Shown piece after piece: positions 1-64,000 of a DNA stretch of 64,000 bases. How positions within the stretch are numbered: position 1 is the first letter of the stretch; every line of letters begins with the position of its first letter. The notes beneath the pieces are model-generated. The model did no database searches. It was not told the origin of the DNA and saw only the letters and a list, made by a program, of their open reading frames with translations. Both the position numbers and the translations under genes were made by a program. Source of the DNA: Mytilus edulis (taxonomy: Eukaryota); contig NC_092346.1 of NCBI RefSeq assembly GCF_963676685.1, positions 60,698,001 through 60,762,000 on the forward strand. Reading direction: 5' to 3'.

Positions 1-388
1 AGTAATGTTATTTTCATTTATTATTAAAGACCTCTTCCGTTAGCCAGTTGTACATATGTTATGAATTGTCAATCATAACATGTATAAAACTGTTGTCTTC
101 TGCTTAAAATCAAGAAGTAAAAACCTAAGATAAAAGCACTTTGTTTATACTTAAGGAGGCTCGAGGGTATAAAATTTAAATTACAGTTTTTCCTTATAAT
201 TTGTTGATTGAAACCTCTTAACATATGGATGAAAAAAATGCAAAAAAAATAGGGGGTCACCGACCATCTAAGCGAGTTACCGACTGCTAAAAAAATAGGG
301 TTTTCCCTCATAAATCGATCAATTTTTACAAAGACTAATAGGGGATTTTGCACCTCCTTTACCTTAATCTTTAAGTATGGAGAGAACT

Positions 389-1220
389 AAATTACAGATT
401 TGTATAATACTTTCCATTCTAAGAGAGTTGATATTAAAGTACAAAAAAAGCCAAAAAAAATTGGGGGTCACCGACCTTTTAAGAGAGATAGATCACCAAT
501 AGTGTGAAACCATGGCAACCAAAAATGGTAATTTTTGAAAAAAAAATCAACTTTTCTTCCGTTTTTTTGGCTTTACCTGTACAGAAATAAAATCTGTTTA
601 TGGTTTACAGTACACATGATTGATATGCAGCCTATCATCTAGTTTAAGGTCATTTGATAAATTCTTAAGGTCAAAGGTGAAGACTATAAGGTACAAAAAA
701 TGTACATAGAAGTGCTAAATTTATGCTATTTTTTAAAGTTTTGATAAAACTTTAATAAGATCATTCGCTAAGTTAAATCTAAATTACAGATTTGTATTAT
801 ACTTTCCATTCTGAAGAGAGTTGGTATTGAAGTATAGAAAAGGCAAAAAAAATTGGGGGTCACTGATCTTTTAAGAGAGATAGATCACCAAAAGTGTGAA
901 ACCATGGCAACCAAAAATGGTAATTTTTGAAGAAAAAAACATTTTTCATTCATTTTTTTGGCTTTACCTGTATAGAAATAAAATATGTTTATTGTTTGCA
1001 GTACACATGATTGATATGCAGGCCAACATCGAGTTTTAGGTCATTTGTTAAATTCGTAAGGTCAAAGGTTAAGGCTATAAGGTACATAGAAGTGCTAAAT
1101 CTATGTTATTTTTGAAAGTTTTGTTAAAACTTTAATGAGATCATTCGCTAAGTTAAACCTAAATTACAAATTTCTATTATACTTTCCATTTTGAGAGAGT
1201 TGGTGTTGAAGTTCAGAAAA
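389..1220. repeat. Subterminal ~390-bp tandem duplication inside the Kolobok end (about 2.1 units)
   Basis: AAATTACAGATTTGTAT..TACTTTCCATT recurs at 389, 781 and 1161; GGGGGTCAC(C/T)GA motif near 253, 463 and 855. Confidence 0.85.
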
Positions 1221-2632
1221 ATATAGTCATTCTGGTACTGATAATAAGATAGATTTTAAATTTACAAAAAATCTTAATTTTTTTCAAGTAGTCACTGAAC
1301 TATAAAAATGAGGTCAAAGACATATGACATATGACTGAAAGAAACTTCGTAACGTGAGACATTCATATACAAATTATGAAGCATCCAGGACTTTCACCTC
1401 CTTAAATATAAAGCTTTTCATGAGTTAGCTAACGCTGCCTTCGCCAGATCACTATCCCTATGTTGAGCGCAGACTTGACAAAAAATATTCCTCCACTTTT
1501 CCTCCAAGTTTGACATGAGATAACTCTAATAATGCTAACCTCATTATAGTTCAATGAAAAAATAAAATAGGTGCATAATGCATTATGTCTCCTTGAAAAC
1601 TTCCTGACTTGCATGTCACACTTTTTTTTTTATTAAAGAGTTAATGCATATGGTTTAGATTAAGATGTTGTTTGTGTCTGTCCCAAGTCAGGAGACATTT
1701 AGTTCAGTGTTTGTGGTATGTTGCTGTATATACAATGACATGTATCTTTATTTTCATGTATTGTTCTGTACATGAATCAGGCCTCTGGTGATTATACATG
1801 TTATAAGTATCAATGGTCCAGGCCGAATCTTTATCGTGACATGTATATCATATCCTATCCACATTTGTGATAGGGCATAATGCATTATAATCTTAGTTTC
1901 TACATAAAATACAAATAAACAACTTGCAGTATAGGTGTCATTTATAATTATAACCATTTATTTGTGGACATACTTATGGTCCCATACATTTACAGATCCA
2001 TATATATTGTTACATTTAATCCAAAACCAATTAACTAATGACATTGTTTAAAAGTATGGTTTGATTAATGACACTTCTGATTCATATAATAAGACATTTG
2101 GACTATTATACTAACTGGACTAGAAACCATAACATCAAGCAGTGTAATAAACGAAGCAACATCATGGTCATTAGAACTATATTTTACAATATAGATCAAA
2201 ATTTAAATTGACATTGTTTTTAATGTAAACTAGTGATATTGGTGGCTCTTTCTTTTAATTGTCAATAAAATAACACCACTTGTTCAATACTTTGATGGGA
2301 AAATAAACAAATGTACTATGTATTGTTTCAATCCCTACAGAATGTCTTGAGAGGAAGATTTTCATTAAGATTAATCAATGAACCATTTACATTCAGACAG
2401 GATGGCTATCTTTCTTTAACAATTGCAACTAATATCGGTCAACACTTAAAAAAGTCATTTATTGATAGAAATAAATTCATCTGGAAAGTTCTAAAATTCT
2501 GTGTATAAAGCAGGAGATTATACAAAAACTATTTACAGACAAGTCATGATTGGTGATGAAAATTGCCAAAAAGGTTAGCTGAAAAGATATACATGTAATA
2601 TATAAGTCAATATAATTACAAAGAATTATCAA

Positions 2633-5600
2633 CTAGCTTTCAGGTGTTAGGAAGTCAAATATTTTGCGAATGACCTTCATACAATTTGTGACTCGAACAT
2701 TTCCTCTGTCAGTTTTTTCAGACAATAAAGCTTTTAATCCTTCTAGACCCATTCTCTCAATAGACAGTTTCAGATGAGAAAGCTTTAAGTTGGATTTTGA
2801 TGCCTTCAAAGCAGTGGCTCGTGATACTGCTTTACAAGCAATGGCTTCATTGTAAGACTTCAAATTGTCTTGCTGGACTATACAGTCATAAGGATGACTT
2901 ACAGGAAATACAAATGCATCCAGATTGTTTAAGGCTTTTGAGGTTAATAATTTAAACAATGCTCTAGTGTCATCAACTGCATTGTGTGCACAATAGTTTT
3001 CACCGAGAATATGTGACACCAATGAAGTTTGAGAATATGATGGTAATCCTGGCATTATCTTCTTAAATAGCTCCAGAGTGTCTACAAACCCACATACATG
3101 AGATGAAAACTCATTCCACATCTGATTTGCCTTTAAAGAATAATACAAAACATGGCAGTCGAATCGTTTGATGTTGTGTCCTACTAGAATTGGCTTTGAT
3201 GGATATTTGGAAAGAAATGTTATAAAATCAGTGAGAGCTTCATGTGGTAACTTGTACGAAACAGGTTGTAAATCATAAAACATCTGATTAGCAGAAACGG
3301 TAATTTTTGTTATTTCGGAGGCCTGTATTGAGATTGGTTGGTTTGGAAAGATGTAACTGCTAAATTCATTATTGCTTGAAGTTGCAGCAATCTGTATAAC
3401 ATCTGATGTTCTATCTGGAAGAAAAAATATTTAAATATTTCTCAATTTATACAAAATATGTCACCTGCTAATTTTATAGTTTTAGCAATTGACGTATTAA
3501 CCTTATCACCAAAATGAATTGACAAGTGTGCACACCCTGAAATGTCTCGTCTTCTTTACTAATCATTGATATTATGTTGATAGTTCTAAGCATAAAGCTT
3601 AATTACAACTGTCACATAAACTTAACATTAACCAAGATAACTAAACAAAGACCAATAAACCATAAAAATGAGGTTAAGGTTAGATTACCCATGCCAGGCA
3701 GACATGTACAGCTAACAAGTTCCATACAACCAATATAGTTGACATATTACTTATAGTTTAAGAAAAATAGACCAAAGCACAAACACTGTGCAATGAACCG
3801 TGAAAATGAGGTCACATAAAGTAAAACCTGCGTGATTGACATACAGATCATAAAATATTTCCATACACCAAATATAGTTGACCTATGGCATATAGTATTA
3901 GATAAAAAGACCAAAAATCAAATACTTTACTTTGACCACTGAATTAAATTTTTTTTTAATTTTAAATGTTAAACTTGTTTTATATTTTTAAAAGGACTTA
4001 CATAGGCTTGTAGTTTCTAAATCAAAGACTACCAGTGGAGCTGTAGAAATATCTATCGGTATACATAAAGATGCATTCATTGGAGCAGGGATTTCTTCAT
4101 CTAACTGCTCATTGTCCATTCCTATAACACATTAAGTTTTGTAAAGACAAAATTGCAGATTTTAATTGTTACATACATGTATGGTATAAAATGTTTTTGT
4201 ACATATGTTTGAGTGCATAACTTTGCATCAATTTAACAGACAAATAAACAGGCTCTCCCCTTAATAGACAACTGTATTGTATTTGAAGATCTTTACCTAA
4301 TGGATAATTTTTTCCCAATGTCATGCTTTGGTTATTGAGATATATACATTTGCAAGCAAAATTCTACATTTGCAAGCAAAATCTACATTTTATCCATATT
4401 TCTAGTTTAAGCCATGGCAACCATCTTGGTAAGCTGGCCGGGTCATTAAACACATTTTTTTAACTAGATACCCCAATAATGATTACGTCTGGTTGAATTT
4501 GACCCAGTAGTTGCAGAGGAGAAGATTTTTGTAAAAGTTAACAGATGATGGACAACAATCAAGACAGATGAAGGAAGCTAAATGCAAAGTGATGAGAAAA
4601 GCTCACTTGGCCCTTTGGGCAAATTGAGCAAAAGATGAATATCTTAAATTGAAACTGTGTCAGAAGAGCAATACATTACGCCATTTTTATGAGGGCTTGG
4701 ATAAAATTTAAAAAAAGGGCAGGATAGAAGTTCTGATTAAAGAAAATGCAATGCGATTTACCTATTTCACTTTCATAAGTTCTTCCTTCTCTCATTTCAA
4801 CTCCGGTACTTTTCACTGATCTTTCTTTTTTTAGATTGATTCTTCTTTTTTTGTGTTGCTTTGTTTTGGCTCTTTCAGATTTTTTATCCCTCTTTCCATT
4901 CAATCGTATAGCCCTCTTGATAGTCTCATTCCCTGGTGACAATCCAGCTGCTTCACTCACCTTAAAATATAAATAAAAAACAAAATGTATAAATAAGATA
5001 TGAGTATCGTCCTAAAAGTTATTTAAGAATTGACTGTTTCTTTTTGTTTAAAATTTTAAGTTTGATGTAAAAGCATTGATCAAGGCACATGTTATATTTA
5101 GTTAGGTTTGTTAACACATACCCCATTTCAATTTTAAATTTTATTTCTTAAAATAACATTTCACCTTTGAAATATACTGGTTGTATAGTGAGATAACAGA
5201 TCTCCCTTAACTTGTTTTTAAACATTAGGGAGCCATTATTGAATTTCAGTTGGGGGAGGGGGTATAACTGTTGTGGGAGTAAAACAAAATATTTTCGCAC
5301 TAAGTTATTGCATTGAGTCTATGATGCAAATAATATTTTTTTCAAAATTAAAAACTATCGGTGGAAATTTTGATACAGAATATTTTTTGTCATTTGATCG
5401 AACAGAATATTTTTTTTCATCAATATACATCAAAATAACTTTATTATGGAAAAAAACATAAAAGTGTAATTAGCAAATAATTAATATTACCTTTGACACA
5501 TAACCATATCCCTCATTCTTTTGTAAAACTGCGGCACTGACACGATAATTTAAACTGGAGGAGCCCGAATAATGTTTATTCTTTGCTGCCTTGGTCGAGA

Positions 5601-8600
5601 CCGTATGGTTAAAGCTCTCATTTGCTTGGGAACTGGCAAGTTTTGATAGTTTCTTTGATTGGCTCTCTATTTTTCCAAGAAACAATTTCTCCAGATCAGC
5701 TCTGAGACTTTCAGATTTCAAGTCCTTTCCGAAAGGTAAATTTGTGTGCCTGTATGACGCTCTGTCTTTTAAAAAACCACACCATTTTATATCACAGTTT
5801 TCGTGTTTCCCATACATATGATCAATCATCCCTCTTACTCCTTTTTCTATTTTTTCTGGAGAACCTTGATTTTGTGCCAACATGTATGAATAGTTCTTGG
5901 TAATTGAATTGATAACCATTGGTGTCAACTCTTTTTGCTTTGGTTTAAGAGTGTAAAGCTTTTTGGTGACATTTATGATGATATGATTTCTGTCGCTTGT
6001 TTTTACCATTTTCGAATTTGGTAGTAGTTTTTTTACCCGGTCAAACCCAACCGAATCGTCATCACCTGCCAGTTCATTTATATTGATATCTTGTTCATGT
6101 ACATCTTTCACTAACTGAACTACCATGTCTGGTTCCATGCCTTTTGCTGTTCCTGACCAGTTTTTCTTACAGTTGTGGGGTAACGGTGGTCCTCCCTTCT
6201 TTTGTGCATTCCGACATATACGGCAACCAGCAATTCTGAGGGTGTGATGCACAATTTTCCCTGTTTTTTCCCCTATCAGTGAGGCCACACCTGAAAAGTG
6301 AAATACATACATGTATGCTAATGCAAGTAAGTGTAAAAATTTTAATATGGAGTTATCATGTTGCTATACTACTCATTTAAAATGATTGTTTAATTTTTTT
6401 TATTTGGTTTGCATATCTATAAATACTTGACTTGGTTAAGTCAATTCAAATTTTTCTCTTGGTTTAAAATTAGATAATTCATGTTGCCGAAACTCATTTC
6501 ATAATCTGTTTATGCATGCTACACATGCTTGCAGGGATCCTATGTTTTTCAGCAAATTGAGATTGAATAACAAATAATAATTACCAGCTATGCAGGGCAC
6601 AGCTTGATACTTAAGTTAATGTCCGAACACTAAGTGATTCCCATTATGATTAAACAAATTTTTCAAAGAAAAAGGGGGGGGGGGGGGGCGCCCTGAAAAA
6701 ACCCTATAAATCTCCCTCTCAGGATTCACAAATATTTGGCTGAAGAATTATCAGGATTATGGGGGCTCGCAGGTCTAAATCATTTTTTTTATTTAATATA
6801 AGATTTTGCTAATTTTTTCTATAAATGAACTTTATCTTATACCTAATAAAAAAATGAAATAAAAAAGAGGGGTAACCGATCATTTACGCTCACAATCTGC
6901 CTTCGAAAGAAACATACATTTTGTAAATGTCCTTTTTCTGTTGAACTAATAGGAGGAGAAAAAGATGTAATGTCGAAATAAAAAAAGAAATCAAGTACAG
7001 AAATCGCTTAAATTTTACAATTATTTAGTTTATGTATATAGCTTATTTGAAAACAACAATAAAAAATATAGGTCACCGATGAGTAAAAAAAAAGATATTT
7101 CAATTTTCATGCCAAAAAATTGCATTTTTGCACCAAAGGGAGATAATTTCGAGCTTTTTCAATGATATCTTCCTTTAAAAAGTCAGCTGGGGCCAACACA
7201 AATTAATTTTTTGGAATGATTTTTGTGCCATATGATAAAGTAACAACTACTTAAGGTAATTTATAAAATTTGTTAAGAAAATTAAATGTTTAATTTTTTT
7301 CTGAATATCTTATACCCGCGAGCCTCCTTAAGCACAGTTTTTGTCTGAATTTGGTGTCCATACTTTTCAAATCTGTTCTAAGATGGGCATTTTATAACTA
7401 TATACGAATGTATATGGAGCATGATTTTTTTCTTTCTATTTTAATATTTGTATATTTGTACCATTTCTTTAATTATATTACCTGCACATTTTTTGGGTCC
7501 TATTATAAGTCCAATATGATTTTATATTTACCTGACAAACTATTATAAGCCCTTCCGGAACCTTTTTTTTGCCAACATGTGTCTGTGGATGCATTAATAC
7601 CTGCTTGTTCATTACCCTCTGTAAAAAAATATTAGATTTGTAGTGCAGTACCTGGAAGTCATGTATTTAAAATCAGATATCCAGCCCTAAAGACATAAAC
7701 CAAAAGGTAAAACTTAAGCATTAAAAATATACCAAATTGGCTCCAGTGTTGTAGAGCCAAATTGTTCTTTACTTTATACATCAGGACTTAAGCTGAGAAT
7801 TATCACTGATTTAATATGAAATGTTTTCATAGAAATAAACCTAAACACAAAACTTAACCACAAAATTAAGGTATTAAAGTGATTGTGGCACCTTCATCTT
7901 ATCGTTAGCTATTTATTCAGTCATTTCATATATACTGAGCCAAAAAAGTTTATATACAATAAAAGAAAAGTTCCTAACTGATTATCTATAAAATATATAA
8001 ATATAATTGTTTTTTATCCTGCAATTAGAAAACTTATGTACAAATTACAGGTATAAAAGTATATTTTTGCCTAACCAGTTCGTTTTAGGGTCTTCTTCAT
8101 GGTCCACATTTCAACTAAATGTATGTCAATTTTTTTTAAATGTAGTTTTTGAGTTTTTTCAGGATTTACACAATATATGTACATAGATGGAAAATATATT
8201 ATTTATTTATACTTGCTAGGAAACAGGAGAACAGCTTGGCAGTTTAACACATACATGTATTGTATAGGCATTAACATATACATGTCAATATATAAAATGA
8301 CATTGGTAAAAGTTGTAAGCCATTGTATCTACAATGAACATGTATATGCAAATGACAGGATCTGGACTATTATTTTTACAAAATTATTGTATTAAATTTT
8401 CATTCAAACCTGCATCAATGGTCATGGACTGGAAAGCTTCATCGAGTAAAAACTTCCTTTCTGAAGCATTTGCCTGATACTCCATTATATCCCCAACCTC
8501 ATTTTCTCTTGATTTTAGGGACTTGTGGTGAGGATAATGCACATTCATGGCAGCAAGTAAATTGTTCAGCTGTGTTTCACCAATACCTGCATGAATCATA

Positions 8601-11600
8601 CCTGTTAATATAAAAAAAAATACAAAAATATAAAATAACAAGCAATTTAAAACACCAGCAAAATTGTAAGAGTACATATAGCTTAAATTATACCATATTT
8701 AGACCATATGTTTATGTACATGTAGGAAATTGAAAAGTAAGCAAAATTAATTTTGTGACAATGCAAAATAGGGAATTATTATGTCTGACCAGGATGAAAT
8801 TGTATTTTTCAAATTATCACACTACATGCAGCTGATTTTAGTTCTGGTGTGCTAATATTATATACAATAAATCTTGCAAATTCAAAATTTAAGAGGATTT
8901 CCATGCTGACAATTAAGATTGACATGTGCATAAAGATACTCTGACATTACCATTATCAAAAAGTGAACTCTTATTCAGTTTCTTGTTGGCTGGCATTAAA
9001 AACAGAGGACATTATCAAGTTCACTACCTCATCATTTGCCCTACCCTATTCATTTAATGTGCAATACATGTACTGTGTACCCAATTTTTTTTTTAATAAT
9101 TCTTGTATATGAATACTATCAAATGACTATTTTGGTTATTAAATTAAATTTCCTCAATTTTACAGTTGATATTTTACTTTAATGCATCATGTAGCATTTT
9201 GAAATTAAACAAAAAACAAATATGCTCTTTAAATTTGAATTGTCAGAACTTCAGATAAGGGATTGTTCAATATTTATCAGATGGATGGGCCGGTGCAAAA
9301 TGGGGCGGGGCAAGAACTTTTTTTAATATATATAGTGGATGGGCTAGAACTTATTTTATTGGAAAAAATGCTCTCAATTTTATCGGTGTGTAGGAAATTT
9401 CTTTTGAAGGCACAAAAAACATAAGGGACATGGTCTCAACAATAATTTTCAGTTTGGGCTAAATCCAGATAGTCATCTTTTAATTTTTTTATAACTTTTT
9501 CAAATCAACATGAATTTTCATGAATCTCTACAATAATTTCATTTATATATTGATCTTACAGAATACCAGGTTGTTTGGTAGTTAAGTGAATTGCTGTCAT
9601 TCTATGGATTGAATAAATAGGTTAAAAAAAAGCAAATTTTACTGTTTTGGCTAAATCCAGATAGTCATCTTTTAATTTTTTTATAACTTTTTCAAATCAG
9701 CATGGATTTTCATAAAACTCTATAATTATTTCATTTATATATTGATCTTACAGAATACCAGGTTGTTTGGTAGTTTGGTGTATTGCTGTCATTCTATGGA
9801 TTGAATAAATAGGTTAAAAAAAAGCAAATTTTACAGTTTTGGCTATATCCAGATAGTCATCTTTAATTTTTTTCATAACTTTTCCAAATCAAGTGTCATT
9901 TTCATTAAACTCTATAATTGCTTCATTTATATATTGATCTTACAGAATACCAGGTTGTTTGGTAGTTTGGTGTAATGCTGTCATTCTATGGATTTAAAAG
10001 AAAGGTTAAAAAAGCTAAAAATTTCAGTTTAGGCTATATCCAGATAGTCATCTTTAATTTGTTTATATCTGTTTCAAATTAACATGGATTTCCATAAAAC
10101 TCCATAGCTATTTCATTATATATTGATCTTACAGAATACCAGGTTGTTTGGTAGTTTGGTGAATTGGTGTCATTCTTATGGATTTAATAAAAAGATTAAA
10201 AAAAGCTTAAATTTTCAGTTTAGGCTAAATCATTGGATAGTCATCTTTAAACTTATTTATAACTTTTTTAAATCAATTTAGATCTTCATATAACTCTACA
10301 GCTATCTCATTTATATAATAATCTTACAGAATGCCAGGTTGTTTGGTGTTTAACATTAATACAATCAAATTTACGGAATTAATTAATTGGTGAAAAAGGG
10401 TGCATCAAAGTCAAAAACATGTCTGCCTAAATTAATTAAAAAGACCATAATTTCTTTTTTGAAAAGTAGATTACATAAAGGGACATAATGACAATGGTAT
10501 TTGATCTATATTTAACATGCGGTGTTATTAAGACAATAATTAGTAATTCAGCATATGATAATAGTTTTACTAGTCCAAGAGTTATTGTCTCTTAGTTTAG
10601 ATTATTTCCTTTATTTTTTAAAATCAATATTGTATCTGAGGATGCAAATATAAAATCAAATATATACATGTATACTCATACTGGTTTTTAAAAAAAACAA
10701 TAAAATGTATGGTTCTGATACACACATGAATATATTTATTATATATAAATGGAATTAACAAGCACATTTTAAATTTTGTATTTACACCAAAGTCTATTTT
10801 TTGATTTCAAGACATAAATTTGCAAACTTACAAATAGAAAAAGAAATTTAATATTTTTTGATTGTTTTAAGCTTTAGATGGGCAAGGACTTTTTTTACAG
10901 ATTTTTTGAGATGGGCAAGGACTTTTTTTCAGAATTTAAAAGGATGGGCAATCACTTTTTTAATGAATCAATATTAAGAATGCAAAGGCCCATCCATCTG
11001 ATAAATATTGAACGGTCCCTAAGATGTCTTAAAATAACATTAAGTTTCATGTAATGTATCAACCTGTGGCCACTAATAATTCTAATATGGCTAAGCCAGT
11101 CTTGGAATTAAGTATTTTCTGGACTTTTCATAGTTTATTACAAACATATATTTATAAATGTATATATAATCTGCCTCACCAAGTTTGTGTGTTTGTAACA
11201 TGTTTTCTGCTTTTTATTGATCTGATGAGATATAAAAATAAGCCCTTTTCAACTGTCAGCTTATTCTATTTTGTTCATAAATTGTGCTGAATATGTACAA
11301 CACTGTCCTAAGAAGGGCACCAGCAAAAAATTTAACCCCTCCATATTCTGTATGCTCTTGTGCCAAGTAAGGTGTCTGTGATTCAGTGCTTCAATTTGAT
11401 TTAATGCTGTGTAACATATTTATTTTTCATTTATTGCTAAGATTAAACATTTCATAAAATTGTAAGTTTTTTTGTTTGAATTGTTTTACAATTATCATTT
11501 GGGGCATTTATAGCTGACTATACTATACATGTATGTGGTATGGGTTTTGCTCATTGTTAAAGGTTGGATGGTGACATTCAGCTGTTAAATTGTATGTATT

Positions 11601-12366
11601 TGGAGTCTGTTGGTAAAATGGTCTTATTAGCAAACATACCACAACTTTTTTTTTATACATAATACATTTTTCATGTATGCAATGACCAAGCTATATCTTA
11701 TAATTGAAAGAACATTGGTTTACCTGCAGCTAATTTTGTATTTACATCAAATCTACCAACTCCTCTTTTATTCTTATTTGCATAATGTGTTTTCCCTAAT
11801 CTAATTTTAGCAACATCTCCACATTCTGAACATTGTACATACAAAATACCAGCAACACCATAAGGTTTAACTCCCAATGAATTTTGTAAGTGTAAGGGCT
11901 CTTCACATTTTGAACATTGTTTCAACTGCTGAACAATATAGTCCAGTTCAACCACATATCGACAGTGGTTTAGTGGTAGTAAATCAGAGGGTAGCGGTAA
12001 GAAGTCAAAGTCAACATTTATATCATTATCATCATCAATTACTACTTCATGAATATGATCTTCTAAATTAGGTTCAACCTCAAAAGCATCATTTATACAT
12101 AATTCAGATGTTTCAATTGTTTTCGGTTTGGCATATGAGTGGTCAGGTTCTAACTCTGAGTTTTGATTATGGACCGGGTCAAATGAAGGGCTATTGTGGT
12201 GGTCAGGTTCTAATATGTTTTGAGAATCTGAATCAAGTGGTGAAATATTGTGGTGGTCTGATACTGATAGCAATCCACTTCTATGAAACACTAGCCCACT
12301 GATCCTTTTGTCTTTCTCGAAATTCTTCTTTTTTGAAAATTTTCCTTGTTTGTTTCTTTTAGGCAT
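2633..12366 (-). CDS. Spliced Kolobok DDE transposase with C-terminal DEDDh 3'-5' exonuclease, ~940 aa
   Basis: Exons 12366-11724, 8601-8410, 7618-7532, 6290-5491, 4960-4762, 4121-4002, 3414-2633; all GT-AG, phases consistent, total 2823 nt = 940 aa + stop. Transposase motifs: CxxC..CxxC zinc ribbon, STDTCWQKKGSGRAYNSLSG (D1), HNCKKNWSGTAKGME, AGDDDS (D2), HMYGKHENCDIKWC, QANESFN (E), EGRTY. Exonuclease motifs: VVFDLETT (ExoI), GHNIKRFD (ExoII), FVDTL, AHNAVDD (ExoIII). Confidence 0.88.
6761..7327 (+). mobile_element. Non-autonomous Kolobok MITE sharing termini with the enclosing element, inverted, in transposase intron 3
   Basis: Starts GGGGGCTCGCAGGTCTAAAT, ends TATACCCGCGAGCCTCC; flanked by TTAT/TTAA; internal GGTAACCGAT and GGTCACCGAT motifs like those in the large element's subterminal region. 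Confidence 0.85.
9259..11019. mobile_element. PIF/Harbinger-type non-autonomous element carrying an internal ~191-bp tandem array
   Basis: TAA TSD (9256-9258, 11020-11022); ~33-bp TIR GGGATTGTTCAATATTTATCAGATGGATGGGCC / GGCCCATCCATCTGATAAATATTGAACGGTCCC. Confidence 0.85.
9448..10350. repeat. Tandem array, unit 191-192 bp, ~4.7 copies
   Basis: GGCTA(A/T)ATC..GATAGTCATCTTT recurs at 9457, 9649, 9841, 10032 and 10223. Confidence 0.9.
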
Positions 12367-12900
12367 TGTTTAGCAGACGATACTATATTTTACGATTGTC
12401 GTGATTTTATAACAAAGAATCATCATTCAAGGATTTACAAAATTTCATTGACTAATTCTGAACATACCTTTTACATACTCACCACTTATCTCTTTCTTTG
12501 GGTGGATCTACGTGTTGAAAATTAGTAATACAGCTTAAAAATATACCGAAATGAATACAAATTATCACAAACATTGATAGTCATTCTAGTATAGATATAA
12601 AAGCTGGTTACTTGTCGAAATATTGAAAGCAAGTTTCTTCCGAGATTCCAAAATGGCGTATCTCGATGTCAACAAACCGTAAAAGAGTCGACTTTGAAGT
12701 TTCAAATACCGTCTTCAATTTAATTTCTGTGAATTATGAATCGAAAAAACAGTAACCTAGAACAGAAATAGCTAGTGTTTTATAAATGTTTATTATCAAG
12801 AAGAAAGTAAATATTTTGCGACGTTCGAACCGATTACCGTAATGGATGCGCACCAATCAACTCAACGGGCGCGAAAATTTAAACCCGCGAGCCCCCTTAA

Positions 12901-13391
12901 ATGACGAATTAAAAATATATGTGCAGCATTCAAATCCATAAAATCGGAATACATTCAAATCATAAATCTGTTCTTGCCGAGTATGTTTAGGCAACACATC
13001 TAATATATTCCTTTCTTATGATTTCGCATCTTCTATATTTGGCGTATTATTTGACCGTTATTGAATGTGTACTTGCACGTTGTCTAAGAATGTATGACAT
13101 TTGTCATCAGAAGGAGCGGAGCGTCAGACAATGTCAAACGTGAAGCAGTCATCGATTTCATTTAGGGAAAGGAATGGTAACCTGAAACATTGGGATAGCC
13201 ATTTACTAATTGCAATGTCACTTGATTTGTCTTTATACTCTGTGCTCAGCCAATATAAAAGTATAAACTTACCTGTAACTTACCTGTAAATCCAATTAGG
13301 AAAAAATATAAAATCGGCGCAAATGAAAAAATGAAATCGGCGCAAATGAAAGAATGAAAATTTTCAAAATCGGCGCAAATGTCATACGCCC
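12901..13391. mobile_element. Right arm of an older non-autonomous DNA element, probably the target of the Kolobok insertion
   Basis: Three AAATCGGCGCAAATG subterminal repeats ending in GTCATACGCCC; no matching left end in the window. Confidence 0.5.
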
Positions 13392-13551
13392 ATTTTATGG
13401 CATTGATGAAACATCTGATTATACAATATTAAAATTATTAAAAAAACCTGTTTTACCTCTTTGTCTTTTTACATTTCAGAGTAACATCCTAATATGATTT
13501 GGTAAATGACCTGTATACCAGTTAGTTATGAATGAGCATTAATTCTCCATG

Positions 13552-13841
13552 AACAAGAATGTGTCCCAAGTACATGGATGCCACACTCGCACTATCATTT
13601 TCTATGTTCAGTGGACTGTAAAATTGGGGTAAAAACTCTAATTTGGCATTAAAATTAGAAAGATCATATCATAAGTAAAATGTGTACTAAGTTTCAAGTT
13701 GATTGGACTTCAACTTCATCATAAACTACCTTGACCAAAAACTTTAACCTGAAGTGGGACAAAGAAACGAACGGACAGACGAACAGACCCACAGATCAGA
13801 AAACATAATGCCTCTCTACTATCGTAGGTGGGGCATAAAAA
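13552..13841 (-). mobile_element. Helentron-associated (HINE/DINE-1-like) non-autonomous element
   Basis: AACAAG end, GACGGACAGACGAACAGAC microsatellite, and ...GGGGCATAAAAA end, an architecture typical of these elements. Confidence 0.6.
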
Positions 13842-13926
13842 TCTTTTCACATAGATAAATCATAGTAAGTCACATAGCAACTGAGAATAGAACTTAGATA
13901 CAACACTTAGCTCTCTGTCAACTTAC

Positions 13927-16900
13927 ATCATAACTATCTTGGTAGTCCAAGAGAACTAACTTCTCAAGAGCAGATGGTGTTCCTCCTATATCTGTGTCAA
14001 TGAAAGCTGAAATCATACAAAAAAGTTGGTAAATTACTTATTTCTTCTTAGAGTAGATATGAAATGAGAAGAGCAGTGTGTTAATATTCAGGAATTTTGT
14101 ATGTCTATGAGGATTTAAGCTGGAGGTTTTCCCTGACAATGTTCTTGATATGCATTAATTGTATTTTTTTTAAATTCTAAGTAGAGTTTGAAAAATATAC
14201 CAAAATACTGACTTTCAACAATATTTTGTTGTTTGTGTTTTTTGTTTTCCTGAATTAAGCCAAACCCAACGTTCTTAATTTAACTGCCATATATTTTTAA
14301 AATCCTAATTCTTACCTAGAGCATAACTAACAGTAAGGGAAACATCCATATTCACTGCAGCACCAAATATAACAACTCCATTACTGCAAAAAATGTTTAT
14401 AGAAGCTGTTACATTTCTAATTGACTGATTTCTGGTTGCTTAATGCCCAGTGGCAAGTATTTGATATATATTAAGTTTTTTGTTTGTTTGATATCAAACC
14501 ACATCTAGCAGTAACTACAACCTTTTAGTTAAGTAAAGCTGTTTTGAAGATAAAAAAAGTAGTTATCAAAATCAAATATACAGTTGATAACAATATCTTA
14601 AAAAGAACACATTGTTAAAGGGGTACTAGCTGTCAATATCATGTTTACCCATTTGATGCAAATTCTCAAACTTGATTTATAACAATTTAAAACATTTATC
14701 TAAATCATTAACAGTCTAAAATAAACAATTAACAGAGCATGGACTCGAATTTATGTAGATTCGTTTTGTGGGTATTTTAGTCTAGACCGCATCTAACTAA
14801 CTATCGAGGTTGAGAGAGATCTGTTTGCGCCAAAAATGCGTCCTTTTGTGCCACAACTTTTTTCTCTCAAATGCTACGTTTGCGCCACATGTTTTAAAAT
14901 TAGATGGTTTCATTTGCGCCAAAAATAAACATACGATTGCGCCAGTTAAAAGAAAATTACTTCCTTACTCCTTTATTCGGACTTGGAACCGGCAGTGTAA
15001 CACTGCACATGTTTCCTTTTCTGAAACATATGTTTTTATTACTGCTGCTGCATGGGTACTTCCCAATTTAATGTATGTAGTAGCTTTTAACTTCTTTTTA
15101 TTGTCCAAAAACACAAACATTGAAGGATGAAATCCATAAAATAGTTAATAATAGTTCATAAGAATAATAAAGCCCATACGCATGGTGGGAACAAAGCTCT
15201 GTGTCATCAACATTTGTGGCTAAAACATAAAGAGCAAAAACTTCTATTTTCTATATTGGCATATCTTTGTTAAGCAAAGCAATAAGTTTTATTCTCTCTC
15301 TGTACATTGACTGTCTAATGCTGCTTAAGTCATTTAATTTAAAACATGTTATACCTTTTGGGGCAAAAATAAGAATACATATATAGTAATCATTAATATT
15401 TATGATAGATATATGTACAGGCAAATTGGCGCAAATGAGTTCCGAATATTGGCGCAATTGATACATTTTGAAAAATAAAATTTGGCGCAAATGATACCCC
15501 ATAAAAACAGTAATTGGCGCAAAAGGACTGCTGCCGAGGTTGACCTAGTAAAACCTTCGATCACCATATAAGGTATATAAACATAAATATAGCTATAAAT
15601 AGATTAAGTGAAATCGTGCAATTTTATTTTTCTATGTCTATTTAATTTTATATTATAGATTATAAAAATGTGTTAATCATCTTTTTACTTGTATTAGAAT
15701 GATTTTTTGTCAATCGAATCAGTCAATCAAATGATTTACCTTTAATTCACTTTCAATGTTGACATTCTTTTCATTTAAAAGACTCATGCATTATCCATCT
15801 CTAGCTAAGGGGTTAAATTGAAGGTCACATGAATATGGATTCAATGAGGTCAAATTATTCACTTGTAAGTGAATAATTAATCTTCAAAGTTTCTTAGCTT
15901 ATTTAGTCTAAATTGAACTATACTTGCTGCTAAAAGTGAATTATTATTTCACCATTTCACTTTCATTTATGATTGAACAAAAAAAATCTTATTTAAAAAA
16001 AATTTCATATATCTCGTAGCTTGTGCCCCTTTTAAACAAAAACATCCATTTTAAACTTACTAATGTTACTTTGTGATTTATTCTTATATTCGAAATATCT
16101 TAAAACTTGTTAAAAGTAAATAACACAATAAGTATACCTGGTGGACTGCATGTCTATCAACCAAGATTTAAACTGTGTCAGATGCTTGGAATCTTGATCC
16201 TAAAAATGAGAGCACAAACTAACTGAAATAAGTCACATATTACATTTAAACATTTTTTTCTTGTTTTACTGAGATCAGACAGTTTGTTCAATTTGACGAA
16301 GTGTTATCCAATACATTCCATGAAAAGTTCAACAGTAAATTGTTGTCCAGATTCAGGCAATTTTAAGATTGACATCAGGTTTGTAACATGTTGATTGTTA
16401 AATGTTTGTTGTTGACATGCATGTAGATGTCTTTTATGGTTTCGTTACTCTTTTTTTATGTTCATCCATTCTTATTCATATTCAAGTGGATTATTTTCCT
16501 ATTGCTTGTAAGGATTTGTGAATCATGTCAATTAGAAACTTTTTTTAATACACATGCAGTGAAACCCACCTTTTAAGCTATGGCATACTATCATGCTTTT
16601 TTTCCCCCTGAATACTGTAGTTTCTATTCCAGTGCTAATATTTCCAAAACTTGATCAATTAACAATTATGTAACAATGGTGATACATAAAAAAAATTTGT
16701 TCATTAAGATTGGGAGACAACAAATACATGGTAACGTGTTGGTTATTCTTCCTATAAAACGCAACATACAAAACTGCATGTGCAGGGAATTATGTTTTTG
16801 TTTTCATTATGATGTTTGGATTGAACACCATTTGGTTTTTATGCCCAATCTAGGGGCATCATGTTTTTCCATCTATTCATCAGTCTGTCTGTTCATCTGT

Positions 16901-19900
16901 TTGTCAGTCTGTCTGTTCATCTGTTCATTTAATCAGGTTCCCTTAATCTGTTCGTCAGTCTGTCTGTTCATCTGTTCGTCAGTCTGTCTGTTCATCTGTT
17001 CGTTTAGTCAGGTTCCCTTAATCAGTTCGTCAGTCTGTCTGTTCATCTGTTCGTCAGTCAGGTTACCTTAATCTGTTCTCTTGCCAATAGCAGACATAAA
17101 TTATTTGCGAGTTTTTCATAAATTTTTTAAAACTTCTATTTTGATTTCTGATTAAAACTAATGAAGATAAAATCAATTACTACATCTATTCAATCTTACC
17201 CAAAGTTTCCTTGCAATACTCTCCCTAAACATTCTGTCTACATCAACTTGATAAAACAACTGAAAAATATTTCAAAATTAATAAATGATAAAATCTCAAT
17301 CTTTAAAATTACAATAATTACATTACATGTATGTTTCATTATACATTTCAAAATGAATTCCATGAGGTGAACCAACGCCTGTGTGAATCATTTCAATAGC
17401 GTCCGTGAAGTGGATACCTTGGTCAAATTATGCAAATGAATGCAAAATTAAAATAATACTCTAAATTGACAACAACACTTCAAATGGTCTGCAATTTTAT
17501 TTGCTATGGTCTACATGTTTCGCCTGCAAGGCAGGCTTCATCAGGACAATTTTTATACAAAAATTAATCCCTGAAGTACTCAAAGTGGTGCAAATTTGAC
17601 GTCGTCATGATGAGAGAAACAATGAAAAGTGAAAGTAGCAATACAGAGTTATAAATAGATAAGATAAATAAAGAAAATTAAAGTTTGTTTACAATGTAAC
17701 ACGAGTTCGTTTTACTATTATATGATACATGAAATTGTTCTTTAGGTTTGGTATCTAATTGGACGAACTTCCCATTGTTCCTACCCCTTCGCAAGGCTTC
17801 TCTTCCAACCTTATAATATCCCAATAAATTTACAAAAAGAAGCATTCAATTCTTAAATAAAACACTGAACAACTTGAATAGCTTGTGAACTCTGATTCAA
17901 CATGATAAGAAACTTATCTAATCTAGGCTATACAGCTTACTAAATTTTTTTACATCCACTTCATTTGAACTTTGGTGGATAGTTGTCTCTTTAGATATCA
18001 TCAATTTGATACTAGGAGAGAGAGAGAGTGCATTGTTCATAAGGAGGCAAATACCAAAAGAGATGGTTGGTTTATTGTTTTTTTTTAAAATCTGAAATAG
18101 CATTATCTTAACATAGCAATGTAATAGAATATAGGTGAAGTAAGTGTGTTTACCCTTTCTGTAATGCCTTCACCTACAGTCCACTTTTGTAATTGGGTAC
18201 CAGATAGTACATAGAATGAAAAATCATCATCATCTTCTGTTAGACCAACAGTAATGGCTTGTAATGGCTAAAACATTCGGTAAAGAAATGATAAAATATC
18301 ATATAAATTACAGTTACATACAGATAAATCAATCTCAAACCATAATATTGATGCCAACCAATATGTATCATTTTAGCCTTACTATGCTTTGTGATTTGGG
18401 GGCCTTTTATAGCTGACCATGCGGTATGGGCTTTGCTTATTGTTTAAGGCCTTATAGTCCAGTCATTCTAGCCAAAATATGACCAAACCTCAAACTAATT
18501 GCAACAGAATGTTCTTCTAGTTTTCCAAGCTGGTTTAGGTGTACTGTTGAACATAAAAAAAATCGAGAATGTTTGGATGAAGGGAAATTGTTAATTTTGG
18601 GTGAAAACCTTGATTTTTTGTGAAAAATCGCTGAAAACTGGTGATTTGCCGTGACTCAAAAACAAAAATAGCAACTTGCATAATTTTTAATGAAGTCAAT
18701 AGATCTTAATACAGTAATGATTTATTTAAACGTTCATTTATTTAAAAGATCAGGAAATTGAAAATTTTGGGTGAAAACCTTGAATTTTGATGAAAAATCG
18801 CCGAAAACTGGAAATTTGCCGTGACTAAAAAACAAAAATAGCAACGGACACAATTTTTAAGAAAGTCATTAGATCTTATTATAGTTATGATTTATGTAAA
18901 CGTTGATGAACTGCAAAGATCAGGAAATTGAAAATTTTGGGTGAAAGCCTTTGATTTTGATGAAAAATCGCCGAAAACTGGAAATTTGATGCGACTAAAA
19001 AACGAAAATAGCAACGTACATAATTTTTAATCAAGTCAATAGATCTTATAACAATAATAAAGAAATATAAACTATGATGATTTTTGAAGTATAGGAAGTG
19101 ATAATTTTGGGTGAAAATGTTAGTATTTTTGATAAAAACTGGGAATTTATGTTTTCTTAATAAAAATCAAATTATATCATGAGTCTTCAAATTAATTTTA
19201 TATATATGTGAAGTGTTTAGATGGATCAAATAATGACCAATTCGTAAAATCAATAGATCATATAACAACAATAAAAAACGATTGACCGGTATTATACTTT
19301 TTTTTAAACCAAAATATTTACTTTATATGATAACAAAACCATGCAATTGTTTACCGAAACCCCTTAATTATGCTTATTATGGTTTTTGCGTACTCTACAT
19401 AAATCTTTAGAAATTGATTGTCACTTAATCGTCCATGTCAACTGTTTTGCTCGAATTTGTACAACCAGTTCCTTTACATTCGCCACAAGCTACTGAACAT
19501 TCAAGTCCGTTTTTTCTACAAGTACATCTTTTAGTGTCACAGTTTGTCTTACAATTGCATCGAATAATGTTCAGCAATTTAGAGGGAGCTGCGTCCATTG
19601 TACACTTAACCGGAACAAGGTTTCCATTAGCGACTTTCCAACCCCATTCACACGGATTTAGATTGTCCTTGTTCATCCACATTTTCATTTGAAGATAAGC
19701 TCTCTGGCTATGAAATGAAGCCGCATTTGATGTTGGCGGCAAAGTATGAATTTGAACGCATGTTTTGTTTGTCAATACTCTTGCAGCAAACTTCCTGTAG
19801 CGAAGAACATTCAGTCCTTCATATGGAGCACCATTATATAAAGAGGAAATAATGTTTTCACCAGCAGAAATAACATCATCATTTGCGTTAGCATTGTAAA

Positions 19901-22900
19901 GTAACTGTGCCTGACTCTTAAGAAAGTCATGTTCTCCAAATTTCTTTAGGGTCGCTGCCTTACTGACACCGAACATTCTTGAAGTTGTGTCACAACCACT
20001 GATAGCATGAATTAAAGGTAAAAATGTACATAGTTCCTCACCAAGCAGCAATTTGGTCTTCAAAATATCCCATATTTTAATATGTGTGTTAACTTTTGAC
20101 ACATTGCCGGATTTGAATATCAGCGAATTTGATGTAACGTCCGCATGATGAAGGAGTAGTACCAAAAGATCAGTGTCCTCTCCAAGCAAAACAGTTGCTT
20201 TTGTTTTCGCTGATTCGATGGCAGTAAGGGCAATCAAAACATCAGCATCGGCATCTGCGTGTTTAGTTTTGATTCCCTTTTCTACCATCTTTGCACTCAA
20301 GAGATTAATAAAGTTCTGCTTATTCTCAATGTTTGCTAAAAATATTTCTTTTTTAGATTTGAAAGGAGTTCTTTCTGTGAATGAAACTTTTGTGCCTATG
20401 ATTCCTTTGGTGCGCCGCTGATGAGTGGCATCTTTAGTATCTGGACCCGAAGCATATCCATCAAATACAACTATAGCTTTACTGTATTTCCGTTCTACGC
20501 TGTCAATGTACCTTTGACAAATTTCACCGAAAGAAAGTCCGCTTTGCCAGTGTATACGATGGAGAAGAGAGCCGCCATCAATAACATACTGAGTTTCGTC
20601 GTTTTCGCTCATTTCAAATGCGCAACAGTCGCCCTTTCCCCAAATAGCATCTGCAAGACTAGACTTTTGCGCTGTTCGCATGAGACCATTTGGATCAAAC
20701 ATTGAGCTGGGATGACTACAGAGTTCATAGGTGAATATTTCGGACTGATCTTCATATATGCCATTTGATGCAGCAAGAAAGCGCTGGAAGAGAAGCTGTG
20801 AATCAACAATAATGACATCATCATCAACTTTGATAGCCGATTTTGCACTTAAGATAGTGGCCTGTTCTTTCCTTTTAAATGAAAATTCATCTATTTTTTT
20901 TCCGTCCATGGACTTCAGTATTTTAATGCCTAATTCCCTCGAATTATCAACATTGACAAATTTGTCCGCCGAGACCCCTGTTTCTATGTTTCGCAAACTC
21001 GTTTCCTCTACAAAAGGACTTCTGTTAATAAGAAACGATAAAAATGTTTTCAAATCTTGACAGTCTCTTGATCTCCTTGACTCCCCACCTTCTTTATGTT
21101 GGTCACTTGTTCCATAATTGACTCCAGTAAACTCTTGCAAAGCATTGTTCATTTCCGCGCAGTCTGGCATAGATAAAATCCATTGGGCTCGCTGACCCTC
21201 TGACATACCTCTTCCTCGAGTCATACCGCCTGTCGTCTTTAAGCTTCTCATTAAAACCTGTTCTATGACCAAATCAGAAGAAAGACCTGCCCAAAATTTA
21301 TCACTCCTCCTTATAACATGATGGCCTGATTGTAGAAAAGCTAATACTTCGGGATGGGTTGTTTTCAAGTTCTCCATTTGTTGTAAGTATACCCGTGATG
21401 ATTTGACATACAGATTGTGTCCCGAAGCTGCAAGATACGGAAGCATGTCCTTGACTGTCTGTAAATGTAGTTCCCAGTTACCAGTCCTTTCAGCTTTGAT
21501 GAATCTACGGAGAATATCTATCATATCCATATATTGGAACCATAGTTGTGAAGTACGATAACTTTTGTGTGACTCCCGAAAGTTATCTATCCTAGATTTA
21601 ATTTGATCTATTAAAACATCGTCGCAAGCTTTTTCGACAGATATGTCTCCTTTCAGTAGTTCATCCAACATCGCATCTGCTTCATGCAATTCATCCGAAA
21701 GATCATCAGCGTTAATATCGGTACTGTTGGTATTTATGTAATTTGCTGGATTAATATCATTGGTACCAGTCTCATTTTCGATTTCATCTGGAAGTGGTAT
21801 GCCGTATATGTGTGACAAGATTATTGACGTGAGAGCTGTATCTATCAAAAAATGTGCCCTTACTGCTCGTGCAATCGCCTTTCCACTAGTCATATGAGTT
21901 ACTGCATTTGGTGCATACACTGTTTCAAGTAGCTCAGTGATTCCTGATCCTTCCATCAAGTGACCAATGCCGCCTACAAAACTCATTTCTAAATGAAAGC
22001 CTCCAAGTCTCAAGATAACTGACTTTAAAGGACTGTTCAATGGTTCATCTTTAATTATGTTCATTGCCTTCCAATAGAGGGGTTGATCAAATGTCAAAAT
22101 AGGTACACAATGTTGAGCCTTTGCGTGCTTGCCTATGAAGTTAAGTGTTGAATTTATACATGTGAGATCACTAGGATTCATGTCTATCATTGGCAAAAAA
22201 ACAACAGATGATCTTCCTGGGTAGTCACCGTCCATCACTTTGTGCATTATTGCGGACCAACTGGGTCGGTTGCATGTCAAAGGCCAGCATACTTTTGACA
22301 GAAGGTCTAACTTCCACGTTGTATCGATCATATTTGGCTCATAATTCATGGTTGCGAACTCTGCCTGTAATGATTGTTTAGATTGCATTTTATAATATTC
22401 TATGTTAATTTTTGCTAGGTCAGAGACTTCCTTTAGTGTGGGAGACAGCCTAGGGACAGCTTTGTCAAGTCTGAATCCTGGAGTGACAGCTGCAATCATG
22501 CCCATACCATAAAATGTTCCATGACCGTCTAAAGTTCTCAGATTATGGTCTACGTTATCAGCTATGTACTGAACGAAAGTGCCATTCCCAAACTGTGTGT
22601 TGGTTCTGTCATGAGCAGCAGCAGCAGCATTAAGTTCAAATCGTTGAACCTCTGTGTAGGAAGAAGCGAAACCAAGAGTGTTCAAAGTGTCCAATAAAAA
22701 TCTTGATCCAAAGTGATGGTGCATTTGTACACTGAGGGCAATTTGTAGCGGTGCAATAAGTGTTCTTGGTCGGGAAGCCTGAATAATAGCTTGACCAACA
22801 GATGCAACTTTAACAGAAGAGTCGTTTTGACTAAATAATGTACGTAGTAATGTTTGTAACGAATCTGGGACAAATGTAATGTTTTGCTCTGAGTTTATAT

Positions 22901-25900
22901 CAACAGAAGACGGATACACAGCTTTTGAATCTTTAAGACTCATAATATCAGCCTTTATTAACTTAGCTGCTGTTTCTATCATCGATAGTTTTTCCTCTTC
23001 TGGACTCTTAGATGATGGTCTTCTGTAAAATTCGTTCAGTATAGATGATGCTGTTCTCCTGAATGTGACTATATTCGGCTTTCCGTTTACTTCCGTGATG
23101 ATGATATCGGATCCAAAATAAGTTTGCAGTCTCTTTTTCATGTGCACCACACTATACGCCTTATCTCCACAAATGTCTTCCATAGCCTGAACAAGATCGC
23201 TTACGGATGCAAGTTCGTCTTGTGTTTCTTCCAATTGTCTAACTATTTGCAGGAAAGCTTTCTCTGATGAATCTTCTTTTGGTCGTCCTGGTGTCGTTCG
23301 TTTGACTTCTTTGTTTGCTTGCTTCGAGACGGGGATTTGCTTACCAGTTCTAAAATTAACACTACATGTTTGGTGGTATATTGCGTCTGCCGCGTGCAAA
23401 TCTGATGGTGCAATGTTGAGCCTCCTCAAAACGATTTCGGACCATTCATCATTTCTTTCTTTGCAGATGTTTCTAAGGGTGTTAGAAAAATCTGTTGTCC
23501 TGACAGGAAACACGTCGATTCCCCTTTTGCTCTCTGAAAATTTTGCAAAACATCCACAAAATAAACAGTTCTTCTGGAACTCAAAATCAGGAGTAGAAGA
23601 TCGTAAGTCACGAGTTGGCTCGGTTATCGATACATCCTTATCTCGCATGTCCTTCTTGATTGAGTTAGCATTAATGTAATCACGTCGACATTTCTGATGA
23701 ACTTTTTGTCCTGGAGTTGTGACAATTGTATCATTTCTGGTTTGGCTGGTCCTATTAACCGTGTTACATCCTTTTTCTCTTAGTTGTGTTATTTCTTCAC
23801 CATTTAGTAGAGACACCCGACAAAAAACACAAGCATCCATCATTACCTAAAAAAAAAGAAGATCAAACTGTTAAGATGAGATTCAATGATTTTGATTTTG
23901 CTTTCATTTTATTTTTATCATATAAGATTTGTTTTGAATACAATATTAAAAAAGATATATGTTGACTTATAACCAATACATTATTCCGATGTCGTATCTG
24001 TTCTCAATTGAATTGTATAATTGTATTTTTGTTGAATATTAATTTCCTTTTTTTAGTGGATTAATAAATATTCATTTTTTATGATTTGATTTTTTTTTAA
24101 GTTGTCTCATCTCCTGTCCACCCTATATTTTTTTTTATTTCATCCTAGCCCCCATACTAACATGAAAAAATAAATGGTAGCTCCATAACACGATTTGTCT
24201 GCATCAATTTTGTATTTAATTATCGGTACAACTTCATTTTTCCATGAATTAAATTTAGTTCGATTGTAACTTTTTTGGCACTATCGGCGTTCCATAGTTT
24301 TTTTTTTTCGTCAGCAACTCCTGGCAATAAGAATAAAATTTCCTTTTTACGGGACTATTTAATGTATGTATTGTTTATACTGTAGTCCAAATATAAAAAA
24401 CAGAGCTGTTTTGTATGTGATTTCTGGTTTAGAAACCTCGGCAAACCGAAATGAGCTCATTTCTGCCGCGTACTACATTTTGACGTTTCCCGTGTATCTA
24501 CGCCTTTTAAAAACATCCAAAATACCTTGCATGGTAGCGTTATCTCTTAAGAATGTTAAATACGTATAAAACTTTTATATATAAGTTTTATATTAACTTA
24601 CCAGAATGAAAAGGATGGAACCTAGATGCGTCGTCTGCAGTTGACCATTACGAGTTGTCTCCCATATCGTCATTCTTAATCTACGGGCGCCATATCTTTC
24701 CATAATATTTGAAGTAAAATCCAGATTTTTTTAGGGCTAAAATTGACGACTTTCCCCTATTTCGATTTTTCTCGATTTTTGATATGTTTCTTATACGTTA
24801 TATTTCTCACGAATTCCACAAAAAACATTTCTGTTGCAATTAGTTTGAGGTATAACCATAGAATGACTGGACTATTATGGTGACCTATAGGCTATAGCTG
24901 TTAATTTTTATGTCATTTGGACTCTTGTGGAGAGTTGTCTCATTGGCAATCATACCACAAATTCTTTTTTTAAATAAGCAAGAGTTGATTCCCTTTGTCA
25001 AACTTCCGGTATTTGTTGTAGTTGAAATACAGGTATCAAGAAATATTTCTCTGGTCCGACTGACTTCAAGATAATGAGATTAAACTGTACTTATATCTGA
25101 CAAACTAATTTCTATAAACATCTGACAGGATCTTATTTGATAGATTTAGATTAATAATTCATTATTGAATTCAAGGGGCCAAATAAATAAGTTCCATCAA
25201 ACCTACTTTCTCCTTAACACCTCAGTTTGGATGGGATAGCAAGGTTAATAAAACTTACTGCTCCTGTAGGCTGGAGTGGTGAAGCACCAAAAATGAAAGA
25301 TGACATTTTTCTTCCTATACCAGAAAACATTCCTTGTGCTGACTTTAGCAGGTGACATGTTAATGTGTTCTGTTGAAAATAATTGCACTTTTAATAAACA
25401 GATGTAAAGGAAAATAATTATTAAACTAAATTCAAGCATAAAAAATAACCATATTTACTTGACATGTTTACACACAAAAATAAATAGTAAAAGTTAGTGA
25501 TCATGGAAGCAAAAGTTTCTATCACTGTCAAATTTGTCCTTTTCATTAAACCAGTAGGTTGCATAAAACTACATATCATCATGCATGTGTGAATGAATCT
25601 GTATGCTTTTGCTCAATTGATATACTGAATTTATACTTCCTTTTAACTGTCAATAAAAAAAAGATAAAAAAAAAATTGAAGGTATTTTTTCCTATAAGGA
25701 ATGCAAATAACACTGTTATAAGATAAATAAAGCATACCTTGTTTGTTGCTATATTTAGTAGTACAAGAGAACTTGTGGTTGTTGCTAACAAGCATCCAAA
25801 AGGCTGAAACAATGTAAAAAGTATGTTTAGAGCAAACATCAATTATTATATTATTTACAATAGATATTCAGAGATGCTAATTTTCTTATTGACAGCAAGC

Positions 25901-28900
25901 AAGAGGAATCTTTGGATTCCTTTGTTTGTTTCAAATCAATCTATAATCTATAAGGAAAGAATACACCATGAAATCATCACAACTAATGTTTATACAAAAT
26001 TTTATCTATTTGAAAAATGTAGTAAGCTGACATTAAACATTGTAAATATGATTAACTAATAGAAATAAGAACAAAAATATGATCCTCTAATTTTTAATAT
26101 TAAACATTTATAAATATTTCATAAGTTATCTACTTCGCTTGGAATCAACATTTTCATTATGCAAATCTTACTTATACGGCCTACCACTGAATAAGAATGC
26201 ATTGAGTTGTAACTGAGATAAGTGTGACAGAAACATGTGTTAGGCAAACAGACGTAGGGACACACATAAGGTGATTCACCACAATGTTACAACATGAATA
26301 ATATTTCAATCACAACCTGAAGTCTGATCACCAAATTTTGAAACAGGTAACTTACAGGGAAACAGGTAACTTACAGGTAAACAGACAACACACTGACATT
26401 CTTCTCCTCTAAGTTCAGCACTTATTTCCACAGAAGATCCTTCATTAGCAATGTTAGGCCAGTATCTGACTATACCTTCTGGTGAAACAGCTATACAGGA
26501 GGCAGACTGGTGGTCGGAATTGTTGGGAATAACACATACTCTGTCCGAATTGTGGGCTAAATCACTTGGTGGTAATGTTAACTCTTTACAAAATACACTC
26601 TAAAAATAACAAACATACCATAATAATCATTAAGATTTTCCAAATTGTAATGTGTGACTTAATTTCAAAACTGACATATATACTTTTTTCCGATTCTTTC
26701 TGAGCAATTCTCAGGATTTGAGAACTGAATCATCATGATTCTAAAAATGGAGAACTTCTGATAACTATTGTAATGATACTTTGTTCTCACCTCTATAACC
26801 CTTTTTTTAACTAAAGGTCAAGGAAATTTACTGCCATCTGGTGAAATCTTGCTTCATAAATCTCACAGCATTCTACATGAATGAAATTTAACCAGTTTTC
26901 ATCACAAAGATAACCTTTGGTGCTAAGTGATAAACCATAGATTTAAACAAATACCTTTACATATATATATCTTCTAAAACTTCTAGAACTTTTGCTGAAA
27001 CTGTATTTTGCTTAATCAGAACCTTTACCTTTAAGGGGACAATCCCACAAACATTTTTACAAAGTTGTATTTAAGGTTGTCTTCTGGAATACTTCTAAAT
27101 CTTTGTTAATTGTATTTCTAATGTTTTTATTTGCGTTGCCACGTCCACTCTGTGTGGTATTTTTATCCACTTAATGAAAAAAGCCTTTTTCAACTGATTT
27201 TTATAGTTTGTTCTTATGTTGTACTGTATACACCACTGTCCCAGGTTAGTGGAGGCTTGGGATCGCGCTAACATGTTTAACCTGCCACATTTTGTATGTA
27301 TATGCCTGTCCCAAGTCAGGAGCCTGTAATGCAGTGGTTGTCGTTTGTTTATGTGTTACATATTTGTTTTTCATTCATTTTTTGTACATAAATTAGGCCA
27401 TTAGTTATCTCGTTTGATTTGTTTTACACTGTTGTTTTGGGGCCTTTCATAGCTGACTATGTTGTATTGGCTTTGCTCATTGTTGAAGGCTGTACAGTGA
27501 CCTATAGTTGTTAATTTCTGTGTCATTTGGTCTCTTGTTTAGAGTTGTCTCATTGCAATCATACCACTTCTTCTCTTTTATATGTCAGTCTTTATGACAA
27601 ATATGTAACCTATATTTGTAAGCTTGAAAGCTATGTTAAATAGTTACCCTTGCATGTTGTACTTGTTTATATCTCCATATAAATAGCTTTCTGCCTCCAA
27701 CTAACCACGCCCATCCTGATGAATTGATACTAACACTGATTTCTGTATTCCCTGAAAACGTCACAAAATATACTCAATAATAGTTGTACAGTATCAATAG
27801 ATTGTATTACATTTAAATAGCCATTCATTTATATAAATAATATATTTTTTACATCTTTACTTGATTGCTAATTAGTATCTTCTGCTTAAAAGCAATAAGA
27901 TTCCTTACGAATAGTGCATGCATATGCAATTTCTACAATTACAGCACTATTGTGAAGCTGATTATTCATTAACAGTAGAATCAATGCAGGGATTGAAGTT
28001 AAAATTTTGGCATAGTAGCCCACATCTTATATTTAGTTCACAATATACATAGTTCTAATCAAGTAAAGCAGAAATTTTAGTAGGCCACACCAGATTTTAT
28101 GGGCCATCGGCAATTAAGTCAACTTAATAGACTTAAAAATGTTAACTTTGTTCTCTAATAAGTATCTCTTCTGTTTTCATTGTGCATTATCGCAATAAAA
28201 ATGTAAGATTTTTAAAATGGATCATTATGAGACCACAGTGTATATTTTTTACAGATTATTGTGTTGTTGATTAACCAAGAAAGATGTTTGAAAATCCTTC
28301 TATTGCATAGATATAAGGAGATGTTGTATACATTTAATTCCAATAAAACAACTACAGTAGATATTCACCTTTGTCCATTGTGGATCAAAGTACAAGTACG
28401 TAAACAACTACAGGGCACCTAACAGTATATGCTTTGTTTTCTTCAAATATGAAAAACATAGTAAGGGTCAGGGTTTACCATAAAGAAACAACAATACAAT
28501 ACTAAGGTAAATTTTTTCTGATCAGCAGAAACTTATTACAAAGAAAGAATACTACTAATTACACATACTGTCGCTTGTTGTTAATACTTCTGTAATCAAG
28601 ACTGGTAAAGGTAATCCATAGGTCTCTACCTTATGTCCAGCTGTCTCCTCTAACAGCTGTGAAGTCTGTAATGACCTGTTGCCTTGGCTTCTGAAATTTT
28701 GCATTAAATAAAAAGTATGTAGAACTGATCGGTGAATTTACACATACATGACATATGGTCTTCTTTCCTTCTTTCCAAAATGTTGATTTTTAAATTTATA
28801 TAACAATAAGTGTACTGCTTACACAATGGCTTATTGCATATTGTTTATTTTCAATTGGCAGGCAAATTGAAAATGGCCAAACAAAAAAGGTGTAGTCATA

Positions 28901-31900
28901 TTCAAATGGAAATAATTATACATTAGTGTCTAAGAAATGAATATACAAACATGAATAGTATAGTAGTATCAATATATATCATAGACAATAATAAACAATT
29001 TTACCATCCCTTTCCGCTTTGCAGATGCCAGTGCTGCCTTGTAGTGGCATTAGCCTGCTCTTTTTACGAAATCTACAAGGGTGTCTTTTAAGGTGCAAGA
29101 GATATGGTTCTCTCTTTACAAGGGTCAGCCATTTATCATCCCCTTCAGACAGACTATCATTGTTTCCTCAAGACCATACTAACAAATAGTGTCAAGGGAG
29201 AGCTGAAAATTCAGTCCCTGAAATGTCCATCCAGGAACGGGAATCGAACCAGGAACCTTTGTGTTAGTAGTCCGATGCACATTGTAGCATAGGTGATTAA
29301 CAATGAACCTTTGGGATATAAAGTTGTGACCTGAACCTGAGTCGCACCACCAAATGTTTCGACATGGAGTAATATGTACCTCTAAAGTCCACAAATTGTC
29401 CAAAAATATCACGAAGACCATAAGAGTTACAATTCCAATGCGTCTGCTATAATTTTGTCAGATCTAAAACAAATTAGCTATCACCTATAGATATTTTAGA
29501 CAAGGACTTTTATTTTTAGTTAGATATTGATAGATAAAGAAGATGTGGTATGAGTGCCAATGAGACAACTCTCCATCCAAGTCACAATTTGTAAAAGTAA
29601 ACCATTATAGGTCAAAGTACAGTCTTCAATAAGGAGCCTTGGCTCACACAGAACAGCAAGCTGTAAAGGGACCAAAAAATGACTAGTGTAAAACCATTCA
29701 AAGGGGAAAACCAATGGTCTAATCTTAGTAGTACATGTATATAACCAGATGCTCCGCAGGTGCAGCTTGATACTACCACAAAGGTTGAACCCTGAACAGT
29801 TGGGGCAAGTATGGACACAACATTCAAGCTTGATATAACTCTGAATTTGGATTGTGATTAAATAGGTGACACAGAATAGGTTTCTGACATAGAATGAATG
29901 TGGTGTAGGAATTTTAAAAATTTAAATTGGATATTTACCTATTATGTTCCCAAATCCAAAATCTAATTTTTTAATTTAATTTTGAACCCTTTTGACCTTA
30001 ATACAGACCAATTTGAAAACGGGACCAAAATTAGAAATCTGAATACACAGCTAGTTTCCGCATATCAAAGAACCCCAATAATTTAATTTTTAATGAAATC
30101 AAACAAAGTTTAATTTTGGACCCTTTTGGACCCTAATTCTTAACTGTTGGGACCAAAATTCCGAAATCAATCCAAACCTTCCTTTTGTGGTCATAATCCT
30201 TCTGTTTAAATTTCATAGATTTCTATTCACTTATACTAAAGTTATTGTGTGAAAACCAAGAAAAATGGTTATTTGTGCCCCTTATTCCTTAACTGTTGGG
30301 ACCAAAACCCCCAAAATCAATCCCAACCTTCCTTTAGAGGTTATAATTTTTAATTTTTGCAGTCGTATAAAAAATTAGAAACACTTCTGAACCACATCAA
30401 CAAATGACAACTATTGAACATCAGGTTCCTGACTTAGGACAGGTGCAAACAAAAGCAGTGGTCAGGTTTAAACATTTTGATAGGTACAACCTTCACCTTT
30501 ATCTTATATATACCATATATGTCTTTGAGTTAGTCTGGGAACAGTATATCTTACAGGAAATGAATTTATTCTAATAGGTTTATCAGGATTAAATTGTCAG
30601 ATAAAATCCCGAACTTTAAAAGACTACGCAAGATTTTGGAATCGTCTGACCATGCTGACTGCAAAACCATCGAGATTGCTCAATAAATCACCAACATATT
30701 GAAAACATTCAACAATATAAGTTTTATATTTCAGTAGATATATTTTGTCATATAAAAATACCAACATAAGTGTTGGTTTTTGTTTTACATGAAGTGCTTT
30801 ATTATGGTTAGTGAAATTTGTTGTTACTGAAAATGCTATCGGTACCATTTTTATTACCCCTTTGGCATTTTGTACCCTTCTTTGATGAAATGAATGTGAT
30901 TATGAGAAATTTGAAGTGACAAATTACAAGTTAGATACAATGGAATCCCTCAATATGTGTAAATGACGGAAGCAGGACAAGTCGCCCCACTGGCAAGTCG
31001 CCCCACACCTAATCGCCCCACTTTTTCACCAACTCGCCCCACTTAAAAAAAAACGCCGAAACCTGGATTACCAAATCGCCCCACTTTTTAAAAAATCGCC
31101 CCACATGTGAAGTTGGTTAAATCATGTTTAATATTACCCCGGCCAACTTGCCCCACTTAATGGAAAACGGTAATATTTAGATTAGAAAAGAAAAAAAAAA
31201 AAAGGAAGCATTTCAAACATTCCCATAAGTGGGACCAATTGGAAAGCCAACACACATTTCAGTTTAATTATTTTATTCGTAAGTGGGGCTAGTTGGTAGC
31301 CTTTAACTCTATTCATACTTGTACTATTCATAAGTGGGGCTAGTTGACATTCACGTTACCGAAATATTAATACTCACTTCTTACTGCTATATTAAAAAAA
31401 AGGAATAATATAAGAAGTTTCTATAAGGTTTTCAATGGGATAGCATCTTTTTCCTTAAGTGGGACGAGTTGGCAGGAGTAATATTCACGGAATTTAACTT
31501 ATATACAACGGGATAACATCTTTTTCCATAAGTGGGGCGAGTTGGCAGGAGTAATATTCACAGAATTTAACTTATATACAACGGGATAACATCTTTTTCC
31601 ATAAGTGGGGCGAGTTGGCTTTACTAAATTCATCCTGGTTAATAATATAATATAAATCTAGATGTTATCGTTTTCTTTTAAGTGGGGCGAGTTGGCAGGA
31701 GTAATATTCACGGAATAACATCTTTTTCCATAAGTGGGGCGAGTTGGCTTTACTAAATTCATCCTGGTTAATAATATATTAATCTAGATTTTATCTTTTT
31801 CCATTCAGTGGAGCGAGTTTTCAGGAGTAATATTAACGGGATTTAACACATTAAAAAAGTGGGGCGATTTGGTAATCCAGGTTGGGGCGTTTTTTTTTTA

Positions 31901-32859
31901 AATGGGGCGAGTTGGTGAAAAAGTGGGGCGATTAGGTGTGGGGCGACTTGCCAGTGGGGCGACTTGTCATGGATTCTAAATGACATATATCAATATTATC
32001 ATACCTGCCAACTGTCACTATTTACGGGGTTTTCCCCCATGGAGATTTTGAATGAGCAATTTTGTCCAAAATTTAAAATAAAACATTTAATTTTACAATG
32101 GCTATAGGCTTGTATAAGTATGAAGAAGCCAAAAAACAACATTAAAATACCTTTGAAGGCCCCCTTGATGGTTTTGTAGGACTACAAGAGCCATCTTGCA
32201 TGTAAAACCCCCATGGGCATTTCAAAAAGTTGGCAGGTATGTATTATTAGAAATTATTAAGATAATAGTGAGTACTGGTTTAAACATGTGCATTTCCAAA
32301 TCGTGTAATTTATTAACTATGACCAGACTATGAAATCTGCTATAATTAGGTAGTGGCAAGTCCCATCAACAACTGGTCAATACACCTTATCGCTATTTGT
32401 CTGCCATTACTGGATATCACACAGGTTCCCGTAAAATTTTGACGTCATAAAACAAAATATCTGACGCCACAATGGAAAAATGATAGTTGTATGCATCAGT
32501 AGTTCAAGCGTCTGGGTCAGCTGGGATTAGCGATAAGGTGTATACATATCGTTATGTTCCCAAGTAAGTCAAGTATAATTTATAACATGATTAAGGAGAT
32601 GTATGGTAAACATTTAATGCAGATACTTGCGTATCAACTGGTTGATGTAGTTAAATAATTACTTTTTAATTTCATGCAAAAAAAACACAAACTTCTAATA
32701 ATCATACAAATCAAACTCGTACTTTGAAAAGGATGATGAGCCTTTCCCTTTTGGCGTAAACAAGTTTGAAACTCTTTTATTTTGAGCACGTCCACTCTGT
32801 TTTGTCTGTGAAAATGGAGATTCTCTTGATCTTGTTGTCATTCCTCTTGGTGTGAACAT
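13927..32859 (-). CDS. NUP133: Nuclear pore complex protein Nup133, coding exons 1-11 (3' part beyond the left edge)
   Basis: Exons 32859-32723, 28690-28569, 27751-27648, 26599-26375, 25803-25738, 25369-25259, 18267-18154, 17259-17200, 16199-16138, 14383-14316, 14006-13927; all GT-AG and phase-consistent. Peptides ETYGLPLPVLITEVL, SGWAWLVGGRKLFIW, CKELTLPPSD, SPEGIVRYWPNIA, QGMFSGIGRKMSSFIFG, VDVDRMFRESIARKLW match the Nup133 N-terminal beta-propeller as I recall it from the human protein. Confidence 0.93.
14619..16030. mobile_element. TTAA-flanked (Kolobok-type) MITE interrupted by a nested insertion
   Basis: TTAA-AGGGGTACTAGCT ... TAGCTTGTGCCCCT-TTTAA; a diverged, uninterrupted copy lies inverted at 52039-52745. 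Confidence 0.7.
14814..15534. mobile_element. Non-autonomous DNA element with 8-9 bp TSD (Mutator-like or unclassified)
   Basis: CGAGGTTGA duplicated at 14805-14813 and 15535-15543; TTTGCGCCA repeats on the left mirrored by TGGCGCAAA on the right. Confidence 0.8.
16836..17078 (+). repeat. HINE-like 5' end with expanded (TCTG/TTCG/TCAG) microsatellite
   Basis: TTTTTATGCCC..GGGGCATCATGTTTT followed by repeated TCGTCAGTCTGTCTGTTCATCTGT units. Confidence 0.65.
17506..17550 (-). ncRNA. Minimal type I hammerhead ribozyme (Penelope-like)
   Basis: Minus strand reads ATTGTC-CTGATGA-A-GCCTGC-CTT-GCAGGC-GAAAC-AT-GTA-GACCAT: core boxes, 6-bp stem II, palindromic ACATGT stem III, GUA cleavage triplet, stem I GTC/GAC. 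Confidence 0.7.
18580..19150. repeat. Academ subterminal tandem repeat, exact 170-bp period, ~3.3 units
   Basis: TTTTGG-GTGAAA with the GTG at 18601, 18771, 18941 and 19111. Confidence 0.9.
19425..23843 (-). CDS. Academ transposase with XPG/FEN (PIN-like) nuclease and C-terminal Cys-rich (CXC-like) finger, 1472 aa
   Basis: Uninterrupted ORF. Candidate DDE: ADNVD, TFDQPLY, SDLVIEQ, plus LRLGGFH. Nuclease motifs: IDGGSLLH, VVFDGY, DADVLI, EDTDLL, SGCDTTS. C-terminus CNCKTNCDTKRCTCRKNGLECSVACGECKGTGC. Confidence 0.93.
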   Translation of the reverse strand: MMDACVFCRVSLLNGEEITQLREKGCNTVNRTSQTRNDTIVTTPGQKVHQKCRRDYINANSIKKDMRDKDVSITEPTRDLRSSTPDFEFQKNCLFCGCFAKFSESKRGIDVFPVRTTDFSNTLRNICKERNDEWSEIVLRRLNIAPSDLHAADAIYHQTCSVNFRTGKQIPVSKQANKEVKRTTPGRPKEDSSEKAFLQIVRQLEETQDELASVSDLVQAMEDICGDKAYSVVHMKKRLQTYFGSDIIITEVNGKPNIVTFRRTASSILNEFYRRPSSKSPEEEKLSMIETAAKLIKADIMSLKDSKAVYPSSVDINSEQNITFVPDSLQTLLRTLFSQNDSSVKVASVGQAIIQASRPRTLIAPLQIALSVQMHHHFGSRFLLDTLNTLGFASSYTEVQRFELNAAAAAHDRTNTQFGNGTFVQYIADNVDHNLRTLDGHGTFYGMGMIAAVTPGFRLDKAVPRLSPTLKEVSDLAKINIEYYKMQSKQSLQAEFATMNYEPNMIDTTWKLDLLSKVCWPLTCNRPSWSAIMHKVMDGDYPGRSSVVFLPMIDMNPSDLTCINSTLNFIGKHAKAQHCVPILTFDQPLYWKAMNIIKDEPLNSPLKSVILRLGGFHLEMSFVGGIGHLMEGSGITELLETVYAPNAVTHMTSGKAIARAVRAHFLIDTALTSIILSHIYGIPLPDEIENETGTNDINPANYINTNSTDINADDLSDELHEADAMLDELLKGDISVEKACDDVLIDQIKSRIDNFRESHKSYRTSQLWFQYMDMIDILRRFIKAERTGNWELHLQTVKDMLPYLAASGHNLYVKSSRVYLQQMENLKTTHPEVLAFLQSGHHVIRRSDKFWAGLSSDLVIEQVLMRSLKTTGGMTRGRGMSEGQRAQWILSMPDCAEMNNALQEFTGVNYGTSDQHKEGGESRRSRDCQDLKTFLSFLINRSPFVEETSLRNIETGVSADKFVNVDNSRELGIKILKSMDGKKIDEFSFKRKEQATILSAKSAIKVDDDVIIVDSQLLFQRFLAASNGIYEDQSEIFTYELCSHPSSMFDPNGLMRTAQKSSLADAIWGKGDCCAFEMSENDETQYVIDGGSLLHRIHWQSGLSFGEICQRYIDSVERKYSKAIVVFDGYASGPDTKDATHQRRTKGIIGTKVSFTERTPFKSKKEIFLANIENKQNFINLLSAKMVEKGIKTKHADADADVLIALTAIESAKTKATVLLGEDTDLLVLLLHHADVTSNSLIFKSGNVSKVNTHIKIWDILKTKLLLGEELCTFLPLIHAISGCDTTSRMFGVSKAATLKKFGEHDFLKSQAQLLYNANANDDVISAGENIISSLYNGAPYEGLNVLRYRKFAARVLTNKTCVQIHTLPPTSNAASFHSQRAYLQMKMWMNKDNLNPCEWGWKVANGNLVPVKCTMDAAPSKLLNIIRCNCKTNCDTKRCTCRKNGLECSVACGECKGTGCTNSSKTVDMDD
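27192..27582 (+). repeat. Abundant interspersed repeat (GGGGCCTTTTATAGCTGAC...CATACCAC family)
   Basis: Related copies at ~11340-11655, 18399-18454 + 24875-24975 (split by Academ), 29535-29720 (-), 54270-54395 and 60704-60800 (-). Confidence 0.75.
28990..29290 (-). mobile_element. tRNA-derived SINE, 5'-truncated
   Basis: Pol III B box GGTTCGATTCC on the minus strand at 29250-29240, preceded by a tRNA-like arm and followed by a unique body. Confidence 0.6.
29743..30345 (-). mobile_element. HINE-like repeat fragment
   Basis: AACCAGATGCTCCGCAGG..CAGC terminal hairpin region and repeated TTAACTGTTGGGACCAAAA...AATCAATCC units; related sequence at 63810-64000. Confidence 0.5.
30968..31976. mobile_element. 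Foldback-like non-autonomous DNA element with 8-bp TSD
   Basis: TAAATGAC at 30960-30967 and 31977-31984; long inverted arms built from many TCGCCCCAC / GTGGGGCGA motifs. Confidence 0.9.
32000..32241. mobile_element. MITE with 14-bp TIR and 6-bp TSD (hAT-like)
   Basis: CATACCTGCCAACT ... AGTTGGCAGGTATG flanked by TATTAT on both sides. Confidence 0.85.
32381..32542. mobile_element. TA-flanked MITE (copy 1)
   Basis: TACACCTTATCGCTA ... TAGCGATAAGGTGTA; a closely similar inverted copy lies at 48108-48269. Confidence 0.85.
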
Positions 32860-33138
32860 TTTAATGGTTTTATATATACAACCATATGAAACTTTATTTT
32901 TTGCGGCAAACGGATTTATGTCGCTTACGTTCCTTCCCAATCAAAATAATATAGATCTACATTAACATTTTCAAGTTTTCCATTCACCCCTTATATATTC
33001 TAGTGAACATTAAAAGAAATTCAAATATAATTTCTATGATTATTTCATTTTTTATAGTTATTAAAATGATTATAACAATGATGTGAGCGGTTTGACAAAA
33101 AAAATGTAGTGTAAAGTGTTCATCTTAGGATATATGCA

Positions 33139-35114
33139 TTGAGTCTGTCGAGCAGTGAGAGCAAACTTACACCATTAATTCCATTATGTCTCATCACTGT
33201 TGATAGTATGAAAGCGTTTGATGTTGTCAGCCATGTAATTGTGTTGGATAAGTTGTATGAAATAGGTGTCCACCCTAAAATTTGGACAATCGTTAGAGAT
33301 CTATATGATGGTATGACCTCAAAAGTCAGATGGGCCGGTGCAATAAGTCCGAAATTTAATATACTACAGGGAGTGAGACAAGGTGGCATTTTGTCTCCAT
33401 TACTGTATAAAATTTATAACAACAATTTACTGATGGAATTACAGGAAACAAGACTAGGTTTCAGGATGGGCAATGTTTATCTGGGATGTCCTACATGTGC
33501 GGACGATATCGCTCTCTTGTCCTCAAATCCAAACGAACTACAATGTATGTTATCAACCTTACATAGACATGCTGTGCAAGACAGAGTTTCAATTCACCCC
33601 AAAAAGACCAAAGCAGTGGTTTTTAGTAAATCAAACAGTATTAAGTCTACATTATCTTGGAAACTTGGTGACTCTGATATTTCGCCATCCAATCAAACTG
33701 TGCATTTGGGAATTCTTAGATCTGAGCTTAAAGAAAATAATCTGAATTTAGAGGATCGTATTAGTCTAGCAAGGAGGACTATGTATGCATTGATTAGCAC
33801 AGGACTACATGGCTCTAATGGAATCAATCCCATCGTTGCCTACAAAATATATCAGTCTTACATACTGCCAAAGCTTCTGTTTGGGTTAGAAGTGTTGCCA
33901 CTGAACAAATCACAAATAGACATTTTAAGGAAATTTCATATTTCAAATTTACGTCGATTCCAATCATTGCCGACACGTACAGCAACAGAAATAGTTTACT
34001 TATTACTTGGTGCATTACCTGTAGAGGCAGAGTTGCATAAAAGACACTTAAGCCTTCTATATAACATTATCTCCTGTAATAACTCTACTCTGAAGAACCT
34101 CATGATGAGACAATTGGCTGTAAACGGTGAAAATCAAGAAAGCTTTTTTGGTCGAATACAGGATATTCTTGAACAGTACAAGTTGCCGAAAATTTATACT
34201 CTAATGGCAGAACAACCTTCAAAATTAGCGTTCAAACATCAATGTAAAAGTGCAATCCAGAAAACATGGACTAATATATTAGTAGCTGAGTCTGTCAAAA
34301 AATCAACTCTGAAATATATCAATACAAAAGATTTGGCTGTTGGAAAGCCCCATATAATATGGAAATCGTTGCGTTCTATGGTATCTGAGGTTAAAATGGG
34401 CATTACAAAAGCCAGAATGCTTACTGGAACATTTATGACACAAGTTATCAAACACAAGTACAACATAGAACATTCAGATCAGATTTGTAAACTGTGCACA
34501 ATATATTCCGAAGATCTAATGCACATCATTCTTGATTGTCCCGCCTTATTTTCAACTAGACAAATATATTATAACCGTCTCAAAATAGAGGTTATCAATG
34601 TGATTGGTGAAAGCAAGTGGTCCGAGCTATTTGGAAACAAAGATGCGATTCTTCTGCTAATTTTAGACTGTACAAATTTTAGCAAATATTTTAGTGTGGA
34701 TCAACAAAATGCTATTACAAAGTTATCAAGTGTGTTATGTCATCAACTATATTTAATGAGACTGAAACTGCTAGAAAAGTCAGCAAAAGTGCCCAATAAA
34801 CAATGTGGTAGTGATACATGTAAATGAACAGTGACCTTATAAATCTGATTGCTGGAGATATTGGCAATGTAGTCTTTTAAAATTTAAAATTAACCATATA
34901 AAATTCCACCAAAGACAATTTAAATAACTTTTTTTGATTTTGAAAAAAAAAATTAATTGATAAAAGTGGAAAAGTGGGTCGTGTATGCTTGTGTATATAT
35001 AAAACATTCTGTGAGGAGAATTGGAGATATGTAGATAGTGTAAATAACATTCATGACAAGATATTCTTGGTGTTCCTTAAAGGAAGGCAATACAAACAGA
35101 AGAAGAAGAAGAAG
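33139..35114 (+). mobile_element. 5'-truncated non-LTR retrotransposon (RTEX-like) with open RT C-terminal half
   Basis: ORF 33139-34827: KAFDVV, QGVRQGGILSP, CADDIALL, HLGI, CKLC..EDLMHIILDCP zinc knuckle; then a 3' UTR and (AGA)n tail at 35098-35114. Confidence 0.9.
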
Positions 35115-35614
35115 TGGCGGCGAGAATTCCTTTTTCTATTTGAAGAATAGCCTGATGGACCATAGTAGAGGGGGGGGGGGGGTTAATTCAATGCAAGATC
35201 CAACTTCCAACTTAATTCGTACATATTTTAATTCTAGCTTCAATCAATAGACAAAACTTATACAAAATAATAAGCCTAGCTGTTATCTGAGTTTTTCGAA
35301 TGATTTTTTACAGCTTTACTGCATTACTTTTACTTAGACTCGTTTGAAAATGCTTTCAGTTCATGTCAATGATATTATAACGATATAAACGTTATTATAG
35401 TTTCATCATAACTTTAGACTCAGACTCGGTTGATATTATTGACAATCCCGATGCAAGCCAGTATAACCATTTATCAACTTTGTATCCGAAATTTATCCCA
35501 TCTTAACTAATATTATAGAAAGCGACAATTAATGTTGGCTGAGGAAAAAACATTACTACAAAAGGGGTGATTACAGCGTTTCAATTATAAACATTACATT
35601 ACTTTATGAAGCAA

Positions 35615-36010
35615 TAATAAGATTGAGAATGGAAATGGAGAATGAGTCAAAGAGACAACAACCCAATCATAGAACAGACAACAGGCCACCAATGGGTATT
35701 CGATGTAGCGAGAAACTCCCGCACCCGGAGGAGTCCTTCAACTGGCCCATAAACAAATGTTACTAAACTCCGAGTATACACCAGAAAAATGCGGCGGGGT
35801 TAAACATGTTTATGAGATCTCATCCCCCCCCCCCCCCAACCTTATACCTCTAGCCAATGTAGAAAAAAACAAACGCACAACAATACGCATAGCTAAAACT
35901 CAGTTTAAGAGAAGTCCGAGTCCGATATCAGTATAGGGAACAAAAGAAACTGAACAAAATGACAATAATATATAAATTAACAAAGGACTACTAGCAGTTA
36001 CTGACATTAT
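35615..36010 (-). repeat. Interspersed repeat (GCTACATTGAAGACCCATTGG...CCATTCTCAAT family)
   Basis: Same family on the plus strand at ~57785-57915 and ~61199-61477. Confidence 0.7.
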
Positions 36011-37314
36011 TTACTAGCTATTTTGGTTTCAGAAAAAAATTAATGAACTGTTTTTTTTATGATTCTCGGTAAAATTGAAATTAGATACTTTAATGAGAAC
36101 ACTCAAGTGTTTTACCAAGCGGGAACAAGATTGAAATATAATTATGTAAATGTTATACTTTAAATTAAAATTTAAAATACATTATCATACTACATCTTCT
36201 AAGAAACTAAGTCCCCGTGAACTTGAGTTACTGGAATTCACCTTGTAATTATATCAATGACAAATTAGATGCAGTATCCTATATCATTTAAGAATTATTA
36301 TCGCAGCTATTGGAAAAATTAAAAGGACAGCAACAGCATGTCAAGGACATAACGCAAATGAAAGCCTCGATCAAAGACTTACGCCAGGATGTACGGAACG
36401 ATTCGTTGCGTATCAATACTATAACAGATCGAAGAATGACCGGTGTTTACGCACTTAAAGCGAAAGTTGAACTTATAAATGAAAAGCTTAAAGATAATGA
36501 TCCGGCATATGAACATCTCGAAACATCTTAGGAAAAAAGTAAATAACGTAGAGAAAAATCTGAAATCTCGTGATGAGAAAACTTTTGCAGATGTCATAAA
36601 AGCCAACCTACGTGAACAAAACATTGACTGTGAATGTGTCCGCCAAACCCCTGAGGTCTTAAGCACCAATAGTGTGAATAGCAATTCAAATCAATCAACC
36701 GAAAATTTAGTTCATGTACCGATATCACAAGGCCCGCTTCGTGCACCTGTACACTCAGCAAGCTTACTTCATGTTGAAAATAGTTATTCAGCTTCAAATG
36801 CTGGTCGTAAAACTTTAAACTCGAATGATATGCCTCAGTCGAAACAAGTTAAAACAATCCTCAACAAAAGTAAAACTGAAACAACGGGACAATTACAAAA
36901 AGACCCCATACTTCATAAAATACCAGTACATGTTGCTAATGACGCCAATATGGTATCAATTCGAGAAAATCCATATTTTCAAGGTAGTCGAAAAAATCGA
37001 GTCGATCGTTATTTTGTAAGTGGAATCAGCTTAGAATCAACTGAACATGGCATGAAATCGTTTTTAGAAGAAAACGGCATACGTTACATGTTTCTGAGAT
37101 TTTTTAATAGCCGATATGGATCATCGTTTTCCGCTCAACTGAATGTGGTATGCAATGACAGCAGCATAGTTCTTGATCGTGCTTTTTGGCCTACTGGTAT
37201 TCGAGTTAGACGGTGGATTCCGAAAAGTGGATTTAACGTGAAACATGAAAATGTCAAAGTTGACCAATACGGAAACTCTGATGGTGATTAAGCAACTCAC
37301 GAAAATCTAAAGAT

Positions 37315-40300
37315 ATGTCAGAAAAAATAAACATAATGTGTTGGAACTGTAAAGGCGTCATGTCGGCTGTTCCTTATTAAACTAATTGTTTGGAAAAATA
37401 CGATATTAACATTTGCGCATTATCTGAACACTGGCTTCGTAAATGTAATATACACTTTCTACAACAGATTGATAGCAAATACAAAATTTATGCTAAAAGT
37501 GTTGACGAACTTTTACCAACGACACAGAAATGTTCTAATTACAGAAAAGGTGTTGCACTGTTAGTCTCATCGAATATCGATCGTTATGTTGTGCACGAAA
37601 TTGATGTCGATTCAGATAGGATTATGGCCTAATGATGTGACTATTTTCTTCTTCTGTGTATACTTACCCGCTGCTTCTCTCCCTATTGATTTGTTTAAAG
37701 AATATGTAGATTTACTTCACGAACTCTATTCCGTATATAGTCAAAATGGCATAGTAATTTTTGCTGGTGATTTTAATGCGAAAGTTCAAGGACCACGTGT
37801 CAGTGGTGTTCAAGACGACAGAAGCAAAATATTGCGGAGAGTTTTAGATGAATTTTCCTTAATTTCTTTAAACACACAGACTTTTTGTAAAGGACCTATA
37901 CACACTTTTCAGGGCTACGAAAATGGTCCTTGCTCAACAATAGATCATATAATTGTTCCAGATAACCTGCCATTCAAACCGGAAAATGTAAATATTCTTG
38001 ATGACGATGGATTGAACTTATCCGATCATTTTCCTATTATATGTACGTTCAACCTAGGCGACTCCTTTACTCGTCCAAATCTGTCAACTTCTTCAACAAA
38101 CATAGCCTGGAATAAAGCTCTGTGAAATGGTAGTTTGACCGACTATGCGTTTGCTGTTTCACAAAACCTTTGGACAGTAGATACGAATCAAACTGATATA
38201 GAAAAGTATTACTCCGAAATAGTCAACAGTCTCGTTCTAGCAGCAAGAGATACCCTTGCTATCGTCAAGCATAAAGACATTTAAAACCATATTGGAATGA
38301 TCATCTAACGGAGTTGCATGATTCTATGATTCAACGTCGAAATGTATGGATCAGTGAACATAGACCTCGTGGTGAAGAATATGAGTCGTATATATCATAC
38401 AAAAATTCAAAAAACTGTTTTAGGAATGAACTTCGTCGAGTCTATGACGAGTATGTAGCCGAGATGCAGGGGCGGATCCAGCCATTTTAAAAAGGGGGGG
38501 TCCCAACCCAGAGTAAAGGGGGGGTTCCAGCTATATACTCCCATTCAAATGCATTGATCGGCCAAAAAAGGGGGGTTCCAACCCCCGGAACCCCCCTCTG
38601 GATCCGCGCCTGAGATGTCTAATGATATTGAAAAATCTATCAAGGTAGATCAACGCTTAGCATGGTGTATTATCAACAGTCGTCGATCAAGGAATACATC
38701 TGATATCCTACTGAAATTGAACAATAAACTTGTAAATGATCCCGAAAGTGTTTGTGCTGAATTTGCAAATCTTTTTGAAGCAATCGCCAAAATGTCCGAT
38801 CATACTGAAGACAAAGTCAACACTAAACTTTTGAACCTTATTCGTAATCGATGCGATAACAACCCAATTAGACCCGTGTTTTTTGAAGAACTATCGAAAA
38901 TTGTGACTAACTTGCCAAAATGGAAAAGCGAGTGGGCTTGATGGAATATCATATGAGCATATTAAATACGGCGGAAAATTATTATTGAGACATTTGTGCA
39001 ACCTTTTTAATCTAATCTTTGATCAATGTATAACACCTGTTGATTGGAAAACAAGTGTAGTAATTCCGTTGTTTAAAGATGGGAAAAAGTTGAAGTCTGA
39101 TATCGAATCATACCGTGGTATATCTCTCATACCTTGCATATCAAAAGTGTTTGAAAAATTGCTGGATAATAGACTAAATGAACGACTGATAGATTTTCCG
39201 AATAACCAACAAATGGCATATCAAAAGTATTTAAGCAGTATTTACGCCTCGTTTAATTTACAAGAAACCGTACATCACTATAAGGAGAGGAATAGTTCTA
39301 TTCAAGTGACTTTGCTAGATAGCAAGAGGGCGTTTGATACGGTGGACCATATTGGACTTAAAATTAAGATCAATGACCTTGGAATTGATGGTAATTTGTG
39401 GAAATTGCTAGATCATATGTATAGAGATCTTAAAAGTTGTGTGCGATGTAATTACGTAACCTCTAGATTTTTCAGCCTTGAGAGAGGCGTTCGACAAGGT
39501 AGTGCTTTATCGGCGAAACTTTACCTTATTTATATAAACGATCTTATTGATATACTTTCTACGTCAGGGAAAGGAGCTGTTATGCTAGATTTAAATGTTG
39601 GATGTCCTGTACAAGCTGATGACATCGCTCTTATATCGCCAACATTTTCCGGAATGCAATGCATGATTGACATTTGTTACAATTACAGTGTTAAATGGAA
39701 GTTCGAGTTTTCACCCAGTAAAAGTCAAGTTCTTATATTTTCTAAAAGAACCGAAACGTATAGAGATTTAAAACTCAATACAGATATAATTCCAGTTTGT
39801 AATAGTGTGAAACATGTTGGTATTATACTTGATGCCAGATTTAATTCAACTGAGAGAACTTTAGCAGCCTGTCGTACAATACGTTCTGTTTGTATGTCTA
39901 TAATCAGAATGGGTGTTCATCCGTCTCTACTTAATCCAATTAAATGTAGCAAAATTATTGTCCAACTATGTTATAGCAAAGGCCTGTATGGATGTGAACT
40001 GTGGAACAACTTGACTAAAAACGAACTATTATTACTTGAACGAACGCATCGGTATATTTGCAAATACGTACAAGCCTAGGTTGACTAAAACTGACAAGTG
40101 CACTTCTTTGCTAGGGTGGATTCCTATTGAAAGTATCATTAACATTAATAAGTTGTTATTCTTTGGGAGGCTGTGTAATATGCCATCTAAATATTTGCCG
40201 AAAAACGTCCTTATGTCAAGACTTTTGGTGTTTTACCACAAATGTACTGAAAATAACTTTGGCTTTGTGAATGTCGCATCCAGATTATGCAGAAATACGA

Positions 40301-40869
40301 TTTAGTAGGCCATATTGAAAAACTAATATCGACAAGTTACTTTCCTAAGCAGAAGCAATGGAAATCGAGTTAAAAAACGCGTATATTAGTATGAAGAGAA
40401 CATTCTTAAACAACGCCTAGATAGTGACAATGACTTTGCATATTTTAAACATATTCATAACTCTATTGAACCACATCGTGCTTGGACCATCTTGCGCCAG
40501 TATCCATCTTTGAACTTTCAAGCAAAATTTATCATATCTCTGTGCGCCCTGGTTAGACCAAGCGAACCTGATGCTGAATTACTGTTATGTCATAAGTGTG
40601 TTTTTTTCTATGGCAACGCAATTGTGCACATTTTAATACAATGTTGTAGTGTAGCGCCTACAAGAGACTTGTTTTGGATAGATCTGATTAATATTGGACC
40701 AATTGAATTTAGCGCAACGCTCCATGCTATGGAAGACATATACTTAACGCTAACTTTACTATCATGTAATGGTGACAAATGTTTCATTCTTTAAAAATCC
40801 GATGCAGAAAGTTTCACCCACTCATGTGTAAAGTTTATTTATAGGTTATGTAAGGAATATGACAGTTAA
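37315..40869 (+). pseudogene. LINE ORF2 (APE endonuclease, reverse transcriptase, Cys/His knuckle), disrupted
   Basis: CWNCKG, LSEHW, GDFNA, TIDHI, SDHFPI, YRGISL, RAFDTV, GVRQG, QADDIAL; several stops and frameshifts plus a MITE insertion. Confidence 0.9.
38467..38612. mobile_element. hAT-like MITE with 5-bp TSD inserted in LINE ORF2
   Basis: CAGGGGCGGATCCAG ... CTGGATCCGCGCCTG; AGATG at 38462-38466 and 38613-38617; removing it restores the V-A-E-M-S-N-D reading. Confidence 0.9.
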
Positions 40870-41105
40870 CTTGAGATCACTTGATATTTATTACAACTGA
40901 AAAATCTTAAAAGACATTTTTCGATTCATCTGAACATTTACTTATCTATTCTATTTATTCAATGATCTATTTAATTATTCATTATTATAAATATTTATTT
41001 ATTCTTTTATTTTATTCAAATCGTTATTTAAATTCTTATTATATTTGTATTTATGTTCATGTATATTCATACTCTCCTTAAGGAGGATAATAAACATATA
41101 TATAT

Positions 41106-41265
41106 AGATTCCTACACTGTTACAAGTGTATTACGATATTTCTCCACTCGAGACAGTTAAATTTTATTATTTAAAGCGCGAGGCTTGCCGAGCACTTTAA
41201 ATAATAAAATTTAACTGTCGAGAGTGGAGAAATATCGTAATACACGAGTTATAGTGTCGGAATCT
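41106..41265. repeat. 160-bp near-perfect palindrome
   Basis: AGATTCC..GTGTATTACGATATTTCTCCACTC..GACAGTTAAATTTTATTATTTAAAG mirrored around a CGAGGCTTGCCGAG centre. Confidence 0.9.
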
Positions 41266-44200
41266 GTTTCTCTAATGCTTTTTATCCTTCTTTTTCATTT
41301 AAGAATTATTATCGCAGCTATTGGAAAAATTAAAAAGGTTGAAATTATTTAGAATATATAGTGGTGGTTTTTTTAAAAGACTGACTGGTTATAAAAAATT
41401 AATAGTTATTTCGGCTACAGTTGAATTAAAAAGAATGTAACACGATTACACATTTTTATGAGGTAAAATGTTTTAAATATGTCGCGTAATATTCTACTAT
41501 TTCTAAGAAATATTTTCTAAGGGAATTTAAATGGAATTCTCATTCGCAACGGTATAAAAAAGCATGTTCTAAAAAATACCTCGGCTAACGGAATGAACCT
41601 GATATACAGATATGAACGTGAAGGAGATTGGACAGATTTAAAGAGAAACAAAAACACACATTTTAGGATTGAGGTTTGTTTTTACATTTATATTTGACTT
41701 ATGTGCCCTGCTGTACTCTGCTTATAGAGAGGTGAAAGATACCAAAGGAATATTCAAACAACACAGTATCCTTACCGTTTAAAACATTACGCTATTTCAC
41801 ATTTTTTAATAAAGTTCGAGCTTTGAAAATGTTTTGGCAACTTTTAGCACTCTATCTTTAATTTCATTTATAAAACAGATAATGGGGACTCGTTTAATGT
41901 CTGTCTTCACAAATTAGAAAAGGTGAACTTGTGGTCAATTGAATATTTCATTTATTTATGAAACATGGTTTGGTGTTAAAAATCATAATCCTTGTATCTT
42001 TGATGAGGTATTTTACACCCGCTGGGTCCATGCTACTGGTGGAATAGGTTTCTTCCAATAAGGTATCACCAGCCCAGTAGTCAGTACTTCTATGTTGGCA
42101 TGATATAAATCATTTGTCATATTCATATATTAACAGATTACAAAACTTTGAGTTGCTAAGAGGTTTACATATATGTTATATATAACAGCCAAAAGAAAGA
42201 GTTGGCTATGATAAAAGAAAGAAATAACAAATTTGCCCATCTAAAAATTGTCAGTTATGTTTTTTGTGTGCTTCATTGACTAATCACATGTGTATATACT
42301 TTAAATGGGATAGTCTAGTTAATCAATTCATATATCTTTACAAACAGTCATGTCTTACATTACAATTCACATCCGTATGTATACGTAGTTTAGTATGTCA
42401 AAATATATATGTGGGATTAATATGACAGGGTTTTAAATATTTTGCGTCATCTTGAACCCAAAGATGACTCAGATGTTACATTTCATTATCACATGTATAC
42501 ACTCATGTATATTGAAAAATAAAACAAAATGTCTAAAAATGTCCTGTATCAAGTCAGGAATATGGCAGTTGTTATCAAATTGTTTGTTACTTTGTATTTT
42601 TTCTTTAGAACACGATGTTCCTACAACACAACGTTACACCAAAAGAATGTTTTCTGAAATTTTGACGTCGATTTATAAAAATTTGTAATGTTCATTCGGT
42701 TTTTTATATGTTGTTGGTTGGTTCTGTCTCTATTATTTTTGATATGTCTTTTAACCATGAATTACCTCAAGTTGTGGAGATGTACATTTTTAAATAGAGT
42801 AATCTTCTCCTGGATCGTCCGCAAAAACGTCTAATGTAATCCCGGGTTGTATTAATTCAATGAAAGAGTTTTCGTTGCTGTTTGCTATTAGTCCTTCAAT
42901 TACCTCCGTTTCATGTACAAGTATATATTAACGAAAAGGTCCGACTTCGCTAGTACAGGGATTAGTTTCAGTACGACAGTACTAGAATAACATGGGTAGC
43001 CAGGACCAGTCGCAAACTAAAACATTTAGAAGACTTTTAACTATAATTTGGTGTATGCATCTTACTAAAGGGCATACTTTAAATGATCTATATCTATATC
43101 TATTATTTGGCATTTCAACAACATAACGAAAAATTTGCCTTTTACATATAGACGACTGTCTTGGTGTTTCTTAATTGTCTTTGCAAAAGTTATACATATT
43201 ATTGACATTCTGAATCATACATTTGCCTCTTTCAAGAATCAATTGCTAAAAGATAAAAACGATTTTAATGAAGATAAAAAAAATTAAACTATGTCGAATC
43301 TTGTATGTTCCGAGTATGTCAGCTTCCCGTGACCATTTTTTTTTCGACAGCCTTCAATGTATTTCTCTAAATTTCACCACACGATTTGTTTAATATACCA
43401 GGAACATTTAATTCAAACATATTTAGCACATGTACAACGTCGGAAATGAGTGTCTTTAGGATTTTTCGACGTTTTCCGACGTTTGGACAAAATGGCTACC
43501 GTTTTGTAATGATTCGTAGCATTTTATTTCTTTAAGACCCAAACATGTAGTTAATAAAAAAAAAGAATCTAGACATTTTGTACTTATCGTGTATCTTACT
43601 TTTGTTTTGATAAATTACAAATTTGATTTATTGAAATACCAGGTAAAAAACCGCATTTATTGCTTTCACAAATGAAATATTAACTTGGACAAAATGGCTA
43701 CCGCTTTAAAAACGACTGTAAAGAGAAGATTTTAAAAAAATCAATTCTTTTTGAACTCACGAACACTGAGCAAATGTTTGTACTTTTGGAAGATGTTGTT
43801 ATTATCTTACTTTTTTAAGACACTTTCTGCTATATTTACTTTTAAAAATCACTTTCAGTCGTTGAAAATTCCCGCCAAGTTACAGGAAGATCAGAGAATA
43901 AGTAATAGGGTCACTTTACATAAGAGTTAAAACACTTGTTCAAAAATGTAACGTTTGAAATCCGTTTATTTCGCGTGGCATTGTTGTTTTAAGCCTCAAA
44001 TATACTAGATATTACTAAGCATATGACCAAGAGCTATAAGAATGTAATTGAAAAAAAACATATACTGAAGTTATTTTTATAGTGGTAAGTGTTTGATAAC
44101 TTTTGTTTTTGTTTTGCAGCCGAAATTTCGAAAACTCTCTTTTAAATCATAGGGGTTGTAGGAACAGGGTGCGCAACGTTTCTTAATTTCTAAATTTTGA

Positions 44201-46046
44201 CGCGTATTTTAGCATTTAGGTCCTCCGTAACCCCTTTAATTGTCATTGCGGCACATATTGTTTATAACCAGTTTATTCCACTATTTTCAACTTTCAATCT
44301 TTCAGCTTTCAACTGGTGCATATAGTTTTCTGTAATTAGGGGCTCAGCTGACGGGTCGCAGCAGTCCATTCCATTTTTCACAATACGCTATTTCTAAATG
44401 TTCACGCATATTTTGACATGTAAAAAATGTAGCCCTGTGTTACTCCTCTAATAGGCGTTGCAGAACATATTGGCTATATACCTTTTGTTTCTTCTATTAA
44501 TTAACTTTCGAATGAGGTATAAGGTATGTCTGTAATTAGGGGCTGAAGAGTCGCAGCAGTCACATTGAAAACACGAAGGCTGAACTTAGTAATAAATGAA
44601 GAACAAACCTTTCAAAATACTTTCAAAGACTTGAAAAAAATCCAGTTTCTATCTTAGGTATGTATTTATGCATACACGCGATGTACCAAATTTGGTGACC
44701 GTTACCATGGAAAAGATTCTGGTGACATACTATTTTTAACTCAAATTTTTATAGAGGCCATTGCATAGTATATGTATGCAAATTTTAAGAAAATTTCAAT
44801 GGTGAAAAAAATTGCTATTAATGTATTCGATGATTTATACGCATGGTGCCCAAAAACCCAGAAGACACATTTTCTTACTTATATAAGACAATTCTTTGAA
44901 ATGAACTTTTTTCACTAATTTATAATGAATAAATTGATCTTTTTTGGCTGACTTTTATATACAAAATATTGTATTTTATTTCTGTTATTTTGAAATTATG
45001 ATTTTACAAATTTTCTTGCTGGTAGTTACAATACATAACGAAATACGTTCAATTACTATTTAATTCGTACACATATTTTAAAGATATACATAATTTAATA
45101 TTGTTCTTTATAATTAAACCCGAATGAAATTTTGCATTTTAAAGTTTTTTTTATAAAAGTGATTTTCATATGGAATGAAATAGCACCGAGATTATTTGTA
45201 AGGACTGTAAACGTTGAATTGGTTGATATTAATATTTTTTTATTCTGCTTTAGGTAAGATCATGGAAGTATTATATTGACAATATAATACTTCCATGGTA
45301 AGATTGACTACATACATTTCTCAAATTCCTTCAATACAAAATAATCATGGTAAATTGTCTTTAAAAAAAGAAAGAAAAAAAAAAAAAGACCGATGGTGAC
45401 AGTGGACAATCACAAATCATAAGTCGAAGAAAAGTTGAATCCACAATCTTATGACAGTGAAATTCATCGTGCAACTCTTTGTTACATCAGCTGTTAGACA
45501 TTTCTCAATAAAAGGAATTATGAATTTGTCTAAAGTTATCAAATGAACTTCCGAATCATTTGAAAGAAGGGTAAATGATTTATCATAGGCACAAAGTACT
45601 TTAAGACTTTTGCTATGTAAAATAAATTATATAATCCTGAGCGATTCAGCTGAAGACAAAGGTTAATAGATAAAACAAACTTTGTGTCTATGCAGCTTAA
45701 TAATATAACATAATTTAGGCTTTTCATTCTTAACAAATATTCAATAATCCGCTTTGAGTAAATAAATTTAAGGTCACATTTTTCCAAGCGTCACCTTACA
45801 TGACATGCGGCAAACTACCGAAAATATTGATCTACCAATTTGTAAACACTAAGTAATTGGCTTATCCTATACTGAATACCACATGAAAAATTAATTCAGA
45901 ATCGTTTGGCAAGCGTCATTCATCTTTGTAGTTTTGTTACCGCACTAAACAAAGTTGTACATAATATTTAATGTATCATTCAGCTTGAAAGCACGACGGC
46001 TGAATGCAATAAGCCACCACAGTGCGTCAATGCAAATTAGCTTTAA

Positions 46047-46860
46047 TGCGGGGTTCACACATTGCCGATTATTGCTCCCGTTTGAGATCAGACAGCGATA
46101 CGACTCGAAAAGTGAAAAATTTACTATTCTCAATTATCTGGAATTTCCTATCATGGTCTGAACGCAGTCGTTTAAGTTCGTAACAAATTCCTACGGGTTG
46201 GGAGGGATCCGAATAGTTCGGCGAAGCACCCCGACAGTTAGGTGCGTCCCGTAACATTCGGGGGAACTCAGCCAATTTTGTCTAGTCGGATTACAATCGT
46301 GCCTATGTCATGACAGATTCTGCTGTATCGGATCAAAATCCTAACAATGTTCTGTGTATACTTGACGGTGTCCTGTGAAACGGGAATGATCTGGAGAAAT
46401 TTTTCATAGCCGTTTTTCTGCCGATTGAGTCCTGGCCTCACGGTCATAAAACTTTCGAGCATGATTTTTGTGCTCAGAGCACTGAGCAAAGTTTTATGCC
46501 TTCAAAGCCAGATTGCATTCAGATCTTGTCGATTGCGAACCGTTTTTGCCGAAACCATTCCGGAACAGTCCCGTTTTTAATACGAAATTCGTCAATGATA
46601 CCCACGTCAGAGTCCCAATAATTAGAGAATACAATACGACTGAGACCAGACAAAGCTGTTTGCATTGCGATAGAGAGGACCGTGATAGGATTACGTTCCG
46701 ACAGTACCTGATCATCCCGAGTATGCCGACTGTTTTCGAACGGATAACTTCCGTCAGCGTCGGTTCACTGTCTGGTCACTGTCTGATCTCTGTCGGATTG
46801 CATTCGGTAGAATCAAGACGCAATAAGCTATCACCGTCAGTGCTTCATTGTTAATCAGAA
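46047..46860. mobile_element. GC/CpG-rich repeat fragment, probably one arm of a non-autonomous DNA transposon
   Basis: Abrupt compositional shift starting TAA-TGCGGGGTTCACAC; only short motif-less ORFs; second terminus not found. Confidence 0.4.
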
Positions 46861-47665
46861 GTTGACAACACAAAGACTGGACACAATAAGCCATCACAGT
46901 GCATCATTGCCAATTTACTTGAAAACAATAAATTTGTTTGCCTGGTCTTCATGCAGCATTTTCAATGAAGTTTAATGTGGTATGATGACCATCATATCCC
47001 CTCACTGAAAAACTTATATTGTAACATAGTAAGTTTGTTAATTCTTTTTTGAACATTGTATCAATTCATATAAATGTACAAAGAAATATAGATGACTCTT
47101 AAAGCACTGACAAATCCAGCGTATGTGTCAAATAAGCCTTCTTAATCTATCCGACTCTGCAAAGAAAGGAGAGCGACGTCACCTTGTAAGGGCTTTTCTA
47201 AAAAAAAAAATGGGTAAAAATATTCATACACATATACATAACATTCAAAAGACTGCTTATTGATGTTGATTTAACCTGGAAAAATAGAAATCTAGATGTT
47301 TTATTATTCCGCACAAATCCTGAAAATATTAGGTGCGTCAAAAATGATTAAACCAAATACACAGTAACTTGAGTAAGGTTAAATGTTAAAAACTATTTTC
47401 TACTTTTAAGATACCTGTATTAACTGGTTTATTTATTTTATTTGTTGTTTTTTCTCTTCTTTTTGTCTTTATGGTTTCTAAAAGCCCCAGTGAAGATTAA
47501 CATGTTATTGTTAAATTACTTACCTTTGTTTGAATGCCAGGTAGGTTTACCAATCGTGCATTAGATCGTAACTTTACTATCAATACATGATCAACAACAC
47601 AACTTCCGTTGACGAAAAAATGAAACATCTCAGCTAACGGAAGGAATAACACGGTTAATACAAAT

Positions 47666-50600
47666 ATGAAACGTGTAGGATATTGGATGAGTCAAAAGAA
47701 AAATAAAAGACTCAATTTAGAAGATCACAAAGAAACATTCAGGTATGCGTTTAGAATCTTGTGTAAATTATATGCAGTCACTAAAGTCGGCCAAACTGCT
47801 GATCAGGTCATGCAGGTTCAGCAAATCTACTATAAAATTATACACATTTGAGCTATATTTATGAAATCGAATGATAGTTTTGCTTTTAATCTGATAGTGT
47901 GGTCATAGCTTTTCACAATTTTTTATTTGGATATGCAGATTTTTGTTTCTTTTGTCGAAACCAGAAATTGGCAGAATTATTATTTCAGAAATATATGCCA
48001 CTGGACATCCAGTTTAATTATGCATTTTATACACAATCCCTATTGGTCAACTAAACACTCTTTATCACTATTCCCGGCTGACATGAGAATCTGTCCTGCT
48101 TGAACTATACACCTTATCGCTAATCCTGGCTGACCCGGCCGCTTGAACTTTTGACGCATACAACAATCACTTTTCCATTGTGGCGTCAGATATTTTGTTT
48201 TATGACGTCAAAATTTTACGGGAACCTGTGTGATATCCAGCAATGGCGGACAAATAGCGATAAGGTGTATTGACATCGAACAACAATCACTTTTCCATTT
48301 TGACGTCAGATATTTTGTATTTATGATGTCAAAATTTTACAGGAACCTGCATGCACTGTAAGGGTGTGATGTCCAGTAATGATGGACAAATGGTGATAAG
48401 ATGAATATGCACAAGATATTAGATATTTGTCATAAATATCAGTAAATCATTTTTCAATTAAAAAGAGAAAAGCTTCTGAATTGGTTTTAACAAATTTATT
48501 CCACATGTATACATTGTATAATATTAAATGGCCACTTTACAGTTAATAATTTCAAATATATTGAACTGGGGACAGATTGTTCTGAAAGAGGTGCAAAAGT
48601 ATATTAGTAGGGTAAATTCTATGCATATTTCCAATTGGGAACAGATTGTTCTGAAAGAGGTGCAAAAGTATATTAGTAGGGGAAATTCTATGCATATTTC
48701 CAAGCAACTGCTCTGTATTAATGACGTTCTTCCTTATTTGTCAGACCATTTAATGAATTTAACCTCCTTTACGAAAATCTGCCCCTAGTCATTATGGCCA
48801 AACTAACCGTGAAGGGGCCTATTTTATTGTCGAGCCTTCGACTTTAGTCGAAAAAGCGAGACTAAGCGATCCTACATTCCGGCGTCGTCGGCGGCGTCAA
48901 CAAATATTCACTCTGTGGTTAAAGTTTTTGAAATTTTAATAACTTTCTTAAACTATACTGGATTTCTACCAAACTTTGACAGAAGCTTGTTTATGATCAT
49001 AAGATAGTATCCAGAAGTAAATTTTGTAAAAATAAAATTCCATTTTTTCCGTATTTTACTATAAATGGACTTAGTTTTTTCTGCGGGGAAACAAAACATT
49101 CACTCTGTGGTTAAAGTTTTTAGAATTTTAATAACTTTCTCAAACTATCCTGGGTTTGTACCAAACTTGGACAGAAGCTTGTTTATGATCATAAGATAAT
49201 ATCCAGAAGTAAATTTTGTAAAAATAAAATTCCATTTTACCGTATTTTACTTATAAATGGACTTAGTTTTTTCTGCGGGGAAACATTACATTCACTCTGT
49301 GGTTAAAGTTTTTAGAATTTTTATAACTTTCTTTAACTATCCTGGGTTTGTACCAAACTTGGACAGAAGCTTGTTTATGATCATAAGATAGTATCCAGAA
49401 GAAAATTTTGTAAAAATAAAATTCAATTTTTTCCGTATTTTACTTATAAATGGACTTAGTTTTTTCTGCAGGGAACCATTACATTCACTCTGTGGTTAAA
49501 GTTTTTAAAATTTAAATAACTTTCTTAAACTATCCTGGGTTTGTACCAAACTTGGAAATAACCTTATTTATGATCATAAGATTGTATCCAGAAGTAAAGT
49601 TTGTAAAAAGATTACTCTGTTTTTTTCTGTAATTTACTTTCAAATGGACTTAGATTTTCTTACAATCATAAAATAGTAACAAGAGGAATATTTTTATTGA
49701 TTTTTTTCCTCATTGTTGTTGAGCCTGTGATTTACAGCAAAAATAGGCGAGACACTGGGTTCCGCGGAACCCTTACAAATTTTTTTCACATGTCTTCTCT
49801 GTCCTGTCTCACAACTTCTCTTAAACCACATATACAGTATGGTTCAATGACTGAAAAAATGGAGGCAGGGACATGTAAGCACATTGATATATGAACATTG
49901 AAAAAGACTGCAACTAAGTTAAAGTACATGTACAATGTACCCCTCTAGAAATTTGGAAGAGGCAGAATAATTCTTAAACATGCAATGTAGAAATACAAAT
50001 TGGATGAAAGCAGGCCATTTATTTGATTCACGTCAAATACAGTTGGTTCATATAAAATTTTGGTTGGCATTTAATATTTGACTTAGGTCTTCCTCTTCCA
50101 GGTAAGGAATAAAATGTTCAGTGTGGACAGCACAGAAAGTTTTTCATGGGCTATTTACATTTAAAACATTATCTATAAATAAATTTATATACAATTAAAC
50201 TACATGTATGTACAGGATGTTACAACGGTTACTGTCTAGATTTTTGCAGAGCATGCATGCCTTCATCTGTGTTGGCTGATGTCAATGATGTTGTGAAATT
50301 TTAGTTTCTATATATAAATGTGTAGTTAGAAAATTCACGTGCATTTTTTTTTTTACCAAATCTCCTTTTTTGGTATTCATAGAAATATTTTAGCAATAAT
50401 TTCACTATGAGAGTACTAGTACACACAGTATATTTGATGAATCTATCAATGTGACTGTAAATGTCATGATTTATTATACCAAGTTATTTACATAATGTAG
50501 TGTGTTTACACAGTTTATTTGTTAAATGTATTTGGATCAAACCACTCTCAGTGTTGTGTCTTTTAGATAAAATGTGTAATAGAATAAAACCAAACAAAAA

Positions 50601-53600
50601 TATACTTGTGTTTCCTGTCTCTAGTCTATACGTTTACATACATTTGTATATGTACATTGTACCCCATTTTATGAACATGTACACCATTGGTGAAGTTTGT
50701 AGTTTTAAAGTCCCTAATAGTTCCTTTGATGGCGTTATATTTCAAGATACATGTATATGTATAAAAATATTTTATAGGGGACAAGAAACAAGTTTAAATA
50801 TTTGTTTGGCCTGAAGAAACCTACTTGAATATTTTCTGTACAAAAATTACACTTGATCATCAATTTTGTACATTTGTATACATTGAACATACTAGTCTGG
50901 ATCTTTTTTACACTCTTTTAACTGGTGTCAATTGTGATGTCCATTTTAATTTTAGGGCATTTCTAGGACAGTTGATATACCTGAATTATTTAATATCTAC
51001 TAATGAAAAATTTGCAAAGGGAGATAATTTTGTTGCTGAATTGATGTAAAAAGTGTATGGTCTAACTTATATAGATTTTGAGAGAGAAAAAACGCATGTA
51101 ATTTTACAGTGGAAGTATAAGATTTTTTAAAGTGAATTTCTTACTTCACCAAAGAAATAACTAAGTTAATACAGATATTAAACATGTAGATGTACATGAT
51201 GTAGGATATTGGATAATTTAAAGAGAAACAAAAGGTCTAATAAAGAAATCCCAGAAATATTTCAAGTTTGGGTTCAAAATTTGGGTTGAATTTTATTCTT
51301 TTCTGAACTCTTTCATAGTGACTAACTTTACATTTATGTGATTTTTGTGATGTAGACAAATCTGTTTAGTTTAAACAATATTTATTCAGATAAATCAACA
51401 TTAAACATATTATACAATGAAATAATATTAAGGATTCAGAAACAAGCAATTTGCTTTTACAAATCTGTCTCCCTGTCTCCCAAATCTGTTTATAAAGTGA
51501 TCTAAAGGTGTTATATTTTTTGAATTAAGAAGATGATTATATGTTTTTTAACCTGATTTACCAGGTATTTTCTTCTCTCATTTGAATGGAAATGATGACA
51601 ACATAATAAGATTAGAGATTTAATATTCTATGAGGAAACTTCAGTGTTTAACCAAGCATAAACATGGTTTAAATATATTTCAAGGTACATGTATCCCTTT
51701 AAACAGTTCTTAAATCTCTAAATATTGTTATACATGCATGTTATAAACAAAATAAATTTATTTCAAAACTGCCATGATACAGTTATATTTAAAACATTGG
51801 AAACTAATTATTCTGGTAACTTCAGTTTGTGATAAGAGTTGATTATATTGAACTGGGGCAATCTGCCATGCCTTAAGTTCTGAGTGAATATTGAAATCCC
51901 CTACAAAATCTCGGTCTATTAAGTAACTCTTTAGGGTCTAACATTATAACATAACATTCTAAAGAAATATATATATATACAAAATACACAATGTATCTTT
52001 TTGGTTGAATTAAAACAATTATTTATATATATATTTAAAGGGGCATATGTTAAGAGATATAAAAAATATTTAAAAATGCTTTTTTTGTTTAATCTTTATT
52101 AAAAGAAGGTAAAAAGTGAAATAATAATTTGCTTTTAGCAGCCAGTTTGGTTCAATTCTGTCAAAATAAGTTAAGAAGCATCACTGATGGTTTATTCACT
52201 TACAAGTGAATAGTTTGACATCATTGAATCCCTTTTCATGGGACCTTCAATATAACCTCTTAGCTAGAGTTTGGTTATGCATAAATTAAGCTGTTCACCT
52301 ATGTTCAGTTACATTGTATTTAAAGGAAAAGAATGTCAACACTAAAATTGAAATAAGGGTTAACCATTTGATTGACTTATTTGATCCACAATAACTCATT
52401 TTTATACAGGTAAAAAAAAATTAACTTATATTTGTTAAACTATAATAATTGAAATCAAACAGACTTAATAAAGTCCTATTGCACAAGTTCGCTACAATGT
52501 ATCCATTTATAACTATATTTACTTGTATAGTTATTTGACCGTCAGCAGTCGTCCATGGTCACCTCAAGGGTGAAATAATTAGATGGCCTTGGTGTCTAGA
52601 CTAAATTACATATTATTGAGCCCATGCCTTGTAAATTGTTTATTTTAGACTTTTTATTACTTGGATATACGTTTTAGTATGTTATAACTCTAATATAAGA
52701 ATTTAAGTCAAATTAGTGAACATGAATTTGACATCTAATGCCTCTTTAAAACGATGATTGAAAAATGTTGGAATATGACTTTATTTACTTGTCTTATCCT
52801 CCTATTCTGTCCATAGGATAAAACTCCAGGATACAGATATTTATAAGGATATTATGAGCGACCATGCACAGAATTATTTTCATATCTAAATATAACACTT
52901 ACACTTTTAGAAGGATATGATGATTGATCTAAGTGTTAACACTTGAAGAAAAATCAATCTTTTAAAATCCTCCTCTGGAGGTGGTCTTTTTAAATGAGAT
53001 TAGATATAGATCTTCCAGTTTACATAAGACAAAAGATCTATCTTTGTTAGGTCAATCTCAGGAAAGAATGATATTTTTTACTAGTGGTAACATGGTCTAA
53101 GTCATGTATTTCTGCTCAAAATAATCCCCTCTAAAATTACTGAACAAATTCTTTTGCTTAAAAAATATTTCTGATGACTTAATGCCCAAACAACATTGCC
53201 TTCAGCTGAAATAAAAACATTAGGTCAAATGCATGTACACTGTAATTGTTTAATACATTTAAAAAGTTAAAAAGGCCTCGGTGCCTGAGTGGTCTAGGAG
53301 CTACTACTATAATCACTAGCCAGTCAACACTGAGGTTGTGAGTTCCAACAGCTCGTGCAGGTGTACTCAACTCCAATCTAAATTGACTTGGATTGTCAGT
53401 TTTCCTATCAAAGGTCATGGTTTTCTCCAGGCACTCTGTCTTCCTCCACCAATAAAAACTGGCCACCAGTCCACAAAATTGCCTAAATGTGGTGCTTAAA
53501 AGTGGTGTTAAAACACCAAAGAAAAACCCAAAAACCCAACAATTAATAAGTTATGTCAATATCTTGACATCAGAAAAAAGAATAATTTGATTATGGACAA

Positions 53601-56600
53601 AAGAATTTTTTCTTTCTCAAATATTATTGTGTATCTATGATAAGTTGAATTAAGTGTATTACTTACATTGCACATGTACATTTATATGTGTTCAAATTAC
53701 CCCATATAAAATATAAGAATTGAGGTTGTGTCATTGAGTATATATATATTTTTTCTTTTTCAGAAATGCTGGTATAGATCTTGTAAAAGTAAGTAAAAAA
53801 TATTCTTTATCGTTTATAGGATTGCCATTTTTGTGTAGACTTATACATGTATATAACCTCTCATTATATATACTCTCATCATGATGATCATAGTGGATAT
53901 AGAATTAAAAGTGTTATTAATTTCACAGGCCATGTATCACTTTCTGGGGAAAACTGACTGCTCATTTGTTCAGATAAAGTAGTGTGCTAGCACTGTTCCT
54001 TGACATTTGACAAATATCTAAATAAAATATTTATTCTAACATAGCTATATATATATATAGTTGTCTATCATTGTGGGTTCTTACATGTATTGCTTGTTTA
54101 TACACACTCCTTAAATGCATACAATTATTTTTTATTCATGTTTGTTTTGTAATATTTGCATATCATTGACCATGTTGACTAGAGAGATATAACTTGTCAT
54201 ATTAAATTTGATGGAACTATGTGATAGATTTTTGTGTAATATTATCAACTCCCTTGACATAACTGATATAGCTGACGTATGGGTTTTATTCATTGTTGAA
54301 GGCCATACAGTGACCCATAGTTGTTAATTTATGTATCATTTGGTCTCTTGTGGAAAGCTGTTTCATTGGCAATCATACAACATATTCTTATTTTTATATA
54401 TAACATATACATTGTGTTGTACTCATTATCTGACCTTTAGCTCTGTCATATTTACATGTATATTGGAATTGCAGTTGACCCTTCTTTTGAATAAGATCAT
54501 GCATGGAGGTTTACCACATAGGTTTCCAATGATCCTTATGAGAAGTCTCACAATTGTAGACATAGTCATAATGTAATTGTGGAAATTTGAATAGGAATAG
54601 ATAAAGTTCAATTATGCCAAAATGTGGCAAATATTTCAACTTTATTATACAAATCAAAAAGTTCACACCACATATGTTGTTAAACAGATAAAAGCCTGAA
54701 TGCTGCAAAAAAACAATGTTTTCAACTTTGTTCTTTATTTGACATTTTTAACTTTTTTTGGATTCGAGCGTCACTGATGAGTGTTTTGTAGACGAAACGC
54801 GCGTCTGGCGTAAATACAAATTTTAGTCCTGGTATCTATGATGAGTTTTATTCATATGGGTATATATAACAGACCCAAAAGTTATGGAGATATTGTCGAA
54901 CTTTATGATTTTGTTGCTTTTATGGTCCTAAAATATTAGGATAACCTTGGCCACCTATTAGGATTTAAAATGTTTTTTAAACCAAAATATGTCATGATTT
55001 AAATTGAACCCCTAGATACAAACATTTCTGGATCAGGGGTTGCAATTTAAGATGAGGCTCACTTATGACTTGTCATACAATTGAATAATGTACATATTTT
55101 TTGCTATCGTAAGTAAGACAACCAAATATGAGTCATCTATAAAGCATGACATTTTGTACTTTATAGATTATTTTTCAATCTTGTGACTAATTTAATTGAA
55201 GATAATACATGTACAAGATATTACTAGTAATTAATACACAATAACCGTTGTACAGACATGAGCTAGTCTTATTCTCTGATCATTTGTTCTTTTATAAGAT
55301 AATGTCAGATGCCTCCACCCAGCTTGTCAGAGAACATAATTTAGTCAGATAGTGTAATACATCATATTTAAATGCTTTTATGAAGTACTACAGTAACAAT
55401 GAGAAGTGCATAATTTAAGTCAGTATCTATATAGAGTACTTTGTTGTTGAGTGAAGATCAAGGCCAGACAATCATCTTATTTTGGCAACAGTTGTATACA
55501 TATATCCACACTTTCTTGCAAATTCAAGGTTTAAAAGGTGATGACCTATTTCTATTTTTAAAGTTGATGATAGCATTTTAATACATTTATCTATAAATAA
55601 GACAAATAACAAGTTCCTATTAAAATTATTCCGATAACTTGACTTAATCATCTTTTATGAGGTGCTCTAATAAGTATACATGTACATAATACATAGGTAA
55701 TAAATGACACTAATTGGAATTTATAAATATATTTATTGATTTCTTTCCGATCATAAGTAGGTTGTAGTAGATAGGTTTTGATCTTTAGTTGTAGATCAGT
55801 AGTATACTTGGTCATATGACAAATAAAGTTTATTATGGATACAAAGAATTTGTTATTCAGTTGATATAAAAACACACCAGAACAAACTAGTTAACTCCAG
55901 TACAAGAATATGTAAATTGAATGTGCCTCTAACAGTACATGTAGCATGTCTGCTTTTTATGCTCCTCTGATAAAATTTGTCCTTGTACATAGTTTATTGG
56001 TGAACATTCAAACATACATGACCTAGGAATGATTCAAATGGTGTTTACAAAAGACCATATTATACAAAAATGAATACACGTATTTTCTCACTGATCAGAT
56101 ATTGTTATTCATATTCTATTACAAAATAGAATAATAAGTTTGAATGATACATACCATTTATACGCCACAACAAACATATATCAGTATCACTATTTTTCAA
56201 AATGAACTTTTTTCTTGTTCAGACCTTTGTATTATGTAATATAGAAAAGTCTCTGTTCAACGTAAACTACTACTTATAAGGTATTTCAATACCCCTTACA
56301 TTCAACGAAAAAATAAAACTCTATCCCTGTATAAAGAGGGCACATTTTCTGTTTTTAAAGCCTTCATCTATGTCTTGGAACCTCTTATGAGTAGTTAGCT
56401 ATTAAAGATGATGATAACTATGACTGTTTCAGTCTTCACATTTAACCACAAGTCCTACTGCATTGGCTTGTAAAATTCTTCTCTACAAGCCAACAGAATC
56501 CAACTAGTATTTTAAAAAATACTGAGTTTCAGGCTTGTGAACTCAAAAGTTTATTGTGAAGGCTACTATTTTAACCATAGAGACACAGGGCTCTGCAGTA

Positions 56601-59600
56601 AATTGATAATCAACTCCTTTATGAGTTTATGCCCTTTGATCAACATTTTTACCCAGGTTTTTTGTAAGTTATATGTTTGGTTATCTTGAGAATTAAAATG
56701 GTTGGAGAGAAACTGTAAATAACTGAAATGAGCAACAAAATAGATTTTACTAAATGGGTGAACTGAATGTGATGAACTTATTAGGGAAGTCACTTTCCAT
56801 AAATGACATGTTTTTAGAATTTTTTTTCAGTAATCTTGAAACCTATTATTCATACATAAATTTAAATAGAAACAGAAACAGAAAGACAAAATCTACAAGA
56901 AAATAGATTAAAGAAAAGGGTTGATAGACCCATTGGGTCAATGTCCTTTAATGACATGACTTTTATTTAAAAAGAAATATTCTCTCAGTGAATCTGGAAC
57001 AATCATTAGTGCAGAAAATTTCATGCACATTCTTCATCTCATCTATCTTGTAATGTCTTTGCTTTAATTATTACAAAAGATAACCGTGTTTCAAAGCCTT
57101 TCTTTATGGTTTGGATGAAGAAAAAAAACTGTCATTTCAGCTTTAATTATTTTAATAAGCTGCTACCAGTTTAGGTCATAAAAAAGAATAGGTTTGTTTG
57201 CCCAAACCCTGCCTACCCAGAAAAAAGCTGCCTACTCAAATTCTTTTATTGTCCTGATTTGAAGAAGTTTTTTTTTAATCAGATAGGCATGAAGACTAAT
57301 GAACATCCGTTACTTCAATTTCTTTAAAAAAAAAAAAAGAAATGCCTACCTACCTACCCACTGTCTCAACTTTGGATAGGGTTTGGGCAAACCAAAATAT
57401 TTTTAATTGTGGCCTTAATTGTGTACATTTTACACCAAACTAACTATTATTGTCTTACATTTACTGTAGTTTGATATAGACCAGCCTTTAACAGAACAGG
57501 GACCATTTGATTTAATTCTACATAAATGTACTGGGTTGATGGTAGCTGCCAAAGATGGGGACCTTACTGCTGAGTGTCAAATAAATAATATAAAGGTAGG
57601 TAAGATTCACCTGGATATTTACATTTATGTCGCTAGTTAAAGGTATAGTGATACAGAAGAAAAGACCCTTGGCCTAATTATTCAGATATAGACTCAGGGA
57701 AATATTTGTCACAAATATTTATCAAGAATGGTCTACAGATATTTGAATGTTTTTAAAAATTGATAGAATGTCAGACAATCACATCGGCTGAAGCCTGCCT
57801 CCTGATACAGGATTTTCTGGCTGCATTGAAGACCCATTGGTTTTCATGGGCTGTTTTCTGCTCTGTGGTTGGGTTGTTACCTCTTTGACACATTTCTGTT
57901 TCCATTCTCTATTCTAATGATAAAAACTATCCATGGATATGTCTGGATTTACCAAGAAGTACATTACTGGAACTGGTTTGTTTTGAACCAACTCTTTAAA
58001 CAAAATAAATTGTATTGTTAACTGCAGCTTTTATCCACTGTTTATTTTAGGTTTTGAAATAAACAATCATCGACAAACATACATGTGAATAATTTAACTG
58101 ACAATTGTATAAAATGTAAATTGAATTTACAGGTTATCTAGGCATGTAAAATAAATTACCTTGAAACCATGCCAGTAACAAAATTAAGTGAAATGAGGTG
58201 TGCTTTTAAAACAAATTTGATAACTAAAGGTACATGTATTGTAGCTGTTTTAATATTTAATAAAACCTACATTTATATAATTGGTAAAAGTTCTGCTCTT
58301 TGGTCGGGTTGACACATTTATCAGTTTTATAATTAAGCAGTCGGAAACCAGGTTGAAATAGAACAAAAGAATCGAAGCTCTTTTTTTAGAGAAGGCGATA
58401 AATGTTTACTGTATTGTTTACTATAGTGACAAAATTTTAAAAAGTTAATAGAAACAAACAAAATTGCAATTTTCTTCTCAATTACGAGGTGTTTTATTTT
58501 AAAAACCCCATTTGCATAAGTTTTCAATTTATCTAGTTCATAGTTAAGCAGAACAATTAGATATCAAGTCGACGACATGGGTATCTTTCAAGTTGGATGA
58601 CAAAAATGCATAACCTCCGATTTTTTTGAAAAAATTACCACGGACGGAAACCATATCAATCTATTACTTCAGTAATTTTCGTGTCTGCCCTTCCATTATG
58701 TGACTGAAGAAAAAATTCCAAAAATGGGTAACAATTGTATCGAAAAGAGAAAATCGAGTGCACCGTTTTATGTTAGGGCGTGTTTGAGTTGAGTATATTG
58801 TCTTGATATCGTACAAAGCAAGAATATTTCATACATCGTCTCGCTTCAAATTCTATCATTTTTATACATTAAAGCTACAGGTTGACGTTATAACACAAAA
58901 AAATCACAGTACTAAAAGATGAAATATATAGGTCAATTGAAATACCTATCTAATGAGTCACAAAAACAGAGAAGGTGTGTTCGAATAGCTATTTTTTTAC
59001 TGAAAGTACTTGACGACAGTCTTTCAAGTTGGATGATGAAAATGCATATCTTCGAAAAATTCCAATTTTTTGTGTGTGATAACTAGAGTTTATAGTCTTC
59101 ATACACTAAAAAAATCTAGTCTGCCCTTCCACGAAATATTTATTTAGATTTTTTTTAAATGTTTATGAATTTTCGAAAATTCCACCTGACAACTGATCAG
59201 ACAATAGTTTTAAGTTGAATCAATGCAGACAAGATTATTAACTGATGCTCATTAGCTGGTTGATACATTTGTCTTTAAAAATACAACTGACATATAAGGA
59301 TCGTAATGGTGCAATATGGATAAATTTATCGGTTTCCAAGAGCAAAATTGGTAGCGCGTCATCCCTACAATGGCTTCCGTTTCTACGATTGTGAAAATGA
59401 ACTGGCGTAATGGGGAGATAATTTTGACGAAGTAGGATCCTGACTGAATGATTATGTTTAATTTTTGATATTTTATTTTGAGTTTTCGAACAAAAATCCT
59501 CAGCTATATATAATACATGTATTATAGAAGAATTTGATTGATTCATGACTGATAAGAAGAAACCCTCAATGATTGATTTATGCCAATCAAAATTGAAAAT

Positions 59601-62600
59601 TTATTTTTCTTTTTGGAAAGTAATGATTATTTGTTGATTGGCATTTTGGCAAATATTTGGCATACTCCTAGAAATCAAGGGCAGGAAACCCAAGTTAATT
59701 ATTTTCTGTGTTTTATGTGATACTGTCTGTCCAATGGTATCTTAGAAACCCAATTAGTTCAATTATTATGTCAGGTAAAAGAGAATCAGCCGAAATTTTT
59801 TTTAATTAACTAATATGTTTGTTCAAGCTTCAGAGAGTCTTAATTGAATGAAATTGACAATTGTTACAAAATAAATCAAAATTGTAAATAAATCATATAC
59901 TAACTAGGAGGTTTTTTTTTTATCAAGCTAATAGATAATGGATCAATATATCATCTTCATTAGATGGTATTGACAGGATGTATTTGTTTTTCTCCAATGT
60001 TAATTCCCTTAAGTAAATATGGAATAAAAATCTATGAATATATACACCAAAAACAAAGTCGGTTACCATATGAATAGTTCATACTTATCATAGCACTAGA
60101 AACAGAAACTTATGTATCAATATTATATAGTATATAAGAAAAATCTATAGATTTTAAATGGGAGATTTGATGATATAAAGACAAATTTAAGAACTTGTTT
60201 TGCTGATTTTATGTGCTTTCTATACAAATCCTTATAAGATTGGATGTATTATGGTGTATGTATCGTTGTATATCCCTCCATTGTCAACACTTCGAACAAC
60301 AACTCTTAAACTCTTTCTGACACCAATTTTCATGAGACTTTGGTGAATGGTTTATATCTATTGACATAAGCTCCCTTTTGAATTTTATAAATTTGATTTG
60401 ATGTGTCTAAGTTATAGGATTTCATTTATGCACTCATGGTGCAGCTCTTTATTAATTATGCTTACGGTCCATTTATATATTGAGTCATTTTTGCTGTCAT
60501 AATTTGCATAAATGGATTTAGATTTAATTTATTTATCAAGATAATAAGTAGTGTTAAATACATCATCATGTCATACAAAAATGTTTGCATGAGGACCGAA
60601 ATGTTTTTGTATATGTCCAGATACAAGCAGTCATTGAGGAATATTATATATTGAGATATCTCAGATTGTACATGTAATGAAGGTCCATAACATCATAAAA
60701 GTGAGAAGATGTGGTATGATTGCCAAAGAGACAACTCTTCTCCAGAGACCAAATGAAGCAAAAGTTAACAACTATACATCCCCTGCAGCTTTAAACAATG
60801 TAGAATGATTTCAGTAGTGACCAAGATCATATCTAAATGGTGTTGATAATTTGGTAGTTGAGGAAGGTCATAGTTTGGAGCCCTGAGCATTTTATATGGA
60901 GGACTTTGAAATTACTACAAGTAGTAGGTATTTCTCTGTCAAGCATACATCAGTGAGGAGCAAGAGTCTACTTGGAGTCAGAATGTTTTTTGTGGGATTA
61001 CATATCTTCCTGTGGACTAACATCTGACACAGCTTGTCAGCCTACTTCATAACTCATATGGTTGATTTTCCCTTGCATAGTAAACTTCCATTTATCCATC
61101 AAACCTAAAGTGAAAGAAGTATCCGTGTTTGCAACAGTTTTTGTTTCCATCATTTACTATTGATGTTAATACAAGTCACATTGTTATTTCCATTTCAAGG
61201 TCGCCGCAATTTTGCGCCTGTCCCAAGTCAGGAGCCTCTGGCCTTTGTTAGTCTTGTATGATTTTAAATTTTAGTTTCTTGTGTATAATTCGGAGTTTAG
61301 TATGACGTCCATTATCACTGTACTATTATGCATATTTTAGGGGCCAGCTGAAGGACACCTACGGGTGCGGGAATTCTCGCTACATTGAAGACCCATTGGT
61401 TGCCTTCGGCTGTTGTTTGCTCTATGGTCGGGTGGTTGTCGCTTTGACATATTCACCATTTCCTTTCTCAATTTTACTCTTTCAATAAATATGTTGCTAT
61501 TGAATAATGAAACATGTAAATCAATTGTTTAACTTTTGAAATGTACATTAAAAAATCCATATTATTAAGCTTGTCCAAAATTGGTGATATGTCTTTAAAT
61601 CAATCTCAAAAAGTTCTGTTGAAAAAGTAAAGGGAATATACTGTGATCGTGATCATTACCATTTACATGACATACAAAAGTTCCTACATAGAGAAAACAC
61701 ACACATGTATATATGAACAACATAAATTTGATAAAATTAAGAAAGTTTTGTGAATAATACCTTTAGATTTAAATGGCAAAAAAAGATAGGATGACATACC
61801 ATTTTCTTAATGAATTTCTAAAAGAGTGTCTGTGAACCTGAATATAGAATATTGTTTACTCAACAATATTTACACATAACTTACACATAGGCTATCAGCA
61901 CTAACAATAAAAGATCAAAATTGACTAATGTCATATAAAGTAGGAAAAAGATTGAAAATTATTTTCATTAATGTTAGGTTTTTAAAAGTTTGAATTTGTC
62001 TTCCTATTTATCACAAATTAGCTATGTATTTGACATGCATTATTTGTAAAAAGAATATGCACAAATGTATTGCTATATTATGGGCAATGATGGACAAAAT
62101 TAATACCCTAAACGTCCAAAAAGCTTGCAAAAGTAATGTGGCCTACTGTGATGTGTAATTATGTAAAAAAGATTTTTTAAAATATAATATAACTTTTATT
62201 TAGATATAATTTTATTAGATATTTCTTTACTTTTAAAACTATTTTTTGTTATTTACAGGATTACATTGAGAAGAATCCTGGTTGTATAATAGTAGATAAG
62301 TTTGAGCATATAAATCACTTATTAGATAGAAATTACCAGTATCAGTTGTTACTACAGTGCCATTTATTAGATTCTGGTAAGTAACATGCATATGATGTGG
62401 TAGGATGTAGTGTTAGTGTTTGGAAGGATGTAGTATATGGAGATGGAAGTTTGGGGTGTAGGTGTATTGATAGATATATGGTAGGAAAGGTGTATTAAGT
62501 GATGTGGTACAGTGAATAAAAGTATGATTTCAGGGTTTCGTTCAATATCGTAGCAGCTACTAAGGGCTACATAGATTTTAACTACTGAACATTACGCTAG

Positions 62601-63092
62601 CCTAGCCACAAAATAAATCTAGGTAGCCTAAAAAAATCTATGCTATCTAGAATATCCAAGATGGTGTCATTACTCATGACATCATTTAAATAGGCTAGCT
62701 ACGTGGCATATCGTTCAATATTGATATCCAAGATATGGCAGCTATACTAGCTTCTATGATATTGAATGTAACCCATATTAAGTGTGATATAAACCAATGA
62801 TAATTAAGTTATTTCCAATACTTGCATGAATTGCAGGTCTCTGAATAGTTCCAAATATTTATTTTGCATGTTTATTAGATTAACAAATGGTTTACCAATA
62901 CATTTTACTGTAATAGTAGATAGTCATACATGATCCTTTCCCTATTGTAAATTAACCCTTTCCATGATATTAATGAGTATGTTTTTGTTACAGATTCTCC
63001 TGTTTTTACCCCTTCCTTTGTAAATTTGACTACAGCTGATACACAGAGCAACATACACAAGTTAAGGGAAGCCAATGTTACCTATCCTTTTG
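47666..63092 (+). CDS. ITPK1: Inositol-tetrakisphosphate 1-kinase, coding exons 1-5 (continues beyond the right edge)
   Basis: Exons 47666-47742, 53764-53788, 57470-57595, 62259-62376, 62994-63092; GT-AG and phase-consistent. Peptide MKRVGYWMSQKKNKRLN..GIDLVKFDIDQPLTEQGPFDLILHK..DYIEKNPGCIIVD..LLDR..VFTPSFVNLT..NVTYPF matches the ITPK1 N-terminus as I recall it. Confidence 0.93.
48108..48269. mobile_element. TA-flanked MITE (copy 2), followed by a degenerate partial copy to ~48400
   Basis: Same TIR as 32381-32542, opposite orientation. Confidence 0.85.
48567..48703. repeat. 69-bp tandem duplication
   Basis: TGGG.ACAGATTGTTCTGAAAGAGGTGCAAAAGTATATTAGTAGGG.AAATTCTATGCATATTTCCAA at 48567 and 48636. 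Confidence 0.9.
48822..49786 (+). mobile_element. Complete Helentron-associated element (HINE) with ~192-bp internal tandem array
   Basis: T-rich ends, GCGAGAC near both ends, CGTCGTCGGCGGCGTC microsatellite, ATTCACTCTGTGGTTAAAG at 48906, 49098, 49290 and 49483, and 3' hairpin GGGTTCCGCGGAACCC (49757-49772). Confidence 0.85.
52039..52745. mobile_element. TTAA-flanked (Kolobok-type) MITE, diverged
   Basis: TTAA-AGGGGCA ... TGCCTCT-TTAA; homologous to 14619-16030 in reverse orientation. Confidence 0.7.
53274..53530 (+). mobile_element. tRNA-derived SINE with V-domain-like core
   Basis: A-box-like GGTGCCTGAGTGGTCTA, degenerate B box, core GGTTTTCTCCAGGCACTCTGTCTTCCTCCACCA, A-rich tail. Confidence 0.6.
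54768..54811 (+). ncRNA. Minimal type I hammerhead ribozyme (Penelope/retrozyme-like)
   Basis: GCGTCA-CTGATGA-GTGT-TTTGT-AGAC-GAAAC-GCGC-GTC-TGGCGT: stem I GCGTCA/TGGCGT, GUC cleavage site, palindromic ACGCGCGT stem III, one G-G mismatch in stem II. Confidence 0.8.
57174..57414. mobile_element. Harbinger/Tourist-like MITE
   Basis: TTA TSD; GGTCAT..TTTGCCCAAACCCT / AGGGTTTGGGCAAA..GTGGCC inverted ends. Confidence 0.7.
62533..62774. mobile_element. Small MITE
   Basis: Imperfect TIR GGGTTTCGTTCAATATCGTAG / CTATGATATTGAATGTAACCC; TSD unclear. Confidence 0.55.
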
Positions 63093-64000
63093 GTAAGTCT
63101 GTAGTATGGTTATCTTTTGGTCTTTTTTAAATAGGCTGTACTGGTTTCATGGTCATTTAGTGTTCTGTCTCAAGCTGAATTGTGTTTGCAAATTAGCCAA
63201 CATTTAAAAGACTGCCATGCATATCCTATGCACAATTCATCATTATATCTACTTTTGTGTCTGTACAATTGTTTTGTTCCGAAATAATGATCAACAAATT
63301 ATTTTTGAGCCCTATATACATGCCCAGAGGATATTTTCACGTATATTATGCATTTTATTAAAATAAAACAAGAATAGAAATGAATTCTACTGCATCCATT
63401 GCCTTTTGGTATAGCAGGCTGACCTTGAGTGATGTCATTGAAAAGATCCCTGTCTTGGTCAAACATAAGACTTTTGTCTACTGTACCAAGCACTCATTAG
63501 ATCAGGATTTTGCAGTTTTGGCTCCTGGTTAGAACAATGTGGGTGAATATGTTGAAATGTCAACTTGCGAAATCTTTGTGTGCTAACGCTCATAGGTTTG
63601 ACTTAGAATGTCCGTCTAGTAGAAAGCAGTATATATATTGATATCTCAATGAAAGGTTATGGCCATGGCTATACAACAAATATTTTCTGCTGGATATTAA
63701 ACAGTGATGACCAGTAATATTCCTATGTAGTTCACATTATGGTAATTGAAAGTTGTTTTTTTCTGACAATCATGACATATACAGGAAATTGACATTCTAG
63801 TATGGCCTAACTGCTGCTTTTTATAAGACTCTAACTTTAGTAAAAGTGAATAGAAATTTTAACACAAAATTTATGACCACAAAAGGAAGGTTGGGATTGA
63901 TTTTGGGAGTTTTGGTCCCAACATTTTAGGAATTAGGGGCCAAAAAGGGCCCAAATAAGCATTTTCTTGGTTTTGGCACTATAACTTTAGTTTAAGTAAA

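What the first reader, a model, noticed from the sequence alone, without database searches (positions are those of the whole stretch)
155..12896. Intact Kolobok transposon whose transposase is fused by splicing to a complete DEDDh 3'-5' exonuclease
Seen: seven phase-consistent exons give one 940-aa frame. Two key exons are absent from the ORF track: 7618-7532 (first catalytic D) and 4121-4002 (ExoI motif FDLETT). The DDE triad and all five DEDDh residues are present, and TIRs plus TTAA TSD are intact. Established: canonical Koloboks have a THAP-DDE transposase and a separate KolX protein, and the variant lineages I recall carry a His-Me finger nuclease, lambda-type exonuclease or RecQ helicase. 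DEDDh enzymes of the TREX1/PML-C type degrade ssDNA and retroelement cDNA. Inference: this is a distinct architecture (no THAP or KolX visible). The exonuclease could trim excision or target ends, remove immunostimulatory DNA by-products, or antagonise competing retroelements, and such elements could be a mobile source of PML-like exonucleases. I cannot confirm it is unreported.
Basis: partly seen in the sequence, partly recalled or inferred. Interest (0 to 1): 0.85.

Follow-up and report, generated by a model that had tools for sequence, protein, structure and literature searches.

The report
Expressed KolobokD transposon with exonuclease fusion
This is a complete, transcribed cut-and-paste DNA transposon of the blue mussel from the KolobokD lineage described in 2022; its transposase is joined to a 3'-5' exonuclease that is unexpectedly close to the fish Plex9 / PML exon-9 exonuclease.

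Summary
Window 155-12896 is bounded by TTAA duplications and imperfect inverted ends. Seven GT..AG exons on the minus strand give exactly 940 codons. An RNA-seq contig joins exons 2-7 at the predicted junctions. The DDE triad and all five DEDDh residues are present.

The novelty claim fails. Kojima and Bao (Mob DNA 2022, PMC9587614) named KolobokD, a Kolobok lineage that encodes a DEDDh exonuclease and occurs in molluscs, arthropods and cnidarians. This element meets every sequence feature that paper gives. The genome, most likely Mytilus edulis, holds more than 30 such loci in many subfamilies. Some carry both domains in one uninterrupted ORF. One unrelated family has its own TIRs and TTAA duplications.

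The remaining interest is the exonuclease module, an EXO domain plus the SAM-like Pfam domain PML_C. Its nearest solved relatives are fish Plex9-family exonucleases (E 1e-33 to 3e-39), against Exuperantia at 1e-4 and TREX1 at 0.01. In a tree, paddlefish PML-like and teleost Plex9-like proteins sit among transposon-borne exonucleases, but only under midpoint rooting. The PML papers I read never mention transposases.

The scan reached the same reading on another piece of this genome (s1-834641). I file this as a new member of a known kind, of moderate interest.

The parts
151..154 (.). Target-site duplication TTAA at the exonuclease-side end
   Evidence: A 98.9%-identical copy on C2 has the same TTAA and TIR but a different flank (TCTAGC against TTATAC), and homology stops at the TTAA.
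155..177 (+). Terminal inverted repeat, GGAGGCTCGAGGGTATAAAATTT (5'-RR terminus)
   Evidence: By my own count, 19 of 23 positions match the other end.
387..1220 (.). Subterminal tandem repeat, 392 bp x 2.2
   Evidence: It is also duplicated in the C2 copy.
1930..2632 (-). 3' UTR (inferred), with AATAAA at 1962-1957
   Evidence: The X7 contig runs 690 nt beyond position 2620. The AATAAA is seen. The 3' end itself lay outside the laid stretch, so this is inference.
2633..3414 (-). Exon 7 with stop codon: rest of the DEDDh EXO domain (ExoII D at 3160-3158, ExoIII H at 2986-2984 and D at 2971-2969) plus the SAM-like PML_C domain
   Evidence: Pfam RNase_T 1.8e-9 and PML_C 3.2e-13. Acceptor site. 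RNA joint 4002/3414. PDB Plex9-family hits at E 2e-31 to 5e-22.
4002..4121 (-). Exon 6: linker and ExoI motif FDLETT (D at 4023-4021, E at 4017-4015)
   Evidence: RNA joints 4762/4121 and 4002/3414.
4762..4960 (-). Exon 5: basic, lysine/arginine-rich linker between transposase and exonuclease
   Evidence: It aligns to residues 314-392 of the intronless L008 ORF.
5491..6290 (-). Exon 4: transposase core. In order: CCHC zinc finger, second catalytic D (DDD), DxxH (SDRNH), an H/H/C/C zinc finger, last catalytic E (NES).
   Evidence: Pfam PF20700 at 2.2e-41. Invariant columns. RNA joints.
6761..7327 (-). Nested non-autonomous element (MITE) of the same TIR family, in intron 3, in the opposite orientation. 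Flanked by TTAT and TTAA.
   Evidence: In the old copy L001, window 6759 abuts window 7328, an empty site.
7532..7618 (-). Exon 3: first catalytic D (codon 7583-7581) in STDTCWQKKGSG
   Evidence: RNA joints 8410/7618 and 7532/6290.
8410..8601 (-). Exon 2: N-terminal part of the transposase domain (PF20700 profile positions 77-127)
9259..11019 (.). Nested unrelated high-copy element in intron 1. It has 40-nt TIRs, a TAA duplication (9256-9258 and 11020-11022) and an internal 192-bp tandem array. It is Harbinger/Tourist-like by its duplication.
   Evidence: It is absent from copies L001 and L004.
11724..12366 (-). Exon 1: start codon, acidic and low-complexity N-terminus, CxxC...CxxC zinc ribbon (PF20700 profile positions 2-79)
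   Evidence: It is the only intact copy of this exon in the assembly. It is collinear with the RefSeq model P0190.
12874..12896 (-). Terminal inverted repeat at the 5' side of the gene. Reverse complement GGGGGCTCGCGGGTTTAAATTTT, so the + strand ends in YY.
   Evidence: An identical end with TTAA and a different flank occurs on C4 (L005).
12897..12900 (.). Target-site duplication TTAA

Best explanation
Window 155-12896 is a structurally complete, transcribed, autonomous DNA transposon of the KolobokD lineage of the Kolobok superfamily. The host is a Mytilus genome, most likely M. edulis.

Its single seven-exon gene encodes a 940-residue protein made of four parts:
- an N-terminal zinc ribbon;
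- a Kolobok DDE transposase carrying the DxxH signature and two zinc fingers;
- a basic linker;
- a C-terminal module made of a DEDDh 3'-5' exonuclease and a SAM-like (PML_C) domain.

**Shown:** the anatomy, the splicing of exons 2-7, conservation of the catalytic residues, and mobility of related copies.

**Inferred:** the transposase binds the GGRGGCTCG ends, excises the element and inserts it at TTAA. The covalently tethered exonuclease acts in cis within the transposition complex, trimming or degrading 3' ends of DNA intermediates. Those could be excised-element ends, donor flanks or stray single-stranded by-products. This is what Kojima and Bao proposed for KolobokD.

Two things point to a role tied to transposition rather than a passenger gene. 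Many divergent subfamilies keep the exonuclease fused to the transposase, some by splicing and some in one ORF. The active-site residues are invariant.
For: **Ends and duplication.**. Independent insertions share each end with different flanks: the C2 copy for the left end and the C4 copy for the right end.

**Gene model and RNA.** The model is. A spliced RNA contig links transposase and exonuclease exons. The RefSeq model P0190 of the sister family is collinear with six of the seven exons; the short E6 gave no hit.

**Kolobok signatures.** CCHC after the first D, DDD, DxxH, the H/H/C/C finger and NES are invariant in 8 homologues. They match the description in PMC9587614.

**Exonuclease.** The DEDDh residues are invariant or nearly so in 47 homologues. 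Pfam finds RNase_T and PML_C.

**The fusion is general.**
- More than 30 loci in this genome pair the two exons on one strand.
- Three single ORFs of 648-691 aa carry both domains.
- 32 of 49 long database representatives carry PF20700 together with the exonuclease.
- A family only 40-46% identical has two 14-15 kb copies, 95-99% identical to each other. They are bounded by TTAA and their own TIR, with unrelated flanks.
Against: - No biochemical evidence exists for either activity.
- In this subfamily only the window copy has an intact exon 1. The 98.9% copy on C2 lacks exon 1 and the right end, and the others are decayed. Current mobility of this particular copy is therefore unproven.
- The two ends match at only 19 of 23 positions.
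- The transcripts come from other individuals or species labels. At the sites that distinguish the window copy from the C2 copy they are a mosaic, so they show expression of the family, not strictly of this locus.
- Depth in the two raw-read RNA runs is near zero.
- RNA did not test the E1/E2 junction.
- I could not compare the element directly with curated KolobokD consensus sequences, because Repbase is not on hand.
Confidence: 0.88

Rival explanations
1. The exonuclease is a counter-defence or 'hygiene' factor rather than part of the transposition chemistry. Like TREX1 and Plex9, it would degrade cytosolic single-stranded DNA, excised-transposon by-products or retroelement cDNA. That would blunt DNA sensing by the host, or suppress competing retrotransposons.
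For: - Its closest solved relatives are Plex9.1 and TREX-type enzymes.
- Plex9 and gar PML suppress LINE-1 and can complement TREX1 loss (PMC10123124, abstract as listed; I recalled its content before reading it here).
- The module carries a SAM-like domain, as do the RNA- and DNA-binding proteins Exu and PML-1 PXL (PMC13659232).
Against: - The module is tethered to the transposase in all lineages examined. A freely acting cytosolic enzyme would not need that.
- No localisation or activity data exist.
- This function does not exclude a cis role.
Confidence: 0.25
2. The locus is no longer a transposon but a host gene: a domesticated transposase-exonuclease fusion kept for a cellular function.
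For: - There is only one fully intact copy of this subfamily.
- It is transcribed and correctly spliced.
- It is present at near identity in runs under three species labels.
Against: - It retains both TIRs and TTAA duplications.
- A 98.9% copy and several older copies lie at unrelated sites.
- A MITE with the same ends has inserted nearby, which implies a recent source of transposase.
- Sister families have multiple near-identical copies.
Confidence: 0.07
3. The transposase belongs to the Mutator (MuDR/MULE) superfamily, as the Pfam name PF20700 'Mutator-like transposase' suggests. It could also be a piggyBac, because of the TTAA duplication.
For: - Pfam's best match is named Mutator-like.
- Kolobok, MuDR, P, hAT and Dada share the C/DxxH signature (PMC9587614).
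- piggyBac also duplicates TTAA.
Against: - The duplication is 4-bp TTAA, not the longer duplication of MuDR elements (about 9 bp, from my own knowledge).
- The termini are GG..CC. PMC9587614 gives RR..YY termini as the feature that separates Kolobok from piggyBac.
- No piggyBac family is among the Pfam matches.
- The zinc finger between DxxH and E, and the CCHC finger after the first D, are the Kolobok and KolobokD features described.
Confidence: 0.03

Closest known systems
KolobokD lineage of the Kolobok superfamily (Kojima and Bao, Mobile DNA 2022, 13:24; PMC9587614)
   Same: - TTAA duplication and RR..YY termini.
- DDE transposase with DxxH, a zinc finger before the last E, and a CCHC finger after the first D.
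- An encoded DEDDh (DnaQ) exonuclease similar to Exuperantia and TREX.
- A mollusc host.
   Different: Nothing in kind. New details here:
- the seven-exon structure with RNA support;
- the SAM-like PML_C domain behind the exonuclease;
- the number of subfamilies in one mussel genome;
- the much closer similarity to Plex9 and PML-like proteins than to the TREX, Exu and ERI1 named in the paper.

I could not check whether this exact family is in Repbase.
Fish Plex9 exonucleases and the PML-I C-terminal DEDDh exonuclease domain (Mathavarajah et al., NAR 2023, PMC10123124; PDB 9MRC, 9MRD, 9L8B, 9L85)
   Same: - The same EXO fold and DEDDh residues.
- About 39-45% identity to a mussel KolobokD module. 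The lower figure is; the upper is my estimate from the alignment.
- E 3e-39 to 1e-33.
- TM 0.93 and rmsd 1.1 A to Plex9.1.
- The Pfam PML_C domain is shared with PML.
   Different: - Plex9 and PML are host genes at a syntenic vertebrate locus. They have no transposase and no TIRs.
- The solved Plex9 constructs are the EXO domain alone.
- Amniote PML has lost the catalytic residues.
Drosophila Exuperantia (PDB 5L80, EXO-like plus SAM-like domains)
   Same: The same two-domain EXO plus SAM-like arrangement. Foldseek E 2.9e-13 over 308 columns. The Pfam family Exu_RNase_H_like also matches.
   Different: Exu is a catalytically dead RNA-localisation factor and a host gene. Sequence similarity is weak (E 1e-4).
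TREX1 / TREX2
   Same: DEDDh 3'-5' DNA exonuclease fold (Foldseek E about 1e-8).
   Different: Only marginal sequence similarity (E about 0.01). There is no SAM-like domain. These are host genes.
KolobokE, KolobokH and KolobokP (accessory lambda-type nuclease, RecQ helicase, His-Me finger nuclease)
   Same: The same superfamily and the same principle: a DNA-processing enzyme coupled to the transposase.
   Different: A different accessory enzyme. KolobokP also has long terminal direct repeats, which are absent here.

Membership tests
Kolobok superfamily | [quoted passage not shown] | tested here: met
   TTAA at 151-154 and 12897-12900. It recurs at independent copies on C2 and C4 and in a second family on C7 and C14.
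Kolobok superfamily | Termini 5'-RR ... YY-3' (the feature that separates Kolobok from piggyBac) | tested here: met
   The element starts GG and ends CC. The distant second family on C7 and C14 starts CG and ends CG, so the rule is not universal in this genome.
Kolobok superfamily | [quoted passage not shown] | tested here: met
   First D in E3. In E4, DDD at residues 76-78, D99-x-x-H102 and E224 are all invariant in 8 homologues.
Kolobok superfamily | Zinc finger between C/DxxH and the last E | tested here: met
   H157, H162, C165 and C170 are invariant.
Kolobok superfamily | Sequence clustering with curated Kolobok transposases (Repbase) | not testable with these tools
   No Repbase or Dfam library is on hand. 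Pfam's only model, PF20700, is named 'Mutator-like'.
KolobokD lineage | Second, CCHC zinc finger downstream of the first catalytic D | tested here: met
   CRIC...HNC in E4. H38 is invariant, and the cysteines are conserved in the full-length rows.
KolobokD lineage | Encodes a DEDDh (DnaQ) exonuclease | tested here: met
   Pfam RNase_T. ExoI, ExoII and ExoIII residues are present and conserved. The exonuclease is fused to the transposase on one spliced RNA.
KolobokD lineage | Phylogenetic placement of the transposase with the published KolobokD families | not tested
DEDDh exonucleases (Pfam RNase_T, PF00929) | D-x-E (ExoI), D (ExoII) and H-x4-D (ExoIII) | tested here: met
   FDLETT, RFDCHV and AHNAVDD. 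In 47 homologues D19, E21, D111 and H169 are invariant, and D174 is conserved in at least 90%.
DEDDh exonucleases (Pfam RNase_T, PF00929) | 3'-5' exonuclease activity | not testable with these tools
   This needs biochemistry.
Plex9 / PML C-terminal exonuclease family | Close sequence and fold similarity to Plex9.1, and presence of the PML_C domain | tested here: met
Plex9 / PML C-terminal exonuclease family | Host gene at the PML-syntenic locus of jawed vertebrates, without a transposase | tested here: not met
   Here the module is the C-terminus of a transposase, inside TIRs, in a mollusc. It is a relative of that family, not a member of it.
MuDR / Mutator-like elements | Longer target-site duplication (about 9 bp, from my own knowledge) | tested here: not met
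   The duplication is a 4-bp TTAA.
piggyBac | piggyBac-type transposase and termini | tested here: not met
   The termini are GG..CC, which PMC9587614 gives as the feature separating Kolobok from piggyBac. Pfam reports no piggyBac transposase family.

The most novel reading that the evidence does not exclude
The EXO plus SAM-like module of vertebrate PML-I exon 9, of the fish Plex9 and PML-like genes, and perhaps of insect Exuperantia, was acquired by domestication of a KolobokD transposon's accessory exonuclease.

**What the evidence shows.**
- Mussel KolobokD modules are about 39-45% identical to fish Plex9-family proteins.
- They share the PML_C domain with PML.
- In a tree, paddlefish PML-like and teleost Plex9-like proteins form one clade (SH-aLRT 94). 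It is sister (81) to an oyster clade that includes a transposase-fused protein. Both lie inside a larger transposon-borne group (92) that contains this window's exonuclease.
- A KolobokD-type fused protein is annotated in a newt.
- The PML papers I read place the origin of PML in jawed vertebrates and never mention transposases.

**Caveats.**
- The tree is rooted only at its midpoint.
- The sequences are the 150 nearest to a mussel query.
- True PML sequences were not included.
- The reverse direction, a transposon capturing a host gene, is not excluded.
Probability: 0.4. Interest if true: 0.7.

Novelty: new member of a known kind. Interest (0 to 1): 0.4.

Why it matters
As a transposon it is ordinary: one more, well-preserved member of a lineage named in 2022. 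It is still a convenient reference copy, because it has a complete gene with RNA-supported splicing, both ends, and an empty-site control for its nested insertions. That makes it a candidate for expression and for transposition and exonuclease assays, which could test what a transposase-tethered 3'-5' exonuclease does.

The wider point is evolutionary. PML's exon-9 domain and the fish Plex9 restriction factors have no known origin before jawed vertebrates. A transposon-borne module of the same architecture, widespread in invertebrates and also annotated in an amphibian, is their closest relative found here. If the direction is transposon to host, a retroelement-restricting enzyme of vertebrates would itself derive from a DNA transposon.

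Tried and rejected
- **Whole-element DNA search of the genome.** It was swamped by the nested high-copy element and missed the near-identical C2 copy. Protein searches exon by exon found it.
- **Segmental duplication as the source of the C2 copy.** Rejected, because homology stops at the TTAA and TIR and the flank differs.
- **Pairing the four related ends as two overlapping elements (150-7332 and 6757-12900).** Rejected. The arrangement is a nested one: L001 shows the empty site of the inner 567-bp MITE.
- **Independent exonuclease gene.** Rejected by the spliced contig and by the single-ORF paralogues.
- **The search for homologous proteins.** It returned almost only Mytilus proteins, since it depends on shared words, and no fish proteins. 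The exhaustive search was needed.
- **Supplement of PMC9587614.** It does not label KolobokD sequences.
- **Bacterial promoter and terminator scan.** Not meaningful for a eukaryotic gene, so I ignored it.
- **Literature searches.** Plex9 with transposon, KolobokD, and exuperantia with transposase found no paper linking PML or Plex9 to Kolobok.

The joined 940-aa model was never built for, or sent to, any search or folding tool. Exons were searched one by one by reference. Natural uninterrupted ORFs of paralogues (L008, L009, L010) and database proteins stood in for the full-length protein.


Full report
**1. What is in the sequence**

The window is G000:C3:60698001-60762000 of a 1.37-Gb assembly with 14 large contigs. 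Two results point to Mytilus edulis. A 223-aa M. edulis protein is 100% identical to one of the loci (P0010). The RefSeq protein XP_071142257.1 of M. edulis lies on a contig of 82,303,794 bp, which is exactly the length of C12 here.

The element runs from 155 to 12896, with TTAA on both sides. One end begins GGAGGCTCGAGGGTATAAAATTT. The reverse complement of the other end reads GGGGGCTCGCGGGTTTAAATTTT. By my own count of those letters, 19 of the first 23 positions agree.

The inverted-repeat scan found four related ends in the region. They resolve as a nested arrangement:
- The outer pair is 155 and 12896.
- The inner pair bounds a 567-bp MITE at 6761-7327, flanked by TTAT and TTAA.
- An old, decayed copy on C10 (L001) joins window 6759 directly to 7328. 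That is the empty site of the MITE.

A second nested element lies at 9259-11019. It has 40-nt TIRs, a TAA duplication and a 192-bp internal array. It is a high-copy family of its own and is absent from L001 and L004.

**2. The gene**

The minus strand carries seven exons:

| Exon | Coordinates |
|---|---|
| E1 | 12366-11724 |
| E2 | 8601-8410 |
| E3 | 7618-7532 |
| E4 | 6290-5491 |
| E5 | 4960-4762 |
| E6 | 4121-4002 |
| E7 | 3414-2636 (stop 2635-2633) |

- All introns are GT..AG with pyrimidine tracts, and the phases agree.
- The total is 2820 nt, or 940 codons.
- Pfam places PF20700 on E1, E2 and E4 (profile positions 2-79, 77-127 and 172-357; the last at E 2.2e-41).
- Pfam places RNase_T and PML_C on E7.

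**3. RNA evidence**

- The RNA-seq run X7 has one 2884-nt contig that covers E2 to E7. Every joint falls at the predicted junction, and there are 0-3 mismatches per exon.
- Run X5 shows the same joints on separate contigs, one for E2-E5 and one for E6-E7.
- A few raw reads of two other RNA runs cross the 4762/4121 and 4002/3414 junctions.
- So transposase and exonuclease are read from one spliced RNA.
- At the seven exonic sites that distinguish the window copy from the C2 copy, the X7 contig is a mosaic. It is window-like at five sites and C2-like at two. It therefore comes from an allele in another individual, and it shows expression of the family rather than of this exact locus.
- The X7 contig runs 690 nt past position 2620, and an AATAAA lies at 1962-1957. 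This is a likely 3' end, but it is inferred.
- The E1/E2 junction lay outside the 6000 letters allowed. The 913-aa RefSeq model P0190 of the sister family aligns collinearly to E1-E5 and E7; the short E6 gave no tblastn hit.

**4. Catalytic residues**

- An alignment of E4 with seven homologues leaves these positions invariant: DDD76-78, D99 and H102 (the DxxH motif), H157, H162, C165 and C170, and E224-S225. The CCHC finger CRIC...HNC is conserved.
- The first D lies in E3, in STDTCWQKKGSG. That matches KYDMGWQKRGSG of the homologues.
- In the exonuclease, D and E of FDLETT (E6), D of RFDCHV (E7), and H and D of AHNAVDD (E7) correspond to columns that are invariant or nearly so in 47 homologues.

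**5. Is the fusion real and mobile elsewhere?**

- Exon-wise protein searches of the genome find more than 30 places where a transposase exon and an exonuclease exon lie a few kb apart on one strand. Identities to the window range from 35% to 100%.
- Three loci carry both domains in a single uninterrupted ORF: L008 (691 aa), L009 (656 aa) and L010 (648 aa). Each has PF20700, RNase_T and PML_C.
- The copy on C2 is 98.9% identical over 11 kb and includes both nested insertions. It shares the left TIR and TTAA but has a different flank. It lacks exon 1 and the right end.
- A copy on C4 shares the right TIR and TTAA with another flank.
- The window copy is the only one with an intact exon 1.
- A family only 40-46% identical has at least five copies with identical scores. 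Two of them (C7 and C14, 14-15 kb) are 95-99% identical. Homology ends at TTAA|CGAGGCCC... on both sides, and the flanks are unrelated.

**6. What it is called**

Kojima and Bao (Mobile DNA 2022; PMC9587614) describe Kolobok as having TTAA duplications, RR..YY termini and the C/DxxH signature. Most lineages have a zinc finger before the last E, and KolobokP, E, D and 5 have a CCHC finger after the first D.

They name KolobokD as the lineage that encodes a DEDDh (DnaQ) exonuclease. They found it in molluscs, arthropods and cnidarians, noted its similarity to Exuperantia, TREX and ERI1, and proposed that it degrades DNA intermediates from the 3' end.

Every sequence feature they list is met here. 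The architecture is therefore known, and this is a member of it. Pfam's name for the transposase model, 'Mutator-like', is a label. The 4-bp TTAA duplication and the zinc fingers argue against MuDR. The termini and the lack of any piggyBac family among the Pfam matches argue against piggyBac.

**7. The exonuclease module and its relatives**

- A sequence search of the PDB was run with the module of L008 (292 aa). It gives 9L8B at 3e-39, 9L85 at 1e-34, and 9MRC and 9MRD at about 1e-33. Exuperantia scores 1.7e-4 and TREX1 about 0.01.
- The window's own exon 7 gives the same order.
- 9MRC is zebrafish Plex9.1 (PMC13659232; title).
- 9L8B matches residues 1-189 of a Cottoperca gobio protein end to end at E 2.6e-124, so it is almost certainly that protein.
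- An AlphaFold model of the module has mean pLDDT 96.8. Foldseek ranks Plex9.1 first (TM 0.93 on the target, rmsd 1.1 A, 39% identity). Next comes the Exuperantia EXO plus SAM-like structure 5L80, aligned over both domains, and then TREX2 and TREX1.
- The exhaustive search of 1.84 billion representatives finds 2511 relatives at E up to 1e-3 and 194 at up to 1e-30.
- Of the 49 representatives of 455 aa or more among the best 150, 32 carry the transposase domain and 44 carry PML_C. None carries a TRIM or B-box domain.
- Named members include Mytilus, Crassostrea and Saccostrea proteins. There is also a 917-aa newt protein with PF20700, RNase_T and PML_C. Two 'Candidatus Thiodiazotropha' MAG proteins are presumably host contamination.

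**8. Tree**

I built an IQ-TREE tree (LG+C20+F+G4, SH-aLRT) from 77 exonuclease modules.
- Paddlefish 'PML-like' and two teleost Plex9-like proteins form one clade (support 94).
- That clade is sister (81) to a clade (99) that contains the transposase-fused oyster protein P0195.
- Both lie in a 44-row group (92) that also holds the window's exonuclease and its Mytilus relatives.
- 33 further transposase-fused proteins branch outside that group.

Under midpoint rooting the vertebrate genes are nested among transposon-borne modules. Four things limit this result:
- There is no outgroup.
- The sample is the 150 sequences nearest to a mussel query.
- True PML proteins are absent.
- Supports are moderate.

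The PML papers I read put the origin of PML and Plex9 in jawed vertebrates and do not mention transposases or invertebrate relatives. No paper in the library links PML or Plex9 with Kolobok. I hold the domestication reading at about 0.4.

**9. Mechanism**

- **Shown:** the anatomy, splicing, conservation and mobility of the family.
- **Inferred:** a DDE transposase that cuts at the GGRGGCTCG ends and integrates at TTAA, with a tethered 3'-5' exonuclease acting on 3' ends in the transposition complex. The fusion is retained across subfamilies that have diverged to 35% identity, whether by introns or in one ORF. That argues for action in cis.
- **Alternative (0.25):** a TREX1-like clean-up or counter-defence role.

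**10. Earlier notes of the scan**

A follow-up on another piece of this genome (s1-834641) reached the same reading, KolobokD with a Plex9-like exonuclease. I saw it only after my own tests. A further first-reader note (s1-837314) describes another such copy. These agree with my reading but are not independent evidence.

**11. Limits and housekeeping**

- The joined 940-aa model was not assembled for, or sent to, any search or folding tool. Exons were used one by one by reference, and natural uninterrupted ORFs and database proteins stood in for it.

**Verdict**

This is a new member of a known kind. Interest is 0.4, carried mostly by the link to Plex9 and PML.

Noticed in passing
window 9259-11019: A 1.76-kb non-autonomous element with 40-nt TIRs (GGGATTGTTCAATATTTATCAGATGG...), a TAA duplication and a 192-bp x 4.7 internal tandem array. 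It is high-copy in this genome, with dozens of hits at 85-92% identity. By its duplication it looks Harbinger/Tourist-like.
   Followed up: partly
window 6761-7327; also 155-350: A MITE with the same asymmetric ends as the autonomous element: a GGGGG-type end and a GGAGG-type end. It shares subterminal GGTCACCGA-like motifs and is inserted in the opposite orientation in intron 3. It is probably the non-autonomous partner family of this KolobokD.
   Followed up: partly
window 3420-4019 and 4420-4619 (introns 6 and 5): Very high RNA depth in all four runs, with consistent differences from the window and many loose ends. These are repeats transcribed from elsewhere, not part of this gene's mRNA.
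   Followed up: no
G000:C7:64498231-64513221 and G000:C14:11527369-11541483: A second KolobokD family, 40-46% identical in protein. It is 14-15 kb long, with TTAA duplications and the TIR CGAGGCCCRATCTA. Its termini are CG..CG, not RR..YY. At least five near-identical copies suggest recent activity.
   Followed up: partly
P0048 (XP_078534085.1, Lissotriton helveticus, 917 aa): A KolobokD-type architecture (PF20700 + RNase_T + PML_C) annotated in an amphibian. That is outside the host range given in the 2022 paper (molluscs, arthropods, cnidarians).
   Followed up: partly
P0030 / P0168 (MEW8547717.1, MEW8544937.1): Two proteins labelled 'MAG: 3'-5' exonuclease [Candidatus Thiodiazotropha sp.]'. 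P0168 has the eukaryotic KolobokD transposase-exonuclease architecture. P0030 was not scanned against Pfam. This is probably host (clam) DNA binned into a symbiont MAG.
   Followed up: no
P0020 (XP_029289261.1, Cottoperca gobio, 371 aa): This fish protein has two tandem Plex9-like EXO domains that are 91% identical to each other. PDB 9L8B matches its residues 1-189 end to end (E 2.6e-124).
   Followed up: partly
window 18455-25369: Earlier first-reader notes of the scan report an Academ transposon and a possible Nup133-transposase chimera further along this window. I did not examine them.
   Followed up: no
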